Assembly (NCBI GenBank): GCA_964394075.1
Contig: CAYMVI010000002.1
Coordinates: forward strand, 95,234-159,233
Source of the DNA: an uncultured Eubacteriales bacterium
Lineage (GTDB): Bacteria; Bacillota; Clostridia; TANB77; UBA1234
Direction of reading: 5' to 3'
DNA length: 64,000 nucleotides
Shown one piece after another: positions 1-64,000 of the stretch; position 1 is the first letter of the stretch, and every line of letters starts with the position of its first letter. Below the pieces are notes generated by a model, which was not told the DNA's origin, ran no database searches, and was given only the letters and a program-made list of their open reading frames with translations. A program made the position numbers and the translations under genes.

Positions 1-565
1 TATTTATTTCAGTAACCTTCTTCTCTTCAACTTGCTTTACTGAAGGAGTTGTAGCTTCTACTGGTTTAGTAGTCTTTGTTTCTTTTACTTCTTCAATAAC
101 TTTGGTATTCTCTACTTTTGTTATTTTTTCTTCTATTACTTCTGTTTTTGGGGCAACAGGTTCTTCTTTTTTAGGAGTTATAGTTCCTATTTTTCTTGGA
201 GGTGTTCTATATTTAATATTCATCGAAGTATCTGTTCTTCTTTGAACAACGCCTAAATCATTTCCACCTCTTGGATTTCTCGCAATAGGTTTTTCTTCAG
301 GCACTTCTGCAACTCTAGTAACCTCTCTTCTAATTATTACAGGAGCTATTGGCTTCTTTTCTTTTTTTGCAGGAGCTTTGTCACTCTCCGCATTTCCAGA
401 AGCAGCTTTTCCTTTTAATTGTTTTTTAATTTTTGTCACGTCTTCATCTTCAAGAACGGAAAGATGACTTTTTACGTCATACTTTAGTTCAACTAATTTA
501 TCAACTAGCTCTTTACTTTGCATATTAAGTTCCTTCGCTAGCTCATGTACTTTCATTCTTCCCAT
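1..565 (-). CDS. infB: Translation initiation factor IF-2, N-terminal part (partial; continues beyond window start).
   Basis: Minus-strand ATG at 563-565 gives MGRMKVHELAKELNMQSKELVDKL..., the typical IF2 N-terminus. It lies downstream of nusA-ylxR-L7Ae in the conserved operon order. Confidence 0.85.
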   Translation of the reverse strand, partial: MGRMKVHELAKELNMQSKELVDKLVELKYDVKSHLSVLEDEDVTKIKKQLKGKAASGNAESDKAPAKKEKKPIAPVIIRREVTRVAEVPEEKPIARNPRGGNDLGVVQRRTDTSMNIKYRTPPRKIGTITPKKEEPVAPKTEVIEEKITKVENTKVIEEVKETKTTKPVEATTPSVKQVEEKKVTEIN

Positions 566-886
566 TTAATTGTTTGCCCCCTTCAATTCTTTTACTAATT
601 CTAAAATTCTTTTGCTAAATCCTTCGTCAGTGATGGCGAATATAACTTTATTGTCTTTTCCTATTGCTGCACTAAGTTCATCCTTTAGTCCATACAAAAT
701 CATTGGCGTATTACATTCGTCCGTTATATATTTAAATTTTTCTATTGTACTTGGCGATGCATCTTCTGCAATTATAACTAAATAAACATTGCCCGCTTTG
801 ATGTTATCTATACAAACATCAGCACCAGCTTTTAATTTTCCCGCCTTCATACACAGTCCTAACATCGAATAAACTTTATTCGTCAC
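566..886 (-). CDS. ylxQ: L7Ae/L30e-family ribosomal protein (YlxQ-like).
   Basis: 106 aa. Motif KLKAGADV...VIIAEDASP is typical of the L7Ae family. Conserved position between ylxR and infB. Confidence 0.75.
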   Translation of the reverse strand: MTNKVYSMLGLCMKAGKLKAGADVCIDNIKAGNVYLVIIAEDASPSTIEKFKYITDECNTPMILYGLKDELSAAIGKDNKVIFAITDEGFSKRILELVKELKGANN

Positions 887-1139
887 CGGCTAATTCTCTC
901 CTTAAACAATCATATATTTCAGTTGAAATTGTAGTATCAAACTCTTTTTCTAACTTCTTTCCTTTAATTGCTTTTTCTAAACACTCTATATTATGACAAA
1001 TATATGCACCGCGACCATTAATCTTGCCTGTTTTATCAATACATATTTCGCCATCTGTTTTTCTCACTACTCTATATAATTCACTTTTTGGTTTTGATTC
1101 AAAGCAACCAAGACAACGTCTTAATGGTACCTTCTTCAT
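876..1139 (-). CDS. ylxR: YlxR/RnpM (DUF448) RNA-binding protein.
   Basis: 87 aa. Motif PLRRCLGC...GRGAYIC is the DUF448 signature. Immediately downstream of nusA. Confidence 0.75.
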   Translation of the reverse strand: MKKVPLRRCLGCFESKPKSELYRVVRKTDGEICIDKTGKINGRGAYICHNIECLEKAIKGKKLEKEFDTTISTEIYDCLRRELAGDE

Positions 1140-1155
1140 ATATTTTCAACCCTTC

Positions 1156-2214
1156 CTATTGTTGTTGACCCATTTCTTCTTTAATTTGTGTTTCACTCTT
1201 TATATCAATTTTCCAACCTGTAAGTTTTGCTGCAAGTCTAGCATTTTGTCCATCTTTACCGATTGCAAGTGATAATTGATTATCTGGAACTACAACTTTA
1301 GAAGCCATTTCTTCTTCATTAATATCTACAGCAAGTACTGTTGCTGGACTTAATGATGAAGCAATGTATTGAACTGGATCTTCACTCCATTCAACAACGT
1401 CTATTTTTTCTTCTCTTAATTCATTTAAAATATTTTGAATTCTGATTCCTCTTGGACCAACGCAAGAACCAACAGGATCAATATTCATATCTTTTGAGTA
1501 TACTGCGATTTTTGTTCTTGAACCAGCTTCTCTTACGATGTTTTTAATTTCAATTAAACCTTCATAAATTTCTGGAATTTCAAGTTCAAATAATCTTCTA
1601 ACAAAACCAGGATGTGTTCTTGAAATTAACATTTGAGGAACACCTTTCATGTTCTTTTGAATTTCTAAAACATATGCTTTGATTTTGTCGTTTACTTCAT
1701 ATTCTTCCCCTGGAACTTGTTCGTTTGCAGTCATGATTCCTTCGATTCTTCCAAGGTCAACAATCATAATGTTCTTTTCAACTCTTTGAATTAAACCACT
1801 TACGATTTCACCTTGTCTGTCTGAATATTCAGTAAATACGATTTCTCTTTCAGCTTCTCTGATTTTTTGTACAATAACTTGTTTTGCTGTTTGAGCAGAA
1901 ATTCTTCCAAAATCTTTTGGAGTAATTTCAACTTCGATAATATCTCCTAATGCAATTTTCTTTCTTCCTTTTTTCAAAGAATCAATTGCAACTTCGATAG
2001 CAGGATCAAATACTTCTTCAACAACTTCTTTTAATGAATATACTTTTATTGAAGCTTTTTCTTCATCAATAACGATTTTAACGTTCTCTTGAGAATTAAA
2101 GTTTTTCTTATATGCTGTAAGCAATGCTGATTCGATTGCATCTAACAAATATTCTTTACTAATTCCTTTCTCAATACTTAGTTCTTCTAATGCTTCAAAA
2201 AATTCCTTATTCAC
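1156..2214 (-). CDS. nusA: Transcription termination/antitermination factor NusA.
   Basis: NusA-like sequence with S1/KH regions. The likely start is GTG at 2212-2214 (MNKEFFEALEEL...) with RBS GGGAGGAA upstream, overlapping the rimP stop. The longest ORF reaches 2265. Confidence 0.9.
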   Translation of the reverse strand: MNKEFFEALEELSIEKGISKEYLLDAIESALLTAYKKNFNSQENVKIVIDEEKASIKVYSLKEVVEEVFDPAIEVAIDSLKKGRKKIALGDIIEVEITPKDFGRISAQTAKQVIVQKIREAEREIVFTEYSDRQGEIVSGLIQRVEKNIMIVDLGRIEGIMTANEQVPGEEYEVNDKIKAYVLEIQKNMKGVPQMLISRTHPGFVRRLFELEIPEIYEGLIEIKNIVREAGSRTKIAVYSKDMNIDPVGSCVGPRGIRIQNILNELREEKIDVVEWSEDPVQYIASSLSPATVLAVDINEEEMASKVVVPDNQLSLAIGKDGQNARLAAKLTGWKIDIKSETQIKEEMGQQQ

Positions 2215-2695
2215 CTTTAGATTCCTCCCAATTAAATAATATTTTTGCACTTGATATGTCCGCAAATGCGATTTCTATATTTTCATTTTCTGATGTAATT
2301 ATAATTTCTTCTTCCTTGACATCGTTTAACAAGCCTTCATAATTTCTCTTTTTCTTAACTGGTTTAAATAGGCTAAGTGTAATTTGTTTTCCTTTTGCAG
2401 CTTCATAATGTCTTGGTTCTCTTAATCTACGTTCCAATCCACATGATGAAACCTCTAAAGAGTATGAAGTTGGTATTGGATCTGCTTCGTCCAATTTTTC
2501 TCCTACTGCATTGCTCACCTTTTCACAATCATCTAAATCGATTCCTTTTTCGTTATCGATAAATAATCTTACGAACCATTCATGATTTTCATTAACGTAT
2601 TCAATATCGTATAGTTCGTATCCTAACTCTTCAACTATTGGTGAAAGTAGTTCTTCTAATTCTTTTTCTTTATTAGTCATAATACCTCCTTGCAA
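2207..2695 (-). CDS. rimP: Ribosome maturation factor RimP.
   Basis: 162 aa. Conserved position immediately upstream of nusA. RBS AAGGAGG before the ATG. Confidence 0.8.
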   Translation of the reverse strand: MQGGIMTNKEKELEELLSPIVEELGYELYDIEYVNENHEWFVRLFIDNEKGIDLDDCEKVSNAVGEKLDEADPIPTSYSLEVSSCGLERRLREPRHYEAAKGKQITLSLFKPVKKKRNYEGLLNDVKEEEIIITSENENIEIAFADISSAKILFNWEESKGE

Positions 2696-2696
2696 A

Positions 2697-2727
2697 ACGA
2701 AAGAGTGAGGCGGGCCTCACTCTTTAA
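2697..2727 (-). promoter_or_regulatory. Leader hairpin (11-bp GC-rich stem) between the rimP promoter and the rimP RBS. Possible attenuator.
   Basis: AAGAGTGAGGC-CCG-GCCTCACTCTT, followed on the minus strand by TCGTTTTGCAAGGAGG. Confidence 0.4.
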
Positions 2728-2752
2728 GTATCAATTTTATTATGCTACGCAT

Positions 2753-2782
2753 ATTATACTTCTTATATTATATAAATGTCAA
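2753..2782 (-). promoter_or_regulatory. Sigma-A-type promoter of the rimP-nusA-infB operon.
   Basis: Minus strand TTGACA (2777-2782), 18-nt spacer, TATAAT (2753-2758). Confidence 0.5.
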
Positions 2783-2805
2783 GCCTTTTCTTACGGAAAT
2801 TTGGG

Positions 2806-2905
2806 TTTCCGGAGATTTCGGTCCAAAGGGGACGCCCATCTTTGGACCGAAATCTCCGAACGCAAAAACGCTGCCACCCACTAGGGATGACAGCGTTTGC
2901 AATTT
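2806..2905 (-). terminator. Tandem hairpins forming the terminator of the GC-rich two-gene operon.
   Basis: Minus strand after the stop at 2906: AAACGCTG..CAGCGTTTTTGCGTT (stem plus U-tract). A second perfect 18-bp hairpin follows, CGGAGATTTCGGTCCAAAG..CTTTGGACCGAAATCTCCG. Confidence 0.55.
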
Positions 2906-3400
2906 TTAGCTCACCAGATACTTCCACTGATGAATTTTGGCGGATTTCGTTTTCTCTTCCTCAGACTCACCCAGAATGGCGGAGAGCGCTTCGACCACTG
3001 CGTCCACGAGGTCCTCAGAGAAGTACGTGGATGCGTACTCAAAAATATGACCGAAACGCGTCTTCAGGTCGATGACCGTCTTGGGGATGCCCTCATTAAC
3101 GGTCTGCCATACCACGTCGTACCAGCAGCGGTAGATGTTGTCGCCGACGCATTCTTCGTGACGAATCAGACGGAGCTTAATCTCGGTAGGCTTGTCAGTG
3201 CAGCCGCACTCAACGCAGTATTCATCAACATCATCGGTAATGATATTGACGATCGCCTTCGCGGTGCAAGTAGCCGCCCCCTGCAGATAGTCGTCGGGTT
3301 TTTTGCCTTGTTCTGCCTTTTCTCGGAGGTTGATAATTTCAAACGCAAGCCTTTCCTGCTCGGTCGTCTCAACCTTTCCGATAGTAACCATTTCCTTCAT
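2906..3400 (-). CDS. Hypothetical Cys-containing small protein (164 aa), second gene of the GC-rich island operon.
   Basis: RBS AAGGAGG 7 nt before the ATG. GC ~50% against ~30% host. Motifs CVECGC and HEECVGDNIYRC suggest possible Zn binding. Acidic C-terminus. No family recognised. Confidence 0.6.
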   Translation of the reverse strand: MKEMVTIGKVETTEQERLAFEIINLREKAEQGKKPDDYLQGAATCTAKAIVNIITDDVDEYCVECGCTDKPTEIKLRLIRHEECVGDNIYRCWYDVVWQTVNEGIPKTVIDLKTRFGHIFEYASTYFSEDLVDAVVEALSAILGESEEEKTKSAKIHQWKYLVS

Positions 3401-3438
3401 TCATGTTCCTCCTTGATGGCGTTCTATCAGTTACTGTG

Positions 3439-3942
3439 TTAGTTTGTTACCTTGATATACCACTTGTAATGATTCTCATCTTCGTCGTCTGCCTCACCAG
3501 AGTAGTCCAGCAGCTCTTCGAAAGCCTCAATCAGGGCTTCGAACCATTCATAGTAGAAGTACGCCACACCTCTTGCGAAAAGGAAACCGTATGACGTAGC
3601 CAGGTTGATTTCTCCATTCAGTTCGTGGTAAATAGGATGTTCCCACTGAATCACGGATACCTCGGTATCGCCCATATCATCATGAGCGCGGACGTTAAGA
3701 ACAAGACTGTAATTCTGCTTGCTCAGCAAAGCTTCTCGGGTCTCGTCCAGCTTGTTGCAGATGGTGATGATGACACGCTTGGCAACGTAGTGAGCGCAGT
3801 CAACGATATAATCGTCAAGCATACAGCCAGGTTCTGCACTTCTCTGCAGGGATAATACCTCGTATGCAATCTGCTCTCTTCTGTCAACGACAGGTCTGAA
3901 TAAATTTACTTGATGTTTTCTCGGCACAATAATTACCTCCAT
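3439..3942 (-). CDS. Hypothetical small acidic protein (162-167 aa), first gene of the GC-rich island operon.
   Basis: Longest ORF starts at ATG 3942. RBS GGAGG sits 9 nt before GTG at 3925-3927 (MPRKHQ...), which is the more likely start. Acidic tail DYSGEADDEDENHY. GC ~50%. Confidence 0.6.
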   Translation of the reverse strand: MEVIIVPRKHQVNLFRPVVDRREQIAYEVLSLQRSAEPGCMLDDYIVDCAHYVAKRVIITICNKLDETREALLSKQNYSLVLNVRAHDDMGDTEVSVIQWEHPIYHELNGEINLATSYGFLFARGVAYFYYEWFEALIEAFEELLDYSGEADDEDENHYKWYIKVTN

Positions 3943-4054
3943 ATTTGTAATGATACTTGATGCTTTCTACCAAAAGGTAGACTCTGATGCCTACAGGTTT
4001 TTGTGCAACAAAATCCTTGTATATGCGGGTTAGAGCAACCACATATTAAATACT

Positions 4055-4096
4055 CTGACTATTTAAGACGATGTGATTATATCACACTTTGCGGTA
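4055..4096 (-). promoter_or_regulatory. Promoter with extended -10 for the island operon, overlapping a 15-bp near-palindrome that may be an operator.
   Basis: Minus strand TAGACA, 18 nt, TGTGATATAAT. The -10 lies inside the palindrome TGTGAT-ATAAT-CACA. Confidence 0.4.
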
Positions 4097-4189
4097 TTAT
4101 GTCTACTGAAATTTCTTGAAATATTGACTTTTAGCCATTTTTGATATATTAATTAGTTCAAATCAAATACAAGAAAGGAGAATTTCCGC

Positions 4190-4834
4190 ATGGCTAATCT
4201 TAGTCCCGCAACAAATGTTTTGGAATTTTATTTCCTTGCAAACAACTTAAAAGAGATCGTGCGCTCTGGCTGGAAGCAATGGAACGTCCCTCGCAAGCGC
4301 TTAGAAAGCGTTGCCGAACACGTTTTCAGCACTTGCATCTTGGCCATCGCTATCGAATCTGAGTATCACTACAACATCGACTTGTCCAAAGTATTGATGA
4401 TGCTTGTTCTGCATGAAACAGAAGAAATCGTAATTCCCGATATCACACCTTGCGATGGTGTCTCTGCCGAAGAGAAAGTGACCATCGGCCATAAAGCAGT
4501 AGAGCAAGTACTTGCACACTTGGGCAAAGCCAACGAATACAAATCTTTGATTTTCGAATTTGATGCACACGAAACTCCCGAATCTATTTTTGCATACATG
4601 TGCGACAAACTTGATGCTGACATCATGAGCCTTTACTACGACAAAGATGAAAGTTGTACTCTTGCAAAAGCTACAAGTCAGTTGCAAGAAGCACCGCTTA
4701 CCGTAAGACTTAGCGACAACGGCAAAAATTCCATGGGCGAATGTTTCAAACTTTTCGAGTACGAGCTCAATCGTTTGGACCCTAACTTTTTTGAAATTCT
4801 CAATGCAGCAAAAGACTTTTTGCAGAAGAAATAA
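4190..4834 (+). CDS. HD-domain phosphohydrolase, YfbR-like 5'-deoxynucleotidase family.
   Basis: 214 aa. ESVAEHVFSTCILAIA and LVLHETEEIVIPDITP align to the YfbR H...HD...D motifs, with the HD replaced by HE. GC ~45%. Own promoter TTGACT-17-TATATT at 4124-4152. RBS AAAGGAG. Confidence 0.75.
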   Translation: MANLSPATNVLEFYFLANNLKEIVRSGWKQWNVPRKRLESVAEHVFSTCILAIAIESEYHYNIDLSKVLMMLVLHETEEIVIPDITPCDGVSAEEKVTIGHKAVEQVLAHLGKANEYKSLIFEFDAHETPESIFAYMCDKLDADIMSLYYDKDESCTLAKATSQLQEAPLTVRLSDNGKNSMGECFKLFEYELNRLDPNFFEILNAAKDFLQKK

Positions 4835-4847
4835 TTACACACAAAAA

Positions 4848-4896
4848 AAGAAGCTACGAACACAATTCGTAGCTTCTTTGCTTTTTATTAAAACAT
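4848..4896. terminator. Bidirectional rho-independent terminator serving the HD gene and corA.
   Basis: AAGAAGCTACGAA-CACAA-TTCGTAGCTTCTT followed by TGCTTTTTATT. Confidence 0.6.
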
Positions 4897-5835
4897 ATCT
4901 TTTTTCTTCAAAATTATACATGCTATTAATGTAAATACAATTGCAATTCCTGTCACTATCCAAAATCCAAACGGATGGTTTGCAAACGGAAGACCTGCCG
5001 TATTCATTCCCCATAAACCACCAATAATTGTTGGTATTGTCATTACGATAGTCGCTGATGCTAAGAACTTCATTACTAGGTTCAAATTATTTGAAATGAT
5101 TGACGCATATGCTTCCATCGTTCCACTTAAGATGTCTCTATAAATAGTTCCCATCTCTATCGCCTGTCTATTTTCTATGATTGCATCTTCTAGTATGTCT
5201 TCATCTTCTTCATACATCTTGATGCACTTTGTTCTCATAAGTTTTTCCATTACTATTTCATTAGACTTTAAAGATGTAGTGAAATAAACCAAGCTGTTTT
5301 CTAATTCAAGCAATTTTAATAGTTCTTGATTCTTCATTGTTTTTTCAATTCTGCGTTCTGCTTTTTCAGTTTCACGATTGATGTATTTTAGGTATGTTAA
5401 GTAGTATGTTGCAATTTTGTATAACAATTGCAATATGAATCTTGTTTTCTTAAAAGTATAAAAACCTTTTACTTTGCAATCAGAAAACTCTTTTATAATT
5501 GGAGTTTCTTGTGTGCAAACTGTTATAAAATAATCATCTCTTACAACAATCATACCAAGCGGCATTGTAGAAAATCCAGTAATGCTATCTGAATTTCTTT
5601 CAACAATTGGCATGTCTATGATAATAAGAGTTTGATCATCCTCAATATCAATTCTGGCTTTCTCTTCTTGGTCAAGAGGATATCTTAAGAATTCTTCTAA
5701 AACACCAATACTATTACAAAGCGTATTTATCTCTTGGACTGTGGGGTTCACCAGATTTATCCAACAGCCTTTCTCCAATTTGTTTGTTTCTCTAAATAAC
5801 CCTTGTTCATCTTGGGTTCTATAAAATTTCATCAT
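4888..5835 (-). CDS. corA: Magnesium/cobalt transporter CorA.
   Basis: 315 aa. Two C-terminal TM helices with the GMN motif (GLWGMNTAG). Confidence 0.85.
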   Translation of the reverse strand: MMKFYRTQDEQGLFRETNKLEKGCWINLVNPTVQEINTLCNSIGVLEEFLRYPLDQEEKARIDIEDDQTLIIIDMPIVERNSDSITGFSTMPLGMIVVRDDYFITVCTQETPIIKEFSDCKVKGFYTFKKTRFILQLLYKIATYYLTYLKYINRETEKAERRIEKTMKNQELLKLLELENSLVYFTTSLKSNEIVMEKLMRTKCIKMYEEDEDILEDAIIENRQAIEMGTIYRDILSGTMEAYASIISNNLNLVMKFLASATIVMTIPTIIGGLWGMNTAGLPFANHPFGFWIVTGIAIVFTLIACIILKKKDMF

Positions 5836-5910
5836 GGTAACTCACACTCCTTTTTATTCCTTACAAATTAAACAGCGTGAGTTTATGATATTGCCCACGC
5901 TTATATAATT

Positions 5911-6663
5911 TTATTTAATAACTTTATAAACTTTCCAATCTCTTCTACCTAATTGCCATGCAAAGTCTTTATCAAACACCGCATAATCAAATCTGTATTT
6001 TCCTTTTACCGCACTACCAGTATCCATTGCAACTACATATCCTAAACCTTCAATGTAAAATTCAGTTCCCAATTTCCAATAATCAGTATCTACAGCAATT
6101 GATACGCCCGCAACAATCGGCTTGCCAGAAGCAGTAAAACCTAAATTATTACTACATTCTTCTGGACTTGGTGTATATGCAGTTCCTTCGAATATTCCTA
6201 CATATTCGAGTTTGCTAAAATCAACTGCACCATCTGCTTGCTCAGCATCACCGTAATTTTGTGGTGTAATACCTACGGCAGCAGCAATTTTCAAAGTATC
6301 TTGTAATCTCATATTTTCTTCAATAATACTTTGATTGTTTTTAGCTAACATCTCTGCAGTATACGCAAGATTTTCTTGTTCTTCAGCTATTTCTTTCTTT
6401 TGTTCCTCAATTTCTTTTTTAGTTTCTTCTATAACTAATTGATCTTTCACAACTTGCTCTTTGTCTATTTCTAAAGCATCGCTCTTTGCGTGGTATGCTA
6501 TAACAGTCCCCTTAGCGTACATATAAATGCCGGCAGCAATGCAAAGTGCTAATAGCATGCAGCCAAACACAATTCTAAAATTCTTTTTTAACTTAATTTT
6601 ATCTTTTTTTCTGCTAAGCATACCCTTAATTTGTATAGCTTTATCCGCACTCACAATGCTCAC
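5911..6663 (-). CDS. 3D-domain (MltA/YocH-like double-psi beta-barrel) cell-wall protein with an N-terminal membrane anchor and coiled coil.
   Basis: 250 aa. C-terminal GTAYTPSPEECSNNLGFTASG...VAMDTGSAVKG..RFD is typical of a 3D domain. Confidence 0.7.
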   Translation of the reverse strand: MSIVSADKAIQIKGMLSRKKDKIKLKKNFRIVFGCMLLALCIAAGIYMYAKGTVIAYHAKSDALEIDKEQVVKDQLVIEETKKEIEEQKKEIAEEQENLAYTAEMLAKNNQSIIEENMRLQDTLKIAAAVGITPQNYGDAEQADGAVDFSKLEYVGIFEGTAYTPSPEECSNNLGFTASGKPIVAGVSIAVDTDYWKLGTEFYIEGLGYVVAMDTGSAVKGKYRFDYAVFDKDFAWQLGRRDWKVYKVIK

Positions 6664-6786
6664 CTCCGTAAGGTTACAAGTTCATCACAAGTATTATATC
6701 ACAAAAGAAAATATCCGCAAGAAGTAAAATGTCAAAAACAGTAAAACAATGCAAAAAGAGACACCTCGTGCGAAGTGTCTCTTATA

Positions 6787-7617
6787 TTATGCATGAATCC
6801 AAGAACTGAATTCTTCTCTATATAATATCATGTTGATTTTAGCAAGCATTTCGAAAAACGAACTGTCACGCACCATAACAATCTCGATCATCTCTGGAGT
6901 TTTTCTGATACGTCTCTTCCCTACCTTGGTGTTTTTTACAATATCTCGAATCTCGGAATATGTTTCCTGCGTAAGGATTTCGCCACAGTAAATTCTAATA
7001 CGATAATAATAATCTCCCATTATCGAGAAAGCATATTGACCGGATACATTTTCAATGCCAAGTTCTTCAAACCTCTTGAGCTTTTTTGTTACGCCTTTTA
7101 TTAATCTAGATATATAAGATTGAGAGAGATTAAAATATTCTCTTCCAATATCATACTGATTCAACTCACCCAAATTCATCAAAGCTACGGTTGATTCTTT
7201 GACTGTAAGGCGATTCAAAATCAAATTAATTCTTCTTTCAGCCTCTTCTCTCTTCTCTATGTCTTCATAGTAGTTATGGGTATCAGCAAGCATTTCAGCA
7301 AACGTCGATTTGTCTTTCGGTCTATCTGTAGACTCGCTATCAATTGGTTCATCAATAGATATACATTTTGCCCTTATTTTGTTTTCCTTTCGGTAAAACA
7401 TTTTGATTTCATTCAAAATGCATCTAGACGCGTATGTAGAAAATTTTCTATTTAAAGTGGGATCAAAAGTAGAAGCCGCCTTGCAAAGGCCCATCATACC
7501 TAATTGACACACATCATCGTAATCCCGTGGTTCAACCTCGCATTTACGTGCAATCAAGTAATACACTAGTTTTTCGTTTTCCTTAACTAGTTTTTGTTGT
7601 TCGACATTTAATGTCAC
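6787..7617 (-). CDS. Sigma-70-family RNA polymerase sigma factor with a C-terminal extension.
   Basis: 276 aa. Region 2-like FSTYASRCILNEI. Region 4-like LSQSYISRLIKGVTKKLK. Confidence 0.65.
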   Translation of the reverse strand: MTLNVEQQKLVKENEKLVYYLIARKCEVEPRDYDDVCQLGMMGLCKAASTFDPTLNRKFSTYASRCILNEIKMFYRKENKIRAKCISIDEPIDSESTDRPKDKSTFAEMLADTHNYYEDIEKREEAERRINLILNRLTVKESTVALMNLGELNQYDIGREYFNLSQSYISRLIKGVTKKLKRFEELGIENVSGQYAFSIMGDYYYRIRIYCGEILTQETYSEIRDIVKNTKVGKRRIRKTPEMIEIVMVRDSSFFEMLAKINMILYREEFSSWIHA

Positions 7618-7793
7618 AAAAAATCATCACCTTTCCTGCAAAATAACGAAATCTCCACTTGATAATTTCACAATTCAACAATCCACCTCTCATTCCATAT
7701 TAATGAAATTCGCATGTACAATATTCATATTTTGCCACACATGTTATACCACGGAATGTCAACTTCTGTCAACCACAAAAGCCCTCGAATTAT

Positions 7794-7823
7794 TGACAAA
7801 ATCCCTTTTTCTTTGGTATAATT
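7794..7823 (+). promoter_or_regulatory. ssrA promoter.
   Basis: TTGACA, 18 nt, TATAAT, then a 17-nt gap to the tmRNA 5' GGGG. Confidence 0.5.
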
Positions 7824-7840
7824 CTAGTGTTTCTATATAC

Positions 7841-8194
7841 GGGGATGTAAAGGTTTCGACGGATATTTTGAAGCTAGAATAGCGAGTGATGGATTCTCAC
7901 TTGGCCATCTAAAAAATGTGAGAATTATAAATAATTAACAACAATAAAGTTGCTTTAGCTGCCTAGTTGCGGCTACGTTTGCCTGTTTGTGCCACTTTCA
8001 TACAACGCAAGCGTCATCTAAAAGTGGAAACGAAACTATCAAAACTTTGAGATAGTGGGTACCTATCAAGTTACCGATTTATTTAGCCTGTTTACCGGCG
8101 ACTTACTTTGGGAATCTTAAAAGATAAACTGCACTCGGAGAAGTTCTTGTGGATGGATTTTCGGACAGGAGTTCGATTCTCCTCATCTCCACCA
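7841..8194 (+). ncRNA. ssrA: tmRNA (transfer-messenger RNA).
   Basis: 5' end GGGGATGTAAAGGTTTCGACGG. 3' end GGACAGGAGTTCGATTCTCCTCATCTCCACCA (T-arm plus acceptor plus CCA). Internal tag reading frame ends ...NNKVALAA-stop (gttgctttagctgcctag). Confidence 0.9.
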
Positions 8195-8205
8195 AAAATT
8201 AATGC

Positions 8206-8240
8206 CTGTATTTGTTGAAATACAGGCATTCTTATTATTT
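8206..8240 (+). terminator. ssrA rho-independent terminator.
   Basis: AATGCCTGTATTT-GTTGA-AATACAGGCATT followed by CTTATTATTTTTT. Confidence 0.6.
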
Positions 8241-8266
8241 TTTACTGCAATTTTACTGCAACGCAC
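8241..8266. repeat. attL core direct repeat.
   Basis: TTTACTGCAATTTTACTGCAACGCA. Matches 52006-52031 apart from a 1-nt indel. Confidence 0.6.
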
Positions 8267-8277
8267 TAAAAAACAAA

Positions 8278-8469
8278 TTATTTTCTTTTTGGTTTTACAT
8301 ATCTCATAAAATCACAAATATCACAATCAAACATGTAGCAAATTTTAGCTAGTATATCTAAGTCTACTCTATCAACTCTACCACCATCTGAAAATTGGCC
8401 TAAATTAAAAAACATACATGCTTGTCTGTATATTTCAAGCGAATTTATTCTTACATTTATTCCTGTCAT
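8278..8469 (-). CDS. Small HTH-like protein (63 aa) at the prophage left end.
   Basis: C-terminal ILAKICYMFDCDICDF resembles the XRE HTH recognition helix. Weak. Confidence 0.35.
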   Translation of the reverse strand: MTGINVRINSLEIYRQACMFFNLGQFSDGGRVDRVDLDILAKICYMFDCDICDFMRYVKPKRK

Positions 8470-8564
8470 TTTAAATTATACTTTATATTCATTTTGTTTA
8501 TTTTTACTAATCTATGAATTTGGAGAAAAAAAGAAGCCTACCTCGTAAAGAGATAGGCTTAATT

Positions 8565-8810
8565 TTATTTAACTGTTGGCATAACTTCACCTTCAGCGAT
8601 TCTATGTAGTTCTTCAAAATCTTTCTTTGCAAGCTCTTCCGCTTCTTTATATGTTAAGTATGGGTATTTAGCTCCTTTAGTTGCATTCGCTTTAAACATA
8701 CTATAAGCAATATCCATATTAACACCGTTTGCTTTTGATATAGCACCGATTGGTTCATTATATTTATCCTTTATTTCTTTTTCTTTTTGATAAAAATTCA
8801 TATCGTTCAT
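8565..8810 (-). CDS. Hypothetical protein (81 aa) downstream of the lysis genes.
   Basis: ORF with an AT-rich upstream region. No recognisable domain. Confidence 0.35.
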   Translation of the reverse strand: MNDMNFYQKEKEIKDKYNEPIGAISKANGVNMDIAYSMFKANATKGAKYPYLTYKEAEELAKKDFEELHRIAEGEVMPTVK

Positions 8811-8885
8811 TCCTTTCTTTTTAGCCCATAAATTTCATTACCCTTGTCTTTAAAATCGATTTTTGAGGATTCTCGTGGCTCGTTT

Positions 8886-9446
8886 TTAACTCAATAATGT
8901 TTTTACATCGTTTGCCCACTTAATAAAAATCCATTTCTCATCTTTTATAATTTCTAGTTTCTTCAAGGCTAGTTCTTTGTCTAATATTCTTCCCGTTTTA
9001 AATAGATACTCTATTGCATCTAGTTCATCTCCATCTTCAAATAATTCAATTACTTTTTCTTCAACGTAATCTATCCAGTCAAGTTTTCCCCACTGCTTCC
9101 AACCTCTGTCTTTTAAGTTGGTTTCTACTACGCCGTATGCGTGGCCTCTAGCCTCGATTACTTTGCCATTGCCAACATATACCCCAACGTGCCCTGGATA
9201 AAAAACAAGTACACCCTTAACATCTGGCATGCTCGTTATATCGCCTTTTTCTGAACAATGGTCTAAATCAATACCGCCATCAATTTCAGCAGTATATTTA
9301 TCTGGATTATAAAAGTCATCTGGTGTTTCACAGAATAGATATCCTTTTATTAATCCAGAACAGTCATGCACTTTTTGCCCATATTGTTCAGCGAAATCAT
9401 CCGCCTTATAATATTGAGGATATTGAGCCGAAAGTCTTCCTAACAA
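8886..9446 (-). CDS. NlpC/P60-family cysteine peptidase, phage endolysin. The N-terminus may extend to about 9536.
   Basis: HDCSGLIKGY catalytic Cys motif with downstream His. The only canonical in-frame start is TTG at 9446. The conserved N-terminal segment IGRPYWYATHAHK is encoded in-frame upstream with no ATG/GTG/TTG. Confidence 0.7.
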   Translation of the reverse strand: MLGRLSAQYPQYYKADDFAEQYGQKVHDCSGLIKGYLFCETPDDFYNPDKYTAEIDGGIDLDHCSEKGDITSMPDVKGVLVFYPGHVGVYVGNGKVIEARGHAYGVVETNLKDRGWKQWGKLDWIDYVEEKVIELFEDGDELDAIEYLFKTGRILDKELALKKLEIIKDEKWIFIKWANDVKTLLS

Positions 9447-9493
9447 ACTCTCGCTAGCTTTGTGTGCATGGGTTGCATACCAATATGGTCTTC

Positions 9494-9838
9494 CTATTTG
9501 TTTTCGACAGTATTCGACAAGTCCGTAGATTTGTTTTCATTAGTATCCTCTCCTTTCGCTTTATTTATATCTGCCAAACCGTTTGCATTTAATGAGATAA
9601 GAATCCCATTTATGAAGTGCAATACTGTGTTCCACATTTGAAATGTGCCCGCATGTAAATCAACAATTACAAGTAATAAAAAAGCGACTACGATGCTCCA
9701 CAACCTCGTTGGCATTTCCTTTATTCCCCACGCATTTTTAGTTACTGCAACAATCGAGTAAACTGCAAGTACAAATATTGCATAATCTCCAAGCATTTCC
9801 CAAGTCATAAATTGCTCCATATTCTCACCTTCTTCCAC
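9494..9838 (-). CDS. Holin (two TM helices, charged C-terminal tail).
   Basis: 114 aa. Two hydrophobic helices, then a highly charged tail. Immediately upstream of the endolysin. Confidence 0.6.
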   Translation of the reverse strand: MEEGENMEQFMTWEMLGDYAIFVLAVYSIVAVTKNAWGIKEMPTRLWSIVVAFLLLVIVDLHAGTFQMWNTVLHFINGILISLNANGLADINKAKGEDTNENKSTDLSNTVENK

Positions 9839-9860
9839 ACAAAAAGGAGCAGGCTCGTGT

Positions 9861-12800
9861 TTACCTACTCCTTTTATAGATTTTTTCTGATACTGTGTCT
9901 TGTGCAGTACCTTTAGCTTTAGTTAATAAACTTTCTTTTTTCTTTAGTTTCTCCGACTCATTCATCTCTTTGTAACTTCTTTTTTTCTCTTCTGTACTTA
10001 GTAATTTTTCATATTCATCTTTTGCAATCTGTGCATATTCCTTCATGTCAGCTTCTGTGTATTCAACCTCAACTGTCTTCATCGAATTGACTTTGTATTT
10101 ATAGGTTGTTTGTGCTGGATAGTACTCATATAGTTTTATCTTATCTGCGTTACTTGGATTGATTAAATCTTTTCCAAGATAGTATCTAGCTGTATCTGTT
10201 CTTAATTCTTGTAATTCATTGATTTTGTTTTTCTTCTGTTCTGCGTTTAATTGCAAACTATTCCTTGTAGTTTTTATGTCTTTGTTTAATAATTTCAAGG
10301 TATCTTTTGCGTAGTTTAATTGTTTTAGTTGTTCTAACTCTTCTGGTGTAGCCTCGCTATAATTTTTCTTTATCTCAAGTTCACTTGCTAATTCATAAAC
10401 TTCATCTAGAGACACACCACTCTTATATCCGCTAGCAAAGAATCTTTTTAATATAAATTGTTCGCTTTTGTTTTTTGCAGGTTGTTCTCCGCTATCTTGT
10501 ACATCTAAGAATTTATCTGCCAAATCTAAGAATTGTGTACCCAAACCAGCCAAGTATCCCTCAAAAATATTATCAATATATATTGGACTTACATTTAATG
10601 CCCCACCTAGCATTATAGCTAATTCACTAGTGTATTCATTGTATTGATCTGCTGGTTTCGTATCGCCTTTTAAATATTCTGATACTAAGTCTGTTTTATA
10701 ATAAAAATCTTTGTTTAACATATTTTCAAGCAGTGGTTTTATTATTTGTGGCACTGCATTTCCTAAATCATCTGCAGGCAACATATCAAACAATGTATCT
10801 TTTACCCAGTCAGCAAGTCTCTCGCCTTCTTCTCCTTTCGGTATCTTATCATTGCTTAAATCGTATAAATATTCAGCTAGATTTATAAAACTTCTTGCTG
10901 TACCTTGAGCTTTCTTTATAGTTAATGGTTCACTCGTGCTGTCATAAGCTATTACAAAGTTGTCTTTTTTCTTTTGGTCTGTCATTTCTTCAACATGTTT
11001 ATTTTCTTTTTCTTCTGTATATTCTTTTAAAGCAAGAGCAAACGCTATCATTATTCCTAGTTTCAACGATGTTTTAAAAGGATGTGCATGTACAGATTCT
11101 CCAAATCTATATACAGAACCAACTCTCGCTGATGAAAACGGAATAAATTTATTTATAACTCGTGTTGTTTTACCAGCTCTACCGAAGTCTTGAGTTATAT
11201 CTTTTGCATTTAGTGCTGTTTTCAATCGTATATCTCTGTTTGACATTCCCTTTTTTCTATAAAGTTTTGTTTCTTTTCTGAAGTTTTGGAAACGTGTACT
11301 TTCTTCTGTTAACTCCGATGTGTATGTCAAAAGATTCAGCGTTTTGTCTATCAACATACTTGTCAAATCTAAAAACGCTTTGTATTTTGTGCTATTTAAC
11401 TTATATTTACCAGTCTTTGGATCTTTTTTACCAAATAACACTTTTTTGTTTTTACTATATATGTCTGTTGCATTATCTCTTATTTTAGCTCTATATGTTG
11501 AGAATCTACCAGATTGACTCGCTCCACTTTGTTGATATAAATTATAGAACTCTTTTTGTGCTTCTACATATTCCTGGAAAATAGGTACTTGACTTAATAT
11601 TCTTGAAAAAACATTATCTCTTCCAGCAAGAGTATTTACAATTCCAAGGATATTGTCTACCAAAGGAATAAACACAGTATCACTATATAAAAACGCTTGT
11701 TGTGAGTCCGAAATGGCATTCGGCACAGCAAATTCTGCGTTCGCCATTGTAGCACCATATCTCAAAGGCATATTAGCCCAATTCATAAATTTTTCAACTA
11801 TATTCATATTTTGGCTGTTCATACCTTTTAAAACGTTGTACAAGTCTTCATCATAAAATTGAACGAACACCCTTTTTCCATCATCAATATAGCTCATTAT
11901 TTTATTTTTATCATCTGCTAATTTCATGTTAAATACGTTATAAACTTCTTCTAAGTTTAGGTCGGATGTATCTATTCCTTGTTGCGAAAGAGCTTTTTCA
12001 AATTTTGATAATTCAACACTTCCTTTGTATTCCATTGGTGGTGGTACTATTTCAAATAAGTCAGCGTATTGGTTGCTTTTTCTACCTAAATTAACTAATG
12101 ATTTCAAGACTTTATTGTTTTCAACTTGTCTTATAATTCTTGAAGCATTAACAATAGTACTTTCTATTGGATCAATGATTTCACGCTCAGAACCAGTTGT
12201 TTTATACACTGTTTTTCCTACTTTTGCTCCTTTTGTTGATGCAGATATTATTTTACCTTCATTATCCATTACTCTGTTCATCGCAATATAGTTTTCATTT
12301 AATTTTTCAATATCTTCAATTTGTTTCGCTGTAAATAAACCTTCACGCCTTGCATATTCCAAAATACCGTTGTTTTCTTTTCTGAAATTATCTGCTGTTT
12401 TCTTTATTTTTTCATCTTTTTCTAACAGATTAGTTGTCGCAATAGCATCTTCTTTTCTTAATCCTGTTTGTTGCCCTTTCTTCACATAGTCTCGATTTCT
12501 TTGTGCAATCAACAAAGCTCTTAATTTCATCATATCTTCTGCTTTACTTATAGGCTCTAATACACTAGCAAAACCTTGTGTTATTTTTTCATCAGTGTCC
12601 CAATCTCTAATACCCTTATTTAGCATATTAGTTGTTTGGTCGCTTCCACTATTGACCAATCTAAATAGCACATAAGGGTCTTCGCTTGGCTTTAATTCGT
12701 GTCTGTTTCTTAACCCAGTTCTTTTTGCAAGAGTATCGCTAGCCTTTTTCAAATACCAGTTATCATCATAAATTTCAAACATAAGCCTATCTATAAATTT

Positions 12801-15800
12801 ACCAAGAGTAAAATTTTTCTTTTCATCTTCGTTAATAGACACATTACTCATTATTCTTTCTTCAGGTCTCATGTTTATATATGCTTTTACATCGTTTATT
12901 AAATCAGTAAATAACTGATCCAATTCAACATTACTTTCTCTTGCTTCTGTGATAAAATCAGCCAAATAAGGATATTGTTTTATAGCGTTTTCAGTATCTA
13001 CAATATATCTTCTCGTAAATTCTGCAAAACCTTCTTGAAGTTTTATTTTTGGAGTATTGTTATATACATCGCCAAATTGTCTCTCACATAAATTATTCAT
13101 TTCTCTTGCTAATTCTTTGTGTTGTTTTTTCCATGCTAAAGTATCTTTTGTTGGTGTCACATTTAATTGTGCTAAATCGACATGATGTCCTAACTCGTGA
13201 ATAATTGATTCTATATCAGTTAACTGCTTTGTTCTTATAGATTGAATTGCTGAATTATAAACTGCATAAGCTTTTTGTCTAAATCCACCTGTACGAATAG
13301 GTCTGCCTAAATATTTTTCAATTTTTTGGCGAATTTCTTTTCTGCTTATAGTTCCTAAATTTTCTTCTCTGCTAACCTTACCGCTTTCAATGGCTCTAAT
13401 TTTTTGTTCTATTAAAGCTGACATTCTTTCTGCGTTCGTTTTATAAGAATCTTGTACACCATCATCTTTTCTGCTTAACTTTATTTGTGAATCCTCATCT
13501 AATTTAGGCTTTGCCGTTGCTTTTACTTTCTTCACTTTGCCATCTGTATCATGGAATATATTTTCTTCTTTCATGGCATTAATAAGTGCTCGCCACGATT
13601 TATTTATGTTTGCTCTTTCTTCTCCTGCAGGGAAAGGATTAAACAAACCATATCTATCATTGTTAACCGAATGAACCAAATAATCATTTGTTATTCCTTT
13701 TTTCTTTAATTCATCATGTACAAAAGCCTCAAAGCTTCTAGCTAGCATCTCTTCTCTTAGAGCAAAATATGTTGATGCTCTACCCATTAATTTATCCAAT
13801 TCTCTTGCAGATTTACTAAATGCACTTTCAGAGCGAACAAATGCAACCTGTTTAGCAGGCACACCACTTCTATACAAAGAATATACTGTATCATCATCTA
13901 TTTTTCTGTTTGTAACAGCTTTTATAAGTGTTTTCAAATCTTCTAAAGGTTTATCATATATTACTTCAAATTTACTTCTAGAAATTTGTTTGTAATCTCT
14001 TTTGTCCTTTAACTTACCTTCTATAAGTATTTTTCTTATTTTTTCGTACTCTTTCTTTTGTTCTGCAGTTACTTCTATTGGAATATTCTTATATTCGCCT
14101 TTAACTCTCTTATATTTTTTTGCTTTACCATCAAATACATCATCATAATATTTCAAGTTATATTCTATACTGCTTTTTCTATTTTTTTCAAACAAGGCGT
14201 TTTTCTTTGCAATTTCTTCCTCGTTTGTTGAAAAACTGTATTCTATATTATCTAATAGTTCTCTATATGCCTTTGTTACACTTTCTGGAAGATTCCTATA
14301 CATTTTGTGTATACTCAAAAGTCCATCACTATCATAACCAGATAATTGCGATAAATAATTATCTAGTGCATGCCCCATTTCGTGAGCCACACTTCCTGCT
14401 CCTTTTAACTTTGTCATATTAAAAACTTTTTTCACTGGCTCAAAATGTGCAGATGCACCACTTAATCCATGACCTCTTGCACCAAACGCAATAGCCATTT
14501 TACCATTGAATCCTAAGTCTGAAGGTATAATATCTAGTGCTGTTGCCAAATCAGTTAAAGAATCATATCCATAATTTAAAAACTTTTGCCTTTCTTCATT
14601 GTTAACCCAATTTCCAAATTCTCCACCCCTGAAATTAAATTTATCTAATATTTCTTGTCCTGTTGCATTAACACTATTTGCATTATTAGGATTTATTCTT
14701 GTAACTTTTTGAATTTGTGGTCTAAATAGATTTTTTCCATGCTCAGCCAAATACATACTTAAAGCCATTGCGTATGATTCTGCTTCTTCTCTTGTACTAA
14801 AAGATTTTCCAGTATCTCTACTTTTTAATGTTTTAGGTTCTATTATTTTTACAATGTATCTTTTATGCTTATTACCTTCTTTGTCATAAGCATAACCTTC
14901 TTCTACTCTAGCTCTATTATTATTTATGTTTGTTTTAAATTCTTCTAAAAACTTTTCAGCATCCGCTTCTGACTTAAAATCGCCTTTTAAAACATTACCC
15001 TTGAACGCTACACTATATACTTCTTCTGTCTTTCCATCTTCGGTTTCAATAATATCTTTATTGATTGTGTAATTATGAATAACCTCTCTTGTAAAATGTT
15101 TTTTAGTGCCTTGCCATACATCTTTTCTAGCACCACCAATTTTCTCACCAAAATCATCTATTTTTTCTGTTTTGTTTTTAGCTTCCAGTTTTTCAATTTC
15201 ATTTCTTAATCTTTTTCTTTCAGCATCCCATTTATCAAAACCATCTCGTGCTTTTTCAGTATATTGTAATGATTTTGCATATTCTTTGTATTTCAATTCA
15301 GCATAATCAAGCTCTACATTTAACCCTTTTAATTTATCGGCTAAAGAAAAAGAACCCTGTTCATTAGAGTTCTTTTTGTATATTAGTTCTATATGTTTTT
15401 TTATAGTTACAATCGTATCATTGTAAAATTTTTCTCCCAACGCATCAATATATACTTTTTTGAGATATTGTGCATCTTTATCATTTATATCTGTAGTATT
15501 CAGATCACACAAAATTTCTTTTGCAAAATTTTTTAAGTCTTTCGCAATGTCTCTTTTTTGTTTGTTACTTAATAAATCTTTATATTCATTAAAAAGTTTA
15601 TTAATTGCCTTAGCGTTGTTGCTGATAGAGTGTATTATTTTTGAAAAATCTTCTATTACAATTTTAGTATGGTTTAACAGCATGTCTTCTACTAGTTCAT
15701 GATTTAAAACAGCTTTATATCCAACAGACTCTGCTTGCCCTATCGAAATATAAATTCCATCTTGTGCAGTGAAACTAGATATATCATCGTTTTGAAAAGC

Positions 15801-18368
15801 AACAATTTTTAACCCAAAAATTTTTCCAAATTCAATTATTTCCTGTTTCTGTGGTGTCGGCACGATTTCGTTCTTTATCCTTTTCACCAATGTTTCCGCA
15901 TCTTTTCTTTGTCTCTCTGTCTTTTCAATAATCCAGTCCTTAACTCCCAAAACAGTTTTTTCATTTCCATTTCGGTCATTTTTATCCCCCCTGACTTGAT
16001 TATACACTGGAGTTTGATTTTTATCAATCCCAGTACTATTTTCTTTTATTTCTGATTCATTTGATATTTTTTCTTGTTTTTTCTTGTTTGCCTCCTGTTT
16101 TCTATAATTTTCAACAAACTCAATTCCTTCTTTACTGTCTACATATCTATCAAACACAATCTTTATTGCCTGGTCTTCTACTTCACCAACGTAATCTTGC
16201 CAATCCATGTCGAAAGCTTCTTCGCCATATTTATCTTCAAGCAGTTTTTTCTCAGTCTCAATTATTTCTTGCTTATTTAGTTTTTCTAAAATAGCATCGA
16301 ATAATTTCGCATCCTCGCTTCGAAAAAATTTTGTATCTAGACTTTCTATTTTTGCATATTGTCCTTGTAACGAATCAATCCAATCTACATCTTTTAATTC
16401 AACTTCTTTTGAATATATTTTACCGCTTCCTGCATACGTTTGTGCTTCCACTTTTGAAGGTGTAACAAACGTTCCTTGTTTAATAGGATGGCTACTATAT
16501 ACAATAGCTTTACCTGTTTCAATCATTTTTTTTACCATTTCTGCACTCACATCAGGAGTAAGCGATTGGATTTCGCCATCTAAATCTTCTTGTAAAGCCT
16601 CTTCAAATGCTTTTATATCTTCTATGTTTCTAATCCAAGTATGTTCTGAAAGATTAACATCAACAGGGTTTTCTTTCAATATTATATCTAGTTGTTGCTG
16701 TTTGTGCTTATCTATATCTTCAATCGGAGAATATGTAGTTGTTTTTTCCTCTTTTTTTACTGTTTTTTGATTTTCTGGAACATTTCCTACATCTATATCA
16801 TATTCATTCCCTAATTTATATCCTTGCTTACGCATATCTGCATAATTATCAAATCCAGCTTGTTGTGCCATTATATCTCTGTATTCTGCAATCGGTATAT
16901 TACCTATATTAGTTTGCACTGTTTTTTCATTTTTTAGTGCATTTTTATTAGTTATCTGTGCATTTTCTGTTGATGTCTGCACATTCTCTGCAGATTCTGC
17001 AGTGTTTTGAACATTCTCGGTAACTTGGTCATTTTTGTTCAATTTAGTCATTTCTGTATTAGTTGACTGAGTGGCTACTTGGTTACTTGGTTTCCATTCC
17101 TTTTGTTGATTTGTAGGTATTTGTTGTACTTGATTGTTAGTTGGTTGCACTGTATTTTGTTTGTTAGCTTGAACGTTTTTAATCGTATTTACTGCCACAC
17201 TTCCACCTGCATTTAGTCCACCAGATACAGTAGCTATTTTCATGCCACCTTCTACTGCTTCTTTTACTCTTGCTGACTCTTCTTCTTTTGTTCCAGTATA
17301 TTCTATGCCAACCTTTTTAAGGGCTTCTTTTTCTTTTTCTATAGCTATTCTTTCTTGAATGCCCTCTTCAGCACCTTCTGACAAGATGTTTATTCCGTAT
17401 GCTTTTAATGCTTCTGCCAACATTTTCTTAACTGTCACTTGAGTTGCTGTCTTTGCTCCTGTTGTAAATAGCTTACTGAATCCGCCCATTGTAGCTAAAT
17501 CTAGAACGGCTTCTCCACTTTCTACAACTGATTGCCAAAATGCGGTATCACTTGCAATTTCCCTAGCAACCTCATTGAAATACTTTTGTTCTTCAGCTGT
17601 AAGACCACTTCTAGCTCCCAACTCAAGAAGACTTGCGTATGCACTACCTCTCATTTGGTCATAACTCCATTTAGCAATACCACCAACATATCCAGCTTTA
17701 GCTCCCCATATAGCACCAGTACCAGCACCAACTGCTGTTCCTGCTCCAGGAACTACGCTTCCAATTCCTGCTCCAATTCCAGCACCAGTACCAGCACCTA
17801 CTACTGCTCCACCAGCACCAGCTACTTGTTGACCTACTAGCTGTGGAAGATATTGTGCAAAGTCTTTAGTTATCCAATTACCTTTACCAACATTCGTAGC
17901 ATATTTTTGATATCTTTCTATTTCTGCTAGAATCTCTTGGGCTTTTTCCAAATCTTTTTGATTTTGGCTTTCAAAATATTTATTCATTGCATCGTTATAC
18001 TCTATTTGTAATTCACCCAAATGCTTATTACTAGCAAATTTACCCTTATCATAAGATTCCAAAGCTTCTTTCAGTTCCTCTTCCGATAAATCTTTGTGAT
18101 CACTAACTATCGTTGTTTTAAAAGGTGATGTATCATTACCTACTAAGTTTGGAATTTTAGCACCTGTGTTTACTGCATTTATATTGTTAGCCTTTGCATA
18201 CGCTTGGGCTTCTTCTAATGTTTTAAATTTAGGCATTGTAGTCGTTTGTGTTTCTTCTTTCTGTGTTGGGTTTAGTGCATTTTCCTTAAACTTTTTATAA
18301 GCATCGCTAATATTATTAGTTTGTGTTTTCTTTTCTAAAGCAGATTTTTTAAATTGTTCGTATGTCAT
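9861..18368 (-). CDS. Giant 2835-aa virion-associated polyvalent protein (T7 gp16-like internal/ejection protein position) with two zincin HExxH motifs and a glycine-zipper segment.
   Basis: Uninterrupted 8.5-kb ORF. Gly-zipper VAGAGGAVVGAGTGAGIGAGIG. HEMGHALD and IIHELGHHVD metallopeptidase motifs. N/Q-rich linker. Lies between the tail/internal-protein genes and the holin. Confidence 0.8.
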   Translation of the reverse strand: MTYEQFKKSALEKKTQTNNISDAYKKFKENALNPTQKEETQTTTMPKFKTLEEAQAYAKANNINAVNTGAKIPNLVGNDTSPFKTTIVSDHKDLSEEELKEALESYDKGKFASNKHLGELQIEYNDAMNKYFESQNQKDLEKAQEILAEIERYQKYATNVGKGNWITKDFAQYLPQLVGQQVAGAGGAVVGAGTGAGIGAGIGSVVPGAGTAVGAGTGAIWGAKAGYVGGIAKWSYDQMRGSAYASLLELGARSGLTAEEQKYFNEVAREIASDTAFWQSVVESGEAVLDLATMGGFSKLFTTGAKTATQVTVKKMLAEALKAYGINILSEGAEEGIQERIAIEKEKEALKKVGIEYTGTKEEESARVKEAVEGGMKIATVSGGLNAGGSVAVNTIKNVQANKQNTVQPTNNQVQQIPTNQQKEWKPSNQVATQSTNTEMTKLNKNDQVTENVQNTAESAENVQTSTENAQITNKNALKNEKTVQTNIGNIPIAEYRDIMAQQAGFDNYADMRKQGYKLGNEYDIDVGNVPENQKTVKKEEKTTTYSPIEDIDKHKQQQLDIILKENPVDVNLSEHTWIRNIEDIKAFEEALQEDLDGEIQSLTPDVSAEMVKKMIETGKAIVYSSHPIKQGTFVTPSKVEAQTYAGSGKIYSKEVELKDVDWIDSLQGQYAKIESLDTKFFRSEDAKLFDAILEKLNKQEIIETEKKLLEDKYGEEAFDMDWQDYVGEVEDQAIKIVFDRYVDSKEGIEFVENYRKQEANKKKQEKISNESEIKENSTGIDKNQTPVYNQVRGDKNDRNGNEKTVLGVKDWIIEKTERQRKDAETLVKRIKNEIVPTPQKQEIIEFGKIFGLKIVAFQNDDISSFTAQDGIYISIGQAESVGYKAVLNHELVEDMLLNHTKIVIEDFSKIIHSISNNAKAINKLFNEYKDLLSNKQKRDIAKDLKNFAKEILCDLNTTDINDKDAQYLKKVYIDALGEKFYNDTIVTIKKHIELIYKKNSNEQGSFSLADKLKGLNVELDYAELKYKEYAKSLQYTEKARDGFDKWDAERKRLRNEIEKLEAKNKTEKIDDFGEKIGGARKDVWQGTKKHFTREVIHNYTINKDIIETEDGKTEEVYSVAFKGNVLKGDFKSEADAEKFLEEFKTNINNNRARVEEGYAYDKEGNKHKRYIVKIIEPKTLKSRDTGKSFSTREEAESYAMALSMYLAEHGKNLFRPQIQKVTRINPNNANSVNATGQEILDKFNFRGGEFGNWVNNEERQKFLNYGYDSLTDLATALDIIPSDLGFNGKMAIAFGARGHGLSGASAHFEPVKKVFNMTKLKGAGSVAHEMGHALDNYLSQLSGYDSDGLLSIHKMYRNLPESVTKAYRELLDNIEYSFSTNEEEIAKKNALFEKNRKSSIEYNLKYYDDVFDGKAKKYKRVKGEYKNIPIEVTAEQKKEYEKIRKILIEGKLKDKRDYKQISRSKFEVIYDKPLEDLKTLIKAVTNRKIDDDTVYSLYRSGVPAKQVAFVRSESAFSKSARELDKLMGRASTYFALREEMLARSFEAFVHDELKKKGITNDYLVHSVNNDRYGLFNPFPAGEERANINKSWRALINAMKEENIFHDTDGKVKKVKATAKPKLDEDSQIKLSRKDDGVQDSYKTNAERMSALIEQKIRAIESGKVSREENLGTISRKEIRQKIEKYLGRPIRTGGFRQKAYAVYNSAIQSIRTKQLTDIESIIHELGHHVDLAQLNVTPTKDTLAWKKQHKELAREMNNLCERQFGDVYNNTPKIKLQEGFAEFTRRYIVDTENAIKQYPYLADFITEARESNVELDQLFTDLINDVKAYINMRPEERIMSNVSINEDEKKNFTLGKFIDRLMFEIYDDNWYLKKASDTLAKRTGLRNRHELKPSEDPYVLFRLVNSGSDQTTNMLNKGIRDWDTDEKITQGFASVLEPISKAEDMMKLRALLIAQRNRDYVKKGQQTGLRKEDAIATTNLLEKDEKIKKTADNFRKENNGILEYARREGLFTAKQIEDIEKLNENYIAMNRVMDNEGKIISASTKGAKVGKTVYKTTGSEREIIDPIESTIVNASRIIRQVENNKVLKSLVNLGRKSNQYADLFEIVPPPMEYKGSVELSKFEKALSQQGIDTSDLNLEEVYNVFNMKLADDKNKIMSYIDDGKRVFVQFYDEDLYNVLKGMNSQNMNIVEKFMNWANMPLRYGATMANAEFAVPNAISDSQQAFLYSDTVFIPLVDNILGIVNTLAGRDNVFSRILSQVPIFQEYVEAQKEFYNLYQQSGASQSGRFSTYRAKIRDNATDIYSKNKKVLFGKKDPKTGKYKLNSTKYKAFLDLTSMLIDKTLNLLTYTSELTEESTRFQNFRKETKLYRKKGMSNRDIRLKTALNAKDITQDFGRAGKTTRVINKFIPFSSARVGSVYRFGESVHAHPFKTSLKLGIMIAFALALKEYTEEKENKHVEEMTDQKKKDNFVIAYDSTSEPLTIKKAQGTARSFINLAEYLYDLSNDKIPKGEEGERLADWVKDTLFDMLPADDLGNAVPQIIKPLLENMLNKDFYYKTDLVSEYLKGDTKPADQYNEYTSELAIMLGGALNVSPIYIDNIFEGYLAGLGTQFLDLADKFLDVQDSGEQPAKNKSEQFILKRFFASGYKSGVSLDEVYELASELEIKKNYSEATPEELEQLKQLNYAKDTLKLLNKDIKTTRNSLQLNAEQKKNKINELQELRTDTARYYLGKDLINPSNADKIKLYEYYPAQTTYKYKVNSMKTVEVEYTEADMKEYAQIAKDEYEKLLSTEEKKRSYKEMNESEKLKKKESLLTKAKGTAQDTVSEKIYKRSR

Positions 18369-18379
18369 ACTCTGCCTCC

Positions 18380-20161
18380 TTAAATAATATCTTTTTCTAG
18401 TTCTTCATATAACCTTTGTCCTATATCATCTTCTAATCCTTGTTGGATATAATACTCTAGTACTGCCGTTGCTTCTTCTTTGCTGTATGTATTTCCTATT
18501 GCCTTGGCCACCGTTTGATAGTCTTGAGTTCTAGGAATATAGTCCAATCCGTATTCTTGATACTTCTTCTTCCATTCTTCATAACTAATACTTCCATTAG
18601 CAAAAAGGCTATCTATATAATCCATTTTTTCTTCATCATTCATATCAGCAATATCTGGATTTAATATCTTGTTTGCATCTGCTACTGTATAGCCTTGACT
18701 ACCTATCGCTTGCACAAACGCATCATAGTTTTTAGCATTGTCTCTTGCGAATATCAACATTTCTCTTTCAATGTCTTCACCTTCTGAATTGTCGTACATT
18801 ATTTGTAGTTGTTCTTTAAGTGCAGATGCACTCAAATCTCCATTGAATTTATACTTTGATGTAATTTCCCCACTAACGATATTATTTCCATTTTGAGTGT
18901 TATTTTGTTCATCTGAGCCACCATTCTCATAGTAGTAATCAATCGCTTTCTTTTGCTCGTATGTTTGTAGTTCTAATTGTGCTTTCACTTCTGCTAGTGC
19001 CATGTCTGTATATAGCTCGTTATATTTCTTTTCAGCTTCTTCTTGTGATGCACGGATTGACTCTCTTATAGCTGGCGAAAGTATTCCAACTGGTACTCCT
19101 AAAGCTATAGATGCCTCATTATCTACATATCCTAATTGGTTTACTCTGTTCCATTGATATTCTTTTTCATCTTTTTGTGCTTGATAATATTCTAGATTTA
19201 ATTGAACATTAGAAAGCCATCTGTTGTATTGTGTTTCTTCTAGTCCAATAACAAAAGATGCCATTGATTCTAGCCTGCTTAGGTTCTCATAAAATTCTTC
19301 TTTTGCCATTTTGCGATAAGTCTCTTCCAGACTTGCAACTGTACTTGTTACGATTTGTGCTGTCATTGTAGAATCTAATATTCCTTTAGCATTCATGCTT
19401 TCATAGACAGTATTCATTGCGTGCTCTTGTGCTTTTACTAGAGCTTCATCATCGCTTGGATCATAAGTGAATCGCATCGTTAATAATTCATTTACAATTC
19501 CCTTTATTACGCTGTCATATTCGCTCTTATATTCAACACTCCCTAAATAACTAGCACTATTGTCTTGCTCTGGTGCTTTATAATTCACCATGTTTTTATA
19601 GTTTTGTAATTCTATTCCAATAGCTTCAGCTCCTGTATAATCACCACTATTTAAGGCATATGCGATTTTATTCTCGTAATCTTTTATCATGTTTGCTATT
19701 TTTTGATTTCTTAGGTTATTTAGTTCATATACGCTTGTTTTGTATATGGCATCATACCCGTTTGAGACTCTATATTGGTCTATCGCATTCAATGCATTTA
19801 TTTGTGCTTGATAATCGTTTATTTGAACACCATATTTATAGTCATTTATATAACCCTGCACTGTTGCATCTACAAAATCACTAGGCATTTGAACCGCAAC
19901 TGTGTTTCCTGTTGGTTGTGCAACTTCTGATGTATATGTTGCTTGTGGTTGTGTCGATATTGTTGGTGCTAGAGACAGCTCTTGGTTTGGTTGTGTTGTA
20001 TTTGGTTGAGCTGGTTGAGTGCTTTGGGTTTGTTCTGGCACTCCTGTTTGTGCATATGTTTGTGGTTGCACTTGATATGTTGTGTTTGCTTGCGTATTAC
20101 TTCTAACTTCTGTATTCGTTGTGTTAGGCATTTCTACATTAGCATTTTCAGTCTTTAACAT
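18380..20161 (-). CDS. 593-aa putative internal virion (core/ejection) protein.
   Basis: Position upstream of the giant protein, analogous to T7 gp14/15. Q/T-rich N-terminus. No recognised domain. Confidence 0.35.
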   Translation of the reverse strand: MLKTENANVEMPNTTNTEVRSNTQANTTYQVQPQTYAQTGVPEQTQSTQPAQPNTTQPNQELSLAPTISTQPQATYTSEVAQPTGNTVAVQMPSDFVDATVQGYINDYKYGVQINDYQAQINALNAIDQYRVSNGYDAIYKTSVYELNNLRNQKIANMIKDYENKIAYALNSGDYTGAEAIGIELQNYKNMVNYKAPEQDNSASYLGSVEYKSEYDSVIKGIVNELLTMRFTYDPSDDEALVKAQEHAMNTVYESMNAKGILDSTMTAQIVTSTVASLEETYRKMAKEEFYENLSRLESMASFVIGLEETQYNRWLSNVQLNLEYYQAQKDEKEYQWNRVNQLGYVDNEASIALGVPVGILSPAIRESIRASQEEAEKKYNELYTDMALAEVKAQLELQTYEQKKAIDYYYENGGSDEQNNTQNGNNIVSGEITSKYKFNGDLSASALKEQLQIMYDNSEGEDIEREMLIFARDNAKNYDAFVQAIGSQGYTVADANKILNPDIADMNDEEKMDYIDSLFANGSISYEEWKKKYQEYGLDYIPRTQDYQTVAKAIGNTYSKEEATAVLEYYIQQGLEDDIGQRLYEELEKDII

Positions 20162-20175
20162 TTCTTTTCCCCTTT

Positions 20176-20382
20176 CTAAAACAATTTAGACCAATAAAAA
20201 ACAGTCTCTCGTATATTTTCTTTTATTTGAAAAGGCTTACCATATAATTTGGTAAGCCCTTTGCTCCATTGTTCAACTGTTTCTTTCTGTGTGCTGTACT
20301 TTCTATAGTACGCACCATGTCTAGACATCAATATTCTGCTCCATTCATTTAATGTTTGTTCTGTGGTATCATATATCTTCAT
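20176..20382 (-). CDS. Small phage structural-module protein (68 aa).
   Basis: ORF tightly packed between structural genes. Confidence 0.3.
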   Translation of the reverse strand: MKIYDTTEQTLNEWSRILMSRHGAYYRKYSTQKETVEQWSKGLTKLYGKPFQIKENIRETVFYWSKLF

Positions 20383-22007
20383 TTAATTCGCCACTCTTTC
20401 TCTAGCAAGAAGAACTTAGCATCGCCTTCTCCTACAATTCGCACTGCCATTGCATTTACTTTCTGCATGTACATTCTAGGAACTATGAGTCTTTGTCTCT
20501 CGCCACCTTCATGGTAGTATTGGTTTGGTTTATCCATTTGGTGATTTCCAACACGCTTGGTTTCGCCTATTAAGATATAACGTTTTTCCAAAGCTTCTTC
20601 TTGCCATGGTTCTATATTAGTCCAGTGGTCGCTAACATATACCTTTGCTTCAGCATCTGCTTGTAACCATACATCTGTTAATGTTTTCTTATGTTTCACT
20701 GTACCTAATATCCACGTTTTTGTTTCAAATCCATACTTTACTTTCACATAATCACAATTTCTCGTAACTATATCGAATAGCAAGTCTTGGCCTGTTGGCT
20801 GAGTATTCATCATAACTATGTCGCCATTATATTTAGCACCAATTAGGAAATCACTTCTTGTGAATGCTCTTGTATTTGTATCTACATCATATCTTACAAT
20901 TTCGTTAAATTCGCCATCCTCAGCCCACCATACACGATTTCTCGTATCATATACTAGGATTGTGTCATTCTCGGCATCACTTAAAGGACTTCTTTGTACG
21001 ATAATATATAAATATGAATCGTAACTGGCCATTCTAATCTTGTCTAACGCTGACATGTGTATGCCGATATTCTTTATTCCACCATACGATGCGTAATTAT
21101 CTCCGCCGTGTGGTTCAGATACTCTTGTTACATACGAACCATTGTATCTATACACTTTCGTGTCTGTGTCCATCCAATATAGGCATCTATCACAAATGTT
21201 TACAGTATTTTGAGATATACAACCAATCCCATCATCTGCATCTACTAATGTAAATTGATTTACTTCTGCGTTAGGCGAATCACCATATAAGATGTGCCAA
21301 CTTCTCTCACAAAATATAATTAATTTGCCATCGTAAGGAATAAGAGCCACAATTTTTCCCTTTGAATTTGTGATGTTTATTTCTCCTGCCGTATTGATAG
21401 GATCATCTTCACTAATTTCAAAATTGTCATATTGTCTCAAGTTGCTAAACTTTAGACTTGTTCCATCTCCTACCCAAAGTCTGTTCTTATGACATGTAAC
21501 TATACCTGTGTTTTTATCTTCAGCAGTCTTTAATTCTCCACCTTCTGTATAGATATACTTGCTTAGTGGTGTTGAGATTATAATATACACGTTGTTTGCA
21601 TCTCTGCATTCACACATGCTGAGCTCTACAGAATATGGCACTGAGCCAACATACACTTTATCTAACATTCCGTTAGAATTATAAGTGTATTTGTACAGAT
21701 AACTGTCCGCTTCTGTATTCTGTGGTGTCCTTCTGTCCTCTATTGCATACAGAACCTTTGAAGATGATGTGAATAGCTTTTGAATTTTACCAGTCGCAAA
21801 GTCCGTTGTATCTTCCATATACCACGCTAAACTTATTCTACTATTTCTTACTGATAATGTTGGTGGATTCAATAACGCTACATTCCACATATACGCCATT
21901 TGATTATCTTCTATAAATGTCTTGTCATAGCAAGTATTTAGTCCACCTTGCAACGTTATTACATCTGATATAGATTTTCCACCAACCTTATTTAAAAATG
22001 GTTTCAT
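20379..22007 (-). CDS. 542-aa putative tail tubular/nozzle protein (T7 gp12-like position).
   Basis: Synteny after a ~220-aa protein and before internal proteins. Beta-rich composition. Assigned by position only. Confidence 0.35.
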   Translation of the reverse strand: MKPFLNKVGGKSISDVITLQGGLNTCYDKTFIEDNQMAYMWNVALLNPPTLSVRNSRISLAWYMEDTTDFATGKIQKLFTSSSKVLYAIEDRRTPQNTEADSYLYKYTYNSNGMLDKVYVGSVPYSVELSMCECRDANNVYIIISTPLSKYIYTEGGELKTAEDKNTGIVTCHKNRLWVGDGTSLKFSNLRQYDNFEISEDDPINTAGEINITNSKGKIVALIPYDGKLIIFCERSWHILYGDSPNAEVNQFTLVDADDGIGCISQNTVNICDRCLYWMDTDTKVYRYNGSYVTRVSEPHGGDNYASYGGIKNIGIHMSALDKIRMASYDSYLYIIVQRSPLSDAENDTILVYDTRNRVWWAEDGEFNEIVRYDVDTNTRAFTRSDFLIGAKYNGDIVMMNTQPTGQDLLFDIVTRNCDYVKVKYGFETKTWILGTVKHKKTLTDVWLQADAEAKVYVSDHWTNIEPWQEEALEKRYILIGETKRVGNHQMDKPNQYYHEGGERQRLIVPRMYMQKVNAMAVRIVGEGDAKFFLLEKEWRIK

Positions 22008-22675
22008 TAGAATCTCCCCCTTCTAATCCAAGATAAAGGCGGTTTTTTATTGTCTTTTGTCTTAGGATAAAAAGGAGCTCCATTAAATTTCTCGGCTTTT
22101 GTTTGTTCTAACAGATTGTTGTATTTTAACGAATAATTATTAGATATCTCGATGTCTGGATTACTTCCTGCAGATGCCATGTCGGCTACTATTGCATACA
22201 CTAATAAATCAATGTATTTATCATCTATCTCAATAGGATCATCTTTAGTCTTTACCGCTCTTGGCGTTTTCTTATAGAACAACTTTACTCTTTCGTTGTC
22301 CGATGTTGGAACTGGGAATAAACCAATAGTGTTTCCATATCCATTAAAATATCTAACACCTTCTATTATGTCTGCATCTCTTGACCACACACATCTCTTA
22401 GGTGTTTTTGGGTTGCCGAAGTCTCTTGTTACCTCTTCAATATTTCCTTGTTCACAATCTGATGGTAATTTATATAGAGCTTGTCCTGCTATAGCTTGGA
22501 TATCATACATGTCATCTAACAATACAAGTTTATTCATTCTGTTTAATGCACTATTAATATATTCAACAAAGCCTTCTTGTAATTTTGTTTCGTGTCCTAC
22601 TTCTGTTTCAAAAATGAAGCCGTTATTAGGGTATTCTTTATTTACCATGCTTGCTATTTGATACGCTGTATACAT
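22007..22675 (-). CDS. 222-aa putative tail tubular protein A or head-tail adaptor.
   Basis: Size and position analogous to T7 gp11. Start overlaps the upstream gene's stop (ATGA). Confidence 0.3.
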   Translation of the reverse strand: MYTAYQIASMVNKEYPNNGFIFETEVGHETKLQEGFVEYINSALNRMNKLVLLDDMYDIQAIAGQALYKLPSDCEQGNIEEVTRDFGNPKTPKRCVWSRDADIIEGVRYFNGYGNTIGLFPVPTSDNERVKLFYKKTPRAVKTKDDPIEIDDKYIDLLVYAIVADMASAGSNPDIEISNNYSLKYNNLLEQTKAEKFNGAPFYPKTKDNKKPPLSWIRRGRF

Positions 22676-23317
22676 TTATCTCACCCTCCAAACTACCTTT
22701 TTATCTATTAGTCCGCCACCATTCATTACTCCATAATGGATTCTTATTTTATGTGGCAATAATTCAACATTATGCAAATATACTGAATCGCTATCATCGG
22801 CTGTTAAAGGCACAATATCTAAAGGCACAATATCTAAAGCAAATATCTTGCCATCTAATAACACTAAACCATCAACCACATATAAAACATGCTCCATACC
22901 AAGCAGTAGAATTGCTTCTACACCGTTTTTTACTGGCACTTCTATATCAATATATCCTGCTTCTGAAGCTTCTTTACTTAATGTCTCTCCGCCTCTTTGA
23001 TATGGCATTTGGCAAGATATTTGGTATATTTTGATTTCATTTTCGCCATCATATATCTTTGCATAATCTGAATTGCCTAAGAATGTTACTTTGTCTAAAT
23101 CTAACAATGTACCAGTATAAAAATATGTACCTTCTGGAACAAATATATATTTTAGGCCTTTCTTTATGCTCTCATTGATTGCTACTTGTATATTCGCATA
23201 GTTATCTGTTTTGTTGTCGCCCACTGCCCCAAAATAAGTTAATGGCAACATACCAAACGCATCCATAAACGCTGTACCGTATTGTCTTAGTGCTATATAT
23301 CTTTCGTTTTCTTCCAT
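22676..23317 (-). CDS. Pectate-lyase-superfamily (right-handed beta-helix) tailspike/depolymerase N-terminal fragment, apparently truncated at 213 aa.
   Basis: GAVGDNKTDNYANIQVAINESIKKG...FVPEGTY matches the GAxGDGxTDDT..IQ.AI motif of pectate_lyase_3/GH28 tailspikes. The protein is far too short for a beta-helix. Contains the 15-bp tandem duplication encoding DIVPLDIVPL. Confidence 0.55.
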   Translation of the reverse strand: MEENERYIALRQYGTAFMDAFGMLPLTYFGAVGDNKTDNYANIQVAINESIKKGLKYIFVPEGTYFYTGTLLDLDKVTFLGNSDYAKIYDGENEIKIYQISCQMPYQRGGETLSKEASEAGYIDIEVPVKNGVEAILLLGMEHVLYVVDGLVLLDGKIFALDIVPLDIVPLTADDSDSVYLHNVELLPHKIRIHYGVMNGGGLIDKKVVWRVR

Positions 23318-23329
23318 GTAACATCCCTC

Positions 23330-23974
23330 CTATTTTCCAATCATTTTGTCTAAATTTTCTTCTATAAAAAATTTCAACCTTAGTATTTCATTTTTTTCAT
23401 TTGTGTTATAACTTGTACGACTATTTTCAACATATTGTATTCCTAAAAAACCAATAGGCTCTTTGTCTTTATTTTCTAATATTATGTCGTAAAAACCTTT
23501 AACACCTTGTTCTTTTTTTATGTTGTAGGCGCTTGGCATATTATCTTTTATATCTTCTATATCTAGAACATCCATTTCTTTATTGTTTATTAGGTTTTTG
23601 GTGAATCTAGGAATAGCACTAAGAGGTAGTGATTGAAGATACATTTGATAGCCTTTTACCCCAGTTCTCGTAACCTCATAAGTACAACTTGTTTTTAATG
23701 CACTTCTGCCATTCGCATAATGTCCACCATTGTGGAAATCATAAATCTGAACTCTATCTGCTTTTAGCAACTCTTTCATCTGCTCCATTCGTTGTATTAT
23801 TTCTGTGTCTAAGTTGCATTGTTTGTGAAGTTTTTTAGGTATTGTTTCTTGAATAGTCTTTTTAGCTTTAGCAGTTGTTACAATTAAAGTTGCACTAGCA
23901 GAAATAACAGAAGTCAAGCCTATTATAAACGCTGTTAATAATTCCATTATTCTATCACCCCACTTTCTATGCAC
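23330..23974 (-). CDS. Membrane-anchored 214-aa protein within the tail module.
   Basis: N-terminal TM/signal anchor LLTAFIIGLTSVISASATLIV. No recognised domain. Confidence 0.35.
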   Translation of the reverse strand: MHRKWGDRIMELLTAFIIGLTSVISASATLIVTTAKAKKTIQETIPKKLHKQCNLDTEIIQRMEQMKELLKADRVQIYDFHNGGHYANGRSALKTSCTYEVTRTGVKGYQMYLQSLPLSAIPRFTKNLINNKEMDVLDIEDIKDNMPSAYNIKKEQGVKGFYDIILENKDKEPIGFLGIQYVENSRTSYNTNEKNEILRLKFFIEENLDKMIGK

Positions 23975-24076
23975 TTAAGAAAGCTATATTGCAGTATTCT
24001 GTTACCGAAGATGTATTCCCTATATTTCCGCACTTCATTCTCATATTTTTAAATCTATCCATATGCTACACCACCT

Positions 24077-26572
24077 TTACGTTGCCATCGATAAGAACTT
24101 GTACCAATGAGAGTTGCTTATTACTGTACTATAATGTAGGCTACTTGCCAGTGCTGATTTGAATGTACTTGATGTAACCGCCTTAGCCATGAATGTTCCA
24201 GTACATTGTTTAATCATAAATTCGACCGCATTTGCATTCGCAAGCAATGTTGAAGCTTGGTTTATCAATGAGTCCATTGAGTCGGCAAGTATTCCAGCTT
24301 TTAGTGCAAGTGTTTGCCAATCATCATCTTTTAAGAAACCAGTAGCATACAAGTTGTGAGTAAAATCAGCAGCTGGATTTGTTAGCATAGGGCAAACATA
24401 CACCGAGCCACTATAACTTACTCCCGTTTTTATTCTCATTCCTTTTTCGTATGTATATGCACCATCAGATGTGTCTTGTTCTCCGACACTCGCAACGCCA
24501 GTACCATAACCAACACCGTTTGTGTTTGAACCATAGGCAAACGTAACACCCGCAAATGAACCCGTAGCTGTATTACTTTTGGATTTATATGCTTCAAACA
24601 CCGCAAACACTCCAGAATAACCCGTAAAGTCTACTGGGTTAGTTGATTGATAGTGAACATTACCGCCAGAAGATGAGCTTCTTGCCATGTAGATATTATT
24701 CTCGTTCTTAGTAAGTGTCGTTGGTTTTGTATAAGAGTTGCTACCAGTGTTATTTTCATAACCACCAGTTAATGCAGTACACTCATCGCCATAATCATAT
24801 AGCATTGTATAATTTACAATTTGTTCAAATGTTTCCGTTGGTTCTTCTGTTCCACCAGATGATGCACTTGAAAGTGTACCCGTAACTCCAAAGATTTTTA
24901 CACCTGCCTTGATATTTTCAGCAATTAAGTTACTATCTCCAGCAATCGTTACTTGTTTCATTCCAGAATATCCTGAATCTACCGATATAACTTGTTCTTC
25001 TGCTTGTGGTGTGGCAGATTTACTTTGTAAAGATAGTTTCGCTGTTACACTTGATAAACCATCATAACCTGCATCAGCTGTAACAGTTTGAGATTCTTCC
25101 GTTAACGTTATAGTCTTCGCTTGTAATGATGGATCTGGATAACTATATGTATCAAATAACTTTTTACCTTTTCCTAACTCACCTGCCATTATATCTTCAG
25201 ATACAACACCATATACACAATCTTGCTCTATTACATTTCCATCTACACACAGATATGCTAAATATTCTGCTGTACCATCTTTTGGAGCTAATTTGTATAC
25301 TTTTGTACCACTTCTATAAGAATCTTCTCCTTCTACATCAAAGTACCTTGAAGAAATAGTACCACCTGTATAAAGGTCGGTAGTTGGATCACTAATTCTT
25401 CTGATATTAGTATTATACAAAAAGTACTCTCCGTTTTTATCTACATAAGGTACATAAGTTGCTAAATATGTACCACCAGATAATTTCGCTAATTGTTCAT
25501 ATGTCATATCTACTGGATTAAACTTATATATATAAGCCTCTCGGTTGTCATTAGCAGTATAAGCTTGTCTCCCTAAATATCTAGCATTTTTAGAAAGTGC
25601 AAATGTATCAGTGTGCCATTTTCGCGTGCTTCCACTATTATAAGACAATATTGAAGTAATAGTTGCCGAAGTATGCGACACAAGTTCCCCATTATTTAAA
25701 ACATATTTATATGCTACAGATGATACATTAGCGGTGTAATATTTTCCATTATTAGAATAAATTACAATTAACGTGTTATTATCGTACCAAGCGATTGCAG
25801 TTTGAGAGGTTGTTCTCGCATTTATGTTACTATATGTTTCAAATATAGGATGTTTTACCACTGGTAAACTCTTAAATGATGAATCATAGTAATATATTGC
25901 TGTGCTATAATTAAATTTTTCTGTTCCTGCAGAATCTAAATAAGACATTCTAAATGTGTATATCAAATAATTCTTTGTTAAAATGAATCCTTTTATATAA
26001 GTTGTACGACCACTTGAATTAGCAATATGTCCTGTCGTTGAATACTCAGATGTTGTGAAGCTTCCAAATGAACAAGGCTCATCATAATACTTGGCTACTG
26101 CTGTTCTTTTACTTTTGTTCACTTCTATAACTAATATTCCGTTATAAAATCCATTTGAGTTTAGAATACCACCTATCATTATTAGACTTCCATCTTCATT
26201 AATTGAACTAAGTGAAGATGTTGAAAATGCTTCTGTTATGGAACTAGAATCTAATGGAACATCATATAAATCGTAACTGTTGTAATCATTTAAAAAGCCT
26301 ATTTGCACAGATTCAGTTCCATTTGCAATGTTCTGATTTACTAATCCCACACTTAAGTCTTCACTTATAATAGCCATATTACTATTATCATACGAAGCCG
26401 ACACTATCGTTGTTTCCGCCGATGCGTTTGCTATACCTTTGAATTTATCTCCAGTTTTTAAATTCTGCATTGCCTCTATTGTTACTTCTGCCCCCATAAT
26501 TTCAGGTTCACTTGTTTCTCCGTTTGAAGATTGAGCCCCAATTTTAGCCCTCATTTCATCGAACCTATCCAT
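24077..26572 (-). CDS. Tail fiber/receptor-binding protein (~831 aa).
   Basis: Likely start is ATG at 26570-26572 (MDRFDEM...), 2 nt from the upstream stop. S/T/G/Y-rich beta-type composition. C-terminal half typical of fibers. Confidence 0.5.
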   Translation of the reverse strand: MDRFDEMRAKIGAQSSNGETSEPEIMGAEVTIEAMQNLKTGDKFKGIANASAETTIVSASYDNSNMAIISEDLSVGLVNQNIANGTESVQIGFLNDYNSYDLYDVPLDSSSITEAFSTSSLSSINEDGSLIMIGGILNSNGFYNGILVIEVNKSKRTAVAKYYDEPCSFGSFTTSEYSTTGHIANSSGRTTYIKGFILTKNYLIYTFRMSYLDSAGTEKFNYSTAIYYYDSSFKSLPVVKHPIFETYSNINARTTSQTAIAWYDNNTLIVIYSNNGKYYTANVSSVAYKYVLNNGELVSHTSATITSILSYNSGSTRKWHTDTFALSKNARYLGRQAYTANDNREAYIYKFNPVDMTYEQLAKLSGGTYLATYVPYVDKNGEYFLYNTNIRRISDPTTDLYTGGTISSRYFDVEGEDSYRSGTKVYKLAPKDGTAEYLAYLCVDGNVIEQDCVYGVVSEDIMAGELGKGKKLFDTYSYPDPSLQAKTITLTEESQTVTADAGYDGLSSVTAKLSLQSKSATPQAEEQVISVDSGYSGMKQVTIAGDSNLIAENIKAGVKIFGVTGTLSSASSGGTEEPTETFEQIVNYTMLYDYGDECTALTGGYENNTGSNSYTKPTTLTKNENNIYMARSSSSGGNVHYQSTNPVDFTGYSGVFAVFEAYKSKSNTATGSFAGVTFAYGSNTNGVGYGTGVASVGEQDTSDGAYTYEKGMRIKTGVSYSGSVYVCPMLTNPAADFTHNLYATGFLKDDDWQTLALKAGILADSMDSLINQASTLLANANAVEFMIKQCTGTFMAKAVTSSTFKSALASSLHYSTVISNSHWYKFLSMAT

Positions 26573-26573
26573 G

Positions 26574-27929
26574 CTATACCACCTCCGTTGTTTCAATAGT
26601 TTTAGATAGAATCGCACCACTTGCTGAATAAGTGTAGTTATATGTATCAACGTAATTTATTGTTACACCATCTTTCTTATAAAAAGTTTCTACAAATGTT
26701 TGATAATATCCATTTTCATCTGGATTAGAAGCTTCTCTTTTTATTGCTAGAGTTCCATCTATTCTTTTGTACTCTTGATATGTTAGATTTCCTTTTTCAT
26801 CAGCAACACCATTTGCGATACTTAAATGTTCTAATGCTGTGAAGCGTGTAACATCTGCAGGCGGTGGATTTATTAATTGATGTGCTGAGATGCTATATTT
26901 ACCAGGCTTGTATATTGAAGGATATTCACCTGCTACATATGGCTCTAAACTTGGAGCATCTATATAGCATTCGCCTTTATTTCCGCCAACACATGTAAAT
27001 TCAACTCTTACATATGTTGTTGTGTCAAGCGGTGTAAACTTAACCATACATCTATATTTGTTCCAGTTAGCTTCATAAGGGAACTCAATAGCCGTTCCAC
27101 TTCCTAACTCTGCAAGCGATGAATCTAAGGCAGTTAAATTCAAATATTCATCATTATCTACATCATATATTCTAACTTTTACAGCATCGAATTTATGATA
27201 AAAGCATAAAATCGCATCATTTGTATCATAAGCACCTTTTAACCAATTCATATCTGATTGGTGTTGTGATGTTTGTTTCGCTGTTTCTCCAGCTAATAAT
27301 CTTAATGAATACGTTTCAAACATTGAAGCTTCTGCTGAAACTACACCGTTATCCCAACCTAAAGGTCTTAATGTTGTTCCATCAAATACTTCAAAGCTAG
27401 AATTATCAATCATGTTTTTAAATCTATAAAAATACTCTGGATTTATGATATTTTGTGGCTTTTCAACCAATGTTTCAGCCATATTTTGCTCTTTTTCTTC
27501 TCCTGTTTCTGGATCAACTACCGTTGGAAACTTTAATTCGCCGAGTTTATTAGCAAGCTCAGCATCTGTATACTCGTTAGCTTGTTGTACCGCTTTTTGC
27601 ACTGACTCTGTAACAATTCCACTTTTAGCTTGAGTTATAGCTTGATTCGCTATTTCTAATGCTCTTGTTGCGTTAATTGCTTCAGCGATTATTTTTCTTT
27701 TTGCTTCTGTTAGGTGTCTTACATCATCTTGTTTATGTGTATTCAAAGCTTTAAGAAGTTCTTCAATGTTCCCCAACAATATTTTCGCTTCTTCGCCTAA
27801 ATCTTCTAATAAAGCATACTCACTTGGAGCTCTACCGCCTAAATTAAGAGCGTTCCCTGCCAACTCTACTTCTGGTAGTGGTTGATTACTTCCAAATTGT
27901 TTTTGTATTATTTCTACATTTCTTGGCAT
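26574..27929 (-). CDS. Tail fiber protein (451 aa) with an N-terminal coiled coil and a C-terminal beta-sandwich-like domain.
   Basis: Position immediately after the capsid gene. Coiled-coil N-terminus (KILLGNIEELLKALNT...). Confidence 0.45.
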   Translation of the reverse strand: MPRNVEIIQKQFGSNQPLPEVELAGNALNLGGRAPSEYALLEDLGEEAKILLGNIEELLKALNTHKQDDVRHLTEAKRKIIAEAINATRALEIANQAITQAKSGIVTESVQKAVQQANEYTDAELANKLGELKFPTVVDPETGEEKEQNMAETLVEKPQNIINPEYFYRFKNMIDNSSFEVFDGTTLRPLGWDNGVVSAEASMFETYSLRLLAGETAKQTSQHQSDMNWLKGAYDTNDAILCFYHKFDAVKVRIYDVDNDEYLNLTALDSSLAELGSGTAIEFPYEANWNKYRCMVKFTPLDTTTYVRVEFTCVGGNKGECYIDAPSLEPYVAGEYPSIYKPGKYSISAHQLINPPPADVTRFTALEHLSIANGVADEKGNLTYQEYKRIDGTLAIKREASNPDENGYYQTFVETFYKKDGVTINYVDTYNYTYSASGAILSKTIETTEVV

Positions 27930-27991
27930 TTTCTTTCTCCTTTCTTAAAAAAAATAAGCCTACCACATCATGTAGTAGGCTTTTGTGTCGT

Positions 27992-28906
27992 TTAGGCAGT
28001 ATGTTTAACTCCGTATAGACCTCTCCAATCTCTATAACCAACACCCCAACGAGCTAATCCGAATACTCTTGTATCGTATGTTCCTTGGATTCTCTCTTTA
28101 TCGAAGATAGGTTGTTCTCTCCATAAGAAGATTAAGTTATCGATTGAACTATCTTTTAATACCCAAATGCCATTATCGAAATAGCTCATTTGATGTACTG
28201 TTAATGGAGCAACTTTACCAATAACGTTTTTATCGTTATTGTTTGTTCCTGGTACTAATGCAGAGTTAATCAATGTTAACGCTGTGAAATATAGGTCTGA
28301 AGCTACAAATAAACCATCAGCTTTTACTTGAATCTTAATACCTGTATTATCTGTTTGACCTGACATTGCTGTAATAGCTTTTGTCAAGTTAGTGTAGTTA
28401 AGTTCTGTATCAGTTTTAGTTGTGTTTGAACCTGTTCCACCATTTGTTAATGGGTGAGCTTCAGAGAACAATGGCACACCATCGTAACCAACATTATCAA
28501 AACCTTTGTTGATAATTTCAGCACTTGTGATTTCTTGCATTACTCTACAACCTCTACCTAACAATCTAGCTTCATCAGTAATTCCTTTACCTTTCATAAG
28601 CTTTTCTTTGTTATCGCTTACATATTCCCAAGTTACTTTGAATCCTTGGTCGAATCTTCTATTAACGATTGTGATTTCTAAGCCAATGCTTCTTTCAGCA
28701 ATGTTAATAGGTTGTCCTTCATAGTTCTCTTTCCAAATTGGTAAACCATTTAGTTCTCTGTATTTTTCATACGCACTATCTGATTCTTCAATTCTAAATA
28801 AGTTTGGATATTCAAGTGGTTTCTCTGCATATCCTTCGCCAATTATTCTTGAATAATTTGGCCATAAAAAGTCAAAATAATTTTCTCTATTCATTTCTTG
28901 TCCCAT
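27992..28906 (-). CDS. Major capsid protein.
   Basis: 304 aa, directly downstream of scaffold and the small head protein. RBS GGAGGGAATAAATCATG. Size and composition fit an HK97-fold coat protein. Confidence 0.6.
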   Translation of the reverse strand: MGQEMNRENYFDFLWPNYSRIIGEGYAEKPLEYPNLFRIEESDSAYEKYRELNGLPIWKENYEGQPINIAERSIGLEITIVNRRFDQGFKVTWEYVSDNKEKLMKGKGITDEARLLGRGCRVMQEITSAEIINKGFDNVGYDGVPLFSEAHPLTNGGTGSNTTKTDTELNYTNLTKAITAMSGQTDNTGIKIQVKADGLFVASDLYFTALTLINSALVPGTNNNDKNVIGKVAPLTVHQMSYFDNGIWVLKDSSIDNLIFLWREQPIFDKERIQGTYDTRVFGLARWGVGYRDWRGLYGVKHTA

Positions 28907-28922
28907 GATTTATTCCCTCCTT

Positions 28923-29246
28923 CTAAGCCTTTCTTAAAATATAAGTAAATGTACCAGCATCTGTGTCTACGCCGATTACTAATTTGCATCCATCTACGAA
29001 AGCACCGATTGTAGGTACTTCAGTATATTTCTCTAAAAAGATTGATGTTGGATCAATGTCTAACATGATCTTTCCTTTCTCAACTTTATCTCCACCCATA
29101 CATACACCGATTAGTGCACCTGTTGGAGTACCAGTTACTTTTGATGCTTTACCATCATTTACTTCGTAAACAGCTCCGTTTACTACTTCTTCATTTTCTT
29201 TTAGTGGGAATAAAATCACTCCACCATTCATGTTTTTATGTTTCAT
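28923..29246 (-). CDS. Small head protein (107 aa, possible decoration/cement protein).
   Basis: Sits between the scaffold and capsid genes. Confidence 0.3.
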   Translation of the reverse strand: MKHKNMNGGVILFPLKENEEVVNGAVYEVNDGKASKVTGTPTGALIGVCMGGDKVEKGKIMLDIDPTSIFLEKYTEVPTIGAFVDGCKLVIGVDTDAGTFTYILRKA

Positions 29247-29258
29247 TTTGGTTTCCTC

Positions 29259-29972
29259 CTATCTTTTAAACTTACGATTTGCTTCTAAAATCTGATTAAT
29301 ATCCATAGCTCCAGTACGAACTTTTATTTCTTCTTCGCTAACACCAGTAGCTCTAGATATTGCTTTTTCTCTTTCAGAATATGTTGGCTTCTTTTCTTCG
29401 CCAGCAGGAACGACATCTACAAAGCCTTGACTAGCTCTTTCTTTATTAAGCTGTTTGTTAGCTTCTGTTTCCGCTTCTGCTTTCTTTTGAGCCTCTTTGC
29501 TTGAATACTTATTAGCTCCAGCAACTGCCCAATATGCTTGTTCAGCTGTCAATCCACTTTTCATGAGCTTTCTTATATCAGCACCATACTCTTCTATATC
29601 CATGTATAGAGGGTTGCGTTTTAACTCCATAATCTCTCTCTCAGTTTCTTTTCTAGCTGATTTCACTTGGTTTTTTGCTTGTGCTTTACCGAAAGTGTTC
29701 ATTAAATCTTCAATTACATCATCATTTAATTCTGACTTGCCGTTTTTAAGCTTTTTACGGATATCCTCTTCAGCAAGCTTAATTTCCTCTTCCTCTTCTT
29801 TAGAAAGATTTTGTAATTGCTTCTTTAAATTCTTCTTTTCAGTTCTTTCAGCATTCAATGCTTTTCTTAGTTGTTCGATTTGCTCATCACGAGCATCTGT
29901 CCCAACTGCTTCATTTGTTGCAACTTCTTCATTTTCTGTTTCGTTTACAACAACTTCTAGTTCTTCATCCAT
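29259..29972 (-). CDS. Capsid scaffolding protein.
   Basis: 237 aa. Highly acidic, coiled-coil and low complexity. Located between portal and capsid genes. Confidence 0.55.
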   Translation of the reverse strand: MDEELEVVVNETENEEVATNEAVGTDARDEQIEQLRKALNAERTEKKNLKKQLQNLSKEEEEEIKLAEEDIRKKLKNGKSELNDDVIEDLMNTFGKAQAKNQVKSARKETEREIMELKRNPLYMDIEEYGADIRKLMKSGLTAEQAYWAVAGANKYSSKEAQKKAEAETEANKQLNKERASQGFVDVVPAGEEKKPTYSEREKAISRATGVSEEEIKVRTGAMDINQILEANRKFKR

Positions 29973-29987
29973 ATTTGCCTCCTGTTT

Positions 29988-30053
29988 GATTTAGCCAGCT
30001 GTTTTCTCAGCTCGAATTTATTTTATTTAGCCAGCTGTTTTTCTCAGCTCGAA
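29988..30053. repeat. Tandem direct repeat (2 x ~30 bp) between the phage tRNA-Met and the scaffold gene.
   Basis: ATTTAGCCAGCTGTTTTCTCAGCTCGAA occurs twice, with a 1-nt indel. Each copy contains a small hairpin, AGCTG-N7-CAGCT. Confidence 0.5.
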
Positions 30054-30054
30054 A

Positions 30055-30129
30055 TGGGTGCGAAAGCAGGACTCGAACCTGCGACCTCCAACTTATGAGG
30101 CTGGCGAGCTTCCACTGCTCCATTCCGCA
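30055..30129 (-). tRNA. Phage-encoded tRNA with CAT anticodon (elongator Met, or Ile2 if lysidinylated).
   Basis: 75-nt cloverleaf folded by hand. Acceptor TGCGGAA/TTTCGCA. D-stem GAGC/GCTC. Anticodon loop CTCATAA. T-arm GCAGG-TTCGAGT-CCTGC. Encoded CCA. Confidence 0.75.
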
Positions 30130-30198
30130 ATATAAAAAGCTAGCAACATAAGTTACTAGCCTTTGGTATTTATAAAACTACATCTAAAAAAACTGCTT

Positions 30199-30567
30199 CT
30201 ATTTTTTCTTTTTACTTGTTTTTGGTTTTGTTTCATTTCGTGCCATTTCTTCTGTTCCAATCATGTTTTGATTTGTTTCTAGAATATTATCGCCATTTTC
30301 TTCTTGCGAGATTGGCTCATTTTCGATTATTTCTTCTTCAGCTATATCTTCTGTTACCTCTAAATCAATTAAATCTAATTCGCCATATATGTTTCTGCTG
30401 AAATAGCCTTTTAACTCTCTTCCGCATTCACATCTATATGTACCTATCATATGTACTCTTCCACCGTAAAAACTCATATCATGGTTTTGTACATAGTTTG
30501 TAAATCTAATTCCCTTTAGGTCTTTACCACAAAGACAAGTTGTTTTATTTAGCAACATTATATCCAC
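30199..30567 (-). CDS. Hypothetical Cys-pair (Zn-ribbon-like) protein, 122 aa.
   Basis: CLCG...CECG motifs. Acidic C-terminus. Confidence 0.3.
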   Translation of the reverse strand: MDIMLLNKTTCLCGKDLKGIRFTNYVQNHDMSFYGGRVHMIGTYRCECGRELKGYFSRNIYGELDLIDLEVTEDIAEEEIIENEPISQEENGDNILETNQNMIGTEEMARNETKPKTSKKKK

Positions 30568-32422
30568 CTCCGTGTTGATCGTTCATTTTCTTTAATGTGT
30601 TTGGATTTACAGCTCCACCTAATACATTATCTGGGTTTGTAAAAGGAATGTTCACATTCATTCCTGCTGTTCCGCCTTGCATGTCTTCTTCCTTTGGTGC
30701 TGGCAATCCAAAATACTCTTCAAGTTTATCTCTATACTCTTTAATGCCCATTGCTTTATTCATGTATGTTTCTTTTATAACGTTGTACATTAGAGCTTTA
30801 TTCTTTGGCAATCCAGCTCCTACAGACACATTAAGTAATACATGTATTCTTCTGTATTTATCAGGTATTTGCATGTACTCTGGTACTTCTGCATCTGGGT
30901 TATTGCTCTTGAACGCATTAATAAATGTTTCATCTGCTGGTTTTAGCATCGGAATCTTGGCTAGGCTGTGTGGGTTGAAGTAATCGAATTGCCCAACCTC
31001 TTCAGTCTCAAAATACATTTCCTCATCCCAAAACTCAATCGCTAAATTTATGCAGTACATGATTACATCTGAAAGTACTAATTGTAATGTAACCTTTGAA
31101 ACATCTGTTGCTTTCATTGCGTTTTGTTGAATTGCCAAACTCTCTGTAGCTGTATCAACTCCATGGTCTTTTATTCCAGCTTGTTGGTCAGATACACGAG
31201 AAACAATACCTCTCTCTGTAGTTAATGCTAGGTTTCTTCTTTCTACTATGTATGATGGCATGTTTGGTGGATTGATGTATGAAACGCCATTTTTTACATT
31301 TGAAACGAATACTTGGCCTTCCGAATTATCAATCTTTTCTGGATCTACACCGCTTGCCGACAATACTTCTTTCATTGGATTACCTGTTAATCTAGCATTG
31401 GCTAAGATTTGATTGTCAAGCTCATCTATTTGGTCTTGTATTGGATATAGTAAAGATGCGTTTGTTTTACCCCATATAGAATTTTCTCTTTCCATATCGT
31501 TTACACACCAATAAGGATATTGAACGTGTTTTAAACTTGGGAATACATCAACATCTCTCTTCTCTTCAAAGTTCGCACTGTCTTTTAAGATAATTCCACA
31601 TCCACTACATTGAATTAATCTTAGCTTCTCTTTACCACTCTTATCTTTATATTTGCACCAGTAAAGAATATGTAAATAGTTCTCTCCACTCGTATCAACG
31701 ATGTCTTGAGTAGCTAAGTCTAACATTTGTGAATAAGGTTTATAGTTAGGATATATTGCACTTGCTTTCTCCATACCGAATGTTTGCTCAGCCCAATATA
31801 TAGGTGCTGAAAAGATTTCAATGAAGTATCTTCCTTTGTTTATATCTTCAACTTTGAATATTGAAGCATCTGGGAAGATATTCGCACTTGATATCCATTC
31901 GATTTCTGGGCATCCGATTCCATCCAACAGCTTAGGATTAAACATTGCTCTTATCCAACCATTACCGAACTTCTTCATGCTTCTTACTACTTTTTTGATT
32001 TTTAGTGGCATTTTGTTTACATCTAGTATCTTATCTGCCACTCTTCTTGTTCTAGTAATGTATGGAGCATCTGAAGGATCGTATGGTTTTAATTCTATAT
32101 CTATGTTTTGATCCATTAAATCTGCTACTTGGGTTTCTATGTTTGAGTTAATAATGTTTGTGTTTGTGCCTGCATTATGCTCAAATTCACCACTCCAGTA
32201 AGCTTCAGCAATTTCCATGTCCTTAAATACTCCAGCACTTGCTTTAGCCTCATAAGACTTTTTAAAATCTCTGATGATATCTTCTCCAAGCTTTCTCTCG
32301 GCCTCTGTCATCTTGTCTAGTCTGTAGTTTAAGAACTCTTTTGCGTTTGTTCTCTTTCCACGTTCAAAGTAATCTCTTCTACGTTCATCTACAGTACCTT
32401 CGATTTCCTTAATCTTTTCCAA
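30545..32422 (-). CDS. Portal protein.
   Basis: 625 aa, immediately downstream of terminase large subunit. Size and position typical. Confidence 0.6.
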   Translation of the reverse strand: MEKIKEIEGTVDERRRDYFERGKRTNAKEFLNYRLDKMTEAERKLGEDIIRDFKKSYEAKASAGVFKDMEIAEAYWSGEFEHNAGTNTNIINSNIETQVADLMDQNIDIELKPYDPSDAPYITRTRRVADKILDVNKMPLKIKKVVRSMKKFGNGWIRAMFNPKLLDGIGCPEIEWISSANIFPDASIFKVEDINKGRYFIEIFSAPIYWAEQTFGMEKASAIYPNYKPYSQMLDLATQDIVDTSGENYLHILYWCKYKDKSGKEKLRLIQCSGCGIILKDSANFEEKRDVDVFPSLKHVQYPYWCVNDMERENSIWGKTNASLLYPIQDQIDELDNQILANARLTGNPMKEVLSASGVDPEKIDNSEGQVFVSNVKNGVSYINPPNMPSYIVERRNLALTTERGIVSRVSDQQAGIKDHGVDTATESLAIQQNAMKATDVSKVTLQLVLSDVIMYCINLAIEFWDEEMYFETEEVGQFDYFNPHSLAKIPMLKPADETFINAFKSNNPDAEVPEYMQIPDKYRRIHVLLNVSVGAGLPKNKALMYNVIKETYMNKAMGIKEYRDKLEEYFGLPAPKEEDMQGGTAGMNVNIPFTNPDNVLGGAVNPNTLKKMNDQHGGGYNVAK

Positions 32423-32666
32423 GTCTATTCACTCCTTCTTGTTTTATAGGGGCATACAAACCAGACTCATCATCACGATACTTGTTATATCTCTCTAATG
32501 GATCTGCGAACATCCCTATATTCTTTGGTATTTTTCTTTCTAATTTCTTTTCTTGTTTTTCTTCTGGTTCTGCATTCTCTTCTTTAGTGCCCATTTTAAT
32601 GAATAACAATAGCACTAATGCACTTCCTAAGAATGCACCACCAAAACTAGCTAATAAACACTCCAT
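32409..32666 (-). CDS. Small protein with an N-terminal TM helix (85 aa).
   Basis: ORF between TerL and portal. Hydrophobic N-terminus. Confidence 0.3.
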   Translation of the reverse strand: MECLLASFGGAFLGSALVLLLFIKMGTKEENAEPEEKQEKKLERKIPKNIGMFADPLERYNKYRDDESGLYAPIKQEGVNRLGKD

Positions 32667-32668
32667 AT

Positions 32669-34171
32669 TTACCTCCTTGATACTCTAGTTGTTGTCCTTA
32701 TAATAGGATTGCCATACGGCTTATAGTCTTGTATTTCTGTCACCGTGTAGAACTTAGTTGGATCATCTTTCTCAATCTTTGGTGCACTATTCGTAAAGTT
32801 GACACAAAAATACCTCAGAGCATCCAGGATATGTGTGAACTCGTGTGGTTCTGTAGCCACATCGTTTATGTTCTTCTCATCCTTTTGCACTAGAGGTAGG
32901 TATTTTACTAAGTATTCACATTTATTAAATATCTTTAATTTACTTGTTAAAATTGGTTCACCTGTAATGATGTTTCTTGACTCTATCACCTTCAACCATT
33001 CCTTTGTGGCCATCCAGCCATCTATTCTACTTACTGATGTTTGTACTAATGGTAGACCATGCTCTGCGAATATATCAGCCACACTCTTACCAGTTTCCTG
33101 TCTTCTGTTCCATAAGTCTCGTGGTGCATAAATACATTCAACTTTATCATCGCCATTCATTTCTTTTATCTTCTTGCAGGCTTCTGATACGATTAAATCT
33201 CCTTGATGTATCTCTTTATATGCGTATGCGTTACCTTCTGGATCTCGAGCGAACCACAAAACAGCAAGTTTATCTAAACCATAGTCCATAGCAATGTAAC
33301 GTTTCCAATGAGAAGGAATGTCGAACGGATCTATTACATGTACTTGTCTATTGAACTCATTAAAGTAGTGCCCTTGTGGCATACCTGGCATTCCTAAACC
33401 TGTTGTCTTGTAATCTTCGTAGTTCTCCTTACGGAGTTTCTCGAATCTCGCTCTATCTTTCATTGATAAAAACTCATTAAGTTTATAATTAGTTATCATC
33501 AATAATTGACTCATATCTATTTCTACTAGCTTTCCATCATATTCAAACACTTGTTTGTCTGTTGTCACTAGCTCTTGCTTGCCCTTTTCTGCAAGTATCT
33601 TTTCATTTGGTGTAAGCTTATCTGTTATCTTCTTTACTATAAAATGTTCTTCAGACCATGGGTTAAATGATGCCACAGACTGATTAAAATATCCCTCGGG
33701 TAATTCACCTCTAAGGGACATTCTTACTTTATCGTATGTATCTGGATCTTCCATTTCGTAGGCCTCTTCAAACCATACCCACGGAAGAACTAAGTTTGGA
33801 TCATCTATCGTTATTGATGCAATCTTCATCCAGTCATCTAATCCTCTAAAGAATATCTTCTGACCAGTTTTAATGTTGCTTGCTTCTAATGGGCTTCTTG
33901 TGAACTCCCATTTATCATTCAGCATAAGTCTGTGTGATGCCCATTTTAAATCGGCAAACACACTATCACGCATTGTATTTCCTACATATCTTGTGGCTAA
34001 CAAACAAGCTCTCGGATATTTCTCCAGGAGTTTCATCCATCTTAGAGCTACTGTCTTCGACTTCTTACTACTCTTTGAACCTTGAAGTATTACTTCATCG
34101 CCTTTAAAATTCCAGAACGTTGAATATCCCTTACCAACGATGTCCTGCATTCTTATAATTTGATTACTCAT
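32669..34171 (-). CDS. terL: Terminase large subunit.
   Basis: 500 aa. Overlaps TerS by 8 nt. N-terminal ATPase and C-terminal nuclease-like composition. Canonical position. Confidence 0.75.
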   Translation of the reverse strand: MSNQIIRMQDIVGKGYSTFWNFKGDEVILQGSKSSKKSKTVALRWMKLLEKYPRACLLATRYVGNTMRDSVFADLKWASHRLMLNDKWEFTRSPLEASNIKTGQKIFFRGLDDWMKIASITIDDPNLVLPWVWFEEAYEMEDPDTYDKVRMSLRGELPEGYFNQSVASFNPWSEEHFIVKKITDKLTPNEKILAEKGKQELVTTDKQVFEYDGKLVEIDMSQLLMITNYKLNEFLSMKDRARFEKLRKENYEDYKTTGLGMPGMPQGHYFNEFNRQVHVIDPFDIPSHWKRYIAMDYGLDKLAVLWFARDPEGNAYAYKEIHQGDLIVSEACKKIKEMNGDDKVECIYAPRDLWNRRQETGKSVADIFAEHGLPLVQTSVSRIDGWMATKEWLKVIESRNIITGEPILTSKLKIFNKCEYLVKYLPLVQKDEKNINDVATEPHEFTHILDALRYFCVNFTNSAPKIEKDDPTKFYTVTEIQDYKPYGNPIIRTTTRVSRR

Positions 34172-34604
34172 TCACATCATCTACTATCGTTACTTTAACT
34201 CCCGTGCTTGATGTTATATCTTTCTTGTCTATAAATGTTCCATGTCTTTTACCTAGCAATTCAGCACATTTTATTCTGTCTTGTAATGAAGCATCTAATC
34301 CGAAAGCATCTTTTTCTTGTCCTCTTGTTACTCTTGTTAAAAACTCTAAAACCTCATCCTGAGATGCAATTCTTTCCTTATCTTTGTGAGACATCTTGAA
34401 ATAAATGTATTTGTCCAGTTTCGACAAGTTTTCTGAGCCGATTCTATTGATGTTTTTACTGTCTTTATATCCTGCTCTTCTACATGCTTCTGTTGCGTTT
34501 CCAGTCTCTATATAATGATCTATGAATCTTTTCTGCCTTTCTGTTAGCTTGCTCCAATCTGGTTCTTCTTCAATTATCTCTACTGATACTTTGTCTTCAT
34601 TCAT
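34164..34604 (-). CDS. terS: Terminase small subunit.
   Basis: LTERQKRFIDHYIETGNATEACRRAGY is the classical TerS HTH signature. Confidence 0.8.
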   Translation of the reverse strand: MNEDKVSVEIIEEEPDWSKLTERQKRFIDHYIETGNATEACRRAGYKDSKNINRIGSENLSKLDKYIYFKMSHKDKERIASQDEVLEFLTRVTRGQEKDAFGLDASLQDRIKCAELLGKRHGTFIDKKDITSSTGVKVTIVDDVNE

Positions 34605-34879
34605 TCTGTCTCACCTTCTTTCTCTATACCTTTGTAGTAATCAACTAGATATAATAGAAGTGGTACTTTATTAAAGAACTCTTTCTGTAATACATATCTT
34701 CTAACTGTGTTACCATATCTATCATCTGTATCTTCTTTTACATATACTGAATATTTAGTACAGTATGTTTTTGTCTTCTCAGAGTAGAACTCGATTCTAT
34801 CTATTTTTATGTCTACGCCTTTTAATCTTATGGCGGTTAAAACTTTGTTTATGCTTTTTTGAACGTTCATTTGTATCAC
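34601..34879 (-). CDS. Hypothetical late-operon protein (92 aa).
   Basis: ORF overlapping the TerS start by 4 nt. Confidence 0.35.
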   Translation of the reverse strand: MIQMNVQKSINKVLTAIRLKGVDIKIDRIEFYSEKTKTYCTKYSVYVKEDTDDRYGNTVRRYVLQKEFFNKVPLLLYLVDYYKGIEKEGETE

Positions 34880-35043
34880 ACTCTCTTCGTTTTTTACATT
34901 CGTTGCATAAATGTTTCATGCAATACTCAAAATTCATATTTTCCATAGAATCCGCTCACTTCCATAAAAAACGACCTCTGAGAATCGCTTATTTTGGATT
35001 TTATTGCTTATGCTAATATTCCATGTTGCCTATTTTTACACAG

Positions 35044-35080
35044 AAAAAAGAGTTACACGTTAAATGTAACTCTTTCTCCT
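35044..35080 (-). terminator. Rho-independent terminator ending the phage tRNA-array transcript.
   Basis: Perfect 10-bp hairpin AAGAGTTACA-CGTTAAA-TGTAACTCTT, followed on the minus strand by TTTTTTCTG. Confidence 0.6.
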
Positions 35081-35142
35081 TTTCCACTAATGACATTTAA
35101 ATTTTCTTCGTTCATTAAATGGTTGGTAGCCATGAACGAATT

Positions 35143-35229
35143 TGGCGATATGGTGAGGTATCGATCCCCATGCTTTTACACACCAACTGTTTTCAAGACA
35201 GTGCTCAGAGCCATCTGAGTTACCATACC
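35143..35229 (-). tRNA. Phage tRNA-Ser (anticodon TGA), type II.
   Basis: 87 nt. Acceptor GGTATGG/CCATATC (one G-U). D-stem CTCA/TGAG. Anticodon arm ACTGT-CTTGAAA-ACAGT. 15-nt variable arm. T-arm TGGGG-ATCGATA-CCTCA. Encoded CCA. Confidence 0.6.
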
Positions 35230-35297
35230 ATTAATGTGCTAATGCTAACCCCACATCAGCATAACTATCCCTCACGACCACCGATAGTTTTCCCGTT

Positions 35298-35390
35298 TGG
35301 CGACAAGCTGTAGACTCGCACTACATGCGTTGTGACAGAACACACACATCCCTTAGCAGGGGAGTTCCAGACTTTCTGGATTAACTTGCC
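35298..35390 (-). tRNA. Phage tRNA-Ser (anticodon GCT), type II.
   Basis: 93 nt. Acceptor GGCAAGT/GCTTGTC. D-arm TCCA-GAAAGTC-TGGA. Anticodon loop CTGCTAA. Variable stem-loop TGTG..CACA. T-arm TGTAG-TGCGAGT-CTACA. Encoded CCA. Confidence 0.55.
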
Positions 35391-35402
35391 ATATATAAAA
35401 TA

Positions 35403-35486
35403 TGTGGGTTGGGACTCGAACCCAACTTCCTCGTACGCTCCACGAGCCCTTTCGAGTCGCATTATGCTACCTATACACCACCACAT
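35403..35486 (-). tRNA. Degenerate tRNA-like element (possible type II tRNA or pseudogene).
   Basis: Canonical T-arm TTGGG-TTCGAGT-CCCAA and a 3' acceptor strand. 5' strand ATGTGGT pairs with one mismatch. No canonical anticodon stem-loop could be drawn by hand. Confidence 0.3.
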
Positions 35487-35590
35487 ATTATTCGTAATGC
35501 GTTATAATCTCCTAAGATATAAGCATTGGTGAACTCCGTAGAAGCCCGTAGACTTGTTCGGTTGTTCGTACTAGATTTGGTCGACCTAGT

Positions 35591-35665
35591 TGGTTGGAGT
35601 TAAAGGACTTGAACCTCTAACCTGCTGGATATAAGCCAGTTGCTCTGCCATTGAGCTAAACTCCA
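35591..35665 (-). tRNA. Phage tRNA-Ile (anticodon TAT, decodes AUA).
   Basis: 75 nt. Acceptor TGGAGTT/AACTCCA. D-stem GCTC/GAGC. Anticodon arm ACTGG-CTTATAT-CCAGC. T-arm AGAGG-TTCAAGT-CCTTT. Discriminator A plus CCA. Confidence 0.6.
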
Positions 35666-35712
35666 ATATAGAAAAGGGGGAGTATTTGGATTGCCAATAT
35701 ACTCCGTTGATT

Positions 35713-35796
35713 TGTTACAAGTGAGATTTGAACTCACAATCCCTGTACGTTGTTTCGGTATACCATCAGTGCTTTATCCAGTTAAGCTATTGTAAC
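35713..35796 (-). tRNA. tRNA-like element with perfect acceptor, D and T arms but a non-canonical 33-nt anticodon/variable region.
   Basis: Acceptor GTTACAA/TTGTAAC. D-arm GCTT-AACTGGATA-AAGC. T-arm GTGAG-TTCAAAT-CTCAC. The middle segment contains the palindrome GGTATACC and no 5-bp/7-nt anticodon hairpin. Confidence 0.35.
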
Positions 35797-35840
35797 ATGT
35801 AGTGAGATTAGCTGAGTAGTAAGCTAATCTCTAAGGAAGT

Positions 35841-36086
35841 TTATTTAGATAAAAATTCAGCTACACCTTTATTGAATTTATCTAGCGATTCCGCTCCTTC
35901 ATTCAATAGTTTCACTAATTTTTCATCTTCATACATTAAAGCATTGATTTTAAATGTTCCTGCTAGTCTTGTTGTTTCTTTCAATGTATCTGTAAGATTT
36001 AATTTAAGTGTTTCTTTTTTATTCACTTCGTTAATTTTTTGTTTTTGTTCTTCTGTCATGTTATCCACATCTGTCATCTCCTTCAC
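35841..36086 (-). CDS. Hypothetical protein (81 aa).
   Basis: ORF followed by the 10-bp-stem hairpin GAGATTAGCT..AGCTAATCTC at 35802-35832. Confidence 0.35.
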   Translation of the reverse strand: MKEMTDVDNMTEEQKQKINEVNKKETLKLNLTDTLKETTRLAGTFKINALMYEDEKLVKLLNEGAESLDKFNKGVAEFLSK

Positions 36087-36149
36087 TTTTTCATATTTAC
36101 ATATTAACTCTTTTTATACCCCAAAAACTGCAAACTTTTTGCAAGCTTT

Positions 36150-36554
36150 TTATAGTAATCCCATTTCTTGGCCAACGGCAAATACAATTTTATCTCTCAT
36201 GTTGTAATATGTTCTTTCTCCTATTGGTATCTCATTGCATGTTTTTACTATTCCTGCCTGTTTGATATAGTTAAATTCAAAGAACTTCTGATAATCTTCA
36301 TTTAGTCTAGATTTAACTTTTTCAATAGCATTTATTGTATTTTCTAGCTTCACTATGGCAATACTAGACATCAATTTAATTGCTTTACCTTCTGTCGGTT
36401 TTCCTGTTTCTCCTTTTCCTTTAGGCTGACCATCTGATGGTTCTGGGCTTGCATCTATTATATCTGCTCTCATTTCTTCTAATTTCTTTTTGTTCTCCTG
36501 ATAATGTTGCAACTCGTAATCTATGTAATTATATACTTTCTTATCTATTTTCAC
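36150..36554 (-). CDS. ArpU/RinA-like phage late-gene transcriptional activator (putative).
   Basis: 134 aa, located just upstream of the tRNA array and packaging genes. C-terminal sigma region-4-like helix YYNMRDKIVFAVGQEMGLL. Confidence 0.45.
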   Translation of the reverse strand: MKIDKKVYNYIDYELQHYQENKKKLEEMRADIIDASPEPSDGQPKGKGETGKPTEGKAIKLMSSIAIVKLENTINAIEKVKSRLNEDYQKFFEFNYIKQAGIVKTCNEIPIGERTYYNMRDKIVFAVGQEMGLL

Positions 36555-36580
36555 TTACAACACTTCTTTCGTATAGTATT

Positions 36581-36946
36581 TTATTTTTTCATTGCTTCTA
36601 ACCAATCTTTACGATCTTCTTCATGTAATTCATGTAGCTCTTTTGTTCTTTTTAGTGCTCCGTACCAACATGTGCATGCACAAATTAGTCCGCATACAAT
36701 CATTATTAAGTTACCAGTCTTAGAGCCTACTTCTCCAGCCCAACATAAAGCTCCTAAAAATACAGTTGAACCCGCTATGTAGCTTCCAATTAAAGCTAAT
36801 TTAATCAACCTATAATGAGTTTTATGTAATTTTTTCAAAGCTTTCATACTTTCTTTACCTAAATCTTCAATTATAGCATCAGCTAATTGCCCTAAGGTTT
36901 CCTTAATTTCTTTTAATTTTTCTTCTTTTTCTTTTACTTCTTCCAC
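36581..36946 (-). CDS. Phage membrane protein (121 aa, two TM helices).
   Basis: Hydrophobic segments IGSYIAGSTVFLGALCWAG and LIMIVCGLICACTCWYGAL. Confidence 0.35.
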   Translation of the reverse strand: MEEVKEKEEKLKEIKETLGQLADAIIEDLGKESMKALKKLHKTHYRLIKLALIGSYIAGSTVFLGALCWAGEVGSKTGNLIMIVCGLICACTCWYGALKRTKELHELHEEDRKDWLEAMKK

Positions 36947-36948
36947 TT

Positions 36949-37197
36949 CTATCTCACCACTTTCACATATTTTAAATTGTTCTCTTTCGCAACTAAATAA
37001 GATGTATACCCATCTATTAAGTAATTGTTTTCATCTAAAATTATGTCAGCATATAATGTTCCATCATATCTGTACATTAATCTTCTCACCCACATTTTTT
37101 CGTGTCTTGGCGGGTGAGCTTTAAAGCATTTGTATATGTGTATGTTTTCTATATTTTCATATCCAAATAGTTTCATTATCTTATCTAACAGCTTCAT
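36949..37197 (-). CDS. Hypothetical phage protein (82 aa).
   Basis: ORF with 4-nt start/stop overlap to neighbours. Confidence 0.3.
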   Translation of the reverse strand: MKLLDKIMKLFGYENIENIHIYKCFKAHPPRHEKMWVRRLMYRYDGTLYADIILDENNYLIDGYTSYLVAKENNLKYVKVVR

Positions 37198-37610
37198 TTT
37201 TTACCTTCTTTCATGCTATTGTATATAACTCTATTTCTTGCACCTTCTTTTCTTTTTTCTAATACTGTTTGTGCAATAAGCGGTAATTGTTCCTCTGTTA
37301 TTATTTCAGCATCTATCGCACTTTGTAATAACGAACATAAACCTATTATCAATAGTTCAGGGCTTGATGCTGTAAACATTTGCTCTGAAGATTGCTTTCC
37401 TTTTCTCTTTACAATCGTTATTTCATATTCTGCATCTTTATATTCTTTTTCTATATTATTGAAAATCATATTGTTTCCTTTCAGTAATTCCTGAATATTA
37501 TATGGTTCTGTATCTTCCCATTTTATAAATTGGAATAGATGCGTAAACACATCAAAACCTTGAGCACAGCTACCACCGCCAAACTTTTTCTGCTTTAAAT
37601 GGTTTTTCAA
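37194..37610 (-). CDS. Hypothetical phage protein (138 aa).
   Basis: ORF in the early/middle operon. Confidence 0.3.
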   Translation of the reverse strand: MKNHLKQKKFGGGSCAQGFDVFTHLFQFIKWEDTEPYNIQELLKGNNMIFNNIEKEYKDAEYEITIVKRKGKQSSEQMFTASSPELLIIGLCSLLQSAIDAEIITEEQLPLIAQTVLEKRKEGARNRVIYNSMKEGKK

Positions 37611-37881
37611 GGTATAGAAAAATCCTTTTACTTTTATCTCTAGCTATCCATTTATACTCTTTTGGTACATTCTCAAGTATTACTCTTTCTGCTTCGTTTA
37701 GTTTAGGGTTTTCTTTGTGTTCTGCTTTCAGCCAACAAGCATTACACTTATCGCACGTTGTATCTGTGTTGCAACAATCTTCGCATTCTTCTCTGATATA
37801 TTCACTTAAATCGAGTATTCTTCCTAACTCTTCATCACTCATATTTTGCATCTTTTTCATTAGCCATTCTCTATTTGTCAT
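37570..37881 (-). CDS. Cys-rich hypothetical phage protein (103 aa).
   Basis: CEDCCNTDTTCDKCNACW cluster. Confidence 0.3.
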   Translation of the reverse strand: MTNREWLMKKMQNMSDEELGRILDLSEYIREECEDCCNTDTTCDKCNACWLKAEHKENPKLNEAERVILENVPKEYKWIARDKSKRIFLYLEKPFKAEKVWRW

Positions 37882-38207
37882 TCCAAAAAGCCTCCTTTCG
37901 TGCCAAAAACCGACAAGTTATATTCTTCTATATCTGCTCTGTCTATGTCATACCATATAGCGTGTATCACAAAATTTTCGCCCTCAATATTTAAGTCTTT
38001 ACTATCTTCATAAGCCAAACCATATTGACTTAAAAATGGTTGTATCTCGTTTACAACTTCTTGCCATAACTCTTTATGTTCTAATATATATTTGCAAACA
38101 TTTAACAAAGAATGTGGTTCTGTTTCTTCTGCCGTTATTCTAATAAAGTCATTCAATTTATCGCTTTTAACTTTATCTATAAAATTACTTACATTTAACC
38201 CATTCAT
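37878..38207 (-). CDS. Hypothetical phage protein (109 aa).
   Basis: ORF with 4-nt overlap. Confidence 0.3.
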   Translation of the reverse strand: MNGLNVSNFIDKVKSDKLNDFIRITAEETEPHSLLNVCKYILEHKELWQEVVNEIQPFLSQYGLAYEDSKDLNIEGENFVIHAIWYDIDRADIEEYNLSVFGTKGGFLE

Positions 38208-38340
38208 TGTTTGTCACTCCTCTTTCCAATAATACTTACACTCTTTACCCTCTTCATAAAAATCAGCTACACTATATTGGCAACCTAAGTTCTTAGGTCT
38301 TTTGCTTATTATCCTTTTGCAATCTTTGTTTTTACATTTC

Positions 38341-38736
38341 TTACTGTTGACACACCACGTTATATCGTACATTGTTTGTCACCTCATTTTTACTATTGTA
38401 ATTGCAGGTATTTCTATTCTTTCTTCTGTGAAACAACCGTCCCTTAGGATAGTCATAAAAATGTCCTACAGTTCTATGTACGGGAATTTCAATATGATTA
38501 TTGTCTCTCGCCTCTGTTGTTCCAAATTCTTTTAGTATGTTCATAATCCACTCTATTAGTTTTTTATTTTCGTTCATTGTATTATCGATTATTCTATTCA
38601 GATCGTTAACTCTTTTTTCTAATCCTCGACATTTTGTTTCTCTTTCGGTTAGTGCTTCACTATATCTTGCTAGTTCCTTATTAAGTTCTGCAATCTTCTT
38701 TTTATTGAATAAATCTATTTTTTTTATTTTAGGCAT
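38341..38736 (-). CDS. Hypothetical coiled-coil phage protein (131 aa).
   Basis: ORF. RBS GGAGGAATTAATAATG. Confidence 0.3.
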   Translation of the reverse strand: MPKIKKIDLFNKKKIAELNKELARYSEALTERETKCRGLEKRVNDLNRIIDNTMNENKKLIEWIMNILKEFGTTEARDNNHIEIPVHRTVGHFYDYPKGRLFHRRKNRNTCNYNSKNEVTNNVRYNVVCQQ

Positions 38737-38748
38737 TATTAATTCCTC

Positions 38749-39450
38749 CTAAATATCTGAAATATCAATGTTATATTTTTGAGCCACCTTCTTAAAATTC
38801 CCTTTTCCATAGTCTTCATAATTCTTAAATTCAACTAATAATTCATTATCTTCTAATACCTTTAGCCATGATTTTACGACTTCGTGCATTAAATTTGCAG
38901 AGATTCCCTTTTCCGCTTCTGCCTTTTCAAGTCCAAATCTAACATCTTCTTTTAATTGATTTATAACATTTTCTTTTGTCCATTCTTTTGGTGTGCCCCA
39001 CTCGTTGCCTTCGCTTGCCATATATCCTATCGTTTTTCCTTGTTCTTCCGTTAAGAAATCACAAAACCTTATTCCAAATCTGTCATCTAAAAATGTTTCA
39101 TATTCTTTATAATTATCTAATATTTCTTTTATACTTTTCATACTATTTATTCTCCTCGTATAATATTCAATTACACATCCATAACACGCATCGTACATGT
39201 CAGCATAGCAATCACATTCTTCTTTTTCAGGACTTCTTACTTTTCTGCATATATCTTCATCTAGTTTATTTTCTGCTATATCTTTTGCCATTAACTCAAT
39301 TATTTTTTCTTGTTTTTTATATTTGCTTGTTAGTTTTTTAATGCTTTTTATTGGCACTTCTTCATAATATGAGCTTTTTTCTAGCGGATCTGTTACTGCT
39401 TCATAGTCTTTTATAAATTCTTCCAGTATTCTTATATATGCTTCACTCAT
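38749..39450 (-). CDS. Hypothetical phage protein (233 aa) with a Cys cluster.
   Basis: ORF. CDCYADMYDACYGC motif. Confidence 0.35.
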   Translation of the reverse strand: MSEAYIRILEEFIKDYEAVTDPLEKSSYYEEVPIKSIKKLTSKYKKQEKIIELMAKDIAENKLDEDICRKVRSPEKEECDCYADMYDACYGCVIEYYTRRINSMKSIKEILDNYKEYETFLDDRFGIRFCDFLTEEQGKTIGYMASEGNEWGTPKEWTKENVINQLKEDVRFGLEKAEAEKGISANLMHEVVKSWLKVLEDNELLVEFKNYEDYGKGNFKKVAQKYNIDISDI

Positions 39451-39661
39451 TTAATTGTCCTCCTATCAATTCTGGATTATCATGTATATTTCCAATAATT
39501 TCTCCATAAGTTTCTAGCCCTTGATAAGTACTTCTATGCCACCTTGTGTGTTTGTCTTTTTTCTTATCGTAAGGCTTATCCAAAAAACTAAATTCTACTT
39601 TCCCATATTTAACTAATACAATTCTGCTCCACTTGTCATTGTTGCATGTTTTTCTTAACAA
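39443..39661 (-). CDS. Hypothetical phage protein (72 aa).
   Basis: ORF with 8-nt overlap. Confidence 0.25.
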   Translation of the reverse strand: MLRKTCNNDKWSRIVLVKYGKVEFSFLDKPYDKKKDKHTRWHRSTYQGLETYGEIIGNIHDNPELIGGQLNE

Positions 39662-39874
39662 TATATCTCCCTCGTAAATTTCTGTTCCGTTCTTATCATA
39701 TTGTCCGTGTGGATTGTCCTATTGTTTCTTCTAGCACTTCCATATAAAACCCTGTACGAGCTACAATTTGGTAATGGTTTAACATGTTAGTTAAACTTCC
39801 ATATACCCAATCACCGCATTTAGTTTTCCCTCTGAATTTAATCTCTCTCATTCATTCACCTTCATATTACTCTC

Positions 39875-40504
39875 CTAATAAATAAATCTTTTCTTTTTGG
39901 CTATCTCACAAAATCTATTTATCCCACCAACTTCAATAATTCTCAAAAACACTTCTATTAAGGCTTGAGTATCTGGATGAAATATCCTCTCGTGTTTGTG
40001 TGCGTTATAATATTGCATTGGTTCAGGATATGGTTTGTTTTCATCCACTTTTTGCTTTGAATATACTATTCCTGCACCTAACCAATCACATATCATTTCC
40101 ACTACATACTCATACGGGATTTTTATTGGAGTGTTCTTATAAGTTCCAATATTATCTATCCAATATTCCCAATGATGTGGATTATGCCCTTTGTGATGTT
40201 GCCACGCTAACGAATATCCCTTTTCTGATTTTTCAGCATCTATTGGGCTTTTGTTGCCTTGAAAATGTCTGGCACTACTTGCAAACTCCGTGATTCCATA
40301 CTTGCTCAAATCATGTAATAACCCTCTTTTATATATTCCACATTTAAAACAATATTTCATAACATATAATTTGTGTTTTGTTATGGTAATAAAGTGTTTT
40401 ATATATTTATTCATTTCACTTTCCTTCTTTCTTTTCAAAAAGTCTTCTACCCTCTTCAGTAGTAACATAAACATTCGTGAATAATATCGGCACAGATACA
40501 TCAT
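39875..40504 (-). CDS. Hypothetical phage protein (209 aa, His-rich motif HHKGHNPHHWEYW).
   Basis: ORF. Possible metal-binding motifs. Family not recognised. Confidence 0.3.
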   Translation of the reverse strand: MMYLCRYYSRMFMLLLKRVEDFLKRKKESEMNKYIKHFITITKHKLYVMKYCFKCGIYKRGLLHDLSKYGITEFASSARHFQGNKSPIDAEKSEKGYSLAWQHHKGHNPHHWEYWIDNIGTYKNTPIKIPYEYVVEMICDWLGAGIVYSKQKVDENKPYPEPMQYYNAHKHERIFHPDTQALIEVFLRIIEVGGINRFCEIAKKKRFIY

Positions 40505-40790
40505 ATAATCCGTTATAATAATCTTCGTAATGAGTACCGACTTTTCTTATTTCCATGTAACCTTTTTGTAATAGAGATTTATAGGCTTTCTGAACTTGAT
40601 ATTTTGAAGTGTTGAGTAAATTTGCCATCATTGTTACAGAAATCCAGTCTAGCCAGCTTCCACAACTATAGTGTGTTCCTTGTTCTTCAACATATTTTTC
40701 TAGCACTTCCATTTCTGTTACTTTGCGATACTTTTTCACGTTATCCCTCCACAAAATATTTTCCTTTTTCAAATTGCTCTTTTGTGACAA
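40416..40790 (-). CDS. Hypothetical phage protein (124 aa).
   Basis: ORF. Confidence 0.3.
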   Translation of the reverse strand: MSQKSNLKKENILWRDNVKKYRKVTEMEVLEKYVEEQGTHYSCGSWLDWISVTMMANLLNTSKYQVQKAYKSLLQKGYMEIRKVGTHYEDYYNGLYDVSVPILFTNVYVTTEEGRRLFEKKEGK

Positions 40791-41082
40791 TTTCCATTAT
40801 TTCATTCTTGTAATAATAGCCCCTCATACAATCAACTTTTAAAACCTTTTCTCCATCTTTTTCAAAAACATCCCAAACATAGTGGCCATTCACATAGTCT
40901 CCACATTCTATAATGTCAATAGGCTCTTCCCCAAACTTAACAATATCTTTTCTCTTGCATTCACATTCAAATTTTTGTACATCGTTTGCTTGTAAGAAAT
41001 ATGTTCTGCCATATATTCCAGTTACTTTTCTGATTCTTCCGTTTACAAGTCTGACATAATATCCTTCTTTAATTTCAGCCAT
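40741..41082 (-). CDS. Hypothetical phage protein (113 aa).
   Basis: ORF. Confidence 0.3.
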   Translation of the reverse strand: MAEIKEGYYVRLVNGRIRKVTGIYGRTYFLQANDVQKFECECKRKDIVKFGEEPIDIIECGDYVNGHYVWDVFEKDGEKVLKVDCMRGYYYKNEIMEIVTKEQFEKGKYFVEG

Positions 41083-41440
41083 TGTTTTGTTCTCCTTTTA
41101 ACAGGTCTTCAAGTGTATCAATTATAAATATATTGCCTGCATCATAATTTATTTTTAAGTATTCTATCTCTTCTTTTATCTTGCTTTCCCAGTAAACACG
41201 TTCTCTCTTTGTGCCTACTATTAAGCCAACTTCATAGGTTCTTTTTGCTTTTAGTGTCTTTCCTGCACTTCTTGTACCATAGAATACAACCTCTTCTTCT
41301 GGCATGTCTAAAACTTTTAATACTGTGTCTAATGCTAAATGTTCTTGGTTATGGTCAAAGCCACATTCATTAACTTTCTTGTAGTATTCACATCTTTCTT
41401 TTAATATTTCTATTGCCTCTTTTAATTCCATCTGCATCAC
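41075..41440 (-). CDS. Hypothetical phage protein (121 aa).
   Basis: ORF. Confidence 0.3.
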   Translation of the reverse strand: MMQMELKEAIEILKERCEYYKKVNECGFDHNQEHLALDTVLKVLDMPEEEVVFYGTRSAGKTLKAKRTYEVGLIVGTKRERVYWESKIKEEIEYLKINYDAGNIFIIDTLEDLLKGEQNNG

Positions 41441-41801
41441 TTCCTTGCAATAATTCTTCTAATACTTCTATTTGTGCTAAAGCCTTGTTATCATGTTGAA
41501 AGCAAGTCTCCACTTTCAAACAATCTGCAATGATTAACTCTCTTACCCTCTTTTTTATTTTGTCTATCGGCACATACCTATTCTCAAATTCTTTTTTTGT
41601 CATATTTTGAGAGCACTTTAATTTCTTATTTATTATTTGCAATTTTTCTAACTCTTGTGTCACTGTAAGCATTGCTTGCGTGTCTTCACTATCTATATAG
41701 CACCCATCACAATGCTCTTCATCGCAGTTCCCGCAACGGCCTATTAACCCGTTTAGAATTTTTGTCGCTTCTTTTAGTTCCATCTCATCACCTAAATCCA
41801 A
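41388..41801 (-). CDS. Cys-rich hypothetical phage protein (137 aa).
   Basis: RCGNCDEEHCDGCY motif. Confidence 0.3.
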   Translation of the reverse strand: MDLGDEMELKEATKILNGLIGRCGNCDEEHCDGCYIDSEDTQAMLTVTQELEKLQIINKKLKCSQNMTKKEFENRYVPIDKIKKRVRELIIADCLKVETCFQHDNKALAQIEVLEELLQGSDADGIKRGNRNIKRKM

Positions 41802-42322
41802 TAAATTTTCTCTTTTAAGGCATCAATGTTGTAACAAATCCAGCAACAACCTGTGTTGAAACTGTTTGATTTACCTATAAATTTGATTCTCTTTTTGAAT
41901 ATCAAAATGCTAAGTTTGTCTATGTATTTTTCATAAATATCTGCTCTCTTCTCAGTTTCTAAAGTAGATAAAGGCAGTAACAAGCAAAATGCTTTTATCT
42001 TCCCACTGTCTATTAGCTCAAATGTTCTTTTTATGATTTCATTTTGTTGCCCAAATGGTGGATTACTTATTAGCAAATCGCAGTTTTGTGGTGGTTCTGT
42101 TTTAAAGAAATCGTTTCCGCAGTCATCAAATATATGTGTTGCTTTATATTGTAGTTTTAGTTCATCGGCCTTTAGTTTGAATTGACTGTCGTAATTGTTA
42201 AACGGAAACCAGATAGAGTTATAGCTTTGAATATCTATTAAGTCATATATGTTTTCTACTACATATCTGGGTGTTGCTACATGGTCTTTGCTAGTTTGTT
42301 TCTCTATTTCGTACGGGTTCAT
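41792..42322 (-). CDS. Orphan DNA N6-adenine methyltransferase (small phage T1/Dam-type).
   Basis: 176 aa. Motif IV DLLISNPPFG (NPPF). No adjacent restriction endonuclease. Confidence 0.7.
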   Translation of the reverse strand: MNPYEIEKQTSKDHVATPRYVVENIYDLIDIQSYNSIWFPFNNYDSQFKLKADELKLQYKATHIFDDCGNDFFKTEPPQNCDLLISNPPFGQQNEIIKRTFELIDSGKIKAFCLLLPLSTLETEKRADIYEKYIDKLSILIFKKRIKFIGKSNSFNTGCCWICYNIDALKEKIYWI

Positions 42323-42497
42323 TATCTACCTCCAAATTTAAAATCATATTTGCTCTTAAATTATCTACACTTCTTATTTGTTTTGTTATTGAAGTTCTTT
42401 CTGGATCATCTGCTAAAAATGCCTTTAGAAGTACAACTCTGTATTTTGTTAATAAATGATTCAACTGAATGTATTCCTCTTCATTCATTAGCAACAC
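42291..42497 (-). CDS. Hypothetical phage protein (68 aa).
   Basis: ORF. Confidence 0.25.
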   Translation of the reverse strand: MLLMNEEEYIQLNHLLTKYRVVLLKAFLADDPERTSITKQIRSVDNLRANMILNLEVDNEPVRNRETN

Positions 42498-42500
42498 CTC

Positions 42501-42821
42501 TTATTTCAGTTCTATTTTCATCTTTTTAATTTGCTCTTTTATTTCTTCATAATCACTTCTGGTTAGATGTCCTGTTCTGAACGCATCTATGTTGTTGAAT
42601 ATGTGATACATGATTTCTCTTAGTTTCTTTTGACCAGACTTTAAGTTATCCCAATTCAACTTATAATAGAGCGTATATGCTGTCATGTAAAACACGCATT
42701 CTTCTACATGTCTCATTCCATCTTTGAAGCCCTTTTCGTATAAGTCGTCACTATACTTGTCCATTATTGATTTCTTACTGTAGCCTTGGCGTTCTAATCT
42801 TCTACGTTCGCTTCTATTCAT
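42501..42821 (-). CDS. Hypothetical phage protein (106 aa).
   Basis: ORF. Confidence 0.3.
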   Translation of the reverse strand: MNRSERRRLERQGYSKKSIMDKYSDDLYEKGFKDGMRHVEECVFYMTAYTLYYKLNWDNLKSGQKKLREIMYHIFNNIDAFRTGHLTRSDYEEIKEQIKKMKIELK

Positions 42822-42822
42822 A

Positions 42823-43296
42823 TTAGACCTCCCTGATATATTGCTTGTATTTATACATGAACATTTTCTTTTTCATGTTATAGACTGGTGTTTTTATGCC
42901 TTTTACATCTTCAATTACTAGCTTTCCATTTTCGTAGTATGTAAAATCTGCGATGTATTTTATTGCTTTAATCTTTTCTCCATTTATTTCAAACGCATCT
43001 TGCAAAACAAAAGGAACTTGTAACTGAAGGTCTGTAATCACACCAGCCTTTTCTAACATCTTTAACTCTGTGTATCTACTTGCTTCTTTTTCTGAATCGA
43101 ATTTGATGTCATCTACAACGCATTTGTTTGCTCTGTATTTTGATATTTTCTTTTCCTCTTGTTGTTTATCAGTTGCCACTAAAGAATTGATTTTAGGCAC
43201 AACCTCTTTAATTCTTGCATTATGTTTTTTGACATCTTCCATAGTCCACTCTTCAAAGCCACTCATATTACAGCCTCCAGTTTTAATTGCTCCCAA
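42823..43296 (-). CDS. DUF1064-like phage protein (putative nuclease/resolvase-like).
   Basis: Segments YRANKCVVDDIKFDSEKEASRY and DLQLQVPFVL resemble the DUF1064 family common next to phage replication genes. Probable start is the internal Met at 43266. Confidence 0.35.
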   Translation of the reverse strand: MGAIKTGGCNMSGFEEWTMEDVKKHNARIKEVVPKINSLVATDKQQEEKKISKYRANKCVVDDIKFDSEKEASRYTELKMLEKAGVITDLQLQVPFVLQDAFEINGEKIKAIKYIADFTYYENGKLVIEDVKGIKTPVYNMKKKMFMYKYKQYIREV

Positions 43297-43709
43297 CCTG
43301 TGCAGTCATCTATAAGTTCATACACAGATACTGTTTTGCCTGTATATTTACACTTCTTTTTGTCAGTCACTTTCACTAGATGATATCTTTTCTCTAGTTC
43401 AGTTAACCTTGGAGCTGACCAGTTGCGTTCCGTTGAGCTAGCATAACCAAGCTTGTACATTTCAACAGCCACTTCTTTAGCGGTCATTGCTCCATTAGCC
43501 TTTAATATTTCTCGAATCTGAGAATATCTTTTAACTTTATCCACAGATTCGTTAGATTCTCTTCTACACTCATTGCTTATCATTTGCACACCACGCTCCT
43601 TATAGTCTGTGAGTAAAACAGAATTGGTCTTCGTATGGGATTTGCTCCCACCCTTCTTGTTCTTTTGCCCAAGACAAAGCTTTAATTTTTCCACCAAAAG
43701 TAGACACAT
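43263..43709 (-). CDS. Winged-helix-like hypothetical protein. Probable true start is the internal ATG at 43583.
   Basis: The longest ORF overlaps the replisome-organizer gene by 110 nt. The internal Met (MISNECRR...) reduces the overlap to 18 nt. Confidence 0.35.
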   Translation of the reverse strand: MCLLLVEKLKLCLGQKNKKGGSKSHTKTNSVLLTDYKERGVQMISNECRRESNESVDKVKRYSQIREILKANGAMTAKEVAVEMYKLGYASSTERNWSAPRLTELEKRYHLVKVTDKKKCKYTGKTVSVYELIDDCTGWEQLKLEAVI

Positions 43710-44229
43710 CGAATTTGTCTCGTGCGTTTTTTAATAATGAATTATAAAGATCATTAGTTTTATTGTTTATAGTTTTATTTATGTTGTCATTTTGTCTGTC
43801 ATTTTGTTTGCCATTTTGTATGTCATTTTGTATGTCATTTTGTTTTGACTCTGCAATTTGACTGTCATTTTGTGGAGTCAAATTAATTTGTTTGTCATTT
43901 TGCAGTGGCAATTCGTTTTGTCTGTCATTTTGCTGAGTCAGCTTTTCATCATACAATTTGACAATCTTATATTCTCCTGCTTGATTGCCTCTGCCTTTTT
44001 TGTACTCGATATATCCTTTTTGGATGAGTTCGTTCCTTACTCTGTCAAATGTTCTATCATCTAAACCAGTCTTAATTACTAATTTTGAATTAGGTATCAC
44101 AAATCTTTCTCTCCAAAATAGCTTATTGTTTATATCCAGCAAATGGTGGTATAAGCAAAATGCTTTTATAGAGATTGGATGTTGTTCTAGTAATTCATAA
44201 AAAGAATTTAACTGTTCGATATAGTTCAT
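43600..44229 (-). CDS. Phage replisome organizer (DnaD-like N-terminal domain) with an internal iteron-encoded QND-repeat region.
   Basis: N-terminus MNYIEQLNSFYELLEQHP...FCLYHHLLDINNKLFW...RVRNELIQKGYIEYKKGRGN is typical of phage_rep_org_N. The C-terminal half is coded by 9-10-bp tandem repeats. Confidence 0.65.
   Translation of the reverse strand: MNYIEQLNSFYELLEQHPISIKAFCLYHHLLDINNKLFWRERFVIPNSKLVIKTGLDDRTFDRVRNELIQKGYIEYKKGRGNQAGEYKIVKLYDEKLTQQNDRQNELPLQNDKQINLTPQNDSQIAESKQNDIQNDIQNGKQNDRQNDNINKTINNKTNDLYNSLLKNARDKFDVSTFGGKIKALSWAKEQEGWEQIPYEDQFCFTHRL
43786..43935. repeat. Iteron array (at least 9 copies of TGTCATTTTG-like 9-10-bp units) inside the replisome-organizer gene. Putative phage origin of replication.
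   Basis: Sequence gtcattttgtctgtcattttgtttgccattttgtatgtcattttgtatgtcattttg...gtcattttgcagtggcaattcgttttgtctgtcattttg. Confidence 0.6.
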
Positions 44230-44243
44230 TTTCTCACCCGCTT

Positions 44244-44864
44244 TCAGTCGTATTTAAAACCATTCCACTTATGGAACACTAAATTTTCTTCGTTCCAAGA
44301 ATCCCCGTATATTGATTGCAGGTATTCTCTTATTGTTTTTCTTGTTTCTTCTAATTTTGAGCCATTGTCGTATTCATGGTGACACTCTGGACAACCTGTT
44401 ACGATATTTTCTTCTATTCCTAGTCCGCCATTGTTGCGTGATATGTAGTGCATGTTAGGTTCTCCTTTTCTTACACCACACACCACGCAAATGCCATTGT
44501 CTCTTTCAGCTACTTTAGCTCTTACTTCTGGCGATATATCTGTTAATTTAGATCTAGTAGATTTAAACTTTGGTTTGCTTCCATATACTTTTACTAGAAG
44601 TTCTTTGTTATATTCCGTTACATTCTTGTTATCTTTTATCTTCATCATGAAGTCGTTTTTATTTAGAAAAATCTCTTTTTTATCACACCAGAATGTTTTC
44701 TTTCCATAGCTATCTACTAAAAATTGTTCTCTATCTTTACTTTCGCCTTGAATGTGTACCTTTTGCATCTTGTATTCAGGTTCATCGTTCCAGTCGTTAC
44801 ATGATTTGTTGTAAAGCAATCTATATGCTTTTATTTTATTGTTATATTTAATGTATTCTTTCAT
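44244..44864 (-). CDS. HNH endonuclease (C-terminal HNH).
   Basis: CVVCG...GCPECHHEYDNG is an HNH zinc-finger motif. Confidence 0.65.
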   Translation of the reverse strand: MKEYIKYNNKIKAYRLLYNKSCNDWNDEPEYKMQKVHIQGESKDREQFLVDSYGKKTFWCDKKEIFLNKNDFMMKIKDNKNVTEYNKELLVKVYGSKPKFKSTRSKLTDISPEVRAKVAERDNGICVVCGVRKGEPNMHYISRNNGGLGIEENIVTGCPECHHEYDNGSKLEETRKTIREYLQSIYGDSWNEENLVFHKWNGFKYD

Positions 44865-45407
44865 CTACATCACCTCTACTGAATATGTAGTGCCGTTTCT
44901 TTCAAATGTGTTTTGACCTTTCTTTAACATTGCACTAATAAATCCTTGATTGTTGCCAAAAAACATTCCAGCTTGAGACATGCTTCTGAATTTTGCTTTT
45001 GCTCCCGTTTTTGTGTTAGTAATTGCAATGTGTTTCTGAGTTGTTTGTAAATTTGTTTCAAAAGCGTGGCGAATATTATCCTCTAACGTAAGCCACTCTA
45101 AATTTTCAACATTATTATTAAAACGATTACCATCTTTATGATTCACTGTCATATTAGTATCTATTAAATCCTCGAGAAATGTTGTTGCTACTAATCTACA
45201 CACAAGAAAACTTTTTGGTTTACCATCTTTCCATAAATCAACTCTATATCCCGTTTTTATATTTCGACTTTTAAATTGTAATATTCTATCTTTCCAATGC
45301 CTTGTCCCATGTCTTTCAGTGCAAGATATTTTATTGTGCGTTCTTACTCTTCCTTTATTGCTTACTTGATAACCAGGATAGCCTCTAATATCTCTCCATT
45401 CTTCCAT
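44865..45407 (-). CDS. HNH homing endonuclease (NUMOD4 plus HNH_3).
   Basis: EEWRDIRGYPGYQVSNKGRVR is the NUMOD4 motif. VNHKDGNRFNNNVENLEWLTLEDN is the HNH_3 motif. Confidence 0.7.
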   Translation of the reverse strand: MEEWRDIRGYPGYQVSNKGRVRTHNKISCTERHGTRHWKDRILQFKSRNIKTGYRVDLWKDGKPKSFLVCRLVATTFLEDLIDTNMTVNHKDGNRFNNNVENLEWLTLEDNIRHAFETNLQTTQKHIAITNTKTGAKAKFRSMSQAGMFFGNNQGFISAMLKKGQNTFERNGTTYSVEVM

Positions 45408-45416
45408 ATATACCTC

Positions 45417-45833
45417 CTAAAAAGGTAAGTCCAATCCATCATCTTCAGTCACTAGATTAAATGTATTTGCTTCTTCAGAATTAAATGGAGCTGATGATGT
45501 TGTTTCTCCTTTTTTCTTTGTATCTGCAAAATAAACTTCTTCAGCAATAACTTCTGTTACATATACTTTCTTCCCATCTTTGTCATCATAGTTTCTTGTT
45601 TGTAATCTTCCAATAACACCTACTTGTTGACCTTTGTTGAAGTACTTGCTACAAAACTCTCCAGTTTTATCCCAAGCTACTATATTAAAAAAGTCTGCTT
45701 GTCTTTCTTCACCTTGCTTTGCAAATCTTCTATTTACCGCTAATCCAAAACTGGCTACCATCGTGTTATTTCCACTTGTGTATCTTACTTCTGGATCTCT
45801 AGTTAAACGCCCCATTAATATAACTTTATTCAT
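45417..45833 (-). CDS. ssb: Single-stranded DNA-binding protein.
   Basis: OB-fold N-terminus MNKVILMGRLTRDPEVRYT. Acidic C-terminal tip DDGLDLPF. Confidence 0.85.
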   Translation of the reverse strand: MNKVILMGRLTRDPEVRYTSGNNTMVASFGLAVNRRFAKQGEERQADFFNIVAWDKTGEFCSKYFNKGQQVGVIGRLQTRNYDDKDGKKVYVTEVIAEEVYFADTKKKGETTSSAPFNSEEANTFNLVTEDDGLDLPF

Positions 45834-45848
45834 CTTTTTTCTCCTTTT

Positions 45849-46568
45849 TTATTTAATAACTATAAGGCTTTTAATGATTTCTTCTGTGTCTCTCCATTGT
45901 TTTTCTAATTCATCTGCTAGTTTTTGTTCACCACAAAAAGTAATCATTACATAGTGACCTTCTTCGTATTCTTTTATTGGAAATGCAAGTTTTTTCTTGC
46001 CTAGCTTTTCCGCTTTAACAACAGTTCCTTCTGCATTTAATTGAGCAACAAATTTATTGGTTAATGTTTCTAGAGTTTCTTCAGATTGAGTGGGATCAAT
46101 AATCATAATCGCTTCATATTGTTTAACTTTTTCTTTATGTTCATTTGATTCTGTTTCTTTATCCTTTTTTTCTTTTTCTTCTTTTTCAACAATTTCTAAA
46201 AGTTTTTTAATAGCTTCATCTACAAATTTATCCATTTCTGTTTCTGTTTTTTCTTCATAAGAACTTGAACCCTTATTAATAGTTTCTGTTTCATAAAAAT
46301 GTTGTGCTAATTTTATTTCTGGGTGCTCTTCTAAATATATCTGTGTCATTTGTTTTAACATGTCATACATTGTTAATTTCATGATTATATTGCTTTTTGA
46401 AGTTTCAACTACTATATGAGGTTCTGTTTGTTCTCCGCTTTGTTTTATTGCAGGCACAATTATTTCGACTCTAACATAATGACCACTTTTTAAAATTTCA
46501 TTTCTTCTTTGTTCTCCTTTTTTACTTACTTTATTTTTTTGCATTTTCAATACCTTCCTATAATTCAT
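45849..46568 (-). CDS. Fusion protein: N-terminal domain of unknown function plus C-terminal ribosomal protein bS6 (RpsF)-like domain.
   Basis: The last ~90 aa, YEAIMIIDPTQSEETLETLTNKFVAQLNAEGTVVKAEKLGKKKLAFPIKEYEEGHYVMITFC...EIIKSLIV, align position-by-position with bacterial S6 (B. subtilis MRKYEVMYIIRPNIDEE...GKRRLAYEI..GFY...). Located immediately upstream of ssb, as in the host rpsF-ssb-rpsR operon. Confidence 0.6.
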   Translation of the reverse strand: MNYRKVLKMQKNKVSKKGEQRRNEILKSGHYVRVEIIVPAIKQSGEQTEPHIVVETSKSNIIMKLTMYDMLKQMTQIYLEEHPEIKLAQHFYETETINKGSSSYEEKTETEMDKFVDEAIKKLLEIVEKEEKEKKDKETESNEHKEKVKQYEAIMIIDPTQSEETLETLTNKFVAQLNAEGTVVKAEKLGKKKLAFPIKEYEEGHYVMITFCGEQKLADELEKQWRDTEEIIKSLIVIK

Positions 46569-47037
46569 ATTTGATAGCTTCTAATTTCTTTTTCAAGGCG
46601 TTTTGCTTGCTATCTATACTTTCATACGCCTTTTTAAATCTAAATAATCTCGCACCAAGCTGAGCTAGTTCGACAAGTTCTTTCTTTACGAACTCTTTCG
46701 CCATTGCCTCAAAATAACTCATCGCTGGAGCTTTATCTGTATTTGTTTCTTGCCATTGTTTTCTTTGCATATAAACTTGTTTATTTTCTGCGATGCTTGT
46801 TTCTGTTTTTAATACATCGTATTGCTCTTGTAGTCTTGCTATCATTTCTCCTAATAAGAAGTTCATATTTGCATATATTTCAATGTTTTTAGCTATGTTA
46901 AATCCTGTGTCAGCATCTTCTATTATTTGTTCTTGCAATTTTGTATATGTATCTGCTATCTGTTGATTAGTTGCTTGTGATATTACAAAAGGATTAAATA
47001 AATATAGTTTCTTAAAATCTTCTCCCATTGTTTGCAC
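46558..47037 (-). CDS. Hypothetical phage protein (159 aa, coiled coil).
   Basis: ORF between the ERF and bS6-fusion genes. Confidence 0.3.
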   Translation of the reverse strand: MQTMGEDFKKLYLFNPFVISQATNQQIADTYTKLQEQIIEDADTGFNIAKNIEIYANMNFLLGEMIARLQEQYDVLKTETSIAENKQVYMQRKQWQETNTDKAPAMSYFEAMAKEFVKKELVELAQLGARLFRFKKAYESIDSKQNALKKKLEAIKYEL

Positions 47038-47637
47038 CTACTTTACATCTGGCATTCCTGAAATTTTTTTCATAATCGCTATTTTTCGTGCAACTGTTAA
47101 TTCTTTAGTCGAGCTAACTTTGTAATTATGTTGTAATTGAGCTTCAACATCTATTCCTTTTTTCTCCATGATGTCATGTAGGATTTTGGCTTGTTCTTCT
47201 GATAACAATTCATCGCTTTTTTGTGATGTCTCTGGAGCTCCTTCATCTGGATCATCTTGTGTTGGAATACAGAACACTTGAAATAGTGCATATTTCATAG
47301 CTATTGCCATTGCTTTATTGGTTGCCTTATCTCCGCTATCCATACCTTCACCTACTGTTATAGCTTCTACAAACGAACCATCTTCTGCGTAAAATGTATA
47401 TTTAACAGTACATATTGAATAAAGTAATTGAACTCCGTTTTTGGTTATTCTTTCTTCTCTTTTTTGTTCTATTACTTGCGGAACTATAAATACTTTGTGC
47501 TTAGCTAATAGTGGTTGAAATGCGTTCATGACATCATCAATACCTCTATACTTAAACCCTTGTTGTTTGTTTTCTTTATCCTTACTGATTGCTGGTACTT
47601 CCTGCATAATGTTACTTATTGCTTGATAGATGTGCAT
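47038..47637 (-). CDS. erf: ERF-family single-strand annealing protein (recombinase).
   Basis: IYQAISNIMQEVPAISKDKENKQQGFKYRGIDDVMNAFQPLL is typical of the ERF superfamily N-terminus. Confidence 0.65.
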   Translation of the reverse strand: MHIYQAISNIMQEVPAISKDKENKQQGFKYRGIDDVMNAFQPLLAKHKVFIVPQVIEQKREERITKNGVQLLYSICTVKYTFYAEDGSFVEAITVGEGMDSGDKATNKAMAIAMKYALFQVFCIPTQDDPDEGAPETSQKSDELLSEEQAKILHDIMEKKGIDVEAQLQHNYKVSSTKELTVARKIAIMKKISGMPDVK

Positions 47638-48458
47638 AACATACCTCCTAATTCATGAGTTATTTTTGCAGTTTCTAAATATTTAAGAACATTGGCTAGT
47701 TCCTCATCTGTTACATTTAATATAAGTGCCACTTTCTTTTTTTGTGGAACTAATTCAAACTCTGTCTTTGGCTCAAATTCTATTTGTTCTACTTCTTCTA
47801 TTGTTGGCACATGTTCTACTTGTTTTTTTATTTCTTGTTTTGCCTTTTCTTCTTCAATAGCCTTAAATCTATCGTTTACATTCGTAATTGCCTTACTTAC
47901 ATTTAGTGATTGCTTGTATTCAACCAAGATTTCCGCTTTGTGTTCTTGTGTTTCAATGAGATTTAAGTCATCGGCAATCTTATCTATGAATGCTTTCGCT
48001 TGTTCTTTTAAACTCTTCATGCTAGCTGATAATGTTACATTTATGTTTGCGTTCTCAAATGTAACAAAATCAATATTCTTTTCACTTAGATATTCATTGA
48101 AGTATTTCTTTACTTCTTCTTTTTTCTTTTCTTTTAATTCATTCTCAACTGAATCTATTTTGCTTTTCAAATCTGCATCAGCTTTCTTGAACTTATCGCC
48201 AATGTATATTTGGTAAGCAGTTTCAAACTCTTCATAAGGCTTCATTATTTCTGCTTTAACGTGTTTTCTCTTGTCTTCAAAATCTTTAGCTTCCTTATTT
48301 AAACTTGCTCTTACTTCTTTGATTGTCTTTACATTCTCTTCTGTGCAAATTAAAGACATTGCTTCATTTACCTTCTTGTCGATTTCTTCGCTTGCTAGTT
48401 TTAATTGCTCTTTTATAACTGGTAATTGCTCAATTACGATTAGTTCGTTATTATTCAT
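47616..48458 (-). CDS. DUF1351-like phage protein (commonly ERF/SSB-associated).
   Basis: 280 aa. Coiled-coil-rich. Conserved synteny upstream of erf in Bacillota phages. Confidence 0.4.
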   Translation of the reverse strand: MNNNELIVIEQLPVIKEQLKLASEEIDKKVNEAMSLICTEENVKTIKEVRASLNKEAKDFEDKRKHVKAEIMKPYEEFETAYQIYIGDKFKKADADLKSKIDSVENELKEKKKEEVKKYFNEYLSEKNIDFVTFENANINVTLSASMKSLKEQAKAFIDKIADDLNLIETQEHKAEILVEYKQSLNVSKAITNVNDRFKAIEEEKAKQEIKKQVEHVPTIEEVEQIEFEPKTEFELVPQKKKVALILNVTDEELANVLKYLETAKITHELGGMLCTSIKQ

Positions 48459-48667
48459 CCTCTATTCCCCTTTCAATGTTCTTAATTCTTCATTAAGTTC
48501 GGCCAATCTTTTATAATCACTGGATTCTAAATGGTCAGCCATCAATATAAAAAATCTCTCTTTTTCTATTTCTTCTATTCTTTCTTCCACATTTACACCT
48601 TGCTTTCTGCTTGGTTTTTGTGCTAAAATATAAAAAAATACTTTTATATGTGGTTATTTTTTTGGGA

Positions 48668-48997
48668 CTAAACATTTTCGTTGGTAGCGGTCGTGTTTAG
48701 TTCTTTTTTATATTTATTAGCATTTATAAGTCTGTTTACCTTTTCTTCTGCATTCTGAATTTTTATCACATCAGTGACAAGCTCAGTTTTTAAATCTTCT
48801 ACAGCTTTATAAGCTTCTTCATACCTTCCTGCTTTTAATTCGTTTGATATATAACCTAATTCATTAATTAGTGTTTCTTGTGTTTCAATATGTGCATCTA
48901 CTACTTTTTTAAACATATTTTTCTCACCTCTCTTTTGTACAAATCTTACGATTCTTGATTGTTTACTTTCGATATAAAACATCTTGATTCTAAACAA
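48668..48997 (-). CDS. Hypothetical early phage protein (109 aa).
   Basis: ORF. Confidence 0.3.
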   Translation of the reverse strand: MFRIKMFYIESKQSRIVRFVQKRGEKNMFKKVVDAHIETQETLINELGYISNELKAGRYEEAYKAVEDLKTELVTDVIKIQNAEEKVNRLINANKYKKELNTTATNENV

Positions 48998-49115
48998 ATA
49001 CTTCTGTCATTCTCAGATTGTTTCTTGAACTTCTAAATACAAACATAATCTTGATACGATTATTGATAAAAAACTCTTTTAAATTGAATAAAACATACAT
49101 CTTTTTCGTTGGTTT

Positions 49116-49433
49116 TTATCTAATAACTTTTTTTCTCCTTGGTGTGTTGAAATAATCTCTAAAAGCACCTATTTCAACTACTTTTTCTTTCCCATAATCA
49201 CAACTTGGAAAGTCTGGTCTATTAAATAATTCCTGTACTGTTTTTCTACTCCAAGGTAATATTTTCTTTTCAACGATTTCATCTACCGTTAAAAAATGAA
49301 GCCCTTTTGTTGTTTTTTCTAGTTCTTGTATGGTTTTAATAAATTCCTTTAGATTTTCAAGTTGTGGTTCAAGGTCGGTATTCACTTTTAATTCCAAATG
49401 TCTTCCTCCCTTCATTTGTGTGTCGTGTCGCAT
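49116..49433 (-). CDS. HTH_17/excisionase-like DNA-binding protein.
   Basis: LTVDEIVEKKILPWSRKTVQELFNRPDFPSCDYGKEKVVEIGAFRDYF is a MerR/Xis-type HTH. Confidence 0.5.
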   Translation of the reverse strand: MRHDTQMKGGRHLELKVNTDLEPQLENLKEFIKTIQELEKTTKGLHFLTVDEIVEKKILPWSRKTVQELFNRPDFPSCDYGKEKVVEIGAFRDYFNTPRRKKVIR

Positions 49434-49470
49434 TATTTTTTAATCATTGTTTTCAATGTTTTCACTTCCT

Positions 49471-49686
49471 TTACCGTTTAACTGTAATTTCATTGCAAAA
49501 AAAATCAATGTCGTTGTAGCTTATATTGAAATGTTTTTCAATTCTTTTTAATACAGGAACATCTGGAAAAGTTATTCCTTTTTCATAATTAGCCCACGTT
49601 TCAACACTTACGCCTATAGCTTTTGCGGTTTGTTCTTGTGTCTCATTTGCGTTAACCCTTATTGCTCTTAACGAATATTTTGGCAT
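49471..49686 (-). CDS. cro: Cro-like XRE-family HTH regulator.
   Basis: 71 aa. ETQEQTAKAIGVSVETWANYEKG is an XRE HTH. Divergent from the CI-like repressor. Confidence 0.65.
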   Translation of the reverse strand: MPKYSLRAIRVNANETQEQTAKAIGVSVETWANYEKGITFPDVPVLKRIEKHFNISYNDIDFFCNEITVKR

Positions 49687-49689
49687 TCC

Positions 49690-49815
49690 ACAATCACCTC
49701 CATTACTGTTTTACTGTAATTATATTATTACGGTTTAACTATAAAGTCAATAGTAAAACTGTAATTTTTTTAATTTAGCATTGAATAAATTACGGAATAG
49801 CTGTATAATAGCTTT
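49690..49815. promoter_or_regulatory. Divergent PR/PRM-type promoters with repeated TTACGG/CTGTAA operator half-sites (cI-cro switch region).
   Basis: Plus strand TTGAAT-18-TATAAT (49781-49810) for cI. Minus strand TTGACT-17-TAATAT for cro. Half-sites ACTGTAATTATATTATTACGGT (49714-49735), AAACTGTAAT (49755-49765) and TTACGGAATAGCTGTAT (49791-49807). Confidence 0.5.
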
Positions 49816-49831
49816 TGCGGGGGGTGAATTG

Positions 49832-50458
49832 ATGAGTGATTTAGGTAATAAAGAAATATTAGCTAAAAATTTAGAATATTATATGAAGATTAACAGTAAA
49901 GACAGAAATGATGTTGCAAGAGATTTGGATATTCCTTATACCACTTTAACTAGCTGGCTTAAAGCTGAATTTTATCCAAGAATTGATAGAATCCAACTAT
50001 TGGCTAACTACTTTGGAATACAAAAATCAGATTTGGTTGAAGAAAAAAAGGAAGTATTATTTGAATCAAAGCAAGTGTTTCCACTACTTGGTACTGTAAA
50101 AGCAGGATATAACTATTTAGCACAAGAAAATTTTATTGGATATATCTGTATGGATAAAGAAGTTTCAGATCCTGAAAATTACTTTGCATTAAAGGTCACT
50201 GGTGATAGTATGCAACCTATACTTTATGATAATGATATTGTTATAGTTCACCAGCAAAATGATATTGAAAACGGACAAATTGGGATCGTTGTAATAGATG
50301 GAGAAGAAGCAACTGTAAAGAAAATAAACAAATATAATGACCATATTGATTTAATTGCTTTTAACTCTTATTATCCACCAAAAAGATTAGATATAGACTC
50401 TAATTTTAAAATTATAGGTAAAGTTGTAGAAGCCAGAATTAGCAAGATATTTGAATAA
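49832..50458 (+). CDS. CI-like phage repressor (XRE HTH plus S24 LexA-type peptidase).
   Basis: RBS GGGGGTGA then ATG at 49832. N-terminal HTH. C-terminal VTGDSMQPIL...K Ser-Lys dyad autopeptidase motif. Confidence 0.8.
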   Translation: MSDLGNKEILAKNLEYYMKINSKDRNDVARDLDIPYTTLTSWLKAEFYPRIDRIQLLANYFGIQKSDLVEEKKEVLFESKQVFPLLGTVKAGYNYLAQENFIGYICMDKEVSDPENYFALKVTGDSMQPILYDNDIVIVHQQNDIENGQIGIVVIDGEEATVKKINKYNDHIDLIAFNSYYPPKRLDIDSNFKIIGKVVEARISKIFE

Positions 50459-50476
50459 ATTACAAGGAGAAAAATT

Positions 50477-50680
50477 ATGAAAAAAATTTTAAAAATATTA
50501 TGGTGGTTAGTATTTATGCCAATATTAGCAGTTGCGTTAGCTGTTTTTGTAACATTTGCTATATTACACCATTGTCAGTATAGTAATATAACTATAAGTA
50601 CTGTTACTACATTATTTGTTAATCCAGCTGTATTTTTTGTTTCTATACTTTATGGGTTGAAAAAAATTAAGAAAAAATAA
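50477..50680 (+). CDS. Small two-TM membrane protein between cI and int. Candidate superinfection-exclusion/moron protein.
   Basis: 67 aa. Two hydrophobic helices. RBS AGGAGA. Confidence 0.4.
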   Translation: MKKILKILWWLVFMPILAVALAVFVTFAILHHCQYSNITISTVTTLFVNPAVFFVSILYGLKKIKKK

Positions 50681-50685
50681 AAAGG

Positions 50686-50806
50686 ATAATGTGTTTCAAG
50701 TTTGCGACACGACACACATTATCCACCAAGGTAAACACTCCGAAAAGTGGTTACAACACATATTTTATATGTTGTACCTCCACTTTTCAAGTGTTTATTG
50801 TAATAA
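50686..50806. promoter_or_regulatory. Long imperfect inverted repeats/hairpins upstream of int.
   Basis: GGATAATGTGT..ACACATTATCC (50687-50728). Also AAACACT..AAAAGTGG..ACAACATA mirrored by TATGTTGT..CCACTTTT..AGTGTTT (50740-50800). Confidence 0.4.
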
Positions 50807-50830
50807 ATATTTGAAATGGAGGTTTTTTAT

Positions 50831-51997
50831 ATGGGGAAAAGAGGTAATGGCGAGGGTTCTATCTATTACCATGAAAAGCTTAAACGATGGGTTGGCCAAT
50901 TTACTGCTGGATATAAAGATGATGGAAAATTAAATAGAAAAACCGTATATGGGAAAACTAGAAAAGAAGTTGCCACAAAAATTAATGAAAAACAAAATGA
51001 ATTGATTAATAACACTTTTGTAGATAAAACAGATGTCAAATTCTACGAACTGGCACAAAAATATATAGATGATAGATATAATTCTAATATTATTACGGCA
51101 ACCACATATTTATCTAACACATATGCGTTAAATCGATTAAAACAAACAAAAATCTATTCTGCAAAAATTCAAGATTTAACAGCCAATTTTATCAATAAAG
51201 AACTTACAAAATTAAAAAAATATTCTGCTTCTGTTATTGAAAAGGAAAAGTTTATAATTTCTAATACATTAGATTTGGCTGTGTTAAATAAATTAATTTA
51301 CACAAATCCTTTTTCTATTAAAAAATCAATTATAATTCCCAAAAGCGATGTGCAAACTCGTGAAGTTGATGCTTTCACAACTGATGAACAAAAATCACTT
51401 ATAGAAGAACTAAATTCAAAAGATTACAAATATAAGGATATTATATTAATAGCTCTTTATAGCGGTATGCGTATCGGCGAAATACTTGCATTGGAAAAAG
51501 ATGATGTTGATTTAGAAGAAGGGATTATTCATGTTAAAAGAACGCTAACTAAAAACGAAAGTCAGAAATTTATCGTTGGCTCAAAAACAAAAACTTATGC
51601 AGGCAAAAGAACAGTGCCTATTTTTCCACAAATCAAATGTTTTTTTTACGATATGCCTGAAGGATTATTATTCACCCAAAATGGAAAAATAATAATACCA
51701 CCAGCAATCAACTCAGCCTTTAAAAGAATTTGCAAAAATGCAGGCATTAGATTGGCCAAATACCCTTTACACAGAGGTGGAAAAGTAATACAATTAAATA
51801 CAAGTGAAGCACATACGCACATGCTTAGACATACGTTTGCAACTAGATGTATTGAAGCTGGTATGCAAGCGGTAGTATTACAAAAGATTTTAGGCCACAA
51901 AGATATATCGGTGACATTAAATACATATACATCTATTTTTAATAAATTTAAACAAACGGAGATTGAAAAAGTGACAAATTATTTAGAGACATTTTAA
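50831..51997 (+). CDS. int: Tyrosine-type phage integrase.
   Basis: RBS GGAGG then ATG at 50831 (MGKRGNGEGSIYY...). C-terminal catalytic region HMLRHTFATRCIEAGM...LGHKDISVTLNTYT (R..H..R..Y). Confidence 0.85.
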   Translation: MGKRGNGEGSIYYHEKLKRWVGQFTAGYKDDGKLNRKTVYGKTRKEVATKINEKQNELINNTFVDKTDVKFYELAQKYIDDRYNSNIITATTYLSNTYALNRLKQTKIYSAKIQDLTANFINKELTKLKKYSASVIEKEKFIISNTLDLAVLNKLIYTNPFSIKKSIIIPKSDVQTREVDAFTTDEQKSLIEELNSKDYKYKDIILIALYSGMRIGEILALEKDDVDLEEGIIHVKRTLTKNESQKFIVGSKTKTYAGKRTVPIFPQIKCFFYDMPEGLLFTQNGKIIIPPAINSAFKRICKNAGIRLAKYPLHRGGKVIQLNTSEAHTHMLRHTFATRCIEAGMQAVVLQKILGHKDISVTLNTYTSIFNKFKQTEIEKVTNYLETF

Positions 51998-52005
51998 TAC
52001 AAAAT

Positions 52006-52031
52006 TTACTGCAATATTTACTGCAACGCAA
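52006..52031. repeat. attR core direct repeat.
   Basis: TTTACTGCAATATTTACTGCAACGCA, immediately 3' of int. Confidence 0.6.
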
Positions 52032-52186
52032 AAACTTTTTAAGATATTCTGTATATATTTGAAAAACACAAAAAAGTTTAAATCTCATTAAAACACGCAT
52101 TATATGAGCTTTGAAAGAATTGCAGTATATATACAAAACATTATATTTTTATCATCTCCACCAATCAATCACAAAACAACGATAAA

Positions 52187-52225
52187 AAAACAGACCATCT
52201 TATGCAGATGGTCTGTTTCATTTTA
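52187..52225. terminator. Bidirectional terminator hairpin.
   Basis: AAACAGACCATCT-TATGC-AGATGGTCTGTTT flanked by A/T runs. Confidence 0.5.
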
Positions 52226-52315
52226 TAAAATTTTAATAACGTTATCTTTTAATTTGTCAAACATGCATAAATGGCAGCCAAAAGTAAAAAATTTAATCCT
52301 ATCATCTTCCATATT

Positions 52316-52954
52316 CTACGTCCTCTGCATGCACTTTTCCCAAAAACAAGCATTGCTACTATTGGAGCAACTATAATAACGTACCCTGATAAAATCGCAG
52401 CCATAACTATCATTCCGGTAACCATTTTCATCATTCAAACCAACAATCGGAATAATTATAATTAGACAAGCTAAAATTAAATAATAAATTGCCAATATTG
52501 TTTTTGAAAACAAACTTAATGGTTCTTTCGGCAATTTAGTTTTTTCATTTTTAGCAATTCTTTCTGCATCACTTTCTTCTATTTCTTCTAGTGACACTTT
52601 TTCTTTTTTTATAATCTTTACTGTCAGGTACCCTATTACAATAAAAAGAGTAGCAAATAAAATACAGCAATTAATAGTATCACTAAAAATCGAACAAAAC
52701 CAACTACTAATGACAACAAACAGTAACGGCAAATACATCACTAAAGATGTTGTAATATACACTTTTAATAGATCCTTTTTATTTTTTATAGACAAGATGG
52801 CTAATAAAAAAATAGGCACAAATGTAAGCACCCCAAAAGCTATTGCCCATCTAATATCCATAAACTCACACCACGAATCTAGGCAAAACAAATTAAGTAC
52901 TATATGTAGCAAAAAGAATGCTCTGTAATAATTATCATTATTCTTTTGAATCAC
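52316..52954 (-). CDS. Polytopic membrane protein (212 aa), possibly frameshifted near its 3' end.
   Basis: About 5 TM helices. A second TM-rich ORF (52249-52434) overlaps the 3' end in another frame. Confidence 0.4.
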   Translation of the reverse strand: MIQKNNDNYYRAFFLLHIVLNLFCLDSWCEFMDIRWAIAFGVLTFVPIFLLAILSIKNKKDLLKVYITTSLVMYLPLLFVVISSWFCSIFSDTINCCILFATLFIVIGYLTVKIIKKEKVSLEEIEESDAERIAKNEKTKLPKEPLSLFSKTILAIYYLILACLIIIIPIVGLNDENGYRNDSYGCDFIRVRYYSCSNSSNACFWEKCMQRT

Positions 52955-53131
52955 TAAAAATCCCCCTTTTGTTCAAAAAACCAATCTTTCATATCTACAT
53001 ATTATCATTCTACAAATCTTTTTTCTATAAAAAGATACTTTTTTTACACACAAGAGAGAATTTGTAGTAAAATGGTGGTGTTAACACACATGTTTTCAAA
53101 ACATATCGAACAATTCTTTAGGAGGAATTAT

Positions 53132-53725
53132 ATGAAAAAACGAATGATAGCTTATGGTGCTATTTTACTAGCAATTATCGTTGTAATATTGCTAATTTCA
53201 TTTTCAAGAAGCACCACAGTAAATAACGAAGTAGATTTAACTACAATAAAGGATACTTTTGATTTAGACTTAATTATTAACTTAGGAAACTTTGATATAA
53301 AAAATTACGATGAATCAAAACTTCTTGATGTTGCAATGCAACTAGCAGAAAAAAATAATTTATTATATGAATTTTCAGACGAGACAACATTTATTCAATA
53401 CGTTTCAAGAGAAGATTTACATTCAATAATAAAAGACTTCACAGGTATAACTCTTGAATCACCAATCGAAATCGAAGATTTCTATTATTTATATGATAGT
53501 GAAAATGATTATTATTTCTACAGACCAGCTTCACCATCATACTTCAAGGTAAAAGAAATTACTTCAACAAAAGTAAAAGATGACTCATATTCAATTAAAT
53601 GTTTTATAGCAGAAGACATCGCAAATGAAAATGTTGAATCAGAAGATGCTACTCTTTCAATAACATCAATGCCAAGCAACAATTGGATAAAATACAGAGT
53701 AGAAAAAATTGAAATAACTAAATAA
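53132..53725 (+). CDS. Membrane-anchored hypothetical protein (probable start MKKRMIAYGAILL...).
   Basis: RBS AGGAGG 6 nt before ATG 53132. N-terminal TM anchor. Terminator hairpin AAGCATCTCAAACTCGAGATGCTTTTTT at 53731-53760. Confidence 0.5.
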   Translation: MKKRMIAYGAILLAIIVVILLISFSRSTTVNNEVDLTTIKDTFDLDLIINLGNFDIKNYDESKLLDVAMQLAEKNNLLYEFSDETTFIQYVSREDLHSIIKDFTGITLESPIEIEDFYYLYDSENDYYFYRPASPSYFKVKEITSTKVKDDSYSIKCFIAEDIANENVESEDATLSITSMPSNNWIKYRVEKIEITK

Positions 53726-53764
53726 AACGAAAAGCATCTCAAACTCGAGATGCTTTTTTGCTTA

Positions 53765-54580
53765 TCACTTCAACTTTATAAACGCTGCATTAAGTCCAAA
53801 TCTTTCTCCATCGCCTCTTCTTGTGTGTAGAGTTTCTGTATTACACAAAGTACAAATATCCGAATCAATAATATTCTCAGACTTTACTCCAGCTTCTTCT
53901 AGAAGCAATTTTGTAATTAGTATTGTATCAATATAGAATTTTTCTTCATCATTTTCTATTCCTTTAAACTTAATTATTTCATTAAGCTTGTTTGTATATT
54001 CAAATATTTTTCTACACTCAGATTCAACATCTGTCTTAACTTCAAAATGACATTTTCTAATGCTTGGACAAATACAAGCTATAATATCTTTAGGATCAGA
54101 ATTATAATCACTTTGCATTTTTTCAATAGCTTTTAAAGAAATCTTTTTAAACGTTCCCTTCCATCCAGAATGCACGTTAGCTATAACTTTTTTCACAGGA
54201 TCATACATTAGTAGTGCAATACAATCCGCGCTAGTTGTCGCCAATATAAAATCTTTTTTATCCGTTATTAAACCATCTACATCATTAAGATATTCCATTA
54301 AGATTTCTGGTCCGTTAAAATTCTTTTTTTCTTTCACGTTTTTCACTACATCTGTGTGTTCTTGCAAAGCTCTCACAACATATTTATAATCCAAACCTTC
54401 ATAATCACAGAATTTTTCATAATCCTCCGCAATTGTTTTTTCAGCTTTATTTCCTCTAAAATTTAATGGCTTAATAACAAATGCATGCCAAAGTTCTGGA
54501 TACTGTAACAACTTTTTAAATTGTAAATATTCATATCCATTATTCTTTACATGAATAATATTTTCATTTGATAAATCCAT
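53765..54580 (-). CDS. pgeF: YfiH/PgeF-family (DUF152, laccase-domain) purine nucleoside phosphorylase/peptidoglycan editing factor.
   Basis: SADCIALL...HSGWKG...CPSIRKCHFEV matches the conserved Cys/His residues. Start at internal Met preceded by AGGAGG. Confidence 0.7.
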   Translation of the reverse strand: MDLSNENIIHVKNNGYEYLQFKKLLQYPELWHAFVIKPLNFRGNKAEKTIAEDYEKFCDYEGLDYKYVVRALQEHTDVVKNVKEKKNFNGPEILMEYLNDVDGLITDKKDFILATTSADCIALLMYDPVKKVIANVHSGWKGTFKKISLKAIEKMQSDYNSDPKDIIACICPSIRKCHFEVKTDVESECRKIFEYTNKLNEIIKFKGIENDEEKFYIDTILITKLLLEEAGVKSENIIDSDICTLCNTETLHTRRGDGERFGLNAAFIKLK

Positions 54581-54588
54581 TTTTCCTC

Positions 54589-55332
54589 CTAGCAATCATA
54601 ATTAACACTAACAAGATACAAACCATGTGGTGGTAATGTTTTTCCTGCTTTTGTTCTATCTCCAGATTTTAATATTTCAGGAATATCATCTGCATTTATT
54701 TTACCAAGTCCAACATCAACTATAGTTCCCGCAATTATTCTAACCATGTTATATAAAAATCCGTTTCCTGTTAATTCTATATAAATTCTGGTTCCATCTT
54801 TTCTTATCGAACAGTTTGTTAAAGTTCTTACTGTTGTTTTTTTCTCGCTTCCACCAGAAGATTTGAAACCTTTAAAATCGTGCTCACCTTCAAAATATTT
54901 TATCGCTTTTTCCATAGCTTCATAATCTAAATTATATGGCATGTGAAACTCTCTATATCTTTCTAATGCAGATGGAAATTCTGAATTGTTTACTATATAG
55001 CGATATGTTTTTAATTTGCAATTATACCTTGAATGAAATCTTTCTTCGACTTCTACTGCATCTTTAATAACTATACTCTTTGGCAATTTGGAGTTAAGCG
55101 CATAAGGTATTTTATTAATTTCTATATTGGTATTTGTATGAAAGTTCGCTACTTGTCCTAATGCATGAACCCCAGCATCTGTTCTACCAGAAGCAATCAC
55201 ATCAACTTCTTCTCCAGTCACTTCAAAGATAGCTTTTTGAATTTCTGATTGTATGCTCATTTTACCAGGTTGTGATTGCCAACCAGGAAAATTTTTGCCA
55301 TCATATTCTATTGTTATTCTTATATTTCGCAT
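54589..55332 (-). CDS. truA: tRNA pseudouridine(38-40) synthase TruA.
   Basis: IRITIEYDGKNFPGWQSQP...ASGRTDAGVHALGQV is the catalytic Asp motif. Confidence 0.85.
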   Translation of the reverse strand: MRNIRITIEYDGKNFPGWQSQPGKMSIQSEIQKAIFEVTGEEVDVIASGRTDAGVHALGQVANFHTNTNIEINKIPYALNSKLPKSIVIKDAVEVEERFHSRYNCKLKTYRYIVNNSEFPSALERYREFHMPYNLDYEAMEKAIKYFEGEHDFKGFKSSGGSEKKTTVRTLTNCSIRKDGTRIYIELTGNGFLYNMVRIIAGTIVDVGLGKINADDIPEILKSGDRTKAGKTLPPHGLYLVSVNYDC

Positions 55333-55347
55333 TTCCTGCCTCCAAAA

Positions 55348-55980
55348 TTATTTAATCATAATTCTTACTTCTTTATCTTTAACAAGTTCTTTAAACTTTT
55401 CTCCGTCATCTTTTTCACCAACAATTAAACCATAATGTGTTGGTACTACAATCTTTGCGGTAATTAGATTTGCAAGTTCAGCCGCCTCTTCATAATCCAT
55501 CGTATATTTACCACCTACAGGTAAAAATGCTACATCACACTCAACATTTCTAATTTCCTTTATATTATCTGTATCTCCAGCAATATAATATTTCACGCCA
55601 TCTAGTTCAATTATATATCCAACCCAATTTTCTTTCTTCTGGTGATACATTTTTTCTTTATTAAACGCATATGTTGTTTTAAACTTGACACCTGGCAACT
55701 CATATTCTTTATCTGGTTCAACCAAGAAAACTCTTTCCTTATTTTTTGTTAAATCATACGCAAGTTCTCTAGATGATTCTGGCGTAATTATATGAGTATT
55801 TCCTTTTAAAACTTTTTCAATATCATCCTCTGAAAAATGATCATAGTGGGTATGAGTTGAAAACACATAGTCCGCATCCCCATAATATTTATTTTCTAAG
55901 TTATATGGATCTATATATATAGTTTTTGAACCTTCAATCTTTATACTATTGTGACAAAAAACTGTAACATTTTCTAACAT
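55348..55980 (-). CDS. MBL-fold metallo-hydrolase.
   Basis: STHTHYDHF is the metallo-beta-lactamase HxHxDH motif. Confidence 0.7.
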   Translation of the reverse strand: MLENVTVFCHNSIKIEGSKTIYIDPYNLENKYYGDADYVFSTHTHYDHFSEDDIEKVLKGNTHIITPESSRELAYDLTKNKERVFLVEPDKEYELPGVKFKTTYAFNKEKMYHQKKENWVGYIIELDGVKYYIAGDTDNIKEIRNVECDVAFLPVGGKYTMDYEEAAELANLITAKIVVPTHYGLIVGEKDDGEKFKELVKDKEVRIMIK

Positions 55981-56236
55981 ATTAGCATCCCTCCAAATTA
56001 TTCTAATGGCATCTTATCATAAATACTTCAAAATCTCAATCGCATCTCTCCGTAGCTTTTGGCAATTTATGTAAATGGCCACAAAATATTCGTATCATAT
56101 TGCAAAAGTTTTTTAATATTTATATAATAGCGGTGTATCCATAAAACTTCTTGTTTCATATTTATGAAGCTAAAAATCTTTCTACTTTAGCCGATTGTCT
56201 CGAGTCAGGTTTTATGGAAAGAAAGGGGAAAATCTT

Positions 56237-57580
56237 ATGAAAACGTTTCTAAAAAATTACAAGCAAACGTTAATTTTGTTAGCGGCTATAATTATAGGTG
56301 CTATCGCGGGGTTAATCTTAGGAGAGAAAGCCACAGTACTTAGTCCACTAGGTGATCTATTCATCAACCTAATGTTCATTATTATTGTGCCACTTGTATT
56401 TCTTACGATTTCAACTTCTATTTCAAAAATTACCCAACCAAAAAGAGTTGGAAAGATACTAGGTACAATTGTACTTGTATTCGTAGTAACATCTTTAATT
56501 TCTGTACTTATTGGTTTAGCATTTGCTTATCCTATTTCACTTGTTGATGCAGGTGACAAACAAATGCTTATTGATAGTTTAGGTGCAGAACCTGAAGGTG
56601 AAGCAGAAGAAATTTCTATTTTAGATAGAACTGTTTCTGTACTTACAGTTAGCGATTTTTCAGGACTATTCTCAAAAAATAACATTGTTGCAATCATCGT
56701 ATTTGCTTTGTTATTTGGTTGTGCGATTAGAATGGCTGGTGAAAAAGGAAAAAGAACGCAAGAGCTTTTAGAATCATTAACAGAAGTAATCATGTCTGTT
56801 CTTAAACTTGTAATGTACTATGCCCCAATTGGTCTTGGTTGTTATTTTGCAGCGCTAATTGGTACATTTGGTGCATCAATCGCAGTTGGTTATCTAAAAA
56901 CTTTTGTGATCTACACAATAGCTTGCTTAATTGGCTACTTTGGTGTTTATACACTTTATGCATTTATTGCTGCAGGAAAAACTGGTGTAAAAAGATATTG
57001 GTCTTCAATTATCCCAGCAACAGTTACAGCTCTTGCAACATGCTCTAGTGCTGCATCAATCCCAGTTAACTTAGAAGCAGCTAAGAAAATCGGTGTATCA
57101 GATGATATTGCCGAAACAATCATTCCTCTTGGAACAAGTTTTCACAAAGACGGATCAATCATTGGTTCTGTATTTAAAGCAATGTTCTTAGTATATTTAT
57201 TTGGACTTGATATGATGAACCCAGTAGGATTCTTTAAGATTCTTTTAATATCTGTATTTGCAACATTACTTGTTACAGCAGTTCCAATCGGTGGTGGTAC
57301 AATTTCCGAAACATTAATTATAACAATGTTAGGATGTCCATTATCAGCATTACCAATACTTACTATCATAGCAACTATTATCGATGCTCCAGCCACAGTA
57401 CTTAACGTAGTTGGCGACTCAGCATCATCAATGCTTGCAGCAAGAATTATTGACGGTAAAGACTGGATAAAAAATGATGCGCAAACAGAAAATAATGAAC
57501 CAGAAGAATCTGTATCTCAACAAAAGAATATTGAGGTATTATCTAACAAGTTAAAAAAGAAACATAAAAATAAAACTTAA
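56237..57580 (+). CDS. Dicarboxylate/amino acid:cation symporter (DAACS/GltP family).
   Basis: About 8-10 TM helices. GltP-family composition. RBS AAAGGGGAAAATCTTATG. The longest ORF starts at 56195. Confidence 0.75.
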   Translation: MKTFLKNYKQTLILLAAIIIGAIAGLILGEKATVLSPLGDLFINLMFIIIVPLVFLTISTSISKITQPKRVGKILGTIVLVFVVTSLISVLIGLAFAYPISLVDAGDKQMLIDSLGAEPEGEAEEISILDRTVSVLTVSDFSGLFSKNNIVAIIVFALLFGCAIRMAGEKGKRTQELLESLTEVIMSVLKLVMYYAPIGLGCYFAALIGTFGASIAVGYLKTFVIYTIACLIGYFGVYTLYAFIAAGKTGVKRYWSSIIPATVTALATCSSAASIPVNLEAAKKIGVSDDIAETIIPLGTSFHKDGSIIGSVFKAMFLVYLFGLDMMNPVGFFKILLISVFATLLVTAVPIGGGTISETLIITMLGCPLSALPILTIIATIIDAPATVLNVVGDSASSMLAARIIDGKDWIKNDAQTENNEPEESVSQQKNIEVLSNKLKKKHKNKT

Positions 57581-57593
57581 TTTTTACAATTAA

Positions 57594-57632
57594 AATAAAA
57601 AAGCACTCCATTTCGGAGTGCTTTTTTATTTT
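57594..57632. terminator. Bidirectional rho-independent terminator.
   Basis: AAAAGCACTCC-ATTTC-GGAGTGCTTTTTTATTTTT. Confidence 0.6.
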
Positions 57633-57636
57633 TCAA

Positions 57637-58260
57637 TTACATTGTTTCTTCTTGAGGTTGAGCTATTTTAAATTCAAATAAAGCTTTTTCACTTGAATTG
57701 TTGTGCGAAACAGTTACTCTGTGACCCAATTCACAAACAGCTTTATACATAACATTTGCTTCTGTTATTGTTATTGGATATTTATAATCTTTTTTTAATT
57801 CTTTTAAATATGCTTCAGTCTCTTTTAGACTAACATTTTTAAGGAATATTCTAAATACATCATCTTCATATTCAAAATATTCTATCTTTTTACTATCTGG
57901 CATTGGGATTGTTTTTAGGAATTCATAATCATCTAATACTAAGTGTGTTCTTAATGTCTCTGTTGCATCTTCATGTTTAATATGAAGTCCTTTCTCATCA
58001 AAATAACATCCATCTTTACCGTATATAATATACGCTTCTTCTTCTTCCTCTTCAGTCGGATTAGTATAATCTCTAGCTATTCCATCTTCTTCTACTTCAG
58101 AAATATCAAAAGGTACTTCAGTAGGAACATCTTGATGTTCTTTAAAATTTTGTTGTTGTGTTTCTAAATTTTCTTTTTTATCACAATTAGTTACAACTAA
58201 AATTATAAAAAGTATTACAACAATTAGAATTGCTAAACGTTTTAGTTTTTCATAATTCAT
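57637..58260 (-). CDS. Lipoprotein (207 aa).
   Basis: Signal peptide with lipobox LVVTNC. Acidic mature domain. Confidence 0.5.
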   Translation of the reverse strand: MNYEKLKRLAILIVVILFIILVVTNCDKKENLETQQQNFKEHQDVPTEVPFDISEVEEDGIARDYTNPTEEEEEEAYIIYGKDGCYFDEKGLHIKHEDATETLRTHLVLDDYEFLKTIPMPDSKKIEYFEYEDDVFRIFLKNVSLKETEAYLKELKKDYKYPITITEANVMYKAVCELGHRVTVSHNNSSEKALFEFKIAQPQEETM

Positions 58261-58273
58261 ATTCTAATCCTCC

Positions 58274-60310
58274 TTAGTAATTATTACCGTTTTGATTTGC
58301 TTCAGGCGGCGGTGTTATTTCACCGAAATCATCCATGTCTTTTTCTTGATACATAGATCTTTCTATAAAAATCTGTTCTAATGTCTTTTTCATTTCTTCG
58401 TCAATACCTTCAAACCACTCATCAAATCCAACTTTGTTATCTCTTCCATACAAACCTTTTCTCATTGAATCTAGAATTGTTCTAGTTGTTGGTGATAATT
58501 GCATAGCTGATATTGCTTCTAACATTTCTGGTGTAAGCTCTGATAATTCCTTAACAGATTTTATTGCTTGACATCCTGTCGCAATAAACATTGCTGTTAC
58601 TCCTGGTTTTGCACGTCTTCTCATTCCCATTTTTTTATACATGTCTTTTTCATCTTGTCTTTTTTGATTTGCTTCATTGTCTAAAGCATGTCCGTGCTCA
58701 ATTCCTCTATCTGCAACTTCTGTTTCAGATACCTCAACATCTCCACCATCAGTTGTTATATCCAAAGCCGGTAATGATGATCCTCCTACATAGAACGAAT
58801 CAGATGTATCATTATCCTGTTCTATAGAAGTTTTTCTCACTACTACTATTCCTTCTATATTGTATGACGTCGATCTAGACAATACATCAGCAACATCATC
58901 TATCATTACGCCTCGTTCATCAAATAGTTCAAGTTCATTTACTGTTCTGCCACTTGAATCTACTTCAACTCCCATACCCTTTAAGATTCCTTCTTCAGAG
59001 TATAGTAAATTTCTAGATTTAATTTTACTATTTTCTCTATCTAAAGCCACTGTTTTTTGTGTTTCTCTTAAATTATCAATTGCGCCCTCTAACTCAACTT
59101 GATGTCCTTGAGCTCTCGCATTAAAATCATGTTCTAATTTTGACATTCTCGCATAAACATCTGCAATACCTCTTTTTAATCCTTCTACTTCATGTGGTCT
59201 TCCTTGTTCTATTGCTCTTAGCATTGCTATTTTCATCGTTGCTATTTCCATTTGCATTTTGTATTTTTGTGACGCATAAATTGCAGCATCCATATCCATC
59301 GCATCTTTAGCAACTTCTAAATCTCTACGTGCAGCTAACACCTTTTGAGCTTTAACATCTCTTTCTAAAAGTTCTTCTTTCATTGCATTAATTTCTCTTA
59401 ATAACGCAGGTCTACGCATAACTTCATTTGCCAAATCTCTAACACTAGGTGGGCCTTCTCTCTCTGGTTCCTTTTCTTCTCTACCTTGTGACGGATCTTG
59501 ACCACCACTTGCTGTCGCAGTAGCTTCTGATGAACCTGTTCCAATTTCATCAAACTCATCATCTTCTATAGCTCTCGGTTGTTGAGCTACTACTGTACTT
59601 CTTGGTGTTGATGTAGCAAGAGGAATGCCATCTTCTTCAATTTCTGTTTCAGGATCTTGAGCATCAATTTCAGTTCTATTTGCACCAACCGGAATTTCTT
59701 CATCTTGTTCTAATTCCATATCTTTAGCTGCGCTAACTTTTTGAGGAGCCTTTTTAGCAACTGGAGCAGGAGCCTTTTTCATTCCCAAGTCAGCCGCTAA
59801 ATCTTCAATCTCTGCTGCAACATCTTCTCCAGGTTCAGGTTCTACCGTTGAATCAATTTGCACTTCCCCAGTTGTTGGGTCAAAAGTAACACCTAATTTT
59901 GCCGCCGTTGCAGCAATGTTCTGCTCTAATTCAGCAAGTCTTGTTACAAGATATCCTTCTGAAATTATTGACTTTTCTTTTTCAACTATTAAACCAATTG
60001 GGCTAGTTGTTTGAATACCTTCGTTTAGTTTATACCACAAATCCCAATCTTCTTCAGTTGTTGGCATTTTACCTTCACCACTAGCAGGTATTGGTTGTCC
60101 ATCTGCACCAACAGGTACACCAGATCTTCTTGCACCTTCAACAAGCGAAAAATCACATTCAGGATCTTTTCCTTTCATTGCACGAAGAGCATACATTTCT
60201 TCTATACTGTATTTAGGTTGTCCAACCCATGTTACTCCAGGTCTAATATTCTTAGCCTCTTCATTCAATTCTTGCCACTCTTCAAATTCTTTTTTTACAT
60301 TGCGGCTCAT
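58274..60310 (-). CDS. Large acidic hypothetical protein (678 aa) with a coiled-coil centre and elevated GC.
   Basis: Uninterrupted ORF. GC ~40-45%. No signal peptide. No recognisable domain. Confidence 0.5.
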   Translation of the reverse strand: MSRNVKKEFEEWQELNEEAKNIRPGVTWVGQPKYSIEEMYALRAMKGKDPECDFSLVEGARRSGVPVGADGQPIPASGEGKMPTTEEDWDLWYKLNEGIQTTSPIGLIVEKEKSIISEGYLVTRLAELEQNIAATAAKLGVTFDPTTGEVQIDSTVEPEPGEDVAAEIEDLAADLGMKKAPAPVAKKAPQKVSAAKDMELEQDEEIPVGANRTEIDAQDPETEIEEDGIPLATSTPRSTVVAQQPRAIEDDEFDEIGTGSSEATATASGGQDPSQGREEKEPEREGPPSVRDLANEVMRRPALLREINAMKEELLERDVKAQKVLAARRDLEVAKDAMDMDAAIYASQKYKMQMEIATMKIAMLRAIEQGRPHEVEGLKRGIADVYARMSKLEHDFNARAQGHQVELEGAIDNLRETQKTVALDRENSKIKSRNLLYSEEGILKGMGVEVDSSGRTVNELELFDERGVMIDDVADVLSRSTSYNIEGIVVVRKTSIEQDNDTSDSFYVGGSSLPALDITTDGGDVEVSETEVADRGIEHGHALDNEANQKRQDEKDMYKKMGMRRRAKPGVTAMFIATGCQAIKSVKELSELTPEMLEAISAMQLSPTTRTILDSMRKGLYGRDNKVGFDEWFEGIDEEMKKTLEQIFIERSMYQEKDMDDFGEITPPPEANQNGNNY

Positions 60311-60326
60311 AACAAATCCCCCTTTA

Positions 60327-60923
60327 TTACAATTCGGTTCTATTTTCTAACGCCTTTGCAAGCGTTACTTCATCTACATATTCTAAATCTCCACCGATTG
60401 GAATACCGTGAGCAATTCTTGTAGTTTTAATTTCAAAAGGTTTTACCAATTTTGAAATATACATTGCTGTAGCTTCACCTTCAACATTAGGATTTGTTGC
60501 AAGTATTAATTCTTTTATTTCGCCTGTTCCTATCCTTGTCATTAGTTCTTTAAGTTTGATATCGTTTGGACCGATTCCATTCATCGGAGAAATAACACCG
60601 TTTAATACGTGATAAACGCCGTTATACTCATGAGTTTTTTCAATTTGTACTATATCTCTAACATCTTCAACCACACATACTACTTCTTTTTCTCTCTTTG
60701 GATTTGCACAAATAGGACATGGATCTACATCTGTTATATTATTACATACTGAACAATATTTTAAATTTTTTCTTGTGTCTATTACAGTGTTTGCAAATTG
60801 TTCGCACTCTTCTTCTGGTAATCGAAGCATATGAAAAGCAAGTCTAACAGCAGTTTTGTGACCAATGCTTGGCAACTTTTCAAACTCTTCAATTAGTTTT
60901 TCTATTGATGCACTAAAGCCCAT
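60327..60923 (-). CDS. recR: Recombination protein RecR.
   Basis: C4 zinc finger [16 protein letters not shown]. Toprim region. Confidence 0.9.
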
Positions 60924-60949
60924 CTTTTTTACCCCTTATAACTTACTTT

Positions 60950-61294
60950 TTATAGTAGTGAATCTAATCCACCTGGAATATTATATTTGCTCATTCCTTG
61001 TTCCATCAATTCATCAGCTTTTTTAATTCCTTCATTAACAGCTGTTAATATTAAATCTTCTAACATTTCAACATCATCTCTATCAACAACATCTGGATTT
61101 ATTTTAATAGCTTTGATAGTTTTCTTACCTGTCATAGTAACAACAACCGCACCACCGCCGCTAGTAACATCAAATTCTTTTTCTTCAACTTCAGCATGAC
61201 TTTTCATCATATCTGCTTGCATTTGTTTTGCTTGTTTTAATAATTGATTCATGTTTGCTCCGCCCATACCTGGGTATCCACCAAATCTTGCCAT
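60950..61294 (-). CDS. ybaB: Nucleoid-associated protein YbaB/EbfC.
   Basis: 114 aa, with conserved synteny between dnaX and recR. Confidence 0.85.
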   Translation of the reverse strand: MARFGGYPGMGGANMNQLLKQAKQMQADMMKSHAEVEEKEFDVTSGGGAVVVTMTGKKTIKAIKINPDVVDRDDVEMLEDLILTAVNEGIKKADELMEQGMSKYNIPGGLDSLL

Positions 61295-61325
61295 AATAAA
61301 AATCTTCCTTTCTTTTTATAAAAAA

Positions 61326-62723
61326 TTAAAATACATATTTAATTCTCATATCTTTTCCAAAAACTTTTTTTATAACTTCTTTTATAAGCACTTTGCTTTC
61401 ATCTTTTTGCATATATTGCTTATTCATTTCGTCTAAAGTTTTACTAAAAATTATATGAACTAAATCATCCTCTACTTTTTGAATATCTGAATTAGATAAA
61501 ATTGTATGCATTATCATTTTGTGACTTTCTTTAAGCACTGCAAGAACATCTTGTTTAATCTTGTCTTCTGCAGAAACAACTGATGAGATTTGAGGTGCAG
61601 CTGATACTTTTTCTTGAGCTACAGTTGCTACTGGTTGTACCACACTTTTTTGATACGCAAGTCTAATCAAACCAGTCTCAAAAATAACTTCTTTGTCTGT
61701 TGCCCATTTCATCTCACTTTGAAGTTTAGATAAATCAGCAATTAATTCAAGTAATTTATCTTTAGTTGCTTTCTTTAACAGTTCTTGCATTTTAGCTAAT
61801 TCTTCATCTTTGTAGATAACTAAATCTGTAGAAACTTGAAGCATTACCAGGTCTCTTACAAACTTAACAAGTTCCCAAATAAACACATCTAAATCTTTAC
61901 CTGCATTTATAACTTTTTCTGATTCCATCAAAGCTTTTTCTGCATTGTTTGAAATTAAACTTTCTGTAACTTCTAACAGATATTCAATTTCAGGTATACC
62001 TACGATTTCTTTTATTTGTTCTTCTGTAACTTTATCTGTACCAGAAGATATACATCTTTCTAAAATACTAATCGCATCTCTCATTGCTCCATCTGACATT
62101 TTAGCAATAATTTTTAATGCACTCTCTTCAATTTCAATATTTGATTCCGCACAAATTATTTTTAATCTACGAACTATATCTTCAATAGAAATTCTCTTAA
62201 AATCAAATCTTTGACATCTTGAAAGTATAGTAATTGGAAGCTTTTGTGGTTCCGTTGTTGCCAAAATAAAAATTACATGTTTAGGTGGTTCTTCTAATGT
62301 TTTTAACAAAGCATTAAAAGCTCCTGTTGAAAGCATGTGAACCTCGTCTATAATATAAACCCTATACTTAGCATTAGTTGGAATAAACTCAACTTCCTCA
62401 CGTATATCTCTTATATTATCTACACCATTGTTTGAAGCAGCATCAATTTCACTAATATCTGTTAAAGTTCCATCTAATGCGTGTTTGCAAATCTCACATT
62501 CATTGCAAGGTTCGCCATTTATAGGATTTAAACAGTTAACCGCTCTTGCTAAAATTTTAGCAGTTGTAGTTTTACCACTACCTCTACCTCCACTAAACAA
62601 GTATGCATGTGCAACTCTTGAATTTATAAGTTGATTTTTAAGAGTTTTTGTTATGTACTCTTGTCCAACCATATCTTCAAACTTTTGTGGTCTAAACTTT
62701 CTATACAAAGCAACATATGCCAT
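61326..62723 (-). CDS. dnaX: DNA polymerase III subunit gamma/tau.
   Basis: MAYVALYRKFRPQKFEDMVGQE...FSGGRGSGKTT is the AAA+ Walker A motif. Four-Cys Zn module. The longest ORF extends to 62753. Confidence 0.85.
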   Translation of the reverse strand: MAYVALYRKFRPQKFEDMVGQEYITKTLKNQLINSRVAHAYLFSGGRGSGKTTTAKILARAVNCLNPINGEPCNECEICKHALDGTLTDISEIDAASNNGVDNIRDIREEVEFIPTNAKYRVYIIDEVHMLSTGAFNALLKTLEEPPKHVIFILATTEPQKLPITILSRCQRFDFKRISIEDIVRRLKIICAESNIEIEESALKIIAKMSDGAMRDAISILERCISSGTDKVTEEQIKEIVGIPEIEYLLEVTESLISNNAEKALMESEKVINAGKDLDVFIWELVKFVRDLVMLQVSTDLVIYKDEELAKMQELLKKATKDKLLELIADLSKLQSEMKWATDKEVIFETGLIRLAYQKSVVQPVATVAQEKVSAAPQISSVVSAEDKIKQDVLAVLKESHKMIMHTILSNSDIQKVEDDLVHIIFSKTLDEMNKQYMQKDESKVLIKEVIKKVFGKDMRIKYVF

Positions 62724-62756
62724 CTTTCTACCTCCAAATATTTCAAAAAACAAAAA

Positions 62757-62883
62757 TACCGTAAAGTATACTTATATGAATGGCGTATCGCACAAAAGAA
62801 TCTACTTATTGCTGCTTCCTTCCGGACCTGACAAGGTTCATAGCCTTTCATCGCACACCATTCATATAAATACACTTTACGGT
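62757..62883 (-). ncRNA. ffs: Signal recognition particle RNA (small/4.5S-type).
   Basis: Minus strand contains the domain IV consensus GTCAGGTCCGGAAGGAAGCAGC inside a long hairpin (5' TACCGTAAAGTG.. 3' ..ACTTTACGGTA). Promoter TTGTGT-17-TATAAT immediately upstream. Conserved position upstream of dnaX. Confidence 0.7.
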
Positions 62884-62936
62884 ATGATTATATACTTTTT
62901 ATTACCTTTACACAAGGAAATATACTATTAAAATTA

Positions 62937-63941
62937 TTAAGTTTTAGCAAAGCGAGCTCTCAATTTATTCCAGATTTTTTTGATATGTGTAACTAAGTTA
63001 TTTTTATAGATTGCAACAGCAAGTTTTTCCTTTTTCTTATCCATATAATCTATGTAATATTCCTTAGCATCAAGCGGAGTAACAATTACTGCACCATCAA
63101 TGTAAAACACACCTTGTTCATCATAAGTAATTGGCAATGTGTAGCCACTTTCTTTTGATATTGTCACAACCCAATCAATCAAATCTTTATTTTTTATAGC
63201 ATTTATATATGAAGCCGCATTTGCTTCAAATTCAGCTTTTATAGCTGGATCAACCTTTTTGTTGTATATCTCGCTTATTATATCTTTTTTATTTACTGTG
63301 TTTACTACGTTTCTGTAAAAATGATACGCATCAATGATTTTTGCTTGGAAATCTGTAGCCGTTTTTTCATCATTCATGGCAATATCTGTATCAGCATAGG
63401 CAATATTACCACAGCTCATATGGAATTTGCAAGAAAAATAATTCGTAATATTGCTAATTGTAGCAAGCATCCTCTTATCTTTGCTCAATTTAAGCACATC
63501 TTCATAGTTAGCAAAAATTTCTGATTTGTCCATATTTACATTCATATAGAAATCGTTTAAATCTAGTAAACTATCATATGCTTTTCTAGCCTCTTGGATG
63601 TTATCAAATTCAACATTTATTGGGTTAATCTTGAATTTATCTTCATTTATGTGTTCTATGTATATTCCGCACTCATAAAATTTTTGAATTTTGCAGATTT
63701 CCTTTACATAATTTTTGTGTGGGATATATTTAGCTTTCATCGAGTACTTTATAGCCTCTCCTGTTATCAAATAACGATTATACGCTCTTATCAAAACATC
63801 GTTAGCATTCACAATATAGCTTTTTCCATTATCTTCAAAACACATTAAAAACATGCTTTCTGATAACTTTTCCAACAATATATCATATGCCGAAACATCT
63901 GGAGGTAACTTAGCTTTGTAGATTTGAACATACGCATCCAT
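62937..63941 (-). CDS. Hypothetical protein (at least 334 aa; N-terminus may lie beyond the window).
   Basis: ORF. The reading frame stays open upstream to the window edge. Confidence 0.4.
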   Translation of the reverse strand: MDAYVQIYKAKLPPDVSAYDILLEKLSESMFLMCFEDNGKSYIVNANDVLIRAYNRYLITGEAIKYSMKAKYIPHKNYVKEICKIQKFYECGIYIEHINEDKFKINPINVEFDNIQEARKAYDSLLDLNDFYMNVNMDKSEIFANYEDVLKLSKDKRMLATISNITNYFSCKFHMSCGNIAYADTDIAMNDEKTATDFQAKIIDAYHFYRNVVNTVNKKDIISEIYNKKVDPAIKAEFEANAASYINAIKNKDLIDWVVTISKESGYTLPITYDEQGVFYIDGAVIVTPLDAKEYYIDYMDKKKEKLAVAIYKNNLVTHIKKIWNKLRARFAKT

Positions 63942-64000
63942 CCATCTTGGTTCATCATAATTAGTGCCAAGAACAGATGTTAGCTTAGAAAAATCAAGAT

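Follow-up and report, generated by a model that had tools for sequence, protein, structure and literature searches.

The window analysed here, i.e., 64,000 nucleotides of contig CAYMVI010000002.1 from an uncultured Eubacteriales bacterium, contains a prophage of about 44 kb (approximately 8183–52164) that is integrated at the tmRNA gene, with a 13-nt direct repeat (TCATCTCCACCAA) at both ends, one copy at the tmRNA 3' end (8183) and the other at 52152. Its genes include an integrase (50816–51997) and an S24 repressor (49781–50458), as well as genes for Erf, a terminase, a portal protein and an NlpC/P60 lysin around the gene under study, a fusion gene located between erf and ssb. This gene lies inside the att-like repeats, with the integrase and repressor genes 4–6 kb away and the terminase gene at about 12 kb, and the ribosomal-protein domain that it encodes is thus part of a bona fide viral genome rather than of flanking host DNA. 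On the same (minus) strand, the upstream genes of the module (46558–48458, identified by Pfam and PHROG matches) encode DUF1351 (47616–48458), the Erf single-strand annealing protein (47038–47637) and an unknown protein of 159 aa (46558–47037). Downstream, a spacer of 15 nt containing the ribosome-binding site (RBS) of ssb separates the fusion gene from the phage ssb itself (45417–45833, minus strand; 138 aa with the acidic tip DLPF; PF00436, 119 bits; phrog_44, 176 bits), which is directly followed by two HNH-type endonuclease genes (44244–45407, minus strand; Pfam and PHROG), the first with NUMOD4/HNH_3 domains (44865–45407) and the second with an HNH domain (44244–44864).

Counted from its first ATG, at 46568, the open reading frame of the fusion gene (45849–46568, minus strand) has 239 codons, and with this ATG as the start, the coding sequence overlaps the preceding gene. 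The true start is likely the ATG at 46544 (45849–46544; 231 aa plus the stop codon), which is preceded 8 nt upstream by a Shine-Dalgarno motif (AGGAAGG) and which is consistent with the public gene call (P0001), also of 231 aa. The initial annotation had read the C-terminal ~90 aa as ribosomal protein bS6 and proposed a profile search against PF01250. This search matched residues 150–237 (numbering of the 239-aa frame) over positions 1–89 of the 90 profile positions with 75.5 bits (E-value 3.8e-21; gathering score 27), while TIGR00166, the NCBIfam equivalog for S6, gave 69.6 bits over positions 1–91 of 95 (cutoff 42.9), and 47 distinct PDB chains of bS6 were aligned over chain residues ~2–90 (best: 47 bits, E-value 2e-11). 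The match is far beyond chance, and the reading of aa 141–231 (45852–46124, minus strand) as a genuine and complete bS6 domain holds, as does its translational fusion to a non-ribosomal N-terminal part in the recombination/replication module of a temperate phage, directly 5' of the phage ssb. From the gap-poor alignment to solved bS6 chains, we infer a ferredoxin-like S6 fold. A single-sequence AF2 model of the whole protein is unreliable (pLDDT 36.6), its order of elements (b1, a1, b3, a2, b4) fitting S6.

The S6 domain stops right after the last beta-strand, without C-terminal tail, and keeps the family-core positions Y3, E4, P11, G33, G42, A47, I50, E55, G56, Y58 and V59, its basic residues being retained as lysines. 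Three residues that are invariant in a sample of 120 cellular S6 sequences, taxonomically biased because two clades dominate it, are changed (W41L, R85K, R90I), along with Y48F and R44K; W41L and R85K also occur in other phage S6 sequences. That the fusion might result from an assembly or annotation artefact (either a chimeric contig or a frameshift joining two genes) is a negligible concern. The gene is indeed carried by a single NCBI contig and a single Logan contig, but the latter, an independent assembly (L001, from SRR14307646), is 100% identical to the window over positions 45777–51943 (6167 nt), including both fusion junctions. Moreover, the reading frame is continuous across the fusion, without any usable internal start ahead of the S6 domain (V140 is encoded by GTT).

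The N-terminal part had been described as rich in lysine and glutamate and unassigned. The first qualification applies to the long helix and linker of aa 101–140 (46125–46244, minus strand; alignment A4, DNA alignment A1, AF2 helix at 103–134), whereas the second has to be abandoned for the core (aa 1–100; 46245–46544, minus strand), which belongs to a conserved family of small phage proteins that we call pre-ssb (phmmer, alignment A4, AF2). An exhaustive phmmer search recovered six relatives (P0002–P0007; 97–130 aa) with 33–60% identity and E-values from 2.4e-37 (P0002) to 6.5e-4 (P0007), in which E16, I17, L18, R25, E27, P31, P42 and N52 are invariant (alignment A4). AF2 run on the 7-sequence alignment of the N-domain predicts a helix, a beta-hairpin and two helices (pLDDT 76.9). 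For the N-domain and its pre-ssb relatives, there is no Pfam or PHROG family; a fold search with the N-domain returned no match, nor did the PADLOC defence models for the fusion protein or P0002. In all six other clusters, the pre-ssb protein stands alone; its tail is acidic or K/E-rich and there is no other domain, whereas the fusion adds S6. The gene is found directly before ssb in L003/L004, L010 and L011, before erf in L022, and next to other neighbours in L023 and L024; the N-terminal 100 aa of the fusion are homologous to these proteins and take up the slot between the Erf region and ssb. The similarity to P0002 extends up to residue ~129, while residues 131–140 (TESNEHKEKV) are part of an inserted segment, described below. 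A composite MAFFT alignment (A3) wrongly matched the first half of S6 to the N-domain (HYVRVEIIVP vs. KYELVYIVSP), and the idea that the N-domain itself is S6-like was rejected (hhalign probability of 0.2%).

Two contigs from sister prophages (L003 and L004; 77–90% nucleotide identity) share the gene order and the ssb of the window yet are devoid of S6; a single clean insertion of ~330 nt sets the window apart from them. The segment missing from both (45847–46153, minus strand) is 307 nt long, the gap in the MAFFT alignment (A1) amounting to 329 nt because it includes one copy of a repeat. It comprises the codons of the 10-residue linker and of the S6 domain, together with a TAA stop codon and a few A's, and its composition (GC 0.30, GC3 0.165) is the same as in the neighbouring genes. 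Homology to the sister contigs (blastn) is interrupted at 46154 and 45846, with flanks that are 82% and 90% identical, respectively. On both sides of the segment lies a copy of a 22-nt element combining the RBS and the overlap between the start of ssb and the upstream stop. The right copy (AAGGAGAAAAAAGATGAATAAA; 45825–45846, minus strand) is intact, identical to L003, and provides the working RBS and start of ssb. In the left copy (46154–46175, minus strand), recognised as degenerate by comparison with L003 and L011, the ancestral stop (TAA in L003) has become GAA (46155–46157, residue E130) and ATA has replaced the ATG. The upstream gene order (DUF1351, Erf, 159-aa gene) is identical in L003, L004 and the Logan contig. 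In L003, a further NUMOD4-HNH gene separates erf from the 154-aa gene.

These comparisons also bear on the suggestion of a capture of the cellular rpsF-ssb-rpsR operon by the phage, or of a co-evolution with it. In L003/L004, the pre-ssb gene overlaps the start of ssb, the RBS of which lies within this upstream phage gene, and the orthologous ssb is 89.9% identical over 2 kb from ssb downstream (L003). As the distant relative L011 shows the same 8-nt stop/start overlap (GATGAATAA), the S6-less arrangement is ancestral, and since a stretch of 24 nt running from upstream of ssb into the gene is identical to L003, the insertion junction has to lie upstream of the RBS. Altogether, the phage already had its ssb when S6 was inserted upstream of it. 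A remnant of a captured rpsF-ssb(-rpsR) operon, in which S6 and ssb would have entered together, is therefore largely refuted and now very improbable, even though the layout of S6 stop, 15-nt spacer with RBS and ssb does resemble cellular rpsF-ssb junctions (L002, L012, L017). Neither rpsR (the bS18 gene) nor a second S6 gene exists within the window, neither an rpsF leader nor another RNA was detected near the fusion gene (Rfam scan and leader motif search), and the S6 domain is only 31–39% identical to the S6 of Clostridia. With cellular bS6, the fusion domain shares its completeness, scores exceeding the two curated cut-offs and a position just before an ssb. It differs in lacking its own start codon, an rpsR partner and an rpsF leader, and in having as its neighbour an ssb of phage lineage that predates the insertion.

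The locus is thus, very probably, a chimera within the early Erf/SSB operon, and the temperate phage concerned has an AT-rich, probably clostridial host. The nusA gene, 70% identical at the nucleotide level to that of Acetoanaerobium (Peptostreptococcales), places this host only roughly, and a comparison with NusA chains of the PDB added no information. A ~330-nt cassette with a complete bS6 domain was inserted between the pre-ssb gene and ssb, the 22-nt RBS/start segment was duplicated and the upstream stop codon was lost. Because of this duplication, ssb keeps its translation signals, and because the upstream stop codon became GAA, the pre-ssb protein reads through the 10-residue linker into S6. 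The locus therefore displays domain accretion in progress, through the insertion of a cassette, the duplication of a translational-coupling signal and the loss of a stop codon.

The phage-encoded ribosomal proteins known so far are mostly bS21 and bL12. To our knowledge, phage bS6 is limited to a few metagenomic contigs and has not been the subject of any study. bS6 was reported on five uncultivated viral contigs (Mizuno et al. 2019, Nat Commun 10:752; PMC6375957), and we found stand-alone S6 genes in phage contexts on four IMG/VR contigs (L013–L016; 79–87 bits; 94–154 aa), one of which (in L014) adjoins a replisome organiser. The expectation that a bS6 fusion would be unusual among viral ribosomal proteins is hence borne out for the fusion, a singleton so far (one cluster with one member), but not for phage bS6 as such, which is rare but already on record; the N-S6 fusion itself is so far unique. 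All these phage S6 genes are stand-alone, whereas the S6 of the fusion follows a 140-aa phage segment, belongs to a prophage integrated in a sequenced genome and shows only 29–36% identity to the IMG/VR sequences. The one other copy of the fusion, in L001, is 100% identical.

The best identity of the domain to any S6 is 39% across the protein, genome, viral and plasmid collections, and no close relative was found in a collection of 5.8 billion proteins, IMG/VR, GTDB genomes, JGI metagenomes, GenBank phages or plasmids/chromids, the GTDB and metagenome scans yielding ordinary cellular rpsF only. Judging from this divergence, the domain is not a recent copy of the host rpsF; as it nevertheless keeps the hallmark profile of the family, the sequence evidence points to a long-evolving and horizontally mobile S6 lineage, similar to the rare stand-alone phage S6 genes. 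A special kinship with the IMG/VR phage S6 sequences (shared L41 and K85) was considered and discarded, a cellular Clostridia-type S6 being closer by pairwise scores. Several further candidates were also set aside: the GenBank "phage" MT835476 (L002), which is bacterial rpsF-ssb-rpsR DNA with housekeeping neighbours; the other tblastn matches to GenBank "phages", which come from records of entire bacterial genomes or from short fecal scaffolds lacking annotation and of which none was counted as phage S6; and the IMG/VR match L005, which is spurious and not S6.

The singleton status of the fusion and its absence from the closest relatives might suggest a neutral and transient chimera, i.e., the product of illegitimate recombination, with S6 coming from an unsampled AT-rich donor, in frame by luck and not yet purged. 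The insert is just ~330 nt, which entails a small packaging cost, its intactness is expected of a recent event whether functional or not, and the homing-endonuclease genes crowding the module could promote such events. On the other hand, very large collections contain no donor with more than ~40% identity, though the flanks have diverged only 10–20% from the S6-less relatives. Moreover, the insert corresponds to exactly one complete domain (profile 1–89 of 90), in frame, with an RBS/start of ssb that is precisely duplicated and preserved, while its composition is indistinguishable from that of the neighbouring genes. We regard this explanation as rather unlikely but as a serious rival, like the next one, of the reading preferred below; should the domain not be functional, the locus would be a clean case of a neutral chimeric gene at a phage mosaic junction.

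A second explanation that we hold to be similarly unlikely is that S6, being ferredoxin-like and RRM-like, was repurposed as an additional ssDNA/RNA-binding or oligomerisation domain in the Erf-SSB machinery, off the ribosome. The family of the partner protein sits in Erf/SSB modules, the whole operon handles ssDNA, the S6 gene of L014 is likewise part of a replication module, and the changes at W41, R85 and R90, with W41L and R85K recurring in phage S6, are compatible with altered constraints. However, R-to-K changes are expected from AT bias alone, the profile score is about as high as for stand-alone phage S6 (75 vs. 79–87 bits), the S6-less relatives function without S6, and there is no evidence for S6 domains binding DNA or acting outside the bS6-bS18 pair (PMC10931766).

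The reading that we tentatively prefer, at somewhat less than even chances, is that the S6 domain still acts as a bS6, binding host bS18 and rRNA, so that the fusion either joins the 30S subunit or titrates bS18. The fusion protein would be made early, along with Erf and SSB, and its S6 domain would pair with host bS18 and recognise the uS15-primed junction of the 16S rRNA platform, or its mimic in the rpsF mRNA leader, on the model of the phage-encoded ribosomal proteins that replace cellular copies. If bS6 activity is kept, then the fusion would be in or docked on the 30S subunit, with the N-domain displayed on the platform, or else bS18 would be titrated. Strong full-length S6 homology, the preservation of core positions despite divergence and the existence of stand-alone phage S6 genes argue for such a function. 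In contrast, the singleton status of the fusion, the W41L, R85K and R90I substitutions (plus Y48F and R44K), the lack of both a phage bS18 gene and an rpsF-leader-like RNA and the low confidence of the AF2 model argue against it, and the 140-aa N-terminal extension might hinder docking beside bS18. Furthermore, the ribosomal proteins found in viruses are mostly loosely bound and exchangeable ones, to which bS6 does not belong (PMC6375957). Among phage ribosomal proteins, bS21 and bL12 are the only ones with demonstrated incorporation into the ribosome, bS6 not being one of them. If the domain is functional, a ribosomal protein would have found a new use as an adaptor, in fusion with a DNA-metabolism protein of the phage.

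We also envisage, as a more speculative and improbable extension of bS6-like activity, that S6 serves as a bS18-capturing device beside the phage ssb or as a tether of an Erf/SSB accessory protein to the 30S platform. In the former case, the fusion-bS18 pair would occupy the bS6-bS18 operator in the leader of the host rpsF-ssbA-rpsR operon, or starve this operator of bS18, and the synthesis of host SSB and ribosomal proteins would be re-tuned while the phage brings its own SSB. In the latter case, recombination/replication proteins would be physically coupled to ribosomes via the 30S platform. Either would amount to a new mode of phage takeover, with a ribosomal-protein domain as the adaptor. 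The prophage that encodes this bS6 is apparently complete, its bacterium is sequenced and the S6-less sisters are natural controls, which makes it possible to test directly if a viral S6 gets to the ribosome or to bS18. Finally, precedents exist for viral ribosomal-protein domains combined with non-ribosomal sequence, i.e., a bL9 of viral origin in which the C-terminal domain is replaced, and the eS30-ubiquitin-like fusion of FBR-MuSV (PMC6375957), but these are other proteins with other architectures, neither of which involves bS6 or a recombination-module protein.

The minus-strand ORF at 45849–46568 is present as described in the initial annotation, and its C-terminal part is a domain of bacterial ribosomal protein S6 (bS6). 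Its first ATG yields 239 aa and an 11-nt overlap with the preceding gene, while its second ATG (46544) follows an AGGAAGG Shine–Dalgarno motif at a distance of 8 nt and is the start of the public gene call (P0001, 231 aa); residues are numbered here according to this shorter form, residue 1 being at 46544. Pfam and NCBIfam profiles place the S6 domain at residues 141–231, i.e., the last 91 (45852–46124, minus strand). The residue-level resemblance to S6 first read from the sequence is borne out: the profile search proposed there as a check gave an end-to-end match to Pfam Ribosomal_S6 (75.5 bits, E = 3.8e-21, profile positions 1–89 of 90, gathering score 27), the NCBIfam equivalog TIGR00166 scores 69.6 bits for a curated cut-off of 42.9, and the domain aligns with residues ~2–90 of 47 distinct bS6 chains of solved structure, with Acinetobacter and E. 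coli on top (47 bits), B. subtilis at 29.7 and Enterococcus at about 20. The gene does lie directly 5' of the phage ssb (45417–45833; PF00436, phrog_44), and the 15-nt spacer between the two contains the ssb ribosome-binding site (RBS). Since no start codon precedes the S6 domain (V140 is GTT and the sole in-frame ATG falls inside the first beta-strand), S6 can be produced only as a fusion. That this fusion might be an assembly artefact is hardly credible, because a Logan contig (L001, run SRR14307646) is 100% identical to the window over 45777–51943, across both fusion junctions, which rules out a one-off chimera.

The fusion belongs to a co-directional, tightly packed early operon, in the order DUF1351 (47616–48458), Erf (47038–47637), a 159-aa unknown protein, the fusion, SSB, two HNH endonucleases and a DnaD-like/replication-initiator protein. 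Upstream are a Cro-like HTH gene, an S24 repressor (49781–50458) and a tyrosine integrase (50816–51997), and downstream a terminase, a portal and an NlpC/P60 lysin. The element adjoins the tmRNA gene (7841–8194), whose 3' end holds one copy of a 13-nt direct repeat, TCATCTCCACCAA (8183–8195); a second copy is found beyond the integrase (52152–52164), and the repeat is likely the att core. Together with cellular genes on the flanks (nusA, corA, a sigma factor, truA, dnaX), these features identify the element as a ~44-kb prophage. TTTACTGCAA-type repeats near both of its ends may be arm-type sites. Its tail/lysis-proximal part includes a single 2835-aa ORF (9861–18368, minus strand), unusually large for a temperate phage of this size. 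The host is AT-rich, and its nusA comes closest to that of Acetoanaerobium (70% nucleotide identity), suggestive of a Peptostreptococcales-like member of the Clostridia. Its SRP RNA is of the small bacterial type (Rfam RF00169; 62772–62866, minus strand), while Bacilli typically carry the long form; this would fit a Clostridia-like rather than a Bacilli-like host.

The N-terminal part of the fusion had been described as K/E-rich and unassigned. It does contain a K/E-rich helix, but it is not merely K/E-rich: an exhaustive phmmer search with residues 1–127 against 1.84 billion representatives recovered, besides the fusion itself, six stand-alone proteins sharing a core of ~100 aa. The closest (P0002, 130 aa) is 60% identical (E = 2.4e-37) and has the additional helix in common with the fusion, while the other five (P0003–P0007, 97–103 aa) are 33–38% identical. 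AlphaFold, run on the seven-sequence alignment, gives a moderately confident model (pLDDT 76.9) with a helix (2–20), a beta-hairpin (23–29/43–49), two helices (53–73, 76–90) and a long helix (103–134), for which no structural neighbour was found (Foldseek E ≥ 0.2 against BFVD and ≥ 2 against PDB); scans of Pfam, PHROG, NCBIfam and PADLOC returned no assignment for the family. In the sister prophage contigs L003 and L004 (P0002), in L010 (P0003) and in L011 (P0006), the gene of this "pre-ssb" family is directly 5' of ssb; in L022 it precedes erf, and in L023 and L024 it is beside other small genes. The family thus has its place in the early Erf region. Short members (P0003–P0006) end in acidic tails (GEITEIPD, GDVLEVED, GDILDVED, EEGEEDE) loosely resembling the acidic tip DDGLDLPF of the SSB in the window (45417–45440); that these tails might compete for SSB-tail binding partners is pure speculation.

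Comparison with L003 and L004 reveals that S6 came to this locus by insertion. Both contigs encode DUF1351, Erf, an extra HNH, a 154-aa protein, the 130-aa pre-ssb protein, SSB, an HNH and a 206-aa protein, and their nucleotide identity to the window rises from 77% in the DUF1351–erf stretch to 82% in the 159-aa gene and the N-terminal part and to 89.9% in the 2034 nt beginning with ssb. The alignment is broken by one clean 329-column gap, exactly at the S6 of the window. In L003, the 130-aa gene ends in ...GAG AAG GAG AAA AAA GAT GAA TAA, so that its codons include the ssb RBS (AAGGAG) and its stop shares nucleotides with the ssb ATG (GATGAATAA). The same overlap exists in the distant L011 (35% amino acid identity), which makes the S6-less overlapping arrangement ancestral. 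The window has two copies of this 22-nt segment: one intact (45825–45846), identical to L003 and still serving ssb, the other degenerate (46154–46175), with AAGGAG changed to AAAGAA, ATG to ATA and the former TAA stop to GAA (46155–46157, residue E130). In L003 nothing corresponds to the 307 nt between them, which encode a ten-residue linker (TESNEHKEKV) and S6 minus its first residue (the domain starts KQYE..., against MRHYE in E. coli) and close with a TAA stop and some A's. As the ancestral genes overlapped, no insertion could spare both of them without duplicating the overlap; in a plausible scenario, an S6 cassette would have been inserted along with this duplication, and the upstream stop codon lost afterwards. 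Free-standing HNH/NUMOD4 endonuclease genes crowd the module, two right after ssb (44244–45407) and, in L003, an additional one flanked by erf and the 154-aa gene (3563–4060); repair driven by such endonucleases might be how small cassettes, S6 among them, reach these junctions.

The position next to ssb had suggested capture of, or co-evolution with, the host rpsF-ssb-rpsR operon. This link fails, since L003 and L004 have ssb without S6 and the overlap is ancestral, so that S6 was not acquired together with ssb; moreover, the 64-kb window holds neither rpsR nor a second S6, and a search for an rpsF-leader RNA found none. Operon capture is therefore extremely improbable and, like an assembly artefact, essentially excluded. 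As to the source, a word-indexed search of 5.8 billion proteins returned the fusion as its sole match, while a profile search retrieved 7707 S6 proteins, of which the best 120 are 26–35% identical to the fusion S6. No closer S6 was found in GTDB genomes, JGI metagenomes or IMG/VR; identity peaks at 37% among plasmid and chromid records (C. difficile, 31%), and the nearest S6 overall is a cellular Clostridia-type protein (L017, 39%). Judged by these identities, none of the sampled rpsF genes is a recent source of the domain. The insert has the composition of neighbouring genes (GC 0.30, GC3 0.165), and its flanks diverge by 10–20% from the S6-less relatives, while S6 diverges by more than 60% from everything, yet its match to the family profile reaches 75 bits. 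Most simply, an S6 lineage would have evolved for long under constraint in an unsampled source, probably phages, before moving into the junction.

Stand-alone S6 genes do occur among phage genes on four IMG/VR contigs (L013, 3989–4405; L014, 3995–4279; L015, 3986–4429; L016, 3992–4456; 79–87 bits, 94–154 aa), in L014 near HNH-like genes and a replisome organiser and, in three related contigs, followed by an AAA+ ATPase gene; several of the proteins have acidic C-terminal tails. At 29–36% identity, they are not specifically related to the fusion S6. S6 matches from the phage records of GenBank do not count as evidence for phage S6. MT835476.1 (L002, 41380–53679), a scaffold labelled "UNVERIFIED Bacteriophage sp." and the one checked in detail, is bacterial chromosome (rpsF-ssb-rpsR, RNA methyltransferase, sigma factor, TrkA/TrkH); several others are records of entire bacterial genomes, and further matches are the fecal scaffolds H1–H3, H6, H11, H12 and H38–H46. 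Mizuno et al. (2019; PMC6375957) list bS6 on five uncultivated viral contigs. Phage-encoded bS6 is thus a known, very rare and unstudied kind; no description of a bS6 fused to a phage recombination-module protein was found in the literature searched.

Compared with 120 cellular S6 dominated by two clades, the domain keeps Y3, E4, P11, G33, G42, K45, L46, A47, I50, E55, G56, Y58 and V59, and has W41L, R44K, Y48F, R85K and R90I, as well as a 2-residue insertion before G33. Its single arginine fits a very AT-rich genome. L41 and K85 recur in the IMG/VR proteins, where the WG(R/K)(R/K)xLAY motif has Leu for the cellular Trp in three of the four and Lys replaces Arg85 in all four; Thermus S6 also has Leu at position 41. 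The domain stops right after the last strand, as short S6 proteins do in many Bacillota (the one in L002 has 93 aa). No second fusion appeared in the sequence collections queried.

This inserted, intact bS6 homologue, fused to a phage protein and encoded behind a good RBS in an early operon, might, on the preferred though tentative reading, retain bS6 behaviour. bS6 pairs obligately with bS18 and recognises the uS15-primed 16S junction or its rpsF-leader mimic (PMC10931766). The fusion would do likewise with host bS18, and would thereby titrate bS18 or else associate with 30S subunits, by docking or by incorporation; the precedents are the incorporation of phage bS21 and bL12 into ribosomes and the purifying selection on viral ribosomal-protein genes (PMC6375957). 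Somewhat less likely, and about equal to each other, are two alternatives: that the Erf–SSB apparatus has taken over the domain for generic binding of RNA/ssDNA or proteins, and that the fusion is a neutral chimera of recent origin. Natural S6-less sister phages make the fusion experimentally tractable, a real and tidy case, though a singleton whose function is predicted from sequence. Finally, tRNA genes lie between the structural and early regions of the prophage (30055–30129, 35400–35487, 35591–35665, 35713–35796): those found by ARAGORN are Met(CAT), Ile(TAT) and a "Phe" of 88 nt, and Rfam recovers three, among them 35713–35796, which ARAGORN missed. The same phage therefore carries translation-related cargo beyond S6.
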